Positions 1 through 52,502 of a stretch of 52,502 nt of DNA are shown piece after piece. The stretch is taken from positions 1 to 52,502 of the forward strand of contig CAMVKM010000002.1 in the NCBI GenBank assembly GCA_947168085.1. Direction: 5' to 3'. Every line of letters begins with the position of its first letter. Positions within the stretch are counted from its first letter, which is position 1. A model generated the notes under the pieces. That model was given only the letters and a program-made list of their open reading frames with translations, did no database searches and was not told where the DNA came from. The translations under genes were made by a program, and so were the position numbers. The stretch comes from an uncultured Clostridia bacterium. GTDB taxonomy: Bacteria; Bacillota; Clostridia; Christensenellales; UBA1242.

Positions 1-3000
1 ATTGATAGTTTGCTGTTGGCGTAAAGGTTGCAATGTATGTCCCAGCATTTGTTCCACTAACCTGTCCTGAAACTGTTAGTTTGGTTGTGTCATAAGCAGT
101 CCATGAAACATTTTGTAAATTGCTGTTAAAAGTTAGTGTTCCGCTTTGGCTTGGCAATGCACTTGCATCAATATTTTGTTTTGCAATGGTCCAGTCAAAA
201 ATTAGTGTATCAGTTGTGCCATCGCTCCACTTGTAGTTTGCTTTTGGCGAAATTGAAAAAGAATAACTTCCTGCATTTGTTGCGCTTTGAGTTCCAACAA
301 TTTCCATAGTGCTACTGTCAAAACCAGTGATTGTTGGTGCTTGAACTGATCCATTAAAGGTTAAATTTGCACTCATTGTTGGTTTTGTTAGGTTTGCTTT
401 GTTTATCGTCCAACTAAGGGTTATTGGAGCAGTTGTGCCATCACTCCATTTTAAATTGCTTGTGCTGTTTAAATTTATGGTTATTGTGTAAATTCCTGCA
501 TCTATTGCTTTTTCAATTCCATCAATTTCCATTGTGCTACGATTAAAATTATCAAGTTCCAAAATTTGCAAACTTCCATCATAGGTGTATGTTTTATTTT
601 GTAAAACATTGTTAACAGTTTCCTGTGTTAATGTTGGTTTTGTTTGTTGAAAAACAAGCACAGGAAATTCATTTTGTGGAAAATACCAATTTGCTGTAGT
701 AAACGAACTTGGCAATCCACCCGGCCTTGTTCCTGTTGCGGTTGAAATCATTTGAGCCCTTGTTAAAAGTTTTGAAGCATTACTTGTGTTTGTGTAAGTT
801 GTGTTAGTTACACCACTCACTGCTCCACCAAACACATTTTCTGCACAAACATCACTGTTACCAAAGCAGTTTGTTATTGTAAGATTGCTGTAACTGCTAA
901 GTTGAGCACCAACAATGTTACCCATATATAAACTGTTAACATTACTAATAAGAGCTGAATTCCAACAATTTGAAACAGTTACCGTAACAGCAAAACTAGT
1001 AGTTCCACTTTCTAATATTCCAACAATACCTCCAGATCGATCGTTAGCCGTAGAAACAGAACCTGTGTTATAGCAATCTTCAACCAAAACTTTACTTGCT
1101 CCAACCGAAGACACAATTCCACCAGCATGCCTTGCAGCATAAATTGAACCTGTGTTGTAACATCTTTTTACCAAAATGTTGCTTGTTTGGCATTTATTAA
1201 GAAAGCCAAGAATACCGGCCGCTGTATATTTTCCTGAATAAATATGCCCTGTGTTGTAACAATCTGTTATATTTCCTGAACTCGTAGAATCAATACGAGC
1301 ACAAATTCCAGCAGCATCATTTAGTGATGTATTAAAACCAGAAACCCTGCCCGTGTTATGACAATTTGCAATTGTAAAACTATTCAATGAAGAGATAAAA
1401 CCTATAATTCCGCCTAAATCACCAGATCCACTAGAACTAATTAAGCCCTCGTTAAAAGAATTTTTTAAAACCATTGTGTTAATGTTATATTGGGCTTTAC
1501 CAACAATTCCACCAACACTTATAATTCCATAAACAGATCCTTTGTTGTAACAATTGTTAATGTTTAAGTTAGAATTACCCCAACCAATAATTCCACCAAC
1601 ACACTCACCACCATAAACATCACCAGCATTATAACAATTAACAAAATTGCGAGTAACACTTTGTGTTCCACCACTATCTCCACCACCAACAATCCCACCA
1701 ACTCTCATCACAGTTGACGAAGAATTTGATGTGTAAACCATTCCAAGATTATAACAACTAATGCAAGTAAAATCGACAGCAACATCATGGTAATCAACAT
1801 AACCAACAAGACCACCAACTCTACCATTACTCTCAACGCTGTTTACTTTGCCTTTGTTATAACAATTTCTTAAAAACACTTTTGAAGCATAATAACATGT
1901 GCCAATAACACCACCCATATAGGCTTTCCCTGATATTTCACCTGAATTATAAGAATTTGTTAATGTTGTTATGCTTCTTGTATGTCCAACAAGACCTCCA
2001 ACATCATTTTGATAACCCTCAATTTTACCTGAATTGTAACAATCAGAAACGGAGACTTCCGCATTTTCAGAAACACCAATTAATCCACCAACATACTTAT
2101 CTGAAGTGGTTGAAATTTTGGCTGTGTTATAACAATTTTTTAAATATAAAAACCCCATACTTGTTAATGAGTAAAATTTACCTACAATACCACCTGTTTG
2201 AGCGTTTCCAACAATTTCTCCATTATTGTAGCAGTTTTTAATATAAAATGTTGAATTGTATGAGTCTGATACCCGACAAAACCCAACAATTCCACCACCA
2301 TATGAACCGACACAATTTACTTTTCCTACATTAAAACAATTTTCAATAATTCCTGTATTGCTACAAAATTCACCAAGTATACCTCCGGATGTGTTATTAG
2401 AACTTGAAATAATTCCCGAATTTGAACAATTGTAGATAGATATTGTTGCTGCCCCATTCCAAGGGCTACCAACAATCCCACCAACAATGCCGTTTGAAGC
2501 CGTTATATTTGCTTCATTTTTGCAATTAATAATAGTTACACTTCCGGCAACTCTTCCACAAATTCCACCAACCCTGTTATGCGCCGTTACTGTCGCTTTG
2601 TTTGTTAAATTTTCAAGAGTGGTGGCACCATTAACAACACCCACAAAAGATCCAACCCTACCTTCGCCATCAGTGTAAGTACTTGTAACAGATCCACTTG
2701 CAATTGTTAAATTTTTTATGTATCCACCCATCGTTGCAAACAAACCACATTCAGCAGCATTATAATTAATAGTTAAGTTTGAAATGGAAAAATTGTTTCC
2801 ATCATAATAATAAGTTTTAGATGGAAGGGGTGTAAAAGTTTTGCTCCCCATATCTAAATTTGCTGTTTGTTTAAAATATTTTCCATTGTTCAAGTTACGA
2901 ATATAGTTTAAATTGGCTGGAGTTGCAATAATATAGGGATCATCTATAGTGCCAGAGCCTGTTGGCATAGTGGAATCTGAACCATTCCAAGCTGAAGATG

Positions 3001-3172
3001 CAGGATCATCAATTGGAGAAACAATTTCAAGATTTTGTGGTTGTGCTTTTTGTTGTGTTAACTTAACAACTAAAAGCCCCCCCCCCGCAAGGGTTAAAGC
3101 AAGAATTACGCAAATTAAAATAGTCTTCCAATTTTTTAATGCAAAACCTTTAAAACTTTTGTTTGTTTTCAT
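1..3172 (-). CDS. Membrane-anchored GLUG-motif beta-helix surface protein with C-terminal MBG-like Ig repeats. It is partial (3' end lies beyond the left edge) and is absent from the supplied ORF track.
   Basis: Manual translation of the minus strand from ATG at 3172..3170 (GGGGA RBS about 6 nt upstream) stays open to position 1, giving 1,057 codons. The N-terminus MKTNKSFKGFALKNWKTILICVILALTLAGGGLLVV is a signal-anchor. A GSGTIDDPYIIATPANL entry motif follows. I count about 18 repeats of the (N/D)CYNxG ... GG(I/L)VG type, as in the GLUG motif family. The C-terminal part has repeats such as KTYTYDGSLQ..AGIYTITI..NLKWSDG..LSWTI. The track probably missed this ORF because no stop codon lies inside the window. 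Confidence 0.85.
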   Translation of the reverse strand, partial: MKTNKSFKGFALKNWKTILICVILALTLAGGGLLVVKLTQQKAQPQNLEIVSPIDDPASSAWNGSDSTMPTGSGTIDDPYIIATPANLNYIRNLNNGKYFKQTANLDMGSKTFTPLPSKTYYYDGNNFSISNLTINYNAAECGLFATMGGYIKNLTIASGSVTSTYTDGEGRVGSFVGVVNGATTLENLTNKATVTAHNRVGGICGRVAGSVTIINCKNEANITASNGIVGGIVGSPWNGAATISIYNCSNSGIISSSNNTSGGILGEFCSNTGIIENCFNVGKVNCVGSYGGGIVGFCRVSDSYNSTFYIKNCYNNGEIVGNAQTGGIVGKFYSLTSMGFLYLKNCYNTAKISTTSDKYVGGLIGVSENAEVSVSDCYNSGKIEGYQNDVGGLVGHTRSITTLTNSYNSGEISGKAYMGGVIGTCYYASKVFLRNCYNKGKVNSVESNGRVGGLVGYVDYHDVAVDFTCISCYNLGMVYTSNSSSTVMRVGGIVGGGDSGGTQSVTRNFVNCYNAGDVYGGECVGGIIGWGNSNLNINNCYNKGSVYGIISVGGIVGKAQYNINTMVLKNSFNEGLISSSGSGDLGGIIGFISSLNSFTIANCHNTGRVSGFNTSLNDAAGICARIDSTSSGNITDCYNTGHIYSGKYTAAGILGFLNKCQTSNILVKRCYNTGSIYAARHAGGIVSSVGASKVLVEDCYNTGSVSTANDRSGGIVGILESGTTSFAVTVTVSNCWNSALISNVNSLYMGNIVGAQLSSYSNLTITNCFGNSDVCAENVFGGAVSGVTNTTYTNTSNASKLLTRAQMISTATGTRPGGLPSSFTTANWYFPQNEFPVLVFQQTKPTLTQETVNNVLQNKTYTYDGSLQILELDNFNRSTMEIDGIEKAIDAGIYTITINLNSTSNLKWSDGTTAPITLSWTINKANLTKPTMSANLTFNGSVQAPTITGFDSSTMEIVGTQSATNAGSYSFSISPKANYKWSDGTTDTLIFDWTIAKQNIDASALPSQSGTLTFNSNLQNVSWTAYDTTKLTVSGQVSGTNAGTYIATFTPTANYQ
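3077..3086 (-). repeat. Homopolymeric G10 tract (C10 on the plus strand) inside the signal-anchor codons of the GLUG protein
   Basis: Plus strand reads aaaag-cccccccccc-gcaagg. On the coding strand this is CTT GCG GGG GGG GGG CTT (L-A-G-G-G-L), about codons 29-32. It is the only G/C run longer than 6 that I found in the window. Confidence 0.9.
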
Positions 3173-3199
3173 GAGTTTTCCCCTTTGTTTTAAAATTTC

Positions 3200-4156
3200 T
3201 TAATTATTTCTTCGTTTTGGATCAAGAAAAAGTGACAAAACAACAAACACACCAATCAAAACAACTGTACCACTAAGCACACCAATAATGTAAGGCAAAG
3301 TGTTTGTTTTGCTTTTTATTTCCCAAAAAACATCAATGTCGCCTGTTGTTTTTGTGTTCCACTGGTAATTGTAGTAGTCTTTTAATGAAAGTTTTGTTTT
3401 GTAGGTTCCAACATCAGTTGCTTTTCCATAAGAATCAAGAGCAAGAACTTCATCATCAAACCACTCAAAGTAGTTTCTTAAGTCTATTTCTTCACCTGTG
3501 TAAACAAAAGTTTTCTGTTTTAGTTTTGGAACATTTAGTGTTGCTTTTTGTATGGACCAATTAAAAGTTAAATCGTTTGTAGTATCGTTAATCCAAATGT
3601 AATTTGTTTTGTCTTTTAATGAAACTGTTGCCGTGTAATCTCCAGCATTAATTTTTGTTGTGTCACCCGAAAGAGTCATAATGGTTGTGTCAATTGGTTC
3701 GGAAAATTGAATTGACTGCATGGCTTTGTTGTAGGTGAAATTGTTACTGCCAGAAAGCGTTGGCTGAGTTACAACAATTGGTGTTATTTGCCAACCAAGA
3801 TATCTTGTTGCACCTGGCTCGCCATCACTCCAAGCATAATTGTCAGGATCAGATAATGTAATCACAACAACATAGTTTGAATTTGCATCTTTTCTTACCA
3901 AATCACCTTCAAGTTGCATTGTGTCTTGGTCATAACCAGACATCACTTCTTGAATGTTGTAGTTGTTGCCTGAGTACTCAAAAGATGATGTTAAAAGAAC
4001 TGGTTTGTCTAAAAGCGTTTTTTCTGGATCTACTCGAACCTGCGAACTTGGTGTTATTTCATTTTTTTCGTTTTGAACATTCAAAACACCAAAAAGCAAC
4101 AACACAGCAATGCCTAAGACAAAAATTGCTGTAAAAAATTTTGTCGCAATTCTCAT
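3200..4156 (-). CDS. Doubly anchored surface protein (N-terminal signal-anchor, C-terminal TM tail) with three MBG-like Ig repeats
   Basis: The track ORF is 3200..4201. I prefer the ATG at 4156 (MRIATKFFTAIFVLGIAVLLLFGVL) because AAGGAG lies 8 nt upstream. There are three units of about 85 aa with an F/Y-x-Y-x-G ... (A/V)G(D/T)Y ... NY.W ... W.I signature. The C-terminal hydrophobic helix LPYIIGVLSGTVVLIGVFVVLSLFL is followed by a KRRNN tail. The stop is 27 nt upstream of the GLUG gene start, which suggests an operon. Confidence 0.75.
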   Translation of the reverse strand: MRIATKFFTAIFVLGIAVLLLFGVLNVQNEKNEITPSSQVRVDPEKTLLDKPVLLTSSFEYSGNNYNIQEVMSGYDQDTMQLEGDLVRKDANSNYVVVITLSDPDNYAWSDGEPGATRYLGWQITPIVVTQPTLSGSNNFTYNKAMQSIQFSEPIDTTIMTLSGDTTKINAGDYTATVSLKDKTNYIWINDTTNDLTFNWSIQKATLNVPKLKQKTFVYTGEEIDLRNYFEWFDDEVLALDSYGKATDVGTYKTKLSLKDYYNYQWNTKTTGDIDVFWEIKSKTNTLPYIIGVLSGTVVLIGVFVVLSLFLDPKRRNN

Positions 4157-4191
4157 CAATCTTACTCCTTTTTTATTCCTATTATGCAGAT

Positions 4192-4220
4192 AGTATAACA
4201 CAAAAAAATTTTTTTAACAA
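4192..4220 (-). promoter_or_regulatory. Candidate sigma-70/SigA promoter for the MBG/GLUG gene pair
   Basis: Minus strand reads TTGTTA (4220..4215), 17 nt spacer, TATACT (4197..4192). A TG lies at the extended -10 position (TGTTATACT). The -10 is about 35 nt upstream of the ATG at 4156. Confidence 0.5.
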
Positions 4221-4300
4221 ACGATTTTAAGTAATTTTTTTAGACATTCTAAAATTTTTTGAAAATATTTTGGAAAAATGTTTCCTTAAAGTTTGTTTTG

Positions 4301-4309
4301 TGTTATAAT
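4301..4309 (+). promoter_or_regulatory. Candidate extended -10 promoter (TGTTATAAT) for the U32 gene
   Basis: TGnTATAAT lies at 4301..4309, 27 nt upstream of the ATG at 4336. The -35 is weak (TTTCCT at a 17 nt spacer). It is divergent from the 4192..4220 promoter. Confidence 0.45.
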
Positions 4310-4335
4310 TAAAAAAGATTTTGGGGGGAAAACTT

Positions 4336-6660
4336 ATGACAAAAACAGCTGAACTTTTGGCTCCTGTTGGAAATTGGGGCATGCTTAACACTGCCATAAA
4401 CAGTGGCGCTGATGCGGTTTATTTGGGCTTACAAAACTTTAATGCAAGGATGTCTGCAGACAATTTTAATGATGAAAACATCAAAGATTGTGTAAAACTT
4501 TGCCACAGCCATGGCATTAGAGTTTTTGTGACACTTAACACACTTGCAAACAATGATGAAATGAAACAAGTTTTAGAAACAGTTAAAACGGCAGTGGAAG
4601 CAAAAGTTGATGCTTTTATCGTGCAAGATTTTGGAATTGTAAATGTTTTGAAAAATTGTTTTGAAGGGATTGAACTTCATGCCAGCACACAAATGGGCAT
4701 ACACAATCTTGAAGGAGCAAAAATTGCAGAAAGTTTGGGAATTAAACGAATTGTGCTTTCAAGAGAAACAAAACTTGAAGACATTAAACAAATTCACAAA
4801 AACACCAATTTGGAACTTGAATTTTTTGTTCAAGGAGCTCTTTGTGTTGCATTTAGTGGAAACTGTTATTTTAGCAGCTTTATGCAGGATGAAAGTGGAA
4901 ACCGTGGCAGATGCAAACAATTTTGTAGAATGAAATATGTTGCAAGCACTGACAAAAATTGCGAAGAACAATATTTGCTTTCGGCACGAGATTTGTGTTT
5001 GATTGAAAATTTAAAGGAATTAATTGATGCAGGAATTTGCAGTTTTAAGATTGAAGGACGGCTTAGGCGTGAAGGCTATGTTGCTCAAACAGTGCAAAGT
5101 TATCGCCTTGCCCTTGACTGCCTTAAAAACAATAAAATTTTTGACATCAACAAAGAAAAGTTTTTGCTTAAAAAAGTTTTCAGTCGTGGAGACTTTTTGG
5201 AAAGAGCGTATCTTGACACTGGCGTGCCAGATGATGTGATAAACCCAAAAACACAAAATCACTTGGGAATTTTTGTTGGAAAAGTTTTGGATGTAAAACC
5301 TTTTAAAGACCTTTTTAAAGTTACCATAAATTCAACTCACAAACTTTCTTTTGGTGATGGCCTAAAATTTTTGGACGGCGAAAAGCAAATGTTTAGCCTT
5401 GGAGTTGGAAATGTTGAAGAACTTGGAAACAACAATTACAACATTTTTACAAAACACAAAATTAAACCTGGATTTAATGTGAATTTGATTTTGGACAGCG
5501 TTTTTGAGGAAAATTTGCTCAAAAAAACAAAAAAAATTGATTTTTCGGCACAAATTTTTGCATTTGCCGGAAAACCAATCAGTTGCACACTTGAAAGTGA
5601 AAACGTTAAAACCACATTTGAAGGTTGTGTTTTGGAGCCCGCAAAAAACGCTCCCACAACAAAAGAAGAAATTGAAACACAATTTAAAAAACTTGGTACC
5701 ACCGATTTTAATTTGACAAAACTTGAAATTTCTTGTGACAATGTGTTTGTTCCAAAAAGTGTTTTAAATGGATTTAGGCGTAATGCTCTTGAAATGCTAA
5801 AAAACAAAATTATTGATAGTTTTGAGAAAAACATTAATGTTAAAACAAATGAAAAAGAAATTGACAATTACAAAAAATTTAAAGCAGCAAAAACTGATGC
5901 CCTGAACAAAAACGTTTTAATTTTTGATGAAGACAATTTTGAACAATTAAAACAAAACAAAGAATTTTTGAAAGACAGCATTTTGATTTTTTCACCACAA
6001 AATTTTGCAGCAGCAAATTTTGATGATTTTGAAAAGGAATTTGACGATTTTGAAATTGGATTAAATTTGCCAATTATCGCAAACTTTGAAGATACAAAAA
6101 TAATAAAAAATATTTTAGAAAAACACAAAAACTTTTGGGTTGTTGCAAATAACCTATGGGGATTTTGTTTTGCAAAAATTCACAAATTAATAGCGGGAAC
6201 TAACATGAACGTTTTTAGTGATTTTTCAAAACAAACATTACAAAACTTGGGCGCAAAAATTTGCACACTTTCAATTGAACAAGAATTAAAAAATGTTGAA
6301 AGTGAATTTCTTCTGTATGGCTTTGGTTTTGCCACTCTTATGACATTTGCACACTGCCCTTTTAAAACTTTAAACAAAAACTCTTGCCAAAATTGCACCT
6401 TTGACAAAAGTTTGTTTTACAGCGACATAAACCAAAATAAATTTAAAATTAGAAGAATTAAATTAAGCCAATGTTATTTTGAGCTTTTGAATTCAAATGC
6501 TATAAACAACATTGGTTTGTTCAAAGAAAAAATGATGCTAGATTTAAGAAATATTGATGATGAAAAACTTAAACAAATCGCAAAAAATTTAAGCTTGAAC
6601 AATAAACTAAAATTATTTAAAAACGAAATTAATGGAAAAATCTTTAAGCAAGTTTTGTGA
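4336..6660 (+). CDS. Peptidase U32 family protein (long form, collagenase/PrtC-like)
   Basis: The U32 signature E-x-F-x2-G-[SA]-[LIVM]-C-x4-G-x-C-x-[LIVM]-S is matched by EFFVQGALCVAFSGNCYFSS. The N-terminus ELLAPVGNWGMLNTAINSGADAVYLG is typical of the family. The preferred start is ATG 4336 (MTKTAELL), preceded by a GGGGGGAA RBS. The track's TTG at 4321 lies inside that RBS. Confidence 0.85.
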   Translation: MTKTAELLAPVGNWGMLNTAINSGADAVYLGLQNFNARMSADNFNDENIKDCVKLCHSHGIRVFVTLNTLANNDEMKQVLETVKTAVEAKVDAFIVQDFGIVNVLKNCFEGIELHASTQMGIHNLEGAKIAESLGIKRIVLSRETKLEDIKQIHKNTNLELEFFVQGALCVAFSGNCYFSSFMQDESGNRGRCKQFCRMKYVASTDKNCEEQYLLSARDLCLIENLKELIDAGICSFKIEGRLRREGYVAQTVQSYRLALDCLKNNKIFDINKEKFLLKKVFSRGDFLERAYLDTGVPDDVINPKTQNHLGIFVGKVLDVKPFKDLFKVTINSTHKLSFGDGLKFLDGEKQMFSLGVGNVEELGNNNYNIFTKHKIKPGFNVNLILDSVFEENLLKKTKKIDFSAQIFAFAGKPISCTLESENVKTTFEGCVLEPAKNAPTTKEEIETQFKKLGTTDFNLTKLEISCDNVFVPKSVLNGFRRNALEMLKNKIIDSFEKNINVKTNEKEIDNYKKFKAAKTDALNKNVLIFDEDNFEQLKQNKEFLKDSILIFSPQNFAAANFDDFEKEFDDFEIGLNLPIIANFEDTKIIKNILEKHKNFWVVANNLWGFCFAKIHKLIAGTNMNVFSDFSKQTLQNLGAKICTLSIEQELKNVESEFLLYGFGFATLMTFAHCPFKTLNKNSCQNCTFDKSLFYSDINQNKFKIRRIKLSQCYFELLNSNAINNIGLFKEKMMLDLRNIDDEKLKQIAKNLSLNNKLKLFKNEINGKIFKQVL

Positions 6661-6682
6661 TTTTGCAAAATTTTGCTTCAGA

Positions 6683-6718
6683 AAAGCACAAAAAACTTGA
6701 TTTTTGTGCTTTTTTTTG
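6683..6718 (+). terminator. Rho-independent terminator after the U32 gene
   Basis: Hairpin GCACAAAAA / loop ACTTGA / TTTTTGTGC followed by a T8 run, beginning 23 nt after the TGA stop. Confidence 0.75.
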
Positions 6719-6786
6719 TTACTTTTTAAATTTTGGTATTAAAAAAAATTTGTTGGAAACAATTTTGGTTGGAGGTGTGAAACACT

Positions 6787-6990
6787 ATGAAAAACAACAT
6801 TACAACAAAAGATTTACAAGCCCTGGATGAAATGATGATACTAGAAAATTGGATAGCAACAAAATTTTATTTGCACTCAAGTAACGCTAAAGATGACAAA
6901 CTTAAAAAAACACTTCTTGAAATGGGAAAAACTCATTTAAAACAACACGAAGAAATTTTAAGTTATCTTGAAAAAGGAGGTGAAAAATAA
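6787..6990 (+). CDS. Small helical protein, partner of the CotF-like gene
   Basis: 67-aa ORF with a GGAGGTG RBS upstream. Its TAA stop overlaps the next ATG (TAATG). Its function is suggested only by the coupling to the Coat_F-like neighbour. Confidence 0.55.
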   Translation: MKNNITTKDLQALDEMMILENWIATKFYLHSSNAKDDKLKKTLLEMGKTHLKQHEEILSYLEKGGEK

Positions 6991-7268
6991 TGCTTCCAAC
7001 CGAACAAGAAATATTGCAAGATGGACTTTGTGCAACAAAATACTTAATGCAAATGTGCACAAAAAATCAAATTGAAGGCAGCAACAAACATTTAAGAACT
7101 TTGTTTGAACAAATGCATAAAACAGCATCTGAACACAATTTTAAAATTTTTGAAATGATGCAAGAAAAAGGTTATTACAAAACCATGCCAACCGATGAAA
7201 AGCAAATTCAGCAAAAACTTGCAATGCACAAAGATATGCAAAACAAACTTGAAAACAAATTCTGTTAA
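6990..7268 (+). CDS. Spore coat protein F-like (Coat_F / ferritin-like four-helix family) protein
   Basis: TEQEILQDGLCATKYLMQMCTKNQIEGSNKHLRTLFEQMHKTASEHNFKIFEMMQEKGYYK resembles the Coat_F pattern: E..L.D.L...K.....Y, then N..LR..F, then GWY/GYY. A GGAGGTG RBS lies inside the upstream ORF. Confidence 0.65.
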   Translation: MLPTEQEILQDGLCATKYLMQMCTKNQIEGSNKHLRTLFEQMHKTASEHNFKIFEMMQEKGYYKTMPTDEKQIQQKLAMHKDMQNKLENKFC

Positions 7269-7270
7269 AA

Positions 7271-7298
7271 AAAACTTGGTAAGTTTACCAAGTTTTTT
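7271..7298. terminator. Bidirectional rho-independent terminator between convergent units
   Basis: Perfect palindrome AAAACTTGGTAA-GT-TTACCAAGTTTT, flanked by an A-run on the left and a T-run on the right. It sits between the CotF-like stop (7268) and the zinc-ribbon gene stop (7297..7299). Confidence 0.8.
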
Positions 7299-7551
7299 AT
7301 TGTTTTTTCCACCTTTTTAGTGTTGGAAACAACTTTGTGCAAAACTCTTTCATTTGCTTGTTTGTCATGCCCGCTTGTTCTCCAAACTTTGAACACATTT
7401 CAATATAATCTTCCATTGAAACATCATCTAAAAACTCACCATTTTTATAGCAATATTTGCAATAGTCTTGATTTAATTTTCCATCTTTTTCAGTTCCCAA
7501 CTCTTGCTCATTTTTTAAAGGCATACCACAACTTTGACAAATTTTGTTCAT
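7297..7551 (-). CDS. Putative zinc-ribbon domain protein (Zn_ribbon_2-like)
   Basis: MNKICQSCGMPLKNEQELGTEKDGKLNQDYCKYCYKNGEF contains CxxC ... CxxC followed by a helical tail. The preferred start is ATG 7551, which overlaps the upstream TGA (TGATG). The track's start at 7608 would overlap the upstream gene by 58 nt. Confidence 0.65.
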   Translation of the reverse strand: MNKICQSCGMPLKNEQELGTEKDGKLNQDYCKYCYKNGEFLDDVSMEDYIEMCSKFGEQAGMTNKQMKEFCTKLFPTLKRWKKQ

Positions 7552-8798
7552 CAATTTTCCCTTCCTTTTTGCCTGTTTTGTAGCTTTATTGTTTGTTTCC
7601 TTTCGCAATCAACATTGTGACGAACTTGTGCTTTTGTGTCTAAAAAGTTTAAGACATTACTGTAATCAGCTTTTTTGTAATTTTCAAAATGAGACAAAAA
7701 CACATCAAGAGTGTTAAATTTTTGAATTGCTTGAATGTTTTTTTGCATTTTTGCATAAAGTTTTTTGTCAGTTAAAAGTTTTGAAACATTTTGTGAAATT
7801 GAATTTTGTTTATCAACACTTAGTGCAACTCCCATCTTAACCAAATACTCTTTGTTGTGAACTTCTTGTTGTGGAAGTTTGTCAAGTAAAATCATTGGAA
7901 GCGATTTTGTGAGTGCTTCGGTTGTTGTTAGGCCACCTGCTTTCATAAGTATTGCATCCCCTGCAGAAAAAAGCATTGGCAAATCATCAACAAAACCAAA
8001 GTTTTTTACATCATGAATTAAATGATTTTTTGCAAGAATCTTGTCCAAACTTTTTTTAGCTTTTTTGTCTTTTCCATTCCAAACAACAATTTGAATTGGT
8101 GTCTTTATTTTTTTAAATTCATTTACAAGTTTTTTAGTGCTTAAAGGGAAAAAACTTGCTCTTGAAACCAAAAGTGTGAATCTATCTTCAAGTCCCAATA
8201 TTTTTCTTGCATTTTCTTTTGTTTCTTTTTTCGAAAATCCGTCATCAATCGGAATTCCAGACACAACCAATTGTTTTTCAGAAAAACCACGTTTTAAAAA
8301 TTGATTTTTCATGTAAAAATCAGTCAAAAACATTTCATCCATAGCTGTGGCACATTCCCAATAAGGTGAAATGCCATAGTCAAGAGTCATGCAAACAACT
8401 GTTGCTGGAATTTTGTAATATCTTCTTAAATTTGTAAGAGCAACAGCTCCAAAAATGTAGGTGCTTACTACAATGTCTGGTTTGTAATCATAGATTTCTT
8501 TAAGCATTCCATACATGATGCAATAACTTTCATGATTGGCTTTTGATTTATCACGATTTTCATAGTCACTTTTTTCACTTTTTTTGAAAAAATAATTGTA
8601 TATTCCAACAATATGATTACATGCAAGAGCGTAGCCCTTGCTCATTGTCCAAGCTTTTAATTTGCTTGCATAAGTTTTGTACATATCAACAATTTTAATT
8701 TCAGCATTTGGATGTTTAGACAGCACTTTCATTTTAAGTTTTTGTGCTGTTGAATTGTGTCCATTTCCTGCTGATGCTGTAAAAATTAAAATTTTCAT
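7551..8798 (-). CDS. Diacylglycerol glycosyltransferase (MGDG synthase / UgtP-like, GT28 family)
   Basis: MKILIFTASAGNGHNSTAQKL has the N-terminal G-rich motif of the MGDG-synthase family. The C-terminal half has GT-B motifs (AGDAILMKAGGLTTTEAL). The preferred start is ATG 8798 with AAGGA upstream. The track start at 8864 would overlap the upstream gene. Confidence 0.75.
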   Translation of the reverse strand: MKILIFTASAGNGHNSTAQKLKMKVLSKHPNAEIKIVDMYKTYASKLKAWTMSKGYALACNHIVGIYNYFFKKSEKSDYENRDKSKANHESYCIMYGMLKEIYDYKPDIVVSTYIFGAVALTNLRRYYKIPATVVCMTLDYGISPYWECATAMDEMFLTDFYMKNQFLKRGFSEKQLVVSGIPIDDGFSKKETKENARKILGLEDRFTLLVSRASFFPLSTKKLVNEFKKIKTPIQIVVWNGKDKKAKKSLDKILAKNHLIHDVKNFGFVDDLPMLFSAGDAILMKAGGLTTTEALTKSLPMILLDKLPQQEVHNKEYLVKMGVALSVDKQNSISQNVSKLLTDKKLYAKMQKNIQAIQKFNTLDVFLSHFENYKKADYSNVLNFLDTKAQVRHNVDCERKQTIKLQNRQKGREN

Positions 8799-8818
8799 AA
8801 AAATTTTTGTCCTTAAGT

Positions 8819-9478
8819 TTACTTTAATTTCTTTATTTTGTTTGTAACAACTGGACCAACCCAATTGTCTTCACGCTTTATGGCATAATCACTTTGACCA
8901 ATGTCAAGTTTTCGAAGAATTTTGTTGTATTTTGGAAGCCATTTTTTGATGATTTTAATAACTTCATCAGCTGTTGTTACTGGCCAAACTTTGTCTTCCT
9001 TAAAGCTGTAACGATTGTTGTCATCTAGTGGCTGGCCAGCCACCTTTGCGCTCCAACCTTCAACATTGGTGTAAGCAATTAAAAGCCTTGCATGTTTCCA
9101 AGCAGCGCTAATTTCCATAAGAGTTCCACTTCCACCACCAATCGCAACAACAACTGGACTGTTGCCAACAATGCAATCACGATACTCTTCAAGCCCTGTT
9201 GCAATTGTAATGTCTGCAAAGTCATTAACCGCATTTTCGTCATAGCTTGGACCAATTGCAATTGTGTCACCTTCACGATAGTTTGAACTTGCGTGCGCTC
9301 CCGCCATTGCTGCTCTCATAACACCACGTCCACCACCTGTCATAACTCTAAAACCATTGTCAACCAATGCTTTTCCAAGATCATAAGCAAGCTTCCATTT
9401 TTGTTTGTCTTCTGGCTTGCAACTTTCATACCAACAAGCAGCATTCCCAATCACTGACACAATCATTCTTCTTTTCAT
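8819..9478 (-). CDS. LOG / TIGR00725-like Rossmann-fold protein (lysine-decarboxylase-like family)
   Basis: Motifs VMTGGGRGVMRAAMAGA and VVAIGGGSGTLMEIS correspond to GGGxGxM and GGxGTxxE of the LOG/SLOG fold. Confidence 0.65.
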   Translation of the reverse strand: MKRRMIVSVIGNAACWYESCKPEDKQKWKLAYDLGKALVDNGFRVMTGGGRGVMRAAMAGAHASSNYREGDTIAIGPSYDENAVNDFADITIATGLEEYRDCIVGNSPVVVAIGGGSGTLMEISAAWKHARLLIAYTNVEGWSAKVAGQPLDDNNRYSFKEDKVWPVTTADEVIKIIKKWLPKYNKILRKLDIGQSDYAIKREDNWVGPVVTNKIKKLK

Positions 9479-9487
9479 AATGTCTCC

Positions 9488-10930
9488 TTATTTTTTAATA
9501 ACAGTTGTTGTTCCATCTTTGTTATCAACAAGATCATAACCTAAATTTAAAATTTGTTTTTTTATTTCATCAGCACTTGCAAAATCTTTTGCTTTCCTAA
9601 ATTCATTTCGTTTGTCTACAAGTTCTTGAACCTTTTTATCAACAACATTGTCATCTTTTTTTTCTTCTTTTTGGTGCAAAAAATCAAAAACTTTAAAAAT
9701 ACTGTCAATTTTTACAAAAAATTCAGTAATTTCTGTAACATTTTTTGCATCAAAAGAATTTTGTGAAATTAACTCATTTGCTTTTTTAACAAATCCAAAA
9801 ATTTCAGAAAGCGCATTTGGTGTGTTAAAATCATCATCCATTTGCTCTTCAAATTTTGTTTTAAATGTTTCTAGTTCTTCTTGAAGCTTTGCGTTAAAAT
9901 CATTTCCAACTTGAGCATTTAATTTTGTGAAAAAGTTTTCAATCTTTTTGTATTCAGCACCAATCGAATCAAGCAGTGCAGAAGAAAAAGCAAGTGGGCT
10001 GCGATAGTGAGAAAAAGCACACATCCACCTAAGTTTTAATGCTCCATATTTTTGTATAGCATCTTCAACTGTCACATAATTGCCTTTTGACTTACTCATT
10101 TTTGTTCCATCTTCTGCGTTAAGCATGCCTGTGTGAACCCAATATTTTGCTGGCATTCCACAGCCAAGAGCTGCGCTTTGTGCAATTTCATTTTCATGAT
10201 GTGGAAATTGAAGTTCTCTGCCACCACCATGTATATCAAAATTTGCCCCTAAATACTTTTGACTCATAACAGAACATTCTATGTGCCAACCAGGATAGCC
10301 AACACCCCATGGGCTGTTCCATTTTAAAACACTGTTTGATTGTGCTTTTTTCCAAACCGCAAAATCATAAGGTGTGTGTTTTCTTTTATCACAGTCAATT
10401 CTTGCGCCCGCACTCAATTTTTCAACTGTGTTTCCACTTAAAATTCCATAGTTTTTAATTTTTGAAACATCAAGATAAACATTTCCGTCAAGCTCATAAG
10501 CAAAGCCATTTTCAATCATTTTTTTAACTGCTTCAATAATTTCAACAACATGGCCAGTTGCCCTTGGTGAAATGTTTGGACGGCGGCATCTTACAGCATC
10601 AAGACCTTCCCACATTCCTTTTATGTTCATGTCAACAAGTTCAAGTGGATGAACATTTTCATCTTTGGCTTTTAGCTCTATTTTGTCTTCACCTTCATCA
10701 GCATCACCAACAACAGAACCCACATCTGTGATGTTTCTAACATACATAACTTTGTAATTTTTAAAATACTTAAAATATTCTGCCATAACATCATAAGCCA
10801 CATAAGACCTGATATGACCTAAATGAATTGGAGCATAAACAGTTACTCCACAAACATACATACGAACTTCGCCTTCATGAATAGGCACAAAATCTTCTTT
10901 TGTTTTTGTTAATGTGTTATATATTTTCAT
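9488..10930 (-). CDS. cysS: Cysteine--tRNA ligase
   Basis: Class I HIGH motif (PIHLGHIRSY), KMSKS motif present verbatim (TKMSKSKGN), the conserved WHIECS zinc-site region, and a typical length of 480 aa. Confidence 0.93.
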   Translation of the reverse strand: MKIYNTLTKTKEDFVPIHEGEVRMYVCGVTVYAPIHLGHIRSYVAYDVMAEYFKYFKNYKVMYVRNITDVGSVVGDADEGEDKIELKAKDENVHPLELVDMNIKGMWEGLDAVRCRRPNISPRATGHVVEIIEAVKKMIENGFAYELDGNVYLDVSKIKNYGILSGNTVEKLSAGARIDCDKRKHTPYDFAVWKKAQSNSVLKWNSPWGVGYPGWHIECSVMSQKYLGANFDIHGGGRELQFPHHENEIAQSAALGCGMPAKYWVHTGMLNAEDGTKMSKSKGNYVTVEDAIQKYGALKLRWMCAFSHYRSPLAFSSALLDSIGAEYKKIENFFTKLNAQVGNDFNAKLQEELETFKTKFEEQMDDDFNTPNALSEIFGFVKKANELISQNSFDAKNVTEITEFFVKIDSIFKVFDFLHQKEEKKDDNVVDKKVQELVDKRNEFRKAKDFASADEIKKQILNLGYDLVDNKDGTTTVIKK

Positions 10931-10977
10931 TTTCTTACCTCAAAATTGTTTTACGCTAAAACAATACAATTTGACAA

Positions 10978-12564
10978 CTAATTTCTATATTTTTCCAAAA
11001 AAGTTTCATAATCACACATGCGGTCAACAAGTTTACCATCTTTAATTTCAAAAATTCGATTTGCAATACTCTGCAATAGCTCATGGTCATGTGATGAAAA
11101 AAGCAAAACACCTTTAAAATCAGACATGCCATTGTTAAGCGCTGTGATGCTTTCAAGGTCAAGGTGGTTGGTTGGTTGATCCATTAAAATAACATTTGAA
11201 CCTTCAACCATTGTTTTAGACATCATACATCTAACTTTTTCTCCACCAGACAACACTTTAACTTGTTTGTTTGCATCATCTCCAGAAAAAAGCATTCTAC
11301 CCAAAAATCCACGCAAAAAAGTTCCGTCTTTTTCTTTGCTAAACTGTGCCAGCCAATCAACAATTTTTAGTTCATTGTTAAAGTAAGAACTTTGATCTTT
11401 TGGAAGATAACTAACCTGAGTGCTTTTTCCCCATTCAATTTTTCCACTTTCTGGCAAAACTTCGCCAGCCAAAAGTTTGAAAAACGCCGTTACCGCATTT
11501 TCATTGTCACCTAAAATTGCAATTTTATCATCTTTGTTTACCCTAAAAGACACTTTGTCTAAAACCTTTTTACCTTCAAGAGTAAAACTAACTTCATCAA
11601 AAAACAAAATTTCTTTTCCAAGTTCTTTTTCAAATTTAAAATTAATGTAAGGATATTTTCTGTTTGATGCGGGCATTTCTTCAATCTGGATTTTTTCAAG
11701 CATCTTTTTTCGGCTTGTTGCCTGACGAGCCATGCTTTTGTTTGCTCCAAAACGGCGAATAAATGCTTTTAATTCTTCAATCTTTTTTTCTTTTGCCATG
11801 TTTTGCTGTTTTGTTAATTGTTGCATAAGTTGACTTGATTGATACCAAAAATCATAGTTTCCAACCCACATTGTAATTTTGCCATAGTCAACATCAACAG
11901 TGTGTGTGCAAACAGTGTTCAAAAAGTGACGGTCATGAGACACAACAATAACCGTTCCCTCATAATCAAGCAAAAAATCTTCAAGCCAATGAATGCTTTT
12001 TTCATCCATGTGGTTTGTTGGTTCATCCAAAAGCAAAATATCAGGATTTCCAAAAAGAGCTTGTGCAAGCAAAACTTTAACCTTTATGGAACCATTTAGG
12101 TTATGCATCATTTCATAATGCAAATTTTCTGGAATCAAAAGTCCATTTAAAAGTTTTGCAGCATCACTTTCAGCATCCCATCCACCCATTTCGGCAAACT
12201 CTTGTTCAAGTTGTGCAGCCAAATTTCCATCTTCTTCTGAAAAATCTGGTTTCATGTAAAGGGCTTCTTTTTGCTTCATGATGTCGTAAAGTTTTTGGTT
12301 ACCCATAATCACAGTGTCCATAACACTGAATTCATCAAATTGAAAGTGATCTTGTTTTAAAACGGACATACGAAGTTTTGGCGGAATTTCAATAAAACCT
12401 TTGCTTGCTTCAAGATTTCCGGAAAGTAATCTTAAAAATGTTGATTTGCCTGCTCCATTTGCCCCAATAACACCATAACAGTTGCCTGGTGTGAATTTTA
12501 GGTTTACATCTTTAAAAAGTGGTTGTCCACCAAAGGACAATTCAAGGTTGCTAACCGTTATCAT
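10978..12564 (-). CDS. ABC-F family ATPase (YbiT-like, two nucleotide-binding domains, no TM domain)
   Basis: NBD1 has Walker A GANGAGKST and Walker B ILLLDEPTNHMD. A basic linker follows (RRFGANKSMARQATSRKK). NBD2 has the signature LSGGEKVR. NBD2's Walker A is degenerate (GDNENAVT) and its Walker B reads ILMDQ. The gene ends in a TAG stop. Confidence 0.85.
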   Translation of the reverse strand: MITVSNLELSFGGQPLFKDVNLKFTPGNCYGVIGANGAGKSTFLRLLSGNLEASKGFIEIPPKLRMSVLKQDHFQFDEFSVMDTVIMGNQKLYDIMKQKEALYMKPDFSEEDGNLAAQLEQEFAEMGGWDAESDAAKLLNGLLIPENLHYEMMHNLNGSIKVKVLLAQALFGNPDILLLDEPTNHMDEKSIHWLEDFLLDYEGTVIVVSHDRHFLNTVCTHTVDVDYGKITMWVGNYDFWYQSSQLMQQLTKQQNMAKEKKIEELKAFIRRFGANKSMARQATSRKKMLEKIQIEEMPASNRKYPYINFKFEKELGKEILFFDEVSFTLEGKKVLDKVSFRVNKDDKIAILGDNENAVTAFFKLLAGEVLPESGKIEWGKSTQVSYLPKDQSSYFNNELKIVDWLAQFSKEKDGTFLRGFLGRMLFSGDDANKQVKVLSGGEKVRCMMSKTMVEGSNVILMDQPTNHLDLESITALNNGMSDFKGVLLFSSHDHELLQSIANRIFEIKDGKLVDRMCDYETFLEKYRN

Positions 12565-12584
12565 GCTATTTCTCCTTTCATTTT

Positions 12585-14333
12585 TTAATCTTCTTTAATA
12601 TCAACTTTTATGTGTGCTTCAGAAAGTTGTTTGTCAGTAACTGTGCTTGGTGCGTTTGTAAGTGGATCATATGCTGACTTGTTTAATGGAAATGGAATAA
12701 CTTCTTTGATGCTAACTTCATCAAGAAGAAGCATAAGTGTTCTGTCAATTCCAGGAGCCATTCCTGCGTGTGGTGGAGCACCATATTTAAACGCATCATA
12801 AAGTGCGCCAAATTTTGCTCTAACAACATCTGCGCCATAACCAACAACTTCAAACATTTTTTCCATAACTTCGCAGTTGTGATTTCTAACTGCTCCACTT
12901 GCAAGTTCATAGCCATTACAAACCAAATCCCATTGATCTGCTTGCATTTCCAAAACTGGCTTTTCAAATGCTTTCATTCCACCTTTTGGTTGAGAGAATG
13001 GGTTGTGAGCAAAATCAAGTTCACCATCATCATTGAGTTCATAAAGTGGAAAATCTGTAATCCAACAAAATGCATAAGTGTTTGGATCACAAAGGTTTAA
13101 ACGCTCGCCAAGTTCTTTTCTTAAAATTCCAGCAAGTTTTGTTGTCATTGCTTTTTTACCTGCAAGCATAAAAATTGAACTTCCAACATGTGCGTCTAAA
13201 ATTTTAACAAGTGCCTGTTTTTCTTCATCTGTCAAAAATTTAGCAATTGGGCTGTTAAATTCAAGGCCATCTTCAACTTTTATCCAAGCAAGTCCTTTGC
13301 TTTGATTGTTAATCATAAATGTTGTAAGGTTGTCATAAAAAGATCTTGGTTGTCCTGCAAGATTAGGAACACAAATTGCTTTTACTGTGCTGTTTTTAAA
13401 GGCATTAAAACCAGTGTTTTCAAAAACTTTAGAAACATCTTTAATTTCAAGTGGGTTTCTAAGATCTGGTTTATCTGTTCCAAAACGCTCCAAACTTTCA
13501 AAGTAAGGAATGCGTGGAAAAGGTGCTTTTGTCATTGTTTTTTTGCTAAAATGACCAAACAAGTCTGTGTAAAGTTTTTCACCAATTTCAAACCAATCTT
13601 CTTGAGTTGAAAAAGCCATTTCCATGTCAAGTTGATAAAATTCTCCAGCAGCGCGATCTGCTCTGGCGTCTTCATCTCTAAAACATGGGGCAATTTGGAA
13701 ATATTTGTCAAAACCACTAACCATTAAAAGTTGTTTGAAAACTTGTGGTGATTGTGGAAGTGCATAAAACTTTCCTGGGTGTTGACGTGCTGGAATAATA
13801 AAATCACGAGCACCCTCTGGACTGCTTGCGGTGATGATTGGTGTAGAAATTTCCAAAAAACCCATTGATTTCATTTCTTGACGCATGAAATCAATAACTT
13901 GGCTTCTAAAAATAATGTTTTTGAAAAGTTCTGGATTTCTTAAATCCAAAAAGCGATACTTAAGTCTAACATCTTCTCTAACATTTTTGCTGTCTTCAAT
14001 TTCAAAAGGAAGAGGGGCATAAACAGCTCCAAGAACTTCAATGTCATCAGCAAAAACTTCAATTTCTCCAGTTGAAAGCTTTGGGTTAATGTTGTCTTCT
14101 CCACGAAGTCTAACCACCCCTTTTGCGCTAATAACAGCCTCACGGCTAACGCCCGAAAGTTTTTGGCTGTCACCAACAACAATTTGCACAATTCCACTTT
14201 GGTCTCTTAAGTCAACAAAAGTAATTCCACCGTGATCTCTAATTGTGCTTACCCAACCAGCAAGTTTGACAACTTGTCCAACTTGAGTTTTTGAAACTTC
14301 TCCACATTTTTGTGTTCGATATGTGTTTGTCAT
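12585..14333 (-). CDS. aspS: Aspartate--tRNA ligase (bacterial type with insertion domain)
   Basis: N-terminal OB-fold region (VKLAGWVSTIRDHGGITFVDLRD), class II motifs (FRDEDARADR, GAPPHAGMAPGIDR), length 582 aa. The preferred start is ATG 14333 (MTNTYRTQKCGE) with AGGAG upstream. The track's 14429 start adds 32 implausible residues and overlaps the promoter. Confidence 0.93.
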   Translation of the reverse strand: MTNTYRTQKCGEVSKTQVGQVVKLAGWVSTIRDHGGITFVDLRDQSGIVQIVVGDSQKLSGVSREAVISAKGVVRLRGEDNINPKLSTGEIEVFADDIEVLGAVYAPLPFEIEDSKNVREDVRLKYRFLDLRNPELFKNIIFRSQVIDFMRQEMKSMGFLEISTPIITASSPEGARDFIIPARQHPGKFYALPQSPQVFKQLLMVSGFDKYFQIAPCFRDEDARADRAAGEFYQLDMEMAFSTQEDWFEIGEKLYTDLFGHFSKKTMTKAPFPRIPYFESLERFGTDKPDLRNPLEIKDVSKVFENTGFNAFKNSTVKAICVPNLAGQPRSFYDNLTTFMINNQSKGLAWIKVEDGLEFNSPIAKFLTDEEKQALVKILDAHVGSSIFMLAGKKAMTTKLAGILRKELGERLNLCDPNTYAFCWITDFPLYELNDDGELDFAHNPFSQPKGGMKAFEKPVLEMQADQWDLVCNGYELASGAVRNHNCEVMEKMFEVVGYGADVVRAKFGALYDAFKYGAPPHAGMAPGIDRTLMLLLDEVSIKEVIPFPLNKSAYDPLTNAPSTVTDKQLSEAHIKVDIKED

Positions 14334-14370
14334 GTTTGTTTTTCTCCTAAAAATTTGATTTATAACTAAT

Positions 14371-14399
14371 ATTATACTCCAAAACAAAAAATATTTCAA
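14371..14399 (-). promoter_or_regulatory. Near-consensus sigma-70/SigA promoter for the aspS operon
   Basis: Minus strand reads TTGAAA (14399..14394), exactly 17 nt spacer, TATAAT (14376..14371). The leader to the ATG at 14333 is only about 30 nt. Confidence 0.65.
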
Positions 14400-14568
14400 G
14401 TAATTTAGGTGATATTCTTGTAAAAACAAGCAAATTCATGTTTGATGATTTTGGGTCAAATCCACAAATTGCTTTTTGCTTTGCGATTTTAACTCAAAAA
14501 TTTTAAAACAAAAAACGATTAAAACTGTTTTTTGAAAACTTCAAAAAAATGCCGATTAAATCTGAATT

Positions 14569-14605
14569 ATAACACATGTTATCAAACAAAAATAACAAGT
14601 GTTAT
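14569..14605. promoter_or_regulatory. Two copies of the palindrome ATAACA-N2-TGTTAT (possible operator pair)
   Basis: ATAACAcaTGTTAT at 14569..14582 and ATAACAagTGTTAT at 14592..14605, with centres 23 nt apart. They lie in the intergenic region between a terminator and the aspS promoter. Confidence 0.3.
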
Positions 14606-14642
14606 AAGATTTGTGTTTAAATTTGTTTTGTTTTTACACAAC

Positions 14643-14676
14643 AAAAAAACAAGAGCCTAAAACTCTTGCTTTTTTA
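14643..14676 (-). terminator. Rho-independent terminator ending the giant-protein operon
   Basis: Hairpin CAAGAG / 7-nt loop / CTCTTG, with A/T runs on both sides. On the minus strand it is followed by a T7 run. It begins 28 nt after the stop at 14704. Confidence 0.7.
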
Positions 14677-14703
14677 TGTTTTGTGAGATTAATTTTTTTA
14701 ATG

Positions 14704-16245
14704 TTACATTGAAAGTGTGTCGTCCAAAACTTGAGACACAGCATCAACTGCATCATCTGCAACTGAATCAAGAACTTCTGAAACTTTTGGTTTTGATGCT
14801 TTTGTTTCTTGAATGTGATTTAAAATGTCTTCAAAAGTGCTGTCTGCGTCCATGTCTTGTGCCTTGTCATCAACAAGCATGTTTGTAACAAGCAAATCCA
14901 TGTCAAAGTCGTCAGCTGACAAACTTTCAAAGTACTCTTGTTGCAAAGCTTTAATTGCTTGGTTGTAATCATCAACTGTTGCAAAATACTCTCTAAAATT
15001 TGAGTCTGATTCATTATAAAGTTTTTCAAATTCGCTCAACTGCTCATCGGTTGCCAAAGATTTAAATTTGTCAATAAAAACATTAACTTGTTCCTGAGCA
15101 GTAAATGAATTTGCTAAAACATCATATTTGTGATCAAGAAGAAACTCATCTATTGAATATTTATGACCATTAAACACGAAATCTTCATAGGCAATGTCCC
15201 TATACTCTCTTCCAACAAACCCGCTATCACTAGGAACATAAAAAATGTTTTGCACATTAATCTCAATACCACGATCATGATAAGCTTTTGTTAAATTTGG
15301 AAAATTTTCAGTAAATTCATCAATAAATCTTGGTCCATCAGTCTCTTGAATACACTCACATTCTTGAAGTGTTTTCACACAAAAAGAAACAAGATTGTCA
15401 TCCAAATCTCGAACAAAGCCATTCACTCCACCACAAGTGCCTTTTTTGCCAGTAATATCGAATTCTGTGATGTTTGCACAATCTGTTGTAAGAAAATCTT
15501 CCAAATTTTGGTAAGATTCATCAATTTTTTCAATCAATGGTGCAAGTTTTTGGTTTGTTTTTGCCGCAAGTTCCTCAACTTGTTGTTGATAGGTTTTTGA
15601 AGAAAGCATTTCCACAACTTTTTCTTCAATTTCTGGCTTTCCTACATATTGTCCTGAAAGATTTGTTTCAATGATGTTTTCAATTTCATTTTCAGACATT
15701 TGTGGCTCATAAGGGTTGGTTACTGGAATCTCAAGTTTTTCGGGCAGAACAATTTCTGGAGCATCAGGAAGAGTCACATCTTTTTGCATTTGATTAAGTG
15801 CCACATAGGCACCAACTCCTGCAGCTGCAGCAACGCCAACACCCACAGCAGCCACTTTTGCTTTTGATTTGCCTTTTTTTAGGCTAGCTGGAGACACTGC
15901 TTCAAGTTTTTTGGATTCGTCCAAAAGTGTTTTTTCAAAATCAGCATAGGCGCTTGCTGGATTTGCCATTGAAGCAAACTCGGCTTCAACAGAATCTTTT
16001 CCAAATTTTTCTTCAATTTGTTTTGCATTTTTTTCACTTTCTTTTAGTTTTTGTGCTTTTGCATAAACTTTTGCACGGCTTTTGTCTCGTTGGTCCAAAA
16101 ACGCTTTGTAGGAAGCTTTGTCTTCAAAACCTTTTGATTCAAAATCTTCTAGTTTAGCTTCTCGTTCCTTTTCTACTTCTTTTAATGTTTTTTTAAATTT
16201 TCGTTGTTTTAACAATGGTTTTACAACCGGAATTGGATTTGGCAT
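14704..16245 (-). CDS. Bitopic membrane protein of unknown function: basic coiled N-terminal region, Gly/Ala-zipper TM helix, acidic ectodomain
   Basis: The track ORF starts at GTG 16251. ATG 16245 has AAGGAG 9 nt upstream. Residues 1-130 are K/E-rich. The TM helix is KVAAVGVGVAAAAGVGAYVAL (about 15796..15858). The roughly 360-aa C-terminal domain is strongly acidic with a 6-Cys cluster (TDCANI..GTCGG..SFCVKTLQECECIQ). I recognise no family. Confidence 0.7.
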   Translation of the reverse strand: MPNPIPVVKPLLKQRKFKKTLKEVEKEREAKLEDFESKGFEDKASYKAFLDQRDKSRAKVYAKAQKLKESEKNAKQIEEKFGKDSVEAEFASMANPASAYADFEKTLLDESKKLEAVSPASLKKGKSKAKVAAVGVGVAAAAGVGAYVALNQMQKDVTLPDAPEIVLPEKLEIPVTNPYEPQMSENEIENIIETNLSGQYVGKPEIEEKVVEMLSSKTYQQQVEELAAKTNQKLAPLIEKIDESYQNLEDFLTTDCANITEFDITGKKGTCGGVNGFVRDLDDNLVSFCVKTLQECECIQETDGPRFIDEFTENFPNLTKAYHDRGIEINVQNIFYVPSDSGFVGREYRDIAYEDFVFNGHKYSIDEFLLDHKYDVLANSFTAQEQVNVFIDKFKSLATDEQLSEFEKLYNESDSNFREYFATVDDYNQAIKALQQEYFESLSADDFDMDLLVTNMLVDDKAQDMDADSTFEDILNHIQETKASKPKVSEVLDSVADDAVDAVSQVLDDTLSM

Positions 16246-16309
16246 AAACACATTCTCCTTTTTTTATGTCTGGTAAATTGTATCACAAAACTTTAATTTT
16301 GTCAAGTTT

Positions 16310-19300
16310 TTAATTGTAATTAGAATATTTATAACCCAACAGTTTATATCGTTCAAAAAACTTGTGCCATTCTTCAATCAATTCATCTTTTTCTTCTTTA
16401 CTGATTTCTTGTTTTTGCGTTGTAGCGAAGTTTCCGTTTCTATCTTTCAAAAGTTTTCCAGAACCTTTACAAAGTGGGCAATCAATATGACCACTTCCAT
16501 CCACTTTGCCTTGCCACAAATCATCCCAAGCTCCGCCATGACCTCCACAACCAGAACAACCCACAGTGTCAATAACTGAGGATATTTTACCATTACCCCA
16601 ACATTCATCACAAACAACCTGGCCTTTTACAATAGCTGCCCCATTTTGACATATTTGCCCAATCCATTCACTGCACAGCATACAATCAATTTCCACATAA
16701 TCCTTAAGAATAGTTTTTGCCCAATTATTTTGAAGTATTTGAAAAACTGGACTAAAATTATGAGTATATAAAACACTTTTCATGGTTGGGTTTGCCGTTT
16801 TCATTGAACCATTACCCGTCTTGTCGTTTGTAACTAAACCTTTTGTTGCCAAATGTATTACTGAAGTGGATGCAGAACCATAATCTGTAATCGTTTCATA
16901 ATACCCTTGTTTTACTCCCTGATGTGAAGGGCCCGTTTCAACAAACACAGAATACTCATAATCGTAATCAACTGAAAGATTCCATGTTGATCGATATGGA
17001 TTACCATGCAAAATGTATTGTTGAGGAGTAACCGTCATGGACGCATCAAGTTCCATCCATCTTTGTGTTTTTGGACTGCTGCCTTGTTTTCCTGGAGTTA
17101 TTGAATATTTTTGAGTCAATGTACTGTTACATTCATAAGTTATGGTCCTAGATTCTTTCTCTTCACCATCTTCTCTTTTTAAATTATCAAAATCTATTTG
17201 CTCAGTTTGCTCTGGTTCTGTTGTTGAAATTGTTCCTGGATCTGGGCAAATTACCGTTCTTTGCAAACCATAAGTTTTAAAGAAAGCATTGTTGTTTTTG
17301 TCCCCAACTTCATCATCTGTCGCAAAAGGTGATGTTAAAGAAAATTTAAGCTTTTCAATTTTTGTTAACAAATTTTGTGTAACATCTACATTAGCTTTAA
17401 GATAAATGTAAGTTTTGCCAGTTTCCTTATCAAAAAACAAAAATCTTGTTACAACTGGATTGCTTGGATCATCTGAACTTATCTCTGTTGACGGACGAAT
17501 AGCCTGTCCAGAAACATCCTGGGCTTCAGCCCAATAAGTTGTGTTAGAATCGAGCACAATTTGTTGTTCACTGTCTGCATAGTTGTATGGATTTGTTATT
17601 GGAATTTTTACTCCTGCTATGTACTCATAATCAAAAGCATACAAATAAGGTGTTATGGTGTAAGTTTTTGTTAGTCCACCTTCTGAAACTCCTTTAATCT
17701 CCAATCCATTATCCTCAGGCTTTACTTCTACAGCCTCACTCCCATACACAAAGTAAGTGTCATCTTCATCATTTTCTGCATCAACACTATAATTGTCATC
17801 ACCTTGATTGTCTGGATTGTAAGCGTACACAACACTAGTGATTGGCTCTTCCTTATCATCTAAGAAGAACGCAATAACTCCACCAGCACCCAATGATTTT
17901 GGTTCATAATCGATGAAATCTTTTGGAACGATGTAATTTATCTTTTCACCTTCACCTTCGGTTTGAAGATCTGTTGTGTCTAGCGAAGGAAGAAACTCGT
18001 CAACACAATTAACATCAAATTGAGTTTCATAGAAATAACCAATTTCATAATCAGAATTTTTTGGAATTACACTTATCACAACAACATTACGACCAATTTG
18101 GAACTTTCCGTAGTTTACTCTTAGACCTTGTTCTGTGTTTGCCTCAGAAATAAGTGTGTAGTCAAACAAACCACCTGCCAATGCTTTGTAGGTGTTTGTT
18201 GTGGCTGTGTCTTTTTCACCCAAAGCCAAAAAGTTTGAAAGTCCAGTTATGGTGTCGTATTTTGATTTTGAATCTGAAATAACTCTAAGAATATCATCTT
18301 TTGACACATTGAGTGCATCAAGAGATGATGGATTGATTGTGTAGATTGCGCTTTGAGCCCTTTGAAGATTGATTGTGCTTTCACCAGAAATGATTTCTGA
18401 ATCTTGATAAGCAAAACCTTCAACTGGGTTGTCTTTGTAGGCAGTGTCATTAATTGTTTGTTGCCTTAGCGCAACTTTTACGCCCAAGTTGTTGTTGTAG
18501 GCAACTTTTGTTTCAACATTTGTGATTGCTTTTGTTACTGTGTTTCCAAAAGCGTTGTAGCGATAGTTTGTGTTTCCAACATCTGTTTTCGTTGCTGAAA
18601 TGCCTTCGTTGTTAAGACCTTGAATTATGATTTTGTCGTTTTCTTGAACAAGAGAAATGTCACCCTGTCCTGTTTCTCCCACTTTTGGATTGATGTAAAT
18701 TTTTCGGTATTCAACTGTTGCTGCAACACTCCAATCGCTGTCAAAAGCCCTTGGTTTGTTGTTTGAAGCGGTTTTTCCTGTAAGTTTGTAGAAAGCTGTG
18801 TAGACCCCACCTGGAGAATTTTGCAAAATGGCGTTGTAAAGATTTACAACATCATTACCGCTGAAAGAACCAGTTACTGTTGCATACCCAACTCTTGAAT
18901 TTGTGCTTTCTGGATATTCCGTTAAACTTCCTGAATAGATTTCAATTAAGGTTTGAGCCAAATTGTTGTCACCCAAACTATCAAATGTTTTTCCTGTGGT
19001 TGAATCAATGCTGAAACCTGCCAATTTTCTGTTGCCTGCCAAATCTGTTATGGTAATTGCATTTGCACTGTTTTCATAAACAGCAGCAAGTTTTGAAACA
19101 TCGATGTCCCTGTCTGCATTTAGCAATTTTTTGTTTTGATCAAAGCCATATGACAGCAAAACATTTTGATTGAAATTGTATTTTGCCGAAATGTCACGAA
19201 GGTGTGAAAGCTTTAACACAAAATCAAATTCGCTTGAAAGATCTTTGTGCCCAAACACCTTTTGGTCTTTGTTGTTTATTGTTATGGTGTAGTAAGGTTG

Positions 19301-22300
19301 AATTGCAAACTGCCATGTTGTGCATGTTGCCCAATCAAGATTGTTTTCAACATCTTTAAAGAGGAATTTTTTGCCTGAATGATCATTTGAACGCTCGATA
19401 ATATCAATGATGTTGTAGGTTTTTGTGTTTGATGAAACTGAACTATCATTCAACATGTAGATATGTGGATTTTCTTGTGTTTGATTTTTGTAATCAAAAA
19501 TTGTGAATTGATAATTTACATCATCAATGTTGCAATTTGCCAATTTGTCATATTTAAAACTCATGTTTATGCGGGCAGGTTTTAAAAGACCAGATGCTTT
19601 TCCTCCAACAATGGTTTCCTCTTCTGTCCACATGCCATCTTTTTCTGCTTCCATTTTTTCAACTGTGAATTCTTCGGTTGAAATGCGGTGATAGAATTTG
19701 AAGTTGCGCAACATTGATTGACTTGTTGTCCACAAACTTGATGCCTCTGCTGTTGGTTTTACTGTGATTTGAAAACTTATGTTAACACCATTTTTGTCAA
19801 TTAATCCTTTTTCCTTTAATGCGTTGTCGATTTGATTGTAGAAATTGTGGTTTGTTTCTTGATTTTGCGTGTTTTCTGAAATTGACGCATCTATACGATT
19901 TGTGTTTCCATAATTTTTTAATGCAATAGTTTCACCAAGTTGACCTGAACTTTGAATGGTGTTTTCAAGGAAAACTTTTACTTCAAAATCTAAGTGCAAA
20001 CCAAAACCATTTATGTTGGTGTAGCAAACACCATTGTTAGTATGAAATTCATCTCCTGCAGATTCAGCAGTGTAAAGATATAAATATGGGTCCATAACCA
20101 AAATTTGTTCCCTATATTCTCTAGACAATGTGTCATTTTTATAAGTTGTTAGGTTTGTAACATGATTGTCAACTCTCATCAAATCTTCAGTTGTTAAATA
20201 TGTGAACTTACCATTAATTTCTTTCTTTAATTCACCTGTGGTGTCTTCAATAGCCCCAGCAAAATCTAATTCAATTTTTCGAACATAGTTGTATTGTTCA
20301 CCATTTGAACCTTCTCTATCAATGTTAACACTTCTTGTTTCAACAAAAGACAATTGTTTTTTGATTAGAATTGTTTTAAATTTGTTTTGTTCTGGATTTG
20401 TTTGACTGCTGTGAGATTTTTTTGCTCCTGCAACATAACTTGCAACATAACCTTGATTTCCGTTTGAAACAAATGGCACATTATTTGTTGTAGTTACATT
20501 AAACAACATAACTCCATTGCCTTCTTGGTCGGTTGACACAAAAATGTCTTGAGCAATTGGTGTTTGATAGAATCCCCAAATATTGCGAATTACATTAAAC
20601 TTGTTACCGTTTCGATCAGAATAAAGTGCATTTAGTGTTGTACTTACTTCTCCACTTTGTTGTTGCTCGAGAACTATGTCTTGAACATAATCGGTTGTTG
20701 CCGGATTTCTTCCAACAACATCAACACAAAAAGCATCTCCCATTGTGCCCGTTTTGTGCCTGATGTACTGTGATGCTTCGTTTGTGCTGTAAACACCAAC
20801 AGTAAACGTGAAGTAGCCCGGAATAAATTTGTCGACAATCGCGTTGTAAATTGCGCTTTCTTGTTTTTGAGTGCTTAGATTTTCTGCTTTTGTTTCATAA
20901 TTAAGGAAATAAGTTTTATCTAAAACAATTGATGCTCGTTTCATAAAGTTGTGAATGTCCACTTGACAATCACTTAATGGAATGTCAAGACAAATGATTG
21001 AAGGTTCTGCCTCATCATCAAAGTAAAGTGAACTATTATTAAAATCTGCGCTATTAAGCAAGTTTAGACTAGTGTTTGTTGTGTCTCGAACAATGTAAAC
21101 CTTTAACATATCAGCAATGTCTGTTGCGCCATTAACAGGAGAGCTGATGTTTTCAACAGTTAGAGTGATTTTTATGTCTTTTACAATTTCACTTGATTGA
21201 TTTGGGTTTTCCTCAACATAATTAAACACATAAAAACCACTATTTGAATCGTCGATTGTGCCTTTGTCGCTTTCAACAACAACTTCGGAAATTTTTGGTG
21301 TTGCCATACGCACTCTATGAACAAAACTTGCTTCACCTTTTCCGTTTGATGACATTAAGTCTTGTCCGCCTTCAACAGGAATCAAAACCACTGTTCCAAC
21401 CACTTGGCCAACCACCATGCAAGTTCTGCTTACGTTGTAGGTTACTTCATTTAAGCCAGCGTTTGAACTAAACATCCAATTTAATGGAATTGCAACATTT
21501 GTAATTTCAACAGACCAAACTTGTGAGTCATTAGATGCTCCTGAAATGTAAGTGTTTGAAGTTACTCTTTTTAATATTTGTGGTTTTGTGTTAGAACCAT
21601 GTCCACGCAACAAAAGATTTTCGATTAACTCTGCACTGGAATCAGCGCTTGGATCTTTGTTGAAAACTTTTACTGCAACAACTTTGTATGGTGTTTGTTC
21701 TTCTGGTGTTTGCTCTATAACAATGCGGAAGAAAATGTCTTTGCTTACTGAATTTTGATTTGCAAGCATGGTTGAAACTTTTACAACAGCATAATATCTG
21801 TTTGTGCCAGCCGCATAATCAACATCTGTTGCATCTGTCAATTTTTGGAATGCTTCGGTTTTTAACGACAAGTAAAGGTTGTAGTAGTAATTATCCTTAA
21901 TTGTATCAAAATTGTCATCTTCAGAAACAAACATAAAGTGCTCTTCGTCACCAAAAGTATTTGCTTCTTTGCTTTTTGATGTGTAGGTTGAAATTCCAAC
22001 TATTGGTGCATCAAGACCATCAGGAATTAATGGCAAATCTTCTACATTTGTGTCACTGTCCAAAATGTAACCATCACCAAAATTGTTTGCAAAAACTTTA
22101 AAGCTTAATGTGTTGTAAATGAGTTCAAGCACACTTGGTGTGATGTGAAGTTTTCCGTTCCATGTTTCTGGGTCAAGGTTTTTAAGGTTAATTGTCATGC
22201 TGTAGGTGTTATTATTACGAACAACTGATGCCTCTGTTCCAACAACAGAAACCATTGCCGGTCCATGATTTTCCCCACTTTCTTCAGGCGAATACTTTGT

Positions 22301-25300
22301 TGTGTTCACAATTGAAAAATATGGTTCTTTTTCGCCTGGAATGTAAGTTTCTTCAATGTTTTTAAAGAAGGAACAATACCAATCAAATTTTAACTTGCTG
22401 TTTTTCAAATCTTTGAAGTCAAAACTGATATTTGTAACATTTTCAAATTTTAAGTAATGAAGCATTGCATTGGTTGTTGTTTTTGCTGTGCGCTCTGATG
22501 ACATATCAGCAACAGCATCACTTTTTGCACCATAAACACGGAAATAATGTTTGCCATAGTAATCTTTAAATTTTCCTGCAAGAATAGCTTTGTCTTCGTC
22601 CAAATCATCTGGAATTGGTCTAAACATAATTGAAACATCAATGTAAATGTAGCCATCAATTGGTTGAACACTTATTGGGTAAAAACTTTGATTTTCACCA
22701 TATTTTGAATTTGCTGTGGCAAATTCTTGTGAATGCCCTAAAATATAACTTGTTGGATACTGTCCATTAACATCTTCAACCTTAAATTTAATAAACACAT
22801 TGCGTTCATTTTCATTTTCTGCCCAAGCCTCTTTTAATGCATCTTTTGTTTCTTGAGAATCAGATTCATAAATCATTTTTGTGTTTTCAGATGTTGGGAA
22901 CAAACTGCTGTAATAGCCACTGCTGTCTGCGATGCTGTCCACAAGCATAATTTCAGTGATTTTCCATGGAGCCAAAATCAATTTTTTAGCGCTGTAAACA
23001 ATAGAATCCTCATACAAAACTGGATTTATTTGAGTGACTAATGAAATGGCAATGTAATACCAACCTGTTTTAAGTTCTTCACTGTCAAACCACTTGTCTT
23101 TTTCGACATTATCCCTGCTTTCAAGAAATTCTCGCATGTTAAATGAATATAAAAGTTTTTGTGTGTCTTGGTCAAGGTAAGACATGTTAAATGTCATATT
23201 GTAACCACCACTACTTTGATTACACCATGCAACTAACTCAGTTTGCCCAAAAACGCCGTAATTGCTTGGGTCAATATCTAGTTCTTTAAGTTGTTCAAAA
23301 GTTTTGTTTTCATCATAATCAGCAACATCAACACGAATAAGTTCAAATTTAAAAGTAACTTTTGAAGTACTGTTAATGCCATTGTTCCAAAGTCTTGTGT
23401 CTTGAGCATAATACTTATTAAATTTGTAGTTAAAGTCAACCTTGCCAGATGTGGTGTCCCAATTCATTCCTGGGTGATCATCCTCTGAAACAACACAATC
23501 AAGTTCTGTTTCCCAAACAAATTCATTGCTTGCAACATTAATTCCGCTTGTTGTTTGAATGTCTGTAATCAAAGGTGTGTCAATCCAGCCACTTTTGTTA
23601 ACAAAACGAGCGTCAGAAACTCTTAAAAACATTTCTATTGTGTTTGCATTGCTTGATGTGCTGTTGTCAGCCAAAAGAATGCTTCTTAAACTTATGCTTA
23701 AATTGTGTGTTGTTGCTGATTCCACATCCACAACTGAGATTGAACGTTCAATTCTTTGTTTGTTTACATAAATAATGAAATAATAACTGTCTGATTTGTT
23801 GCCTTTCATTCTTGTGTTGTCTGTGAATGACCAAGAAAGTTCTCCATAACTTGGACTTTGTCTGTTAGTGTTTAAAACAACTGAATTTATGTAAAGATTT
23901 CCAACCATGTCAAGAATGTCCCAGTATTCAAAATTACTTTCGTCCACATCAACAAGGTCTAATTGTGTTGCATAAACATCAAAGTAAACATAAGAATTGC
24001 CTAAACTTGATTCAGCAAACTCATCAAAAAATGGTTTTTCTTCAAAGTTTTCATTTGCTTGCATTACTATTGATTCAGGTTCTTCACCCCTTAACACATC
24101 AACAAAAGTTGTGTTAAAGTTGTAGGTGTCAACAATTTCATCTGTTGTGTAGATGTAATTAAGAGCATTGAACTCTAACACCATGTAACTAATGTTTGTT
24201 TTTGGATCAACTTTTGGCATAATGCTAAACAGTGAGTGAATGTGACCGGAAACATCAATTTTTGAAGTTTTTCTTGCAGCATCAACATCAACAAGTTCAT
24301 ACAAAATTTCAAAAATGTCATCATTGTCTGGATCAACATAACTAACTTTTACATAAGCATCAAATGTGTTTGTGCTGTCCTTTAATGCATCTACACTTTT
24401 AAATGAAATTTGATAGTGCAACATTGTGTCTAAAATTGGGTCTAGCAAAATTGTGTAGAGTTTTGTTCCTGTTACATAACCAGAAATGTCATCATCAACA
24501 CCATTTCCATCATAGTCAAACCATGTGTAACCCAACTTGTCGCGAGTTTCATAAATGTAACCATCATTTATGTCATCAGTTTTTTGCAAAACTGTTGAGT
24601 GAATTGTTTTGATGTAGTGTTTGTAAGTGATTGCATGAGTTTCGTTAAGGTCACTGTTTAAAACAAACTCACTTAAATCAGCAAGTGTCGAAAGCCATTT
24701 TGTTTTAAATGTGTAATTTCCATAATTCATGTCTGCAATGTGTTTTAACATCATTTGATAAACAGAAACATTTGCAACAACATTTCCATTGCCATCGTCT
24801 TGAGTTTCTGCTCTTTCTTTCCAAACAACATCACCATTTTCATCAATGCAGTAAATTTCATAAATTACGCCAATTTCACTAATGCCATGTTCAATCAAAA
24901 GATCAGTTAATGTGTCAAAACCATCAGTTGTTCTAATTTCCGTTGCAGGTCTATCTTCATCAATTGTTGTCATGTGACGATTGTAAATTGTTATGGTGCT
25001 TTGTGCTCCACCAAAATCATAATCAAACAAATCACTGTTTGCATAGTAAACTCCATCACCTTTTGCAACAATTTTTAAGGTGTAAACACCTGGAGTGAGT
25101 TCATTTGTTGTGTTTGATTTGTTTCCTGTTAAGGTAAGTTTTTTAACTAAAGAGCCTTGTTTGTAGAAGTATACTTCATATCCCATAATTTCATCAGGTT
25201 CTTCAGCTTCCGAAAGTCCTCTTGTTACTGCTTTTGCGTTAAAATATCCACTTAACAAATGTTCGTTTAAAATTGCAATATAGCTTTGGTCATAAATTGG

Positions 25301-28300
25301 TTCACCAAAAGATTCACTTGTTTCGTCAGAATTTACTGCAAGAATATAGCTGTCCACAACAACATCAATGTATCTTAAAGCATTACTAAGTTCAATTTTT
25401 CTGTTGTTAACAAACTCTGTTCCAACAGAGTCTCCAGTTCTCATAAATTCATTTGCAATAGCTGGAAGAACTGTTACATAAACTTTGAAATCACCTGAAT
25501 CAACATTTTCAAAATAATCAAACACATTAAGTTGAACATGCGCAACAGAACTATCTTGTTCATCAATCACATAAAAACTTGTTGTTCCATCAAAGTAAAT
25601 AATACTGTAACGAGCATCGCTAATTACGCTACTGTAAGCAAAGTAAGCAGCATAAACTGGTCTTTCATCACCGCCAACCGTTTCTGTTGCCAAAACTTGA
25701 GCTTCTTCTCTAATCAAAACATTGTTTTCAACAATATCTTTTTTAACTTCAACTTTTAATATTGATCTTGTTAAATCATCATCTGCCATATCAAAAGTCA
25801 AGGTTTTTGTTCTTGAACCATCATTTGAGTTGTAAGTGTAGTTGTAATTAAGATTAGAAACATGACCCGCTTTATCAAAAATTCTAAGTTCAGCCCTCGT
25901 TTCATTGTCCGCCATAGAACCAGTCATTGTGTAAGAAGAATTTAAGTTTTCTTGCTTGTCTGTAGCAACACTTGCCCAAAGATAATACAAGCCTTTTGAT
26001 GGAGGATTTGCACTGTTTTGAAGAGATTCAATCCAGCTTGAAATGTCACAAACATAATAAATTTGCTCATTTTCAATCAAAATGTCAACAAGCAAAGGAT
26101 CAACAAATTCATTTAATTTGTCGCTTCTTAAAACACTTGTTTGATTTGCATCTAAAAGTGTTGGAACTCTAACTTCAATTTTATCTTCTGCGTTACTTGC
26201 TTCTCCTGTTGCTCTGTTTACATCAAGATTTGTTACACTTGATTGCGCAAGATAGAAATTGTAAAGCGTTGCATAGTAGTTTTCACTTGAATCTTGAGTT
26301 GCTTTCCATTTAAGTATGTAGGTTACTTCATCTGGGCAATCAATTTCAAGCCAAACATTAGAATTTATGACAATAGGAAGAAAAACTTCTGCTTGCAAAG
26401 TTTTATCGTTGTAAATTTGGTGAGTTGTTCCCAATTCATCAACAACAGCAAAGTTTGAAACAGACATTGTTGCCATTCCATTTCTGTATCTTCTGTCTAT
26501 TTCACTTAAGAACAAACTTGTTTTTCCATCAGTTGTTGCAAAAACGCTGTTATTTGCTGTTGAATATGGAGTTGATTCAATTCCTTCCTGAATCACTGAC
26601 ACAACATAATGTTCGTGTTTTTTGTAGTTGTTTGGCAAAAGTTGTGTTGAAATTTTAGAGAATGGATCATCCCATGAAAGATAGTAACCATCACTAACAT
26701 CATCAAAACTAATGTCTAAATCAAAGTTTTGAAAGTCTTGTGAACCAACATGGAAAATTTGATAAACAATTGTTGAGTAACCTATTGTTGCCACATTTGA
26801 TTTTGAAAAAACAATAACGCCATAAATTTTTGTGCTGTCATTAACATCAAAATCGTCAATCACAAAATAATTGTTCTCTGTTAAAATCCAAAAATCTGAA
26901 AGACCAAGATAGTCGTCATAACTTTCATTTGCAAAAAGTAGATTTGTGTCAATATAAAGTTTGTCAGACACATTTGTTAATGTTTCACGACCAGTGTTGT
27001 CTTGGCAACGAAGTTCATAAGTGTTTGTTGTTAAATCCCAAACATAGTAAGCATAACCATAAGTTGCATTTGACACTTCACCCCAACTTACATTTGCCCC
27101 ATGCCCCAAAAGTGGAGTGATTTGTAAACCTGCTGGAGATGGTGTGCGTGTTGATGTTACTATTGTTTTGTAATCAAACCATGAGTGTGTTAAGAAAACA
27201 AACTCTTCTGGCATGTCATTACAATCAAGCAAATCTTCATAATCTGCTTTTTGTTTGGCTTCAAAATCCATTACCCTTACGCCAAACTCAAAGTTGTAGT
27301 CAAATGTTGTCCAGTAAGCAAAAGCCTTTCCTTCAAGTTTGAAGCCTGCAATGTGCTCTATTGGAATTTCATAAGTGAAGAGCGTTGCAAATTCGCCTTG
27401 TTGTTTTTGAGCAAGATAGGTGCTTCCGTCTGCAACAAAAAGGCTTTTGTTTGTTGTTTGTTGTTCATGATTTCCAACAATGTCAACTGTTTTAATTTCT
27501 AAATCAAAACCTTTAAAATCATCTGTTAAAAATTCATTTAGCACAGAAATTTTAACCGAAACAGGATCTGTTGAATTAATTTGAGCACTTTCAACAGAAA
27601 AACCATAAACTGAATCTAAAGTTTTTGAGTAAAAGATGTAAATTGGATTAGAAAAACTGCTTTCATTAGCATATTGGTTTCCACCAAATTTAATAATCAG
27701 TTTGTAAATTCCTTCTTTGTTTAAGAACAAAGACACTGGATCAATAAGATACTTGTAATATGTTTTGCCCTCATAAGAAAAGTCGGTCAGCAAAACAGTT
27801 TGTGGCTCTTGTGATTCTACACTCATAAAGCCTGAGCCATAAACTTGTGTTATTTCAAAGTTTATCCATGCAGCTGATCTTCCGCTGTCATAATAACTGT
27901 TTGGAGTTCTTTGAATGTAAACAGCAAGTGGTCTTGTTGATTGGTCATTTGATGTTGCATAATCTTTTAAAACACTAGAGCCATCATAAAAACCAATTTC
28001 TGGTGCAGTAATTACTGCTGATTTGGTTCTAAATGTAACTCTGTATGGGTTTGATTCGTTGAAGTGTTTTTCAACTTTTCCTTTTGCAATAACAACAAGT
28101 TGATATTGTGTGTTTGCCAAGAACCCTGTTGCACCATAAAACTTTAAGCCAATTCTCTTGTCTCCAACAACCAAAGTTGCCAAAACATTGTCTCCATTCA
28201 TAGCTGTTAGTGTTCCATTAATGTCAGCAAAATCAAACTCTGCATTGTTGTAGTTTAAACTATATGAGTAGTAAGCATCTTCGCCTTCAGGTTCAACCAA

Positions 28301-31300
28301 ACTAATTTGTAGTCCAAGAGTTAAAACATCACTTTGGGCAACACCACTGGTTTGAATTTTAATGCTGTAGCCACCAGGAAGAATTTCTTGTTCTTCACCA
28401 AAACTTGTGCCTTTTATGTTTTTAAAACTTGTTTCAAAAGTTGGAATTAAAGTTGCAGATGTTTGCTCACCAGTAAATCCTTCTGCAACATAAATTTCTG
28501 GGGTGTCAAATTTTTTGCTTACTTCAACAGCAACAGACAAACTTGGTTCACTTTTTATAACACTACCATCAATGTTTTTCCAATTTTCGTTTGTTGCAAC
28601 AACAAAAATTTTGTATAAACCATTTGCAACAAGATTGTTGTTTAAGTAGTCTGCAAGTTTTGCATTAAGCAAATACTCTGTGTGTTCAAAACCAATCAAA
28701 GATTCCTCTGTTGCGCCACTACTCATGCTAAATTCACCCAAAATTTGAGCATCATCTTGTGTTTGTGTGTCATCATTGTAGTAGTAAACACTGTAAAGTG
28801 TCACAAAAGATTCTGGCTGAATTTTTTTAATTTGAAGTTGTGTTCCATTTAGTGTTACAACAGGTGCATCTAAAATTGGAAGATATTCAAAAAGTTCACT
28901 TGTTGTGGTTTCACTTTGAAGATATGCTCCACCGTCAACATTGTAGCCACACGCAAAAACTTTTGCTCTAATTTTAAATCTTTCAGAAAAAATGTTTTCA
29001 TAAATGTCTTTTGCATTAACAGTAATTCTTGCGCTTGCTTGTCCAACTGTTAGTTCACCAAGAAAAACTCCCGTTTCATCATTTTCGTCCTCATACTTAA
29101 ACAATTGAACGCAGTAAGCATCTCCTGTTCTGTTTTGCTTTCTAACAATATCCCAAGAAACGAAAATTTGTTGTGTTTCTAAATTTTGAGTTATTTTTAG
29201 ATTTTGTGGTGCTTCAAGTTTTACATTAACATTAATTTCTTGTGTAAGTTTGTTGCTTGTTCTGTTTTGAACTGAATCAAAAGATGAATATGGCCACATT
29301 GAAAATTCAATTGTTCCGGCTTTTTCAAAGAACACTTGTTCAGAGTAAAGCATGTAGTCGCCATCTTCGGTTTCATTGGATTTTGAAAGTGTCATTTCTT
29401 GAACATTTTCATAAACCCCATTTACAATATAGCGATAATTGCATTTAAAACTTGTTACATAAGCACTGGCTGTTTTTAAAAATCTCCAGTAAAATGTTGA
29501 AGTTGTTGAATCATAACTAAACCCATAAACTTGTGGCATTCTTGAATTGTCATAAAAATCTTTTGAAAATTCTTGTGAATGAATGTAGTTTTTGTCTACT
29601 GTTGTGTTTGGTAAAGCATTGTTTTCATCATAAACAGGATTGCATATGATTCTTGTTTTGGTGTATTCAGCAAGCCATGTTGGGTTTAGTTTTTGAACAT
29701 AAACCGCTGTTGTTTGTCCGTTTGCATAAAAATCATAACTTGCACTGTTTGAGTGAACTGTGCTTTCACTGTCGGTGTAAACAAATGTGTAGTTAAACTT
29801 GTTTGCATAGCGATCAGAGTAAAACATTAAATAGAAATTAAGTTCGTCATCAACATCTGTGTATTTTTTAATTGCTCTTGCTTCCACTAAAAATCTTGTT
29901 TCATCATAACCCGCACCAATGTAGTAGTGGTAAGCAACATTTGTAAGCTGAGGACTTGCTGATGTGGTAAAACCAGTGTAGCCAAGCGCTGTGATTTGAA
30001 CTGTGTTTGTTGCTTTTGGAATAACATAGTCAGAAATGTTTAATCTGTATTGTGTGTCATCACCCGTTCCACACGCTGCCAATTTAGATTGATTGTCAAT
30101 AGAAATAATGTAGCCGTTTACATTGATGTCAAAATGCTGATTGTATTCATCATAAATTGTTTCCATGTTGCTATCAAGACGATCCCAAACAACATACAAA
30201 TTGTTGCTGTTCTCTGCTTGAGATGCAATAAAAACATCAGGCACAGGAAGATAACGAACAAAGGAATAACTAACACTTTGTGAAAGTTCGCTGTCACCAA
30301 AGTTTGAATCATCTAAAGCAATTGCTTTAACAGCAAAGTTGTAACTTCCTTGTTCAAATTGCCCTTGCATTTCATTAAAGTAGTAGTCAAAACCAGATAA
30401 ACTAAGCACTCCATTTGTTATGGTTGCATTAAAGTTGGCGTTAACTTCCCACTCATTCAAATTGTTTTTAGTTTTAACAACACAATTTGTTTCATCTGTT
30501 GTGTCAACAAAAACATTGCCATCAACACCATCAACAAAAAGTTGATAACCTTTTGCATGACTAACAACACTAAACTCAAGTTTGTGCTGTGAAATGTCTT
30601 GATCTGTGTCTACAAACTGCAAATTTTGTGGTGTAGCAACAAGCACAGAGTAGTAAAATTCACATTTTTCTGATTCATCTGAATCTGTAAAGATTAAGTA
30701 ACCACCCAAAGTTTTTACGCTTGCAAAATATGTTCCTGGATTTTCACTGTTTTCTGCCAAAAATTCAGAAAGATTTAAGTTGTTGTTTGAAAAAACACTT
30801 TCGTTGTGGTTTCTTTGTTTCCTAAATGTTTTTACAACATTATTTTCGTTTTGATAGTAAATTGTTATCTCGTAACCGTCAATATCGGTTAATGCTGGAT
30901 ATCTTGTTGAACCCTCTAAAGTGTCTGTTGCGTAACTGTTTGCAAAAGGTGTCCAAGAAAGCACTTGTGTTGCAGAGTTGTAGGTTACTTCAATTGGTGC
31001 TTCGTGCTTTAGAGTTTCAAATTTAAAGAACTTTGAACTAATGTCACTTTCTGTGTAGTAGTCGCTTTGTTTTTTTGCAACAACAGACACAAGATAGTAA
31101 CCATCGGCACTTAAATCAACTGGGAATGAAACTGTTCCACCATCAATTTCAGCATACCACTGATTTGATGAGCCTGGAATTGTGAAATAGTTTCCAAGTT
31201 TGTCTTGGATAAAGACTTTGTAGCGGGTTTGTTCTTCAGCCCTCCAAGAAACATCAATTCTGTCTCCTTGTTCTCCACTTCTAAAAACTTTAAAGTCAAC

Positions 31301-32413
31301 AGCATTTGTCTGTTTTTTGATTGTGTAAGAAACAACATTACTTGTGCTTGCAAAAATGTTGTCTGAAGGGTTTTTTGCTTCAACATAAACACTGTAGGTT
31401 CCAACATCATCATTATCAGTAAAGAACACTGTTACTGTGCTACTTGATGATGAGATTTCATAACTTCCAGCATCATCTTCAGACACAAACACTTTTTGCA
31501 TCAAACCATTTCTAAACACCTGAAAAGTTTTTGCAAATTTCACATTGTCCCAAGAAAGAACAATTCTTCTGCCTTGTTGTGACAGTGTAAGGTTTGGAGA
31601 TGCGATTTGTTTGTAAGTGTTAAAATAGCCATAAGCAATGCTGCTTGGAAGCAAGTAAGAATTTGTGCTAAATGTTTGAACGGAAACAGCAAAATTTAAT
31701 GAATCAAGGCTGTTTAACAAATTTGCTTGTTCTTGTGTTAGAGTGTAAGAATTTGATTGCGTTGTAATTGTTAAAACAACATTATTGTTGTTGTCACGGT
31801 CTAGCACTTTTAGTTCATGGTAAAGTGTTCCAAGTTCTGCGCTTTCATCAACAGTCCAGGAAAAAGACAAACTGTCATTGTTAACGCTTACCACTGGAGT
31901 TTTTATGTCATAATAAACATCAACAGGACATTGCTCTGGATCACTTAAAACAGAATTGTAGGAAGGCACTTTAAAGTACAGTGCTTGCACTGAAACGTAG
32001 TAAATTCCAGAACCGGAAAGATAGTTTGTTATGTCTCTTGTTGTTGAGCGAAAAGAAAATTTTGGCACAACATTTTCATAAGCATTTTCTTTGGCTCTTT
32101 GAACATCTTCCATTCCTTTGAATATGTAAACAGCATAGCCATCGGCATGCTCTACTTCATCAAAAGACAAAATGTAACGATTGCCACTATCCGTCCGTTG
32201 CGTGGTAACAACAACCCCTGTTGGACTGTTTAACTCACTCGCAACAACCGGTTTGCTTGTGTTAAAAATAATAGCAAACATTGCAAATCCACCAATCAGC
32301 AATAGTAAAGCAATCAAGATTATGATTAGTCTTGACCTTCTTTCCTTGCTTTTGTTTGTAATGTAAACAACTTGGGAACCTTGCCCGTTGCTATTAAAAT
32401 CATGTTTAGCCAT
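16310..32413 (-). CDS. Giant (5,367 aa) N-terminally membrane-anchored surface protein, giant B
   Basis: The ORF is uninterrupted for 16,104 nt. An RBS (AAGGAAAAAG) precedes the ATG at 32413. The N-terminus has KSKERRSR followed by LIIILIALLLLIGGFAMFAIIF, indicating an N-in signal-anchor. About 10 Fn3-like modules occupy residues 55-1174. The next roughly 4,000 aa are collinear with giant A. The C-terminus has a CxxCxGxG zinc-finger module and a charged helical tail. Confidence 0.9.
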   Translation of the reverse strand: MAKHDFNSNGQGSQVVYITNKSKERRSRLIIILIALLLLIGGFAMFAIIFNTSKPVVASELNSPTGVVVTTQRTDSGNRYILSFDEVEHADGYAVYIFKGMEDVQRAKENAYENVVPKFSFRSTTRDITNYLSGSGIYYVSVQALYFKVPSYNSVLSDPEQCPVDVYYDIKTPVVSVNNDSLSFSWTVDESAELGTLYHELKVLDRDNNNNVVLTITTQSNSYTLTQEQANLLNSLDSLNFAVSVQTFSTNSYLLPSSIAYGYFNTYKQIASPNLTLSQQGRRIVLSWDNVKFAKTFQVFRNGLMQKVFVSEDDAGSYEISSSSSTVTVFFTDNDDVGTYSVYVEAKNPSDNIFASTSNVVSYTIKKQTNAVDFKVFRSGEQGDRIDVSWRAEEQTRYKVFIQDKLGNYFTIPGSSNQWYAEIDGGTVSFPVDLSADGYYLVSVVAKKQSDYYTESDISSKFFKFETLKHEAPIEVTYNSATQVLSWTPFANSYATDTLEGSTRYPALTDIDGYEITIYYQNENNVVKTFRKQRNHNESVFSNNNLNLSEFLAENSENPGTYFASVKTLGGYLIFTDSDESEKCEFYYSVLVATPQNLQFVDTDQDISQHKLEFSVVSHAKGYQLFVDGVDGNVFVDTTDETNCVVKTKNNLNEWEVNANFNATITNGVLSLSGFDYYFNEMQGQFEQGSYNFAVKAIALDDSNFGDSELSQSVSYSFVRYLPVPDVFIASQAENSNNLYVVWDRLDSNMETIYDEYNQHFDINVNGYIISIDNQSKLAACGTGDDTQYRLNISDYVIPKATNTVQITALGYTGFTTSASPQLTNVAYHYYIGAGYDETRFLVEARAIKKYTDVDDELNFYLMFYSDRYANKFNYTFVYTDSESTVHSNSASYDFYANGQTTAVYVQKLNPTWLAEYTKTRIICNPVYDENNALPNTTVDKNYIHSQEFSKDFYDNSRMPQVYGFSYDSTTSTFYWRFLKTASAYVTSFKCNYRYIVNGVYENVQEMTLSKSNETEDGDYMLYSEQVFFEKAGTIEFSMWPYSSFDSVQNRTSNKLTQEINVNVKLEAPQNLKITQNLETQQIFVSWDIVRKQNRTGDAYCVQLFKYEDENDETGVFLGELTVGQASARITVNAKDIYENIFSERFKIRAKVFACGYNVDGGAYLQSETTTSELFEYLPILDAPVVTLNGTQLQIKKIQPESFVTLYSVYYYNDDTQTQDDAQILGEFSMSSGATEESLIGFEHTEYLLNAKLADYLNNNLVANGLYKIFVVATNENWKNIDGSVIKSEPSLSVAVEVSKKFDTPEIYVAEGFTGEQTSATLIPTFETSFKNIKGTSFGEEQEILPGGYSIKIQTSGVAQSDVLTLGLQISLVEPEGEDAYYSYSLNYNNAEFDFADINGTLTAMNGDNVLATLVVGDKRIGLKFYGATGFLANTQYQLVVIAKGKVEKHFNESNPYRVTFRTKSAVITAPEIGFYDGSSVLKDYATSNDQSTRPLAVYIQRTPNSYYDSGRSAAWINFEITQVYGSGFMSVESQEPQTVLLTDFSYEGKTYYKYLIDPVSLFLNKEGIYKLIIKFGGNQYANESSFSNPIYIFYSKTLDSVYGFSVESAQINSTDPVSVKISVLNEFLTDDFKGFDLEIKTVDIVGNHEQQTTNKSLFVADGSTYLAQKQQGEFATLFTYEIPIEHIAGFKLEGKAFAYWTTFDYNFEFGVRVMDFEAKQKADYEDLLDCNDMPEEFVFLTHSWFDYKTIVTSTRTPSPAGLQITPLLGHGANVSWGEVSNATYGYAYYVWDLTTNTYELRCQDNTGRETLTNVSDKLYIDTNLLFANESYDDYLGLSDFWILTENNYFVIDDFDVNDSTKIYGVIVFSKSNVATIGYSTIVYQIFHVGSQDFQNFDLDISFDDVSDGYYLSWDDPFSKISTQLLPNNYKKHEHYVVSVIQEGIESTPYSTANNSVFATTDGKTSLFLSEIDRRYRNGMATMSVSNFAVVDELGTTHQIYNDKTLQAEVFLPIVINSNVWLEIDCPDEVTYILKWKATQDSSENYYATLYNFYLAQSSVTNLDVNRATGEASNAEDKIEVRVPTLLDANQTSVLRSDKLNEFVDPLLVDILIENEQIYYVCDISSWIESLQNSANPPSKGLYYLWASVATDKQENLNSSYTMTGSMADNETRAELRIFDKAGHVSNLNYNYTYNSNDGSRTKTLTFDMADDDLTRSILKVEVKKDIVENNVLIREEAQVLATETVGGDERPVYAAYFAYSSVISDARYSIIYFDGTTSFYVIDEQDSSVAHVQLNVFDYFENVDSGDFKVYVTVLPAIANEFMRTGDSVGTEFVNNRKIELSNALRYIDVVVDSYILAVNSDETSESFGEPIYDQSYIAILNEHLLSGYFNAKAVTRGLSEAEEPDEIMGYEVYFYKQGSLVKKLTLTGNKSNTTNELTPGVYTLKIVAKGDGVYYANSDLFDYDFGGAQSTITIYNRHMTTIDEDRPATEIRTTDGFDTLTDLLIEHGISEIGVIYEIYCIDENGDVVWKERAETQDDGNGNVVANVSVYQMMLKHIADMNYGNYTFKTKWLSTLADLSEFVLNSDLNETHAITYKHYIKTIHSTVLQKTDDINDGYIYETRDKLGYTWFDYDGNGVDDDISGYVTGTKLYTILLDPILDTMLHYQISFKSVDALKDSTNTFDAYVKVSYVDPDNDDIFEILYELVDVDAARKTSKIDVSGHIHSLFSIMPKVDPKTNISYMVLEFNALNYIYTTDEIVDTYNFNTTFVDVLRGEEPESIVMQANENFEEKPFFDEFAESSLGNSYVYFDVYATQLDLVDVDESNFEYWDILDMVGNLYINSVVLNTNRQSPSYGELSWSFTDNTRMKGNKSDSYYFIIYVNKQRIERSISVVDVESATTHNLSISLRSILLADNSTSSNANTIEMFLRVSDARFVNKSGWIDTPLITDIQTTSGINVASNEFVWETELDCVVSEDDHPGMNWDTTSGKVDFNYKFNKYYAQDTRLWNNGINSTSKVTFKFELIRVDVADYDENKTFEQLKELDIDPSNYGVFGQTELVAWCNQSSGGYNMTFNMSYLDQDTQKLLYSFNMREFLESRDNVEKDKWFDSEELKTGWYYIAISLVTQINPVLYEDSIVYSAKKLILAPWKITEIMLVDSIADSSGYYSSLFPTSENTKMIYESDSQETKDALKEAWAENENERNVFIKFKVEDVNGQYPTSYILGHSQEFATANSKYGENQSFYPISVQPIDGYIYIDVSIMFRPIPDDLDEDKAILAGKFKDYYGKHYFRVYGAKSDAVADMSSERTAKTTTNAMLHYLKFENVTNISFDFKDLKNSKLKFDWYCSFFKNIEETYIPGEKEPYFSIVNTTKYSPEESGENHGPAMVSVVGTEASVVRNNNTYSMTINLKNLDPETWNGKLHITPSVLELIYNTLSFKVFANNFGDGYILDSDTNVEDLPLIPDGLDAPIVGISTYTSKSKEANTFGDEEHFMFVSEDDNFDTIKDNYYYNLYLSLKTEAFQKLTDATDVDYAAGTNRYYAVVKVSTMLANQNSVSKDIFFRIVIEQTPEEQTPYKVVAVKVFNKDPSADSSAELIENLLLRGHGSNTKPQILKRVTSNTYISGASNDSQVWSVEITNVAIPLNWMFSSNAGLNEVTYNVSRTCMVVGQVVGTVVLIPVEGGQDLMSSNGKGEASFVHRVRMATPKISEVVVESDKGTIDDSNSGFYVFNYVEENPNQSSEIVKDIKITLTVENISSPVNGATDIADMLKVYIVRDTTNTSLNLLNSADFNNSSLYFDDEAEPSIICLDIPLSDCQVDIHNFMKRASIVLDKTYFLNYETKAENLSTQKQESAIYNAIVDKFIPGYFTFTVGVYSTNEASQYIRHKTGTMGDAFCVDVVGRNPATTDYVQDIVLEQQQSGEVSTTLNALYSDRNGNKFNVIRNIWGFYQTPIAQDIFVSTDQEGNGVMLFNVTTTNNVPFVSNGNQGYVASYVAGAKKSHSSQTNPEQNKFKTILIKKQLSFVETRSVNIDREGSNGEQYNYVRKIELDFAGAIEDTTGELKKEINGKFTYLTTEDLMRVDNHVTNLTTYKNDTLSREYREQILVMDPYLYLYTAESAGDEFHTNNGVCYTNINGFGLHLDFEVKVFLENTIQSSGQLGETIALKNYGNTNRIDASISENTQNQETNHNFYNQIDNALKEKGLIDKNGVNISFQITVKPTAEASSLWTTSQSMLRNFKFYHRISTEEFTVEKMEAEKDGMWTEEETIVGGKASGLLKPARINMSFKYDKLANCNIDDVNYQFTIFDYKNQTQENPHIYMLNDSSVSSNTKTYNIIDIIERSNDHSGKKFLFKDVENNLDWATCTTWQFAIQPYYTITINNKDQKVFGHKDLSSEFDFVLKLSHLRDISAKYNFNQNVLLSYGFDQNKKLLNADRDIDVSKLAAVYENSANAITITDLAGNRKLAGFSIDSTTGKTFDSLGDNNLAQTLIEIYSGSLTEYPESTNSRVGYATVTGSFSGNDVVNLYNAILQNSPGGVYTAFYKLTGKTASNNKPRAFDSDWSVAATVEYRKIYINPKVGETGQGDISLVQENDKIIIQGLNNEGISATKTDVGNTNYRYNAFGNTVTKAITNVETKVAYNNNLGVKVALRQQTINDTAYKDNPVEGFAYQDSEIISGESTINLQRAQSAIYTINPSSLDALNVSKDDILRVISDSKSKYDTITGLSNFLALGEKDTATTNTYKALAGGLFDYTLISEANTEQGLRVNYGKFQIGRNVVVISVIPKNSDYEIGYFYETQFDVNCVDEFLPSLDTTDLQTEGEGEKINYIVPKDFIDYEPKSLGAGGVIAFFLDDKEEPITSVVYAYNPDNQGDDNYSVDAENDEDDTYFVYGSEAVEVKPEDNGLEIKGVSEGGLTKTYTITPYLYAFDYEYIAGVKIPITNPYNYADSEQQIVLDSNTTYWAEAQDVSGQAIRPSTEISSDDPSNPVVTRFLFFDKETGKTYIYLKANVDVTQNLLTKIEKLKFSLTSPFATDDEVGDKNNNAFFKTYGLQRTVICPDPGTISTTEPEQTEQIDFDNLKREDGEEKESRTITYECNSTLTQKYSITPGKQGSSPKTQRWMELDASMTVTPQQYILHGNPYRSTWNLSVDYDYEYSVFVETGPSHQGVKQGYYETITDYGSASTSVIHLATKGLVTNDKTGNGSMKTANPTMKSVLYTHNFSPVFQILQNNWAKTILKDYVEIDCMLCSEWIGQICQNGAAIVKGQVVCDECWGNGKISSVIDTVGCSGCGGHGGAWDDLWQGKVDGSGHIDCPLCKGSGKLLKDRNGNFATTQKQEISKEEKDELIEEWHKFFERYKLLGYKYSNYN
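16457..16684 (-). other. DnaJ-type cysteine-rich zinc-finger module at the C-terminus of giant B
   Basis: CMLCSEWIG (degenerate), CDECWGNG, CSGCGGHG and CPLCKGSG: three canonical CxxCxGxG repeats plus one degenerate. A 48-aa K/E-rich tail follows. Confidence 0.75.
28892..32250 (-). other. Array of about 10 Fn3-like modules in the N-terminal quarter of giant B (approximate bounds)
   Basis: Recurrent units of about 90-110 aa open with motifs such as SPNL, TPVV, APQNL, ATPQNL or DAPVV. Each contains an (L/F)SW(D/T) ... GY.(V/I).(V/I/F) signature. Confidence 0.5.
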
Positions 32414-32441
32414 AATTTCTTTTTCCTTAATTTTTTATTTT

Positions 32442-35400
32442 TTAATTTGCGCTTACAAATGAAATTCTTGGATAATTTCCATCTTCAAATGTAAACACTG
32501 ATTTTTGTAAGTAAAGTGTTGAGTAAAAACATGCTGCAGTTGATGTGTAGGTTGGTGTTATGTCACTTGAAAGCACAAATGAAATTTCGGCTTCATTAGC
32601 CATTTTTCCATTTGACATGTAACTTTCTGAAACAAGAGATGAGTAATCTAAAGAGTACTCTGTTGAAATTAAGTTTCCAACACCAATAATACGCGTTGTT
32701 GTTGGGTTTTTTGTTGAGTCATAGTAGCTGTTTTTTGGCTTGTTGTTAACACTGTCAACCGAAGCCAAAATTCCACTGAAATAACTTGGACCGCTGTCAA
32801 TTTCAGTACCACGAGCAAATTTGTCTGATGTAAATTGAATTTCGCCAACATTAAGACAATTGATGATGGCTCCATAGAATTTGTCAGTTTGATTTGGATA
32901 CTGCTTTGCTTTTTGTGTTGCAACAATTCCACCAACTAAAATTGTGCTTTTTGTGTCATCAGTTGTTGAAATGTCCAAATGACTTTCAATTGTGTCTGCA
33001 ACAATGTTTCCACTGTTTATGCAGTTAACAATAAATGTGTTTGTTGCTTCACCCACAATTCCACCAGAGTAAGACCAATCTTCTTTTCCCAAGTTGTTGA
33101 TTGAGTAAGCATTAAGAACTCCATTGTTTGTGCAACCACTTACAACACTTGAAATTGTAACTTCTGAAAAAGCTTGAGCATTAATTGGTTGATAAGCAAT
33201 TTGTGAAGTTGATTTAAGAGTGATTCCGGCTACCTGAGTTGCAGCCAACAATCCGTTGTTTGCGCAGTTGTAAATGTTGGCACCATAACACTCTCCAGCA
33301 ATTCCAGCAACCCTTGTTGCCCTTGAACTTTGATCGGCTGTTTTTAACAATGAAATTCCAAAGTTTGAAGTACAATTTGTTATGGTTGTGTTGCGATAAG
33401 AGTTTTTATCTGAAACTGGCTCATAAGAACTTGAATCATACTCTTCTGTTCCACAAATTTTTCCAACAAACGTTCCAAAGACAATTGGTTGAGTTCCATA
33501 ATCATTGTTTGAAACATAACCCCTTGGATATTTTGTTTGGTCAAGACCAATCGAGCAGTTTGCAATTAATCCACCTGTCATTTGTTTTGCCACAATACCA
33601 AGATAAAGTGTGTTTTCTGATTCAATTGAAACGCTGTATTCAAATTTTGAAACCTCAATATCAAGATTCATCAAAACTCCACGCTGTCTAAAGAAGTTTG
33701 AAGAATTTGGTCCAATGCTTGGGTCTATCAAATCTTTGTTTGTGCCACCTTCAATTGTGTTAAACAATGGTTCACCACTGTAAATTTCAAAATTACTTAT
33801 TTTGTGAATAACTTGAACCACATCGCCATTTTCAATTTTTGTTTCCATTCCATCAATTCCACCAGTAAATGGCTTTATAAAAGACTCAGAGAATGAGAAG
33901 TTGTTTACAAATTCATTTGTTGAACCTGTTGGTGATGTTAGATTTATGTCTTCAGCAAGCCTAAAGAAACAAGTTGTTAAAGTTTTTATGTAACCAAACT
34001 TTGTTAAAGCATCTGTTCGTGACATAATCCAATGTTTGTTTCTTGGGTTTTGACTTGTTGGTGCATCGAGTGTTGATTTGATGACAAATGGATTTTCTGC
34101 TGAACCATTACCACTAGAAAATTTGTTAAACAAAACATGATTCATTGACCTTGGCGCACTTCTAAGGCTGTGAACATTTGAACTTGTTGTAACAACATAA
34201 AAATCAAAATTGTAGTATCCCAAATCCCACAAAGGAATGCTAAAGTAATTTAATCCACCTTCAGAAATTTGTTCTGTTTCTGACAAATTAATTTCTTTGG
34301 TTTTTGCTTGTGCAATATCAACATAGTCAAGGCCATCTTCTTCTATTTCATCATTTTCGTATTCTGAATACTTGTAAACCAAAACAATTTTGTCATTTGC
34401 AATGTTGTAAGCACTTCTAATGTCCATGTTCCAAAGCAGTTGCAATCCATCATTAGAAAGTTTACATGAATTTATTGGTGCAAATTTGATAGCATTAATT
34501 GTTTTGCTTTCACTAAAAAGATAAATTGGTTGACTAGCATCAATTCTTTCATTGTTTGGAGCATAAGCACGGTAAGTTATGTCAAGAGAAGCAAAGCCAT
34601 TTTGATCAATTTTTCGGTTTATTTCTTCACTGTTTATGTCAATGTTTTGCCTTTCTGTTGTTCTAACTTCTGTGTCGTCAACTTTTATGGCAATTCCTGC
34701 AACACTTGAATCATAAGCATAATCGCCACCCCAAGCAATAACACCATCTTCTGTGATTGTTACATCATTAATTTCATCAAGTTTAATAACATTTAATAAT
34801 GGTGTTGAATATGCTGAGTTCAAGTAAACTGTGGTTAAAATTTGTCTTGAATCTTCTGTTCCATAATGCCTAACTCTTATTGAACTAAACTTGTGGCCTT
34901 GTGAAGCAACTTCAGAAAGAGCGTTTGAGTTTTGTAAACTTCTTAAAGGCTCTAGTTTTGTTACGCCATCATCTAGCACGATTTCAAGCTCATAATCGCT
35001 GTATTTGTAAATGGCAGAACTATCTTCTTCCCAAGTCAGCACACCATCTTTGACGGTTAAATTTACTGGCCTTCCACGAATTTCAGCATAAAAACCATCC
35101 GTAAAATCACTTGACACATAGTCTTGCTGTCCACCAACAAGTGTTCCTATTGCGCAAATTTGAACACGAACACTGCTTCTAAGTTCAAAATGCTCACTCA
35201 AGAAAAAGTCTTCTTCTCTACCCACTTCATAAGTGTTTTCACCGCAAACAATTCTGTAACCACTCACATGATAAGAACCATAATCGTGTTCTGTGTTTCG
35301 ATACCAAACAATTTCACCATTTTCCACATGAACATCAGTTGGTGTTTGCAATTTTGTTACATTAAATGTGCTTCTTGCTGTTACAATAGAGTTGACATAA

Positions 35401-38400
35401 ACATATGATTCAACACCACTAAAGCCTTTTGTTCCTTTTGCTTGAACCGTAAAACTAATACTGCCATCAAGCCCAGCAAAAGCACCCCTTGGCAAAGTCA
35501 CAAAATTTGAACCAGTTTGTGGCCTTATGTCTTCATAATTCACTGTGTTGTTACCATTTGTTGCAACTGTTGTGTAAGTTAGTTCATTCTCCGATATTCC
35601 ACCACAAATTCCCCATTCAACTTCACCATTAACAACATTAATGTCTTCAACAGACTGAAGTTTTCCAATATTAACAGCTCCAGACCCTGCCACAGAAAAC
35701 ACCTCTGGGATTGATTGTATGTAAAATGATGGATTACCCACAGCAATAACAGATAGATTGTAGTAAATTGGCCTGCCATCATAAGTTCTTGAAATGTCAG
35801 CAAGTTCTGTGCTGCTCATATCATAACTGTAAACCCCGCCTTCTATTGGCACATAAACAGTTTCAACTTGTTGAACAGTTGGGCTAAACACAAGCATATA
35901 ACCATTGTCATAAACATTGTTGTTTGTCCAAACAATTTTTCCGTCACTTATGTTAATTGTTGGTGCTCTGTTTCTGTAAATGTTTTTAACTTGGCTTGTT
36001 GCAGAGCTGATTGTAAGTGTTCCATTTTTCTGCACAAGATTTTCATCACTTCCATCAATTTTGGCAGTAACCGTAAGCCCCAAAAGCCCAACGTCAGAAT
36101 TTCCTAAAGCACCACGATTGATGGTTGAATCAATCAAATACATTGATGTTGTGTTTGGATCGTTAATTGTTTGAAGTTCTGTGCTTCCACCACCTTCACG
36201 TTTAATTGAAACCGTGTAGCCAGCTGCTCCATTAATTTTGTCCCATGAAAGCAAGTAGTTTTTGTCAACAAGTCGTTTGCCTGAAGATGTTTCTTCAACC
36301 ACTGAAGATGTTCCGTTAACACTAATTCCTGTAACAGTGCTTAATCTGTTTACAAACACTTGATTTGAAATGTCTCCATTAATAAAATCTCCCCTGTAAA
36401 CAGCTTGAACTGTAATGTAATATCTGTTTGAAGCAAATGTGTCATCAAAAACAAAACTGTTTGTTTCAAGCACTTCATCGTATTTTAAAACATCATTTGT
36501 TAAAATTTGATAAACTTTAATTCTGTATTGTGCTCTTGCAACAGAATCCCAAGTTATTGTGTTATAGTTTGTGTCATTGTCAAGAAGTGATGATTTAAAG
36601 ATTTTTATTGAATTAGAATCAATAGCTCCAAGTTTTCTGTATGATGACTCAACACTTTCACGGCTAGAAACAATTGCACTTCCAACTCCAACTGCCGTAA
36701 CAGAAATTCCATACTCACCAGCAGCAACACCCTTCATGTCCCAACTTGTTCCTTCAATTGAACGTGTTGCTGTTGTGTTTGTGTTTGTGTTTCGATAGTT
36801 AATTATATAATTGTTTATTTTTGTTGTGATTCCATCAATTTCACCACTAACTTGTGACCAATGAAGCACACCATCTTGAATGTAAAGCTCTGGAGTTTTT
36901 AGTTTGTAAAGTGATGCCCCACTTTTTGATTCTGGTGAATTTATGTAGTTATCTCCACCCAAAGCAACAACTGTTGCCCGATATTTTCCAGCATCAAGAT
37001 TTGTTGTGAAAAGTGTTGAAACTGACATGCTCCAAATTGGATCATTTTGATTACAAGAAACATCTTCAAACTTAACTTGCATTGAAATCGATTCTGTGTA
37101 ATAAGTTAACAAAACTCGATAATTTGTTGTTGTTGGAATCGTGTCACCAACAAGCATTTGAGAAGTTGAACTGTTTTCATCTTTGTCGATAATTGGAGAT
37201 TTTGGTGAAGCAAGCCTTGTAAAAAGCTCTGAATCGCTGTAAGAAGAGTCTAGAACATAAACTGTTTGCGAGTCTGGTAAAACTCTTTTGTTTGAAGAAT
37301 TTGCTGAATTTTTTCTAACACAGGTTTTTATTCTCACAGCACAAGTTGAGCCAGCACCCATTTGTGCACTTGTTGGAAGGCAAGTTCTTGGATTGTTTGA
37401 AAAATTGTCAATATTAATTCTGTTTTTTCCATCAATCAAAATTTCGTAAACAACAATGTCTTCCATAACTCCAACAATGTTTGTTGCTTCATCCCAAACA
37501 AATTGTCCATTTGAAATCTTTAGGTTTTGTGGGGTTGCAAGTTTGTAAGGAACAACCACTTCTGACCTTTCTGAATTTAGATATTTTATGCTGCTCACAT
37601 CATTAACTGCGTTAATATAAAATTGATAACGACCATAGCCAACATAATCGGATAAATAGTTAGACAAATCGTAAGATGTTTCAAGCAAGTTAAATGTTTG
37701 TGCCACATCTTGCTGTTCAACATCAAAAACACTAATTTCATAGTGTGTTGTGTCTAACGCAAACTCTCCTGGCTCCCACACCAAAACACCTTCAGAACTA
37801 AAAGCAGTAATGATTGGTGCAGATTGTTTTGTGAAAGTGTGATTTTGACGATTTGTGCTGTCAATAACAATTTCATCACCATCTCGAATGTTTCTTCCAT
37901 TTCCAAGACCGCGAACTTTAACAATGTATTCACCCGCTTGTTCCGTGTAAGAATTGTCATTAAAAGAATATGTTAAAACATCATTAGACAAAACCTCTTG
38001 GCAAATAACTTCGTTTCCTTTTGAAATTATGATCTCATAGTTAAGAGCACCATCAAGCGCATCCCAACCAACATCACCAAAACAATTTTTTAAGTTTGCT
38101 TTTGCAATTTTGTGAATTTCAAGTGTGGCTGGTTCAACGCTTTCAACAACAACATCTTGTCCATCTTCGTCTTGATAACTCATTCTCGCAACAACCGACA
38201 CAACATTAACATTTTGTGCTCCGCTAAATTCACCATCAGCAACAAATTTCATTGATGCACAATCAAGTCTTAAATCATTGTTTCCACTTGGTAACACATT
38301 TTGTGGGCGATTGTATTGAATGTTTGACGGATCATCAACATATGGATTTCTGCCATTCACATAAACAAAGTAGTTGGCAGCATTTTTAACTGGGCTCCAA

Positions 38401-39701
38401 AAAATATAGTTACCACTAACCCTAAGGTTTTCAACAATGTCAAGTTTTTCCATGTCAATTTTTTGAACTGAGCTACTCAAAATTTCCTTACTATTTCCAA
38501 CAGTTTGAATCCTTAGTGTGTAGGCATTTGCTGAAACATCTTGAGTTAACATATCCAAAGAGAATCTCCCATTATTCTCAACAAAGCCATCTTCTATAGT
38601 TTTTAAGAGCACAGGACTTGATGATGAACTTGCCTTAGACCACACAAAAACAACATATCCACTAGCATTTGAAACTTTGTCCCAAGAAAGAACTTCGCCA
38701 CGATAAGACAAATTTGCTGGAACTGGCAATTTTTCAATTGCAACTGGCACCATATTTCTAGATTCAAAAATCTTTAATGCAGAATTTCCTGTTGTGGTAA
38801 TTTCAAACTCATAAGTTCCAGATTCAAAAGTTTTTGGAATGGTCCAGTAAATTTCATTGTTTGATCTCACAACGTCAAACACACTTGTGTCCACAATGTC
38901 TCCACGAATTGTTTCTCCGCTTTGAACTTTTGTTGTTTTAAAAAGGTCAAGCCTGTAAGACACATCCATTCTTCCAGTTGTCGTTGCTGAAATTTTGTCG
39001 TTTAACACATTAACATTACTAACTTGCGGCAAAATTTCAAAACTGTAAGAATCCGTTTCTTCCGAATCTGTGTAAAGAGTGGTAAAGTCATCTTCTGTCA
39101 CAACAGATTTTAGTGTCACTTCATATCTTCCAGAATCAGTCAGTTTAAAATTGGTTTTGCTCAAAATTTGTGGTTCTTGCTGTTCTCCATCTTTTGTAAT
39201 GCTTAGTTCATACTTTGGAGAGTAAGTTACAAATTCATCTCTTGCAACCACAGCGTCCCAAACCAAACTGGATGTTTGGTCATCATACTGCAAATTTTCT
39301 GGAGCACTTAATGCTTGAACATCTCCAACAATCGTAATAAAGCAAGTGTCACTAAAATTGCCATAGTCACTTTTCACAAAAACTTTTGCTGTGTATCTTG
39401 TCTTGTCATCAATCACTTTAACTTTTACAAGACCAGTGTTAGGGTCAACAGTTATGTGCTTGTCACTTTCTGCATCAGTAAAAAAACGAACAATTTTGTT
39501 TGTTGCCTCAAGCGGCATCAAGTTTACTCTAAGCTGAACATCATCACCTTGTGCAACAATGTACTGCGTTTGAGTAAAACTTAAACTTGTTACAGGAATA
39601 TCATCTTCTGAACACGCCACAAAAGCTGGCGCAAAAAAAGCCATTAACAAAACAAGAAAGAAAAGTTTTACGACCTTTGAAATTGTTTTTGCTCTCTCCA
39701 T
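32442..39701 (-). CDS. Giant (2,419 aa) lipoprotein: Big_2-like domain, at least 15 Fn3-like modules, C-terminal GLUG-type beta-helix
   Basis: A GGGAGA RBS lies upstream. The signal peptide MERAKTISKVVKLFFLVLLMAFFAPAFVAC has lipobox A-F-V-A-C (Cys30, 39612..39614). The Big_2-like segment is PVTSLSFTQTQYIVAQGDDVQLRVNLMP..ITVDPNTGLVKVKV. Repeated modules include VPANLSYRGEVLSWDKVSNASGYVVFVW and IVENLRVSGNYIFWSPVKNAANYFVYVNG. The C-terminal third opens with the GNGSAENPFVIKS entry motif and has GG(L/I)(I/V) ... NC.N.G repeats. Confidence 0.88.
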   Translation of the reverse strand: MERAKTISKVVKLFFLVLLMAFFAPAFVACSEDDIPVTSLSFTQTQYIVAQGDDVQLRVNLMPLEATNKIVRFFTDAESDKHITVDPNTGLVKVKVIDDKTRYTAKVFVKSDYGNFSDTCFITIVGDVQALSAPENLQYDDQTSSLVWDAVVARDEFVTYSPKYELSITKDGEQQEPQILSKTNFKLTDSGRYEVTLKSVVTEDDFTTLYTDSEETDSYSFEILPQVSNVNVLNDKISATTTGRMDVSYRLDLFKTTKVQSGETIRGDIVDTSVFDVVRSNNEIYWTIPKTFESGTYEFEITTTGNSALKIFESRNMVPVAIEKLPVPANLSYRGEVLSWDKVSNASGYVVFVWSKASSSSSPVLLKTIEDGFVENNGRFSLDMLTQDVSANAYTLRIQTVGNSKEILSSSVQKIDMEKLDIVENLRVSGNYIFWSPVKNAANYFVYVNGRNPYVDDPSNIQYNRPQNVLPSGNNDLRLDCASMKFVADGEFSGAQNVNVVSVVARMSYQDEDGQDVVVESVEPATLEIHKIAKANLKNCFGDVGWDALDGALNYEIIISKGNEVICQEVLSNDVLTYSFNDNSYTEQAGEYIVKVRGLGNGRNIRDGDEIVIDSTNRQNHTFTKQSAPIITAFSSEGVLVWEPGEFALDTTHYEISVFDVEQQDVAQTFNLLETSYDLSNYLSDYVGYGRYQFYINAVNDVSSIKYLNSERSEVVVPYKLATPQNLKISNGQFVWDEATNIVGVMEDIVVYEILIDGKNRINIDNFSNNPRTCLPTSAQMGAGSTCAVRIKTCVRKNSANSSNKRVLPDSQTVYVLDSSYSDSELFTRLASPKSPIIDKDENSSTSQMLVGDTIPTTTNYRVLLTYYTESISMQVKFEDVSCNQNDPIWSMSVSTLFTTNLDAGKYRATVVALGGDNYINSPESKSGASLYKLKTPELYIQDGVLHWSQVSGEIDGITTKINNYIINYRNTNTNTTATRSIEGTSWDMKGVAAGEYGISVTAVGVGSAIVSSRESVESSYRKLGAIDSNSIKIFKSSLLDNDTNYNTITWDSVARAQYRIKVYQILTNDVLKYDEVLETNSFVFDDTFASNRYYITVQAVYRGDFINGDISNQVFVNRLSTVTGISVNGTSSVVEETSSGKRLVDKNYLLSWDKINGAAGYTVSIKREGGGSTELQTINDPNTTSMYLIDSTINRGALGNSDVGLLGLTVTAKIDGSDENLVQKNGTLTISSATSQVKNIYRNRAPTINISDGKIVWTNNNVYDNGYMLVFSPTVQQVETVYVPIEGGVYSYDMSSTELADISRTYDGRPIYYNLSVIAVGNPSFYIQSIPEVFSVAGSGAVNIGKLQSVEDINVVNGEVEWGICGGISENELTYTTVATNGNNTVNYEDIRPQTGSNFVTLPRGAFAGLDGSISFTVQAKGTKGFSGVESYVYVNSIVTARSTFNVTKLQTPTDVHVENGEIVWYRNTEHDYGSYHVSGYRIVCGENTYEVGREEDFFLSEHFELRSSVRVQICAIGTLVGGQQDYVSSDFTDGFYAEIRGRPVNLTVKDGVLTWEEDSSAIYKYSDYELEIVLDDGVTKLEPLRSLQNSNALSEVASQGHKFSSIRVRHYGTEDSRQILTTVYLNSAYSTPLLNVIKLDEINDVTITEDGVIAWGGDYAYDSSVAGIAIKVDDTEVRTTERQNIDINSEEINRKIDQNGFASLDITYRAYAPNNERIDASQPIYLFSESKTINAIKFAPINSCKLSNDGLQLLWNMDIRSAYNIANDKIVLVYKYSEYENDEIEEDGLDYVDIAQAKTKEINLSETEQISEGGLNYFSIPLWDLGYYNFDFYVVTTSSNVHSLRSAPRSMNHVLFNKFSSGNGSAENPFVIKSTLDAPTSQNPRNKHWIMSRTDALTKFGYIKTLTTCFFRLAEDINLTSPTGSTNEFVNNFSFSESFIKPFTGGIDGMETKIENGDVVQVIHKISNFEIYSGEPLFNTIEGGTNKDLIDPSIGPNSSNFFRQRGVLMNLDIEVSKFEYSVSIESENTLYLGIVAKQMTGGLIANCSIGLDQTKYPRGYVSNNDYGTQPIVFGTFVGKICGTEEYDSSSYEPVSDKNSYRNTTITNCTSNFGISLLKTADQSSRATRVAGIAGECYGANIYNCANNGLLAATQVAGITLKSTSQIAYQPINAQAFSEVTISSVVSGCTNNGVLNAYSINNLGKEDWSYSGGIVGEATNTFIVNCINSGNIVADTIESHLDISTTDDTKSTILVGGIVATQKAKQYPNQTDKFYGAIINCLNVGEIQFTSDKFARGTEIDSGPSYFSGILASVDSVNNKPKNSYYDSTKNPTTTRIIGVGNLISTEYSLDYSSLVSESYMSNGKMANEAEISFVLSSDITPTYTSTAACFYSTLYLQKSVFTFEDGNYPRISFVSAN
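32750..34120 (-). other. GLUG-like beta-helix region of the 2,419-aa lipoprotein (approximate bounds)
   Basis: Motifs TGGLIANCSIG, VAGIAGECYGANIYNCANNG, SGGIVGEATNTFIVNCINSGNI and VGGIVATQ..GAIINCLNVGEI. These belong to the same repeat family as in the 1..3172 protein. Confidence 0.6.
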
Positions 39702-39797
39702 TTTTTATCTCCCAATTTTAATTTTTAGAATGCAACTTAAACGGTTAACTTTTACAAGTAAATTTACTAAGTTAGTTTAACCAAAGTTTATGTTTTT

Positions 39798-39826
39798 ATT
39801 ATAATATAATAAACAAAAAAAAGCAA
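39798..39826 (-). promoter_or_regulatory. Weak candidate promoter for the lipoprotein / giant B operon
   Basis: Minus strand reads TTGCTT (39826..39821), 17 nt spacer, TATAAT (39803..39798). An A8/T8 run (39815..39822) spans the -35/spacer junction. The -10 is about 90 nt upstream of the ATG at 39701. Only 3 of 6 positions match the -35 consensus. Confidence 0.3.
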
Positions 39827-40178
39827 ACAAAATGAGACCTTTTTTTTAATATTTTTTTCTACTAACCCAACATTTTTTTGCAGTTAAATATTGCTTTTTT
39901 GCATGCAAAACACACAAATTTTCACATTTTTTTAAAAAAATTGGGTTTTTTAACACTTTTTTAACGTTTTTTTGAATTTTTTTAAGCTATTTTTTGCAAA
40001 TTGTGATTTGGCTTTTTTCTTCTTCAAAAAAATTAAAATAAAAAATTTTTAGCAATTTTAAAAATATCAAAAAAATATTTTAAAAAAAACAACTTTTTTA
40101 TGTTTTTAAAACATTTTTAAAAACGTAAAAACCCAACAAAATTTTGTACAACTTGCACAAAAAAAATTAACTATAAAA

Positions 40179-40211
40179 ACAAAAAAAGTAAGACATTTTT
40201 GCCTTACTTTT
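40179..40211 (-). terminator. Candidate rho-independent terminator for giant A
   Basis: Minus strand reads AAGUAAGGC / loop AAAAAU / GUCUUACUU (one G-U pair) followed by a U7 run. It lies about 140 nt downstream of the stop at 40351. Confidence 0.5.
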
Positions 40212-40350
40212 TTAAAAGAGTAATGTTAAATTAACACAAAAATTGTAGGTGTTTTTTGTGTTGATTTTTAAATTGCTTGAGCATTGTTAATTTTATGTTT
40301 TCAACTTTTGCCTAAAAATTAACAAATTAGCAAAAATTGATTTTTTAGCA

Positions 40351-43300
40351 TCATTCTTCTTTACTTTCTACATGGCCTGTTCCCTTACATTTTGGACATT
40401 CTATGATTCCTTTTCCTCGAACATATGGATCAGCACCTATGTGCAAACCACCACCGGAACCACCGCAATTTTCACAACCATAATGAGTAAGATCAAACCA
40501 TCCTCCACTAGTGTAACCATTTCCATCACATTTTGGACATTTAATTTCACCAGTTCCACCACAGTCAGGACAAACATCCATGTTTTTAACATATTTGTAA
40601 GCTAAATCTTTTGCCCATCTGCCCGTCTCAACTTCAACACTAGCGCTCCAAGTGCACTCAGAAGATGATGAACTTGTTGCATTTCTCATGCTATATCCAG
40701 TGCTCTTTGACTCGGTCCATACTGTTTCACTTATTGAACCAGGACCACTAATTGTTTTTGATGAACTGCCTGACTTTGACCAACTGATAGAACCATGACT
40801 TACCTCATAAGTGTAAGTACTTCCATCTGAACGAGTTCCTGTTTTTGTTTCATACAAACTAGCACTACCACTACCACTACCAGAAAAGTTAAACGTTGCC
40901 GTTTTATTGTGAACATACTCAGCATCACCAGCACTTCCTGAAATGTTCATGCTACCACTTAAAGTCGATGCATTTACGTTTGTTCTGCCCCTGTAGCTTA
41001 CAGAATTTGAAGCTGAACCTGTTTCTATTCCTGATTGTGATCCAATATCAGCATCAGACAAATCAAATTCCAAAATTCCATCGTTCGGAATCAATTTTCT
41101 GTTTTGTGGATCATTTGGATTAGATAATGCAGTGTTTGCAAACACAGAATAAATTGTTAAATGAAGTTGTGAAAACTTTGTTATTTTGTTTGATTTTTCA
41201 GTGTTAACAGTAATATTAAAACCATCATCATTAATTCTTAATTGAAGTTGTTTACCAAACAACATTTCAAGAATTGAAGTTTCGTCAGTTATTGGCCTAT
41301 CCAAGAAATTATAAATAATTCCAGAATCATGCACTACTTCACAAGCATCTTCATAACTTCCCGAAGCCTGGCCTTTAAGTTCAAATTTCTTGTTAAAGTT
41401 GTAGGTTGGTGTTGTTGAATAATTTACATTTTTAATATATTCACGGTCACGATAGTAAATGGTTGCCTCAATTCTAATCGAACTTGGGTTGTCACCAGCT
41501 GATGCTGTTCCTTTTGTTTCAGCAATGTTTGATATTTTTCCTGTTTTTTCATCAACAGAATAATTAACAGTACCAACATCATCTTCTTCATCAAAGCCAA
41601 ACAACACTTTTCCATTGGTTTTCATTGATTCGGTTTCAACATTTGGAGCACCTGAAACTGTTGGAGTGAAACTGTCGACGTAGTCGACATCAAAAGTGAA
41701 TGTGTAATAGTAACCAATCTCATATTCAGGAACTTGAGATTCAACTTTAATTAAAATATGGTTTGTTCCAAGCTGGAATTTTCCTATTGCAGCTTCTCTA
41801 AAAATTCCACCATCAACAAGCTTTGAGGCCATTGATGCCTCTTTTCCTTTTGCATCATGCGCCGTAACCATTAACGCATCCCATGTTGTTGGATCTATGG
41901 TGTAAGAACGAGTTTTTACCCCTTGCATTTCTTTTTCTTTAAATTCTTCAACTGGATTGTCACCATTTGAGTTAATACTAGAATTTAAAGATTGTTGCTG
42001 CAAAAATAGTGTTGTAATTAAATTGTTATTATATTTAGTTCCCTTACCAAAAGCATTGTAACTTTCACTGTGTGTGTTGTATTTTGCTGACATATCATCA
42101 TTGTTTTGTGAAGCAAATGTAATTGATGTGCCATTTTGTTCTAGTGTGAAATCATTTTTTGCGTTTGTGTAAATTTTTCGATAAGTAAAGTTGTAAGAAG
42201 CACTCCAATCACTCATAAAAGTCATGTAAGTGTTAGAAAGTCGATACTTAACCTTATAAACGCCACCAGGGCTGTTTTGACAAATGTTGTTAAGCGCTAT
42301 GATTAAATCTTTGGCATTAAATTTACCATTAATTGTCTTTTCACCAACATCAACAACTTTAATTGTCCAGTTACTTACATAGTCATCACTAATATCGGCA
42401 TTTTTACCTGTAAGACCACTTATCTCTCCAACTTTGATTGCAGAACTGTTCACATTTCCATACGCTGCAGCATGTCTTTCTGGTGAATTGTCTGTTATTT
42501 CGTTTGCATTAACCATGTTGTTTGCGTAGGAATGGTCAAATGTGTAGGTTGTTGTTATGTTTCTAAGATGAGAAAGTTTTAGAATCAAATCAAATGGTGA
42601 TCCAACCCATTCTTCATGACCATAAATTCTTGAGGCCTGTCCATTTAAAGTTATATCATAAAATGGTTGCACACTAAACACCCAACTGGTGTGAGTTGCC
42701 CAATTTTTGCCATCAACATCAAACATAAATTTTGTTGAACCATTGCCATTGTTATAACAACTTTCAATTTGTTTTGCAAGGTTAACATAGGACTCACTGG
42801 ACCTATTTTCTAAATCAAACTCAAAACTTTCACGAAATGTTCCATTATCTTCATAAACATCAATCTTGTAATGTGTTGGATTAATTTTTAGGTTTTCAAT
42901 AAAATCATATGTGTAACGAAGTGGAATGAAGTTTGGTTTCAAAAGACCTGTATTGTTACTGCTTGGACTATCTTGAGTTTCTTCATTTGCCCATATGTCT
43001 GCGTCTTTGTCCATTTCATCAACCACTACTTCTGATGTTGTTGTTCGACAGTAAAACATTAATTCTCTGCTTCTCATTTGACTGTCAGTCCAAATTGAAC
43101 CCTGTTCTTTTAAGGACACAACCACTTCAAATCGAAGAAGAGCTCCCGGTGCTAAGCTGGTTCCTTCTCTTAAGAAATAATTGTAGATTTGACCATAAAA
43201 ATCATGGTTTTTTGGAGAACGACCGTTTTCTGGCTCATTTGAATCAACACGTTTAACACTGTTGTTTTCAATGTTTGTAAGATCTTGACTAAACATTAAA

Positions 43301-46300
43301 GCATTTCCCCAATAAACATTAAACATAAACGTAAGCCCAAGATCTTCACCATTAACGTTGTCATACTCCGAAGTTCCTTCATCTGGAATGATTACATAAG
43401 GATGGAAAACTTCATACCTTTTTGGAGTTTTGTTAGAAACTTTGTATAAAGTTGACACAACGCCATCAACTTTTGTCATTTCATACTCATCTAAGATGTT
43501 ACTTTCACCATCAAGCAATCCACCAAAGAAAAATTCTTTCATTCTGGATCCAGTTCCATTTTCAACCCATGAAAGTTGTTTTTTGAACACCACAACAAAA
43601 GCGCGATTATCATTTCTAAAGTTTCCTGTTTGCTTGTTTGGCTCGGTTTTTGAAAAAGACAAATAAGAAGAAAGTTTGTATTTTTCTTGACCAATGAAAG
43701 CCCTTGTTTCTCCAGTTTTTACTTGAGTTGTAAGCATGTCGTTTGGCTGAGAAAAATCAGTTGATGCGTAAATATCTTGACCTATTGGTTTTGAGTAGAA
43801 TCCCCAAATGTTCATTTGTGTTGTTGCACGTTTACATTCGTCAAGTGTTGTTGCTTTTAGATCAACACTTTCAAGCATAATGTCTTGAAGGAATGAATGA
43901 TTTGCTGTTGAACCCGGATAAATGTTTTCGGTTTTAAAATCAACAACTTTGTTGTTTTGATAAGATGTGTGAACGAGATACTCTGTTAACTCTCTTGAAT
44001 CAAACACTCGAGCAGCAAAAGTAAGTTTGTGTGGAACAAATGTGTCAATAAATAGCTTGTAAAGGCTTTTTCCATTTATGTTTTGAATACCCAAAGCATT
44101 TTGATAAATATTTAAACTTCTCTGATCCAAAACCATGGTGATTGTTTTCATGCTTGAGTAGTCGTCTTCGTCAACAAAAATCCAGTTTCCTTTAAATGCA
44201 TTAAAAGTTGTTTTTATGATAATTACTGAAGGGTCCACTCCGCCGTCACGAATAGTTGTTGCATCAAACCTGTTACTGTCTCTTAAAATGTCTACATCCC
44301 CTTTAATAAGATAAAGAGCAATTGAATCAGCACGTTTATCAACATTTGTTATAGTGATTGTCATTTTTGTGTCAGTAATAATATTCCCACGATCTTCAAC
44401 ATACTTAAGGACTGGACTGTCACCTTCATATTCAATAATTGGATCAGTTTGCCTGTTGTAGTTACCTTCAAACACAACTTCGTTAATAATTGGTACAGCA
44501 AAGCGAACATGATGATAGAACAAAAGTGTTGCGACATTGTTTGCTGCCGTGATTTGCTCTAATGTGTCTGGATCTTCAATAACAAGTTCTTTGCTTAAAA
44601 TTTTTCCACGAAGAAAGTAAGAACCTTCCACATTGTAGTAAATTGATTTGTCATTATCTTCACTGTAAACATCGAAAATCCACCCAAGTTTTATTGGAAT
44701 TGCACTAAATTCAATTGTTGTGTAGGATGTTTTCTTGACATTGCTTGCTGTTTCTGTGTTTTTGACATAATATTCATTAGTTTTCTTTGCGTAAACATAA
44801 TTAGCACTTGATGATGAACCAATGTTTGAGTACTCGGCAAGCACATTTCCGAAAACTTCGGAGTAATTGTCACTGCCCGTTTCATCAATTCTTACGTAAT
44901 TATCAAAGATTGTTATGTGATAGTAGTTTCCACCATCCCAATCTATTTTTATGTAGAATGGAGCATGAATGTTGTTTGTATCTGTTGCTGCCGATTGAAT
45001 CATAACCATTGCATAGCGCCAACCAGAAGCAAAAGGATTTGGACCAAGTATAAAGCCTTCAGTTCTAAGTGACAAATAAAGGTTGTGATAAACATTGTTT
45101 TTTGCAATGTCAAAATTATCATCTGCCGACACATAGTAGTAATTTTCTTGGCTTTGTTGGTTAGCTTTTATGGTTGAATAAGCTGTTGAAATTCCAAGCA
45201 TTGGCGCTTCAAGACCTTTTGCAAACACTTTTTGATAATTTGAAATGTTTGAGTCAAGCACAAATTCACTAAAGTTGTTTGACAAAACTTGGAAACTTAG
45301 GTTGTTTATGATTAAGTAAACAACACTTGGAGTGATGCACAAGACGTTGCTATCTTCTTCCAAATCAAACTTGTAGCTAAAATTGTAGTCAAAACCAGAC
45401 TCATTCATAAAAATACGTTTTTGATTTTCTGGAAGCACAATTGGGAAATCAATTTCTCCAGCAAATGTTTCTGGCTGCGATGCTGTTTGCAATTTGTTGA
45501 TGATATCAATCTTAGGCATGTTTAAAATTGGTGTTTCACTGTTTTTAAACACTGTTTTGTAGAACAAACAATTCCAAGAAAAACTTAATTCAAATATTTT
45601 TCCTTCTTGTTTAAGTTTTATGCTTGACTGATCTATTGGACTAAATTTAATGTAGTGAAGCATTGCATATTGATTTTGTTTTGATGTTTTGTTGCTGGAT
45701 TCTTCTGCAACTTCATCAACTTTGTTTCCATAAACTCTAAAGTAATGTGGACCATAAGCAAATCTGTAGATTTCAGCATATGGGTCATTTTCATCACAAA
45801 TATCTTTTGGCCAAAACATGGATGAAATGTCAATATAAATAAAACCATCAGCAAGTGGCGTGTTGCTTATTGGAACAAAAGTGTTTCCAACTTTTGACAT
45901 GTCTGCAGCAAGTGTTGGATCATAAAAGGCTTCGCCAGTTTTTGAATGTTTTATCGTGTAAGTATCTGGATAAGTTAAGGTGCCGCCCTGCAAACTTGGC
46001 ACAGCTTCAACCTTAAATTTAATATAAACTCTACGTTTGCTTTCATTTTCAGCCCACGCTGTTTTATGTTCATCTTTGTATGACTCAGGATCATTTTCAT
46101 GAATCATAGGTGTATCACTTTGATAAGGATAAAGTTCTTGATAAGCTGGATCATCAATTTTGTCAACGATAGAAACAGAGTTATCTATAATGATCCAAGG
46201 GGCAACAATAAGTTTGTGTGATTCAAATAAAACAGAATCTTTGTAAAGTGGGTTTTCTGGATGTTGTTTGTTGTAATCAGTTACAAGTGACAGAACAAGG

Positions 46301-49300
46301 AAATAACCACCCGAAATAAGTTCATCACTCTTAAACCATTTGTCATATTCATAAGTTTTCAAAATTGAGTTTAAATTAAAACTATAATTTGCAACAATGG
46401 TATTTCCATTCTCTGTGGTTTTTGTTGTTCCTTCTTCATCATACAAGAACATATCAAAACTCATTTTGTATGTTAAATCATGGTCTTCCAAATCAAGCCA
46501 ATCTTCTATTTGTTGTTGAGTAAATTTGCTGTAAACATAACTTCCTTCAGGAATTTCTGTTGTTCCAAGCTGATCTTCCATGTCTCTAAGACTTGTGTCG
46601 CGATATTTATTGAAAATATTGTAGTCAACACGCAAAACTTCAAGCATAAATTCAACACCTGGATTTTCACCATTAACTTGTCCATCAGTCCAAAGTCTGT
46701 CATCGTAAGAATAGTATTTGTTGAATTTGTTAGATAATTGCACTTCACCAGCAACTGAATCATCAGTGTCCGCTGTCGCCCAATTTGAACCATTTCCAAG
46801 TTTTCCACCACGAATAATTTCAGTCTCCCAAATAAAGTTTGGATCAGACATCAAAATATTGTGTGTTCTGTCATAAATTTCTGTGTAAAGTGGCAAATCA
46901 AGCCAACCATCAATAGTAGCGTAAATGCCTATGGTGTTACTGTTGTCTTCAAGGCTGTTGTCTGCCCACAAAACCTCATACAAACTTTGATGGAATGGTT
47001 TTAAAGGATTTTCACCCGGCTCAAGAGTATACTGTTGTGTGATCTTCAAATCATTTACTAAAATCACAAAAGTAACATCACGGCTTTGTCTTGTGTTGTT
47101 ACTAAAAGTCCAACTAAAGTCACCATAATTGTTTTCGTCAGTTTTGTCGTTGTTAAGACCAACATTTTGGATGTAAAGGTCAGCATAAGCTGCTCCCCAA
47201 TCTTTCCAAAATCTAAATGTTGTCTCTTTTGTGTCAAACATGTCTTGAAGTGTTGCATATGTGTCAATGTAGTTATATGCATTCAAGTCACTAGATGTTT
47301 TAAAGAACGAAACAGAACTAACTCCTGCTTGTGTTTTTATGGATTCACCACCACGAATAAGATCACGGAAACTTGAATTATAATGATAAACATCAACAAT
47401 TTCTGCTGTTGAATAAATGTAGTAAAGGTCATTAAAGTCAAGAATTGTTCGAATTATTCCATGGTCATTTACTTCTTTAAGTTCAAAAATTGTTTCTGTT
47501 CCAAAAAGTTTTTGTGTAAGTTCGTTAAGCTGGTAATGAACAGTGTAAATCCCATCTTCATCATCATCAACATAGGTAACATCAACAAAAGCACTAAATG
47601 TCGTAACTTCTCCTGCTGATGTTTCCATTGACACGTCATACTGAATTGTTAAGTTTAATGTTGGATCTAACACTATTGTGTAGAAGTTTGACGAATCAAG
47701 ATATCCACCCATTTCTTCAATACTCTTGTCAAACCATTCATAACCATGGTTGCTTCGTGTTTCCAAAATGTAACTGCCATTTTCTTGCAAAATTAAATCA
47801 GCATGAACTGTTCCAATGTGATGGCAATAAGAAATTGCTTTTGTTTCATTTAAATCACTGTTTAAAATAAAGTTGTTTAGGTCTTCTTCACTTGAAATCC
47901 ACTTTGTTTTGAAGAAAAAGTTTGCATAACTCATAAGAGTAATGTTTTTAAGAACGAAGTTAAACACAGACACAGTAGGCTCAACTTGTCCTAAAGCATT
48001 TTGTTTTGTTCTTGCTTGTTCTTTCCACAAAAATTGTCCATCAGCATCAAAACACCAAACTTCAAAAAGCGCATCAATTTCACTAATTCCATGTTGAATT
48101 TTTAAATCATAAAGTGTGTTGTAATCGTCAGTTCTGTATTCAACAGCTTCAAGTGAAACATTGCCAATCATGTGTCTTTGATAAATTGTGAGTTTTTCAA
48201 TATTTTTAAGACCAAATGTGTAATCAAAAAGATTTGTGTCACTGTAGTAAACGTGGTCACCAACAGCAACAAGTTTTAAATAATAAAGCCCTGGAGAAAG
48301 ATCAAAACTTTGTGTTTGAAGATCTAAAAGACTCAATTTTAAAACTCTAATATTAGCAAACACCGCTTCAGAAACTAGGCATGTTGGCATCTCGGTTTGC
48401 AATGCTGTTGAAAGGGCTGTGTTAACATCAATGTTTTCTTCTTCCGTTAATCCAACAGCGTTTTGATACTCAATTTGAACTTTGTTTGCATCAACTTGAA
48501 CAAATCTGGCAACTTTAAGTTCAATATCAAATCTTTCATTAATATGTGCAAACGCCCTGTTAACCGCACTTTCAATCATTTCAGCTGTAATAGTAGAATT
48601 TGATGAAGAAATTTCAATCAAACTTCCATCTTGATAAAAATAAATATCAAATGACTCAACACCAACTGGTTTATCAACACTTCTTCTAACTGTTTTTATG
48701 TTGAAAATGTAACTATCAAGATGAGCATTAACAATCTCCAGCAAACTTTGGTCTTCAACATAAATTGGTTCACCATAAGTGCTGTGAGTCTCATCATTTG
48801 GTGTGTGGTCAGCGTATTGAACATAGCTGTCCACAACAACATCAACATATTCAATACTTGCATCCAAAACTAGTTGTCTGTTGTTAATAAATTCATGTTC
48901 AACAGTGTCACCAATTCGCTTGTAAGAATTTGCACCAACAGGAACAACTGTTATGTAAAACTTGTAGTCCCCAGCCGGAATGGCTTCAAGAAATTCTGTA
49001 AGATTTAAAGAAATTTGAGTGTTTTGTGCACCTTCGATGTAGAAATTCTCACCGGCGCCATTGTAAATGTAGTAAACTGGAGCAACTCTAGTTGTTGATA
49101 TACCTGCTTTTAAGTAATAAATGCTTGTAACATCGCCCAAAACAGCATCATGAAAAATCATTTCTTCGCCATCAAAATTCTTAACTTGAATTTGAAATGC
49201 TGAACTTGAAAAGTCATCATTTTGCGCTTTAAATTTTAAAGTTTTGCTTCTTTCACTGCCCAGCAAAGTGTAATCTTCTTCAAAAACATAATTTGGATCA

Positions 49301-52300
49301 AAAACTGTTCCTGCTTTTTCATAAATCATCAAGTCAACACGGCTTTCACCAAAACCCTCATAACCTTCGCCTGGTTGAGTTTGTCCACCTTGTTGTCCAC
49401 CAAAAGGATTGTGTGTTGAAATGATGTTTTTTGCTTTATCAGAAGCAACAACTCCCCAAAGACTGTAAATGCCCTTTTCAATAAATGGAACAACACTTCC
49501 ACCTTCATCTTTTGTTAGTGATTGAAGTTTGTTTATCCACTCTGTTATGTTCGCGCTATAAGAAATTGAATTTTCATCACCTAAAAGATTTATTTGAATT
49601 GGTGTTTCAAATTCATCCACACTAACGCTTCCCAAAACAGAAGTTGTGTTGTCCCCATTAAATGTTGGAACTGTTATGGTAATTTGATCGTAAGGATAAC
49701 ATGTTTGCAATCCCCCCATTCCATCATCAACAACATAACACCACTTGCCTTCGCCATCAAGAACAAAACTGTTAGACACAACAAAGTAGTCACTTAAAAC
49801 AAAGTCATATTTTGTTGCCACATTTTTGTCATCATTTGCCTTTGTCGCTTTCCAAGTAAGTGTGTAATCTGTTAAATCTTCACTTATGGACAAATTTAAC
49901 CAAACTGTTCTAGAAATTTCAAGCGGAAGATTAACTTCACGATAAATGGTTCCACCCCTAAAGATTGTGTGAACTTTTTCTAATTCATCAGTAACATAAA
50001 AATCTGAAACAACCATTGTAATAATACAATCACGAACAACTGATGTTAACTGAGATTCAAGATTTAATCGAGTTTTTCCAGCTTCAGTTTGAAAATCACT
50101 GTCTTGCGATATTGCATTATAAACAAGAGTTGCATAACCTTCTCGGTCTAAGTAAACCGTGTAAAGAAGATTTTTTGAGTGGTTTGAAAGCAAAACTTCT
50201 GAAACGTCATTAAATGGATCATCCCAAACAAGGAAGTAAGTTCCATCTAAGTCAATTGTCATGTCAAAATAAGGCAAATCAACTCCACCCACATAAAATG
50301 TGTCGTAGACAACCGCTGAAAAACCAACAATTTCAGTGTTTGATTTCGAATAAACCAAAGCACCATAAATTTTCGTGTAGTCACTGGCATCAAAATTTTG
50401 AATTACAAACGAATTTTCTGTTGTTGTAAACCAAAAATCCATGTCTGACACACTGTCATAAAGATCAGCGTAATCTTCAAAATTTTCATTGTAAAATGGA
50501 TAATTTTCTGATTCACTTGTGTAAGAAAAGTAAAGTTTGTTCAATCTTTGTTCAAGATAAACATCTTCCATAACTCCACCGGTTGTTTTATCATAACGGT
50601 AAAGTTTTACCGTGTTTTGTTCTATGTCCCACTCATAGTAAACATAACCATATGAAGAACCTTCAACAGCATCCCAAGTAATTGTTCCATCAGAAAGCAT
50701 TTTAAGGTTTGTTGGTGCTGGCGTTCTTAATGATGTTATGATTGTGTAAGATTTTGCTTCTGACTCAGTTTTAAACACAAAACTTTCTGGCATTGGGTTT
50801 GAAATCATTTCTTGATAAGCATCTGTTGGGTTTGGATACTTGTCAAGTTTTATCACATGTTCAAAATCAGTTGATTGTGTTGCATCAAAACTTGCTGCTG
50901 TTACTGAAAATTCAAAGTTGTAATCAAATGTTTGCCATGTAATGACGCCCCCAAGGCCTCTTGGATCAAAGCCATTTATGTAACCAATTGGAATTTTGTA
51001 CTTAAACAAAATTGATGATTCGGTTTCTTCATAATTGTAGTAATATGATGAATCTTGATTTATGCCAAGTTCAAAATTAGTTGTTTGTGGCACAAAATTT
51101 GCTTCATCACTTTTTGTTGAAATAGTTAAATTAAAACCTTTAAAGTTGTCTGTAATCAAACTTTTTAATGTTAAAATGCTTACCAAAACTGGAGTTGTTG
51201 AACCAATTTCACCTGGAGTAACAACAACACTTTCAACAGGGTCAAGAGTGCTGGCATAGTAAACATAAATTGGGTTAGACCAACCACTTTCAGTTGCTAT
51301 GGAAGTCTCTTGGAATTTTATGGTAATTTCATAAATGCCCTGCTTGCTCTCAAAAAGTTCTTTTGTATCAATAAAATAACCATAAAACTCTAAGGTTCTT
51401 GAAACTCTCATAACATTTATGTCTTTAATTTCTTTGTCTATGACTGTGTTTCCATAAACATTTGAAATTGAAACAGTTATTTTGGCGTTTGTTTTTGAGT
51501 TGTCATAATTGCTGTTTGCTGTTTGTTCAATGTAAACAAGATTTTGTTTTGTTGCCAATTCATCACTTGTAATGTAAGCTTTTAAAAGTGCGTCATTATC
51601 TTCCTTAAAACCAATTCGTGGAGCACGAATGCTGATTGACTTTGGTTTAAAGCCACGAGCTGTAGGAGCAGAATCTTTAAAATGTTTAGCATCATTTCCA
51701 AGCACAACAAGTTCCAAACGATAGCTGCTTCCAGAAATCATTCCTGTCATGCCATAGTATTTGAAAGTGTAAGTGTCAGTTTTTTCTTCTAGTGTTGCAA
51801 TCAAACTTGTTTCTGTTGTCGAAACTTGTTCTAAAACAGTCCAAATTCCATCAATCAAAACAAATTCGCGTTCCATAGAATCAACAAATGTAAATCCATT
51901 GTCTGTTGCCTTTATTGCAAAAGTTATCATAATTGAAGTGCTTGCAACATTAAACAAACTTAATTTGTAACCACCAGCATCAACTGCTTCAATTTGGCCA
52001 TCTTCTGTTCTGTTTTTTCCTTGAATTTTGGCAAAAGTTGCATTAAGTGTTGGCACTGTTTGTCCATCTTGTTGACTGCCCGTAAAACCATCAACAAAAT
52101 CAATTCTTGAACTATCAAAAATTTGGCTTACTTCGTAAACAATTTCTGCACTTCTTTCACTTGAAACACACGTTCCATCTTCTTGAATCCATGATGTGTT
52201 GCTTGCAACAACAAAAATTCTGTAATTTCCATTGCTTACATTGCCAGCATTTAAGTAGTCACTTAAATTTGTGCTTAATGTTATGGTGTTGTTTGAAAAT

Positions 52301-52502
52301 GTTAAATTTGTTCCTTCAGTTTCACCTGTTTGTGTGTTAAAACCACCAAGTAGTTTGATGTTTGGCTCAAATTCTTCTGTTTCATAATCATAATAAGCAT
52401 AAACAGCATAAAAGTTTGCAAAATCATCTTTTGTTATTTCAATTCTTGAACCCTGGCTTGTTACAACTGGTTTTCTGATAACTGGATAGTATTCAAACAA
52501 CG
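40351..52502 (-). CDS. Giant surface protein, collinear paralogue of giant B (giant A). It is partial, with the 5' end beyond the right edge and at least 4,049 aa in the window.
   Basis: The reading frame is open to the window edge. The track's M1 is a TTG at the edge, not a real start. Its first residues FEYYPVIRKPVVTSQGSRIEI align with residue about 1175 of giant B (FEYLPILDAPVVTLNGTQLQI). Collinear matches continue to the C-terminus, for example NIWGFYSKPIGQDIYASTD vs NIWGFYQTPIAQDIFVSTD and ILKLSHLRNITTTYTF vs VLKLSHLRDISAKYNF. It ends with four CxxCxGxG repeats. Confidence 0.9.
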   Translation of the reverse strand, partial: LFEYYPVIRKPVVTSQGSRIEITKDDFANFYAVYAYYDYETEEFEPNIKLLGGFNTQTGETEGTNLTFSNNTITLSTNLSDYLNAGNVSNGNYRIFVVASNTSWIQEDGTCVSSERSAEIVYEVSQIFDSSRIDFVDGFTGSQQDGQTVPTLNATFAKIQGKNRTEDGQIEAVDAGGYKLSLFNVASTSIMITFAIKATDNGFTFVDSMEREFVLIDGIWTVLEQVSTTETSLIATLEEKTDTYTFKYYGMTGMISGSSYRLELVVLGNDAKHFKDSAPTARGFKPKSISIRAPRIGFKEDNDALLKAYITSDELATKQNLVYIEQTANSNYDNSKTNAKITVSISNVYGNTVIDKEIKDINVMRVSRTLEFYGYFIDTKELFESKQGIYEITIKFQETSIATESGWSNPIYVYYASTLDPVESVVVTPGEIGSTTPVLVSILTLKSLITDNFKGFNLTISTKSDEANFVPQTTNFELGINQDSSYYYNYEETESSILFKYKIPIGYINGFDPRGLGGVITWQTFDYNFEFSVTAASFDATQSTDFEHVIKLDKYPNPTDAYQEMISNPMPESFVFKTESEAKSYTIITSLRTPAPTNLKMLSDGTITWDAVEGSSYGYVYYEWDIEQNTVKLYRYDKTTGGVMEDVYLEQRLNKLYFSYTSESENYPFYNENFEDYADLYDSVSDMDFWFTTTENSFVIQNFDASDYTKIYGALVYSKSNTEIVGFSAVVYDTFYVGGVDLPYFDMTIDLDGTYFLVWDDPFNDVSEVLLSNHSKNLLYTVYLDREGYATLVYNAISQDSDFQTEAGKTRLNLESQLTSVVRDCIITMVVSDFYVTDELEKVHTIFRGGTIYREVNLPLEISRTVWLNLSISEDLTDYTLTWKATKANDDKNVATKYDFVLSDYFVVSNSFVLDGEGKWCYVVDDGMGGLQTCYPYDQITITVPTFNGDNTTSVLGSVSVDEFETPIQINLLGDENSISYSANITEWINKLQSLTKDEGGSVVPFIEKGIYSLWGVVASDKAKNIISTHNPFGGQQGGQTQPGEGYEGFGESRVDLMIYEKAGTVFDPNYVFEEDYTLLGSERSKTLKFKAQNDDFSSSAFQIQVKNFDGEEMIFHDAVLGDVTSIYYLKAGISTTRVAPVYYIYNGAGENFYIEGAQNTQISLNLTEFLEAIPAGDYKFYITVVPVGANSYKRIGDTVEHEFINNRQLVLDASIEYVDVVVDSYVQYADHTPNDETHSTYGEPIYVEDQSLLEIVNAHLDSYIFNIKTVRRSVDKPVGVESFDIYFYQDGSLIEISSSNSTITAEMIESAVNRAFAHINERFDIELKVARFVQVDANKVQIEYQNAVGLTEEENIDVNTALSTALQTEMPTCLVSEAVFANIRVLKLSLLDLQTQSFDLSPGLYYLKLVAVGDHVYYSDTNLFDYTFGLKNIEKLTIYQRHMIGNVSLEAVEYRTDDYNTLYDLKIQHGISEIDALFEVWCFDADGQFLWKEQARTKQNALGQVEPTVSVFNFVLKNITLMSYANFFFKTKWISSEEDLNNFILNSDLNETKAISYCHHIGTVHADLILQENGSYILETRSNHGYEWFDKSIEEMGGYLDSSNFYTIVLDPTLNLTIQYDVSMETSAGEVTTFSAFVDVTYVDDDEDGIYTVHYQLNELTQKLFGTETIFELKEVNDHGIIRTILDFNDLYYIYSTAEIVDVYHYNSSFRDLIRGGESIKTQAGVSSVSFFKTSSDLNAYNYIDTYATLQDMFDTKETTFRFWKDWGAAYADLYIQNVGLNNDKTDENNYGDFSWTFSNNTRQSRDVTFVILVNDLKITQQYTLEPGENPLKPFHQSLYEVLWADNSLEDNSNTIGIYATIDGWLDLPLYTEIYDRTHNILMSDPNFIWETEIIRGGKLGNGSNWATADTDDSVAGEVQLSNKFNKYYSYDDRLWTDGQVNGENPGVEFMLEVLRVDYNIFNKYRDTSLRDMEDQLGTTEIPEGSYVYSKFTQQQIEDWLDLEDHDLTYKMSFDMFLYDEEGTTKTTENGNTIVANYSFNLNSILKTYEYDKWFKSDELISGGYFLVLSLVTDYNKQHPENPLYKDSVLFESHKLIVAPWIIIDNSVSIVDKIDDPAYQELYPYQSDTPMIHENDPESYKDEHKTAWAENESKRRVYIKFKVEAVPSLQGGTLTYPDTYTIKHSKTGEAFYDPTLAADMSKVGNTFVPISNTPLADGFIYIDISSMFWPKDICDENDPYAEIYRFAYGPHYFRVYGNKVDEVAEESSNKTSKQNQYAMLHYIKFSPIDQSSIKLKQEGKIFELSFSWNCLFYKTVFKNSETPILNMPKIDIINKLQTASQPETFAGEIDFPIVLPENQKRIFMNESGFDYNFSYKFDLEEDSNVLCITPSVVYLIINNLSFQVLSNNFSEFVLDSNISNYQKVFAKGLEAPMLGISTAYSTIKANQQSQENYYYVSADDNFDIAKNNVYHNLYLSLRTEGFILGPNPFASGWRYAMVMIQSAATDTNNIHAPFYIKIDWDGGNYYHITIFDNYVRIDETGSDNYSEVFGNVLAEYSNIGSSSSANYVYAKKTNEYYVKNTETASNVKKTSYTTIEFSAIPIKLGWIFDVYSEDNDKSIYYNVEGSYFLRGKILSKELVIEDPDTLEQITAANNVATLLFYHHVRFAVPIINEVVFEGNYNRQTDPIIEYEGDSPVLKYVEDRGNIITDTKMTITITNVDKRADSIALYLIKGDVDILRDSNRFDATTIRDGGVDPSVIIIKTTFNAFKGNWIFVDEDDYSSMKTITMVLDQRSLNIYQNALGIQNINGKSLYKLFIDTFVPHKLTFAARVFDSRELTEYLVHTSYQNNKVVDFKTENIYPGSTANHSFLQDIMLESVDLKATTLDECKRATTQMNIWGFYSKPIGQDIYASTDFSQPNDMLTTQVKTGETRAFIGQEKYKLSSYLSFSKTEPNKQTGNFRNDNRAFVVVFKKQLSWVENGTGSRMKEFFFGGLLDGESNILDEYEMTKVDGVVSTLYKVSNKTPKRYEVFHPYVIIPDEGTSEYDNVNGEDLGLTFMFNVYWGNALMFSQDLTNIENNSVKRVDSNEPENGRSPKNHDFYGQIYNYFLREGTSLAPGALLRFEVVVSLKEQGSIWTDSQMRSRELMFYCRTTTSEVVVDEMDKDADIWANEETQDSPSSNNTGLLKPNFIPLRYTYDFIENLKINPTHYKIDVYEDNGTFRESFEFDLENRSSESYVNLAKQIESCYNNGNGSTKFMFDVDGKNWATHTSWVFSVQPFYDITLNGQASRIYGHEEWVGSPFDLILKLSHLRNITTTYTFDHSYANNMVNANEITDNSPERHAAAYGNVNSSAIKVGEISGLTGKNADISDDYVSNWTIKVVDVGEKTINGKFNAKDLIIALNNICQNSPGGVYKVKYRLSNTYMTFMSDWSASYNFTYRKIYTNAKNDFTLEQNGTSITFASQNNDDMSAKYNTHSESYNAFGKGTKYNNNLITTLFLQQQSLNSSINSNGDNPVEEFKEKEMQGVKTRSYTIDPTTWDALMVTAHDAKGKEASMASKLVDGGIFREAAIGKFQLGTNHILIKVESQVPEYEIGYYYTFTFDVDYVDSFTPTVSGAPNVETESMKTNGKVLFGFDEEDDVGTVNYSVDEKTGKISNIAETKGTASAGDNPSSIRIEATIYYRDREYIKNVNYSTTPTYNFNKKFELKGQASGSYEDACEVVHDSGIIYNFLDRPITDETSILEMLFGKQLQLRINDDGFNITVNTEKSNKITKFSQLHLTIYSVFANTALSNPNDPQNRKLIPNDGILEFDLSDADIGSQSGIETGSASNSVSYRGRTNVNASTLSGSMNISGSAGDAEYVHNKTATFNFSGSGSGSASLYETKTGTRSDGSTYTYEVSHGSISWSKSGSSSKTISGPGSISETVWTESKSTGYSMRNATSSSSSECTWSASVEVETGRWAKDLAYKYVKNMDVCPDCGGTGEIKCPKCDGNGYTSGGWFDLTHYGCENCGGSGGGLHIGADPYVRGKGIIECPKCKGTGHVESKEE
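40375..40572 (-). other. Canonical four-repeat DnaJ-type zinc-finger module at the C-terminus of giant A
   Basis: CPDCGGTG, CPKCDGNG, CENCGGSG and CPKCKGTG all match CxxCxGxG. Only 7 residues (HVESKEE) follow before the stop. A Ser/Gly/Thr-rich low-complexity stretch precedes the module. Confidence 0.8.

Follow-up and report, generated by a model that had tools for sequence, protein, structure and literature searches.

The window analysed here, 52,502 nucleotides long, is the whole of one contig of metagenomic source. Three giant ORFs, A, C and B, lie on its minus strand according to the ORF list (Table 1). Giant B is identical to the database protein P0001. Giant A runs into the window end and, because the window is the whole contig, its 5' end (~1,166 codons) is simply missing. 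A TTG "start" at 52500 was rejected, this triplet being an internal Leu codon that matches residue 1174 of B and residue 1167 of P0002, a 5248-aa homologue of A. Giant C, located between A and B, has no homology to either at the BLASTP level. The GC content is 0.33-0.35 throughout, with A and B alike in composition, and neither Rfam elements nor tRNAs were found in the window.

Table 1. Features of the locus (positions in the window; TM, transmembrane segment)
Feature	Position	Strand	Description
D515, 515 aa	14704..16251	-	K/E-rich N-terminus, one internal TM (~133-153), acidic C-terminal part
Giant B (B-type paralogue)	16310..32413	-	complete, 5367 aa; begins 28 nt past the C stop
Zinc-finger motif of B	16457..16684	-	degenerate CxxC and three canonical CxxCxGxG at 5268, 5286, 5312
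Degenerate FN3-like modules, ~100 aa each (B ~55-1250)	28664..32251	-	hhalign and module HMM
Only hydrophobic segment of B (residues 25-53)	32255..32341	-	hydropathy scan; preceded by basic KSKERRSR
Giant C, 2419 aa	32442..39701	-	lipoprotein-type signal (..FFAPAFVAC / SEDD); FN3-like modules; C-terminal GLUG-like repeats
A-C intergenic region, 649 bp, AT-rich	39702..40350	-	promoter-like hexamers; consensus matches only
Terminator-like hairpin	40182..40213	-	14-bp stem, then T-run, ~140 nt past the A stop
Giant A (A-type paralogue)	40351..52502	-	ORF 40351..52500, 4049 codons and stop, open to window end
DnaJ-like zinc-finger motif of A	40375..40572	-	four canonical CxxCxGxG at residues 3977, 3988, 4009, 4035
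A-type-specific insertion, ~95 aa (A 1304-1397)	48310..48591	-	shared by A and P0002; a gap in B, P0003 and L2p

The original prediction described A and B as diverged, strictly collinear paralogues, both still open. Pairwise protein alignment with BLASTP and MAFFT gave one unbroken diagonal between A and residues 1174-5324 of B, a continuous match and not a few short motifs. The BLASTP segments join A 1-1308 to B 1174-2439 (35.0% identity, 684 bits, E=0), A 1400-3702 to B 2438-4945 (31.6%, 931 bits, E=0) and A 3915-4044 to B 5173-5321 (28%, E=3e-5), with no off-diagonal HSP at E<1. In the global MAFFT alignment 1351 of the 3739 aligned columns are identical (36%), and the 200-residue windows of A all fall in order on B at 24-49% identity each. 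The seven anchor pairs quoted with the prediction were all found, at offsets of 1037 to 1196 that fit collinearity with indels. About 410 residues of B are unpaired in A and about 310 of A are unpaired in B; the latter include the A-type insertion, which coincides with the gap between the two main BLASTP segments and is found in none of the B-type members of the family alignment. At the DNA level, A and B are 52% identical over aligned codons (0.52, 0.60 and 0.44 at codon positions 1, 2 and 3), the best blastn segments span 57-273 nt at 66-87%, and the longest exact common word is 23 nt, in agreement with the earlier remark that near-identical DNA is absent. A recent A-B gene conversion was rejected on the same 23-nt maximum. 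No stop interrupts either ORF. The two giants are genuine paralogues over their full length, both intact.

Relatives of the giants are rare. A profile search with hmmsearch over 1.84e9 (1.84 billion) representative proteins recovered four family members, each a singleton cluster, and no relatives were found in JGI metagenome contigs (two scans) or in viral contigs. A, B, L2p and P0004 had no significant match in Pfam (to E<=5) or in NCBIfam. The PDB, searched with profiles of 4 and 6 A/B-family sequences, gave none either, a cadherin match at E=0.08 being dismissed. Giant A is 56% identical to P0002 and 54% to L001, while the positional homologues of B are P0003 (44%) and L2p (42%). Members of the A-type are 54-71% identical to one another and those of the B-type 42-59%, against 35-39% across types; the outgroup P0004 shares 27-28% with every other member. 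Residue 1 of A aligns with residue 1167 of P0002, which possesses a B-like TM anchor and N-terminal region; from the length of this A-type orthologue, full-length A would measure ~5,200 aa, in line with the expectation of more than 5,000. L001 has 294 extra N-terminal residues beyond A, which align to B from residue 888.

The phylogeny of homologues that had been proposed was also built. The NJ tree, rooted on the distant member P0004, reads ((A,(P0002,L1p)),(B,(P0003,L2p))) with bootstrap values of at least 98.5%. Its A-type and B-type clades mirror each other, so the two types parted before at least three lineages split. The tree thus points to a single separation of the types, ahead of the divergence of the sampled lineages, with both types kept since, although allele-moving recombination may blur this gene tree.

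One metagenome-assembled genome, CAVEAP01, has both A-type and B-type genes. Such co-occurrence would have another meaning if A and B were alleles of one locus from two strains, joined in a chimeric contig here and binned together in the other MAG. The source is indeed a metagenome-assembled contig, this locus is known for very divergent alleles within a species, and the A-type gene of CAVEAP01 sits on a separate 4.6-kb contig; moreover, no independent contig spans the A-C junction among bovine gut Logan contigs, where only 150-350 nt fragments occur, and the A-C adjacency is known from one metagenomic contig only. However, the A-type has a signature of its own, made of the 95-aa insertion and four canonical zinc-finger units, and forms a distinct clade, apparently beside the B-type in each of three lineages with the same branching order, so that an artefact would need the same two-strain mixture in every sample. 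Common A-B words never exceed 23 nt, which leaves no repeat on which an assembler could mis-join, and the A-C junction resembles a normal terminator-promoter intergenic region. We regard a chimeric origin as highly improbable.

The signals of this intergenic region (Table 1), with a GGGAGA ribosome-binding site (consensus match) 8 nt before the C ATG, make A look like a transcription unit separate from C-B. Downstream, C, B and D515 are arranged as an apparent operon. A search for RNA-seq runs yielded none. A homologue of C (28% identity over ~1,000 aa) is found directly upstream of P0004 in L003, and an HMM of the modules in the A/B-family N-termini matches residues 840-927 of C. C is a conserved upstream neighbour of A/B-family giants. 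D515 homologues come after L2p and P0003, and the order following the B-type giant, namely a D515 homologue and then aspS-abcF-cysS-SLOG-MGDG, is the same in L004, L005 and the window. D515 is likewise a conserved downstream neighbour of B-type giants, hypervariable together with them. A phage or plasmid origin of the locus was not supported, its flanks being housekeeping genes in conserved order and viral contigs containing nothing similar.

The variability of the locus was quantified on L004 and L005, two conspecific genomes with identical AspRS. Their amino-acid identity is 100% for aspS, 99.4% for abcF, 99.2% for cysS, 99.1% for SLOG and 98.1% for MGDG, against 60% for the D515 homologue (D) and 44% for the 3' half of the giant. 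Over the B-type giants of conspecific genomes it reaches just 44-59%. Nucleotide identity between L004 and L005 is 96.9% over 11.7 kb and falls to 66-76% from ~300 bp upstream of aspS. The corresponding dS values are 0.07-0.12 in the flanks, 0.63 for D and 1.00 for the giant, with dN/dS of ~0.44 for the giant and at most 0.1 for the flanks. A dS about ten times that of the flanks argues that the alleles are old and were swapped in by recombination, not evolving in place. The aspS-adjacent block behaves as a hypervariable cassette exchanged as old alleles. Among the three reasons that had been suggested for keeping both copies, such variability inside one species speaks for the antigenic or diversifying one, while sub-functionalisation and a heteromeric assembly gained neither support nor counter-evidence. 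Genomes whose AspRS is 79-82% identical also encode giants at the same locus (5971 aa; at least 2580 aa), barely or not alignable with A and B.

These rates bear on the age and the nature of the A-B split. A and B differ by a dN of 0.62 and a dS of 1.46; for B and the positional homologue from a species with 94% identical AspRS, the values are 0.64 and 1.53. The duplication had been called ancient, and it is so relative to the very fast clock of the family, but the A-B divergence is about that of B and its sister-species homologue, and 36% identity does not imply great age in a family evolving so fast. It had also been described as a gene duplication with both copies kept. Paralogy and intactness stand, whereas a duplication within the genome is indistinguishable from the capture of a second, divergent allele. 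In the latter case the A-type would be a foreign allele inserted beside the resident one in an ancestor (a pseudo-paralogue or xenologue) and not the product of a tandem duplication. With B-position alleles only 44-59% identical within one species and a dS of ~1.0 for them versus 0.1 in the flanks, allele exchange is demonstrably active. The A-B dN is no larger than that of the sister-species positional homologues, and A, which ends in a terminator of its own, appears to be transcribed separately, the unrelated C lying between A and B. On the other hand, the two clades are clean and share the same internal topology, as for an event that happened once, before the sampled lineages split, and no difference in composition separates A from B. 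The outcome would moreover be the same as that of duplication, two homologues kept side by side. We consider capture unlikely as the origin of the pair, though not negligible.

A single N-terminal hydrophobic helix following a basic tail is present in B, P0002, P0003 and P0004; the part of A inside the window has no hydrophobic segment by hydropathy scan. Residues 25-53 of B are predicted to form an N-in signal anchor, or else an uncleaved or long-n-region signal peptide. For the modules that follow, hhalign comparison of block against block on a 7-sequence alignment gave probabilities up to 93%, and the iterated module HMM detected four strong copies each in B, P0002 and P0003 and three in P0004. 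A 17-module N-terminal profile searched against the PDB had eight matches, all of them FN3 domains (GH31 C-terminal FN3, fibronectin, tenascin) and weak at E 0.02-0.6. The Pfam fn3 family had no match in the giants, and weak matches (E=0.01) to Tissue_fac, an FN3-fold family, were found in P0004 and C. The counterpart of the B module array in A lies mostly past the contig end.

No internal repeats were detected in B ~2100-5367 (hhalign probability at most 39%). Altogether ~3,200 aa of each giant are free of detectable internal repeats and without detectable relatives beyond the family. A Ser/Thr/Gly-rich stretch then precedes the C-terminal CxxCxGxG motif. LPXTG and YSIRK motifs are absent from A, B, P0002 and P0004, A and B have no C-terminal hydrophobic segment, and Pfam gave no match in the giants to SLH, CWB or SH3b wall-anchoring domains. 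AlphaFold2 run on two-sequence alignments produced unusable models, with pLDDT values of 36 for A 1401-2000 and 29 for the last 170 aa of A.

In A, the C-terminal units CPDCGGTG, CPKCDGNG, CENCGGSG and CPKCKGTG are packed within 66 residues (3977-4042). P0002 also has four CxxCxGxG units, and in B the motif is followed by a 48-aa tail. It is absent from P0004 and broken in P0003 by a hydrophobic segment of ~45 aa. Pfam DnaJ_CXXCXGXG scores 12.7 bits in A and 12.9 bits in B, below the cut-off of 32.7; Anti-TRAP matches B at 14.2 bits, below the Pfam threshold; and PDB profile matches to DnaJ CR domains are weak (E ~0.13-0.16). The DnaJ domain is nonetheless the best Pfam/PDB similarity, though a weak one, of the whole giants. 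The DnaJ-type CR zinc finger (PF00684) is a hairpin fold with two bound Zn ions, and a Cys4-type zinc finger is unusual in an extracellular domain. The motif of the giants resembles the DnaJ/Hsp40 zinc finger and its offshoots Anti-TRAP and BSD2 in its DnaJ-spaced CxxCxGxG units, four in A-type and three to four in B-type proteins, and it may bind Zn. Unlike in DnaJ, a cytosolic chaperone, it ends a predicted extracellular protein of 5,000 aa, and its scores are far below threshold.

The interpretation that we favour, and hold to be rather likely, is that A and B belong, as true paralogues, to an orphan family of surface fibres (~5,200-5,400 residues), encoded in a hypervariable cassette that is exchanged as old alleles. 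At the N-terminus of each giant, a short basic tail in the cytoplasm would lead into a single TM or signal-anchor helix, continued by ~1,200 aa of degenerate FN3-like modules, ~3,200 aa of non-repeat sequence, the Ser/Thr/Gly-rich stretch and four CxxCxGxG units. Export would proceed through Sec, the N-terminal helix holding the giants at the membrane unless they are released. They would build long, mostly beta-rich surface fibres acting as an adhesin or a protective coat, a picture drawn from composition, FN3-like motifs and marginal profile matches. The lack of a recognised wall anchor and the Cys4-type motif at the C-terminus count against it. A would be transcribed alone, and B together with its neighbours in the apparent operon, the lipoprotein giant C ahead of it and D515, a TM protein, behind it. 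The cassette would be under diversifying or frequency-dependent selection, exerted for instance by phage, host immunity or competitors, and the role suggested for A and B is that of a surface fibre, adhesin or coat under such selection. More tentatively, and with somewhat less than even confidence, an obligatory pair of A-type and B-type giants could form a surface structure together with lipoprotein C and membrane protein D515, the cassette being kept within species as ancient, deeply divergent alleles that recombination exchanges, and the giants making up a protein family not described before, found as four clusters in the 1.84 billion representatives.

Polymorphic toxin and CDI systems combine a conserved delivery region, a sharply demarcated variable C-terminal toxin and a small immunity gene. 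A related possibility here is contact-dependent competition, with the giants as delivery filaments carrying variable C-terminal effectors and D515 as their cognate protector or partner. Variability among B-type proteins is highest in the C-terminal fifth (28-38% identity), D515 is hypervariable along with the giant, and alleles are replaced at the strain level. Against this, divergence runs along the full length and does not start at a demarcation motif, and conservation is found precisely at the extreme C-terminus, in the zinc-finger motif. Furthermore, no toxin, Rhs, haemagglutinin-repeat or pre-toxin Pfam match was found, and D515, a membrane protein of 515 aa, is unlike typical small immunity proteins. 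Such a system is very unlikely.

The surface-fibre reading can be compared with known giant proteins. The Giant1-5 proteins of Apilactobacillus kunkeei are encoded by consecutive genes in a small low-GC Firmicute genome, are extracellular, measure 3,000-8,000 aa and are thought to stem from duplication and divergence (Tamarit et al. 2015; Pedersen et al. 2026, PMC12863079). Each is closer to the positional homologue of other strains than to its neighbours, recombination diversifies them, and identities are <20% between paralogues and 60-100% between positional homologues within the species (PMC12863079). They have a cleaved Sec signal peptide, N-terminal beta-solenoids, long imperfect repeats that are mostly alpha-helical, and C-terminal DUF5776/SH3b-like domains (PMC12863079). 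Like them, A (at least 4049 aa) and B (5367 aa) each exceed 3,000 aa, lie on the same strand, with C (2419 aa) between, and are rich in N, S, T and D; here too the genome is low in GC, each giant is nearer to its positional homologues than to its neighbour, and recombination contributes to the diversification. In contrast, A and B are without long imperfect repeats, their modules being confined to the N-terminal ~1,200 aa; they contain no DUF5776/SH3b-like domains (Pfam E<=5) and end in the CxxCxGxG motif; and they are collinear at 36% identity, with conspecific positional homologues down to 44-59%. Homology to Giant1-5 was not detected, the A/B-family profile matching only its own four members among the 1.84e9 proteins.

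The LPXTG giant adhesins of Firmicutes (serine-rich repeat proteins, Ebh-like proteins, MSCRAMMs) are similarly very long, N/S/T-rich, probably fibrous, equipped with an N-terminal export signal and often strain-variable. A and B differ from them by the absence of LPXTG, YSIRK, SRR and FIVAR/GA repeats and of a C-terminal wall or membrane anchor, and by being largely non-repetitive. Giant genes of Omnitrophota and other phyla encode proteins that reach >30,000 aa and combine divergent SecA DEAD helicase domains with many TM regions (West-Roberts et al. 2023, 10.1101/2023.11.21.568195). These share with A and B the character of rare, very long, poorly annotated ORFs with a suggested action at the cell surface, whereas B has one TM helix, no SecA/DEAD match and ~5,300 aa.

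Most giant bacterial proteins owe their length to module repetition or to chained known enzymatic domains. A and B contain more than 3,000 consecutive residues without detectable repeat or homologue, yet both paralogues, like the family members of several lineages, retain this core as an open frame, which suggests that selection acts on the length itself. The locus has a bearing on the origin and persistence of very long, non-repetitive ORFs. It also provides a natural experiment in which 98-100% identical housekeeping genes switch within ~300 bp to 44-59% identical 16-kb genes with saturated synonymous sites. On the more tentative reading, the cassette would be the counterpart of capsule or O-antigen serotype loci in protein form, with genes of 12-16 kb. 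If such switching is general, uncultured gut Clostridia could carry surface variation by swapping giant protein genes. This would bear on phage and host interactions in rumen and gut, and on strain tracking, because giant loci break assemblies and bins.

Near-identical fragments of the window occur in bovine gut metagenomes, its AspRS is closest to those of "Clostridia bacterium" MAGs and a CotF gene is located nearby. The host is an uncultured Clostridia bacterium of the bovine gut, low in GC (34%) and probably a spore former.

BLASTP comparison of the giant proteins A and B returned three collinear HSPs, A 1-1308 against B 1174-2439 (35% identity, 684 bits), A 1400-3702 against B 2438-4945 (31.6%, 931 bits) and A 3915-4044 against B 5173-5321 (28%, E=3e-5), and no other match below E=1. 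In a global alignment, 1351 of the 3739 aligned columns were identical (36%), and successive 200-residue windows of A were all placed on B in order. All seven anchor pairs cited in the original prediction were present with consistent offsets. The collinear paralogy it proposed was confirmed. Consistent with its statement that no near-identical DNA was present, the aligned codons were 52% identical, no exact word longer than 23 nt was shared and the top segments from blastn were short. These values give no sign of a recent duplication or of recent gene conversion between the two genes, and the latter was rejected.

Homologs were searched with a family profile using hmmsearch among 1.84 billion cluster representatives. 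Exactly four proteins were retrieved, all singletons: P0001, which is B itself, P0002 (5248 aa), P0003 (5305 aa) and the distant member P0004 (4320 aa). No relatives were found on scanning JGI metagenome contigs and viral contigs. Two further members were found in the GTDB representative MAG CAVEAP01, a partial A-type protein at locus L001 and a B-type protein of 4827 aa at L002.

The window is the complete 52,502-bp contig, and A therefore lacks its 5' end; the TTG listed as its start is an internal codon. Residue 1 of A aligns with residue 1167 of P0002, from which a full length of about 5,200 aa is predicted for A, and L001 adds 294 A-type residues upstream, which align with B from residue 888. 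The suggestion that A exceeds 5,000 aa is thereby strengthened. P0002, an A-type protein, possesses a TM anchor and an N-terminal module region as in B.

Identities were 54-71% within the A-type (A, P0002 and L1p, from CAVEAP01), 42-59% within the B-type (B, P0003 and L2p, also from CAVEAP01), 35-39% between the two types and 27-28% between P0004 and any of them. An insertion of about 95 aa is, in addition, confined to the A-type. Neighbour-joining trees rooted on P0004 and built on 967 or on 2745 columns gave the same topology, ((A,(P0002,L1p)),(B,(P0003,L2p))), with bootstrap support of at least 98.5% in both cases. The split into two types accordingly happened once, ahead of the divergence of the sampled lineages, and both types have been retained. 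The claim of an ancient duplication holds for the branching order, whereas great age in absolute time does not follow, since the A-B divergence (dN 0.62, dS 1.46) equals that of sister-species positional homologues of B (dN 0.64). A duplication cannot be distinguished here from the capture of a second allele.

The N-termini of B, P0002, P0003 and P0004 consist of a basic tail followed by one strongly hydrophobic helix, and no second TM-like segment was seen in these proteins. Block comparison with hhalign on a seven-sequence alignment showed that residues about 55-1250 of B are built from successive modules, each about 100 aa long and strongly diverged (probability up to 93%). No internal repeat was found at the profile level in residues about 2100-5367 of B (maximum probability 39%). 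The iterated module HMM detected 3-4 strong copies per full-length protein and one in giant C, and the only PDB matches of the module profile were FN3 domains, at marginal E-values of 0.02-0.6. The family C-terminus comprises a Ser/Thr/Gly-rich stretch and then DnaJ-type CxxCxGxG units, four canonical ones in A and in P0002, three and a degenerate one in B; P0004 is devoid of any zinc-finger motif. In P0003 (about 5215-5290) and at the C-terminus of L2p, both B-type and from the CAVEAP01/SRR19415688 species, the motif is split by some 45 residues that are hydrophobic and rich in Gly and Ala (ITGGGALSAATIATLGSGGTLIVPAAIFTAVSTAAGAGAGAI); this stretch may be a second membrane segment. Pfam and NCBIfam gave no match for A, B, L2p and P0004, save sub-threshold zinc-finger families at the extreme C-terminus; PDB searches with four- and six-member family profiles returned nothing significant; and a motif scan of A, B, P0002 and P0004 found neither LPXTG nor YSIRK. 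Two AlphaFold2 models from two-sequence alignments reached pLDDT values of only 36 and 29. Two rival readings, one a polymorphic-toxin-like system and the other a chimeric assembly of the contig, both fail to fit the evenly spread divergence and conserved C-terminus, the mirrored tree and the lack of repeats shared by A and B.

Giant C, no paralogue of A or B, has numerous FN3-like "P.NL...W" modules, with a GLUG-like repeat region "GGIVG..N..I.NC.N.G.I" at its C-terminus; B begins 28 nt after it. A homologue of C (28% identity over about 1,000 aa) lies directly upstream of P0004, so the pairing of C with a giant of the A/B family is conserved. D515, in which no Pfam domain was found, always follows the B-type giant. 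Beyond it come aspS, an ABC-F gene, cysS, a SLOG protein gene and an MGDG-synthase-like glycosyltransferase gene, the whole order from the giant onwards being identical in L004 (CAVEAP01) and L005 (Logan SRR19415688). The listed TTG starts of aspS and of the MGDG-synthase-like gene are probably too far upstream, as homologues of 583 and 414 aa align with their products from residues 33 and 23 onwards.

Features of the giant-gene locus and of related loci (window coordinates unless a locus is named)
Feature	Position	Strand	Description
Giant A	40351..52500	minus	4049-aa ORF, open up to window end
Terminator-like hairpin	after A		with 649-bp AT-rich spacer
Giant C	32442..39701	minus	2419 aa; lipoprotein-type signal, FN3-like modules, GLUG-like C-terminal region
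Giant B	16310..32413	minus	ORF, 5367 aa
D515	14704-16251	minus	515 aa, K/E-rich, one internal TM
D515 homologues	L004 7942-9471; L005 8045-9559
aspS	12585-14429	minus	614 aa as listed
SLOG-family protein (LDcluster4/STALD)	8819-9478	minus	219 aa; between cysS and glycosyltransferase in all related loci
MGDG-synthase-like gene	7551-8864	minus	437 aa as listed
333-aa ORF	3200-4201	minus	N- and C-terminal hydrophobic segments; immediately upstream of next ORF
Large ORF	2-3199	minus	at least 1066 aa, off window start; N-terminal TM after MKTNKSFKGF
C homologue	L003 1-2970		upstream of P0004
Other giants by aspS	L006 1-7457, 20983-21749; L007 3-7745; L008 2-4189

Between the conspecific genomes L004 and L005, AspRS is identical in protein sequence and the next four genes are 98-99% identical, whereas the D proteins are 60% identical and the giants 59% over the full proteins (44% in the 3' halves). 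Their DNA is 96.9% identical over 11.7 kb and drops to 66-76% from about 300 bp upstream of aspS. The switch is sharp, at locus position ~9689-9730, and constitutes a candidate recombination breakpoint bounding a giant-gene cassette on the one side covered by this comparison. In the flanks, Nei-Gojobori dS was 0.07-0.12 and dN/dS did not exceed 0.1; D had a dS of 0.63, and the giant a dS of 1.00 with dN/dS of about 0.44. Such a ten-fold synonymous excess, which protein selection alone does not produce, implies that the cassette alleles are far older than the strains; they must have either entered through recombination or persisted under long-term balancing selection. AspRS of the window's species is 94% identical to those of the L004/L005 genomes, but the giants only 42-56%. 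Relatives with 79-82% identical AspRS (L006-L008) still encode giants beside aspS, of 5971 aa (its contig also carrying a second giant, of 2856 aa) and of at least 2580 aa. These show only patchy 22-28% similarity to A/B or none, and an opposite-strand gene of 560-584 aa stands in place of D515.

Among known systems, the Giant1-5 cluster of Apilactobacillus kunkeei comes closest, as it likewise combines consecutive giant extracellular proteins (predicted ones here), paralogy and recombination among positional homologues (Tamarit et al. 2015; PMC12863079). However, the Giant1-5 proteins are repetitive, with beta-solenoid and DUF5776/SH3b-like domains and no TM segments, and positional homologues are 60-100% identical within species (PMC12863079). 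The A/B family shares none of these hallmarks, and the profile search, which returned the family's own four members only, detected no sequence similarity to Giant1-5. The family is best filed under the theme of clustered paralogous giant surface proteins, as a variant made from a new protein family. The positive-inside tail and single helix would direct Sec-dependent export, leaving the remaining 5,000 aa outside the cell. A long surface fibre, with C and D515 as putative partners, would be consistent with three observations: the N/S/T/D/Y-rich composition, the FN3-like modules, and neighbours that encode a lipoprotein and a membrane protein. The zinc-finger motif might serve as a folding nucleus, in oligomerisation or in docking to D515 or C. 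The joint hypervariability of A-type, B-type and D would agree with exposure of the structure and with diversifying or frequency-dependent selection acting on it.

AspRS is closest to those of "Clostridia bacterium" MAGs (66-72% identity), a CotF gene lies near the locus, and bovine gut metagenomes hold near-identical fragments. In the spacer between A and C, window positions 39938 and 40063 are joined via 26 unrelated letters in Logan contigs of two bovine gut runs. Related strains may have a variant spacer here, or the sequence, being very AT-rich, may have matched by chance. Finally, the large ORF at the window start and its 333-aa neighbour share similar "..G.Y.AT..L.D..NY.W" modules, which suggests that surface-protein genes are also present beyond the housekeeping block.
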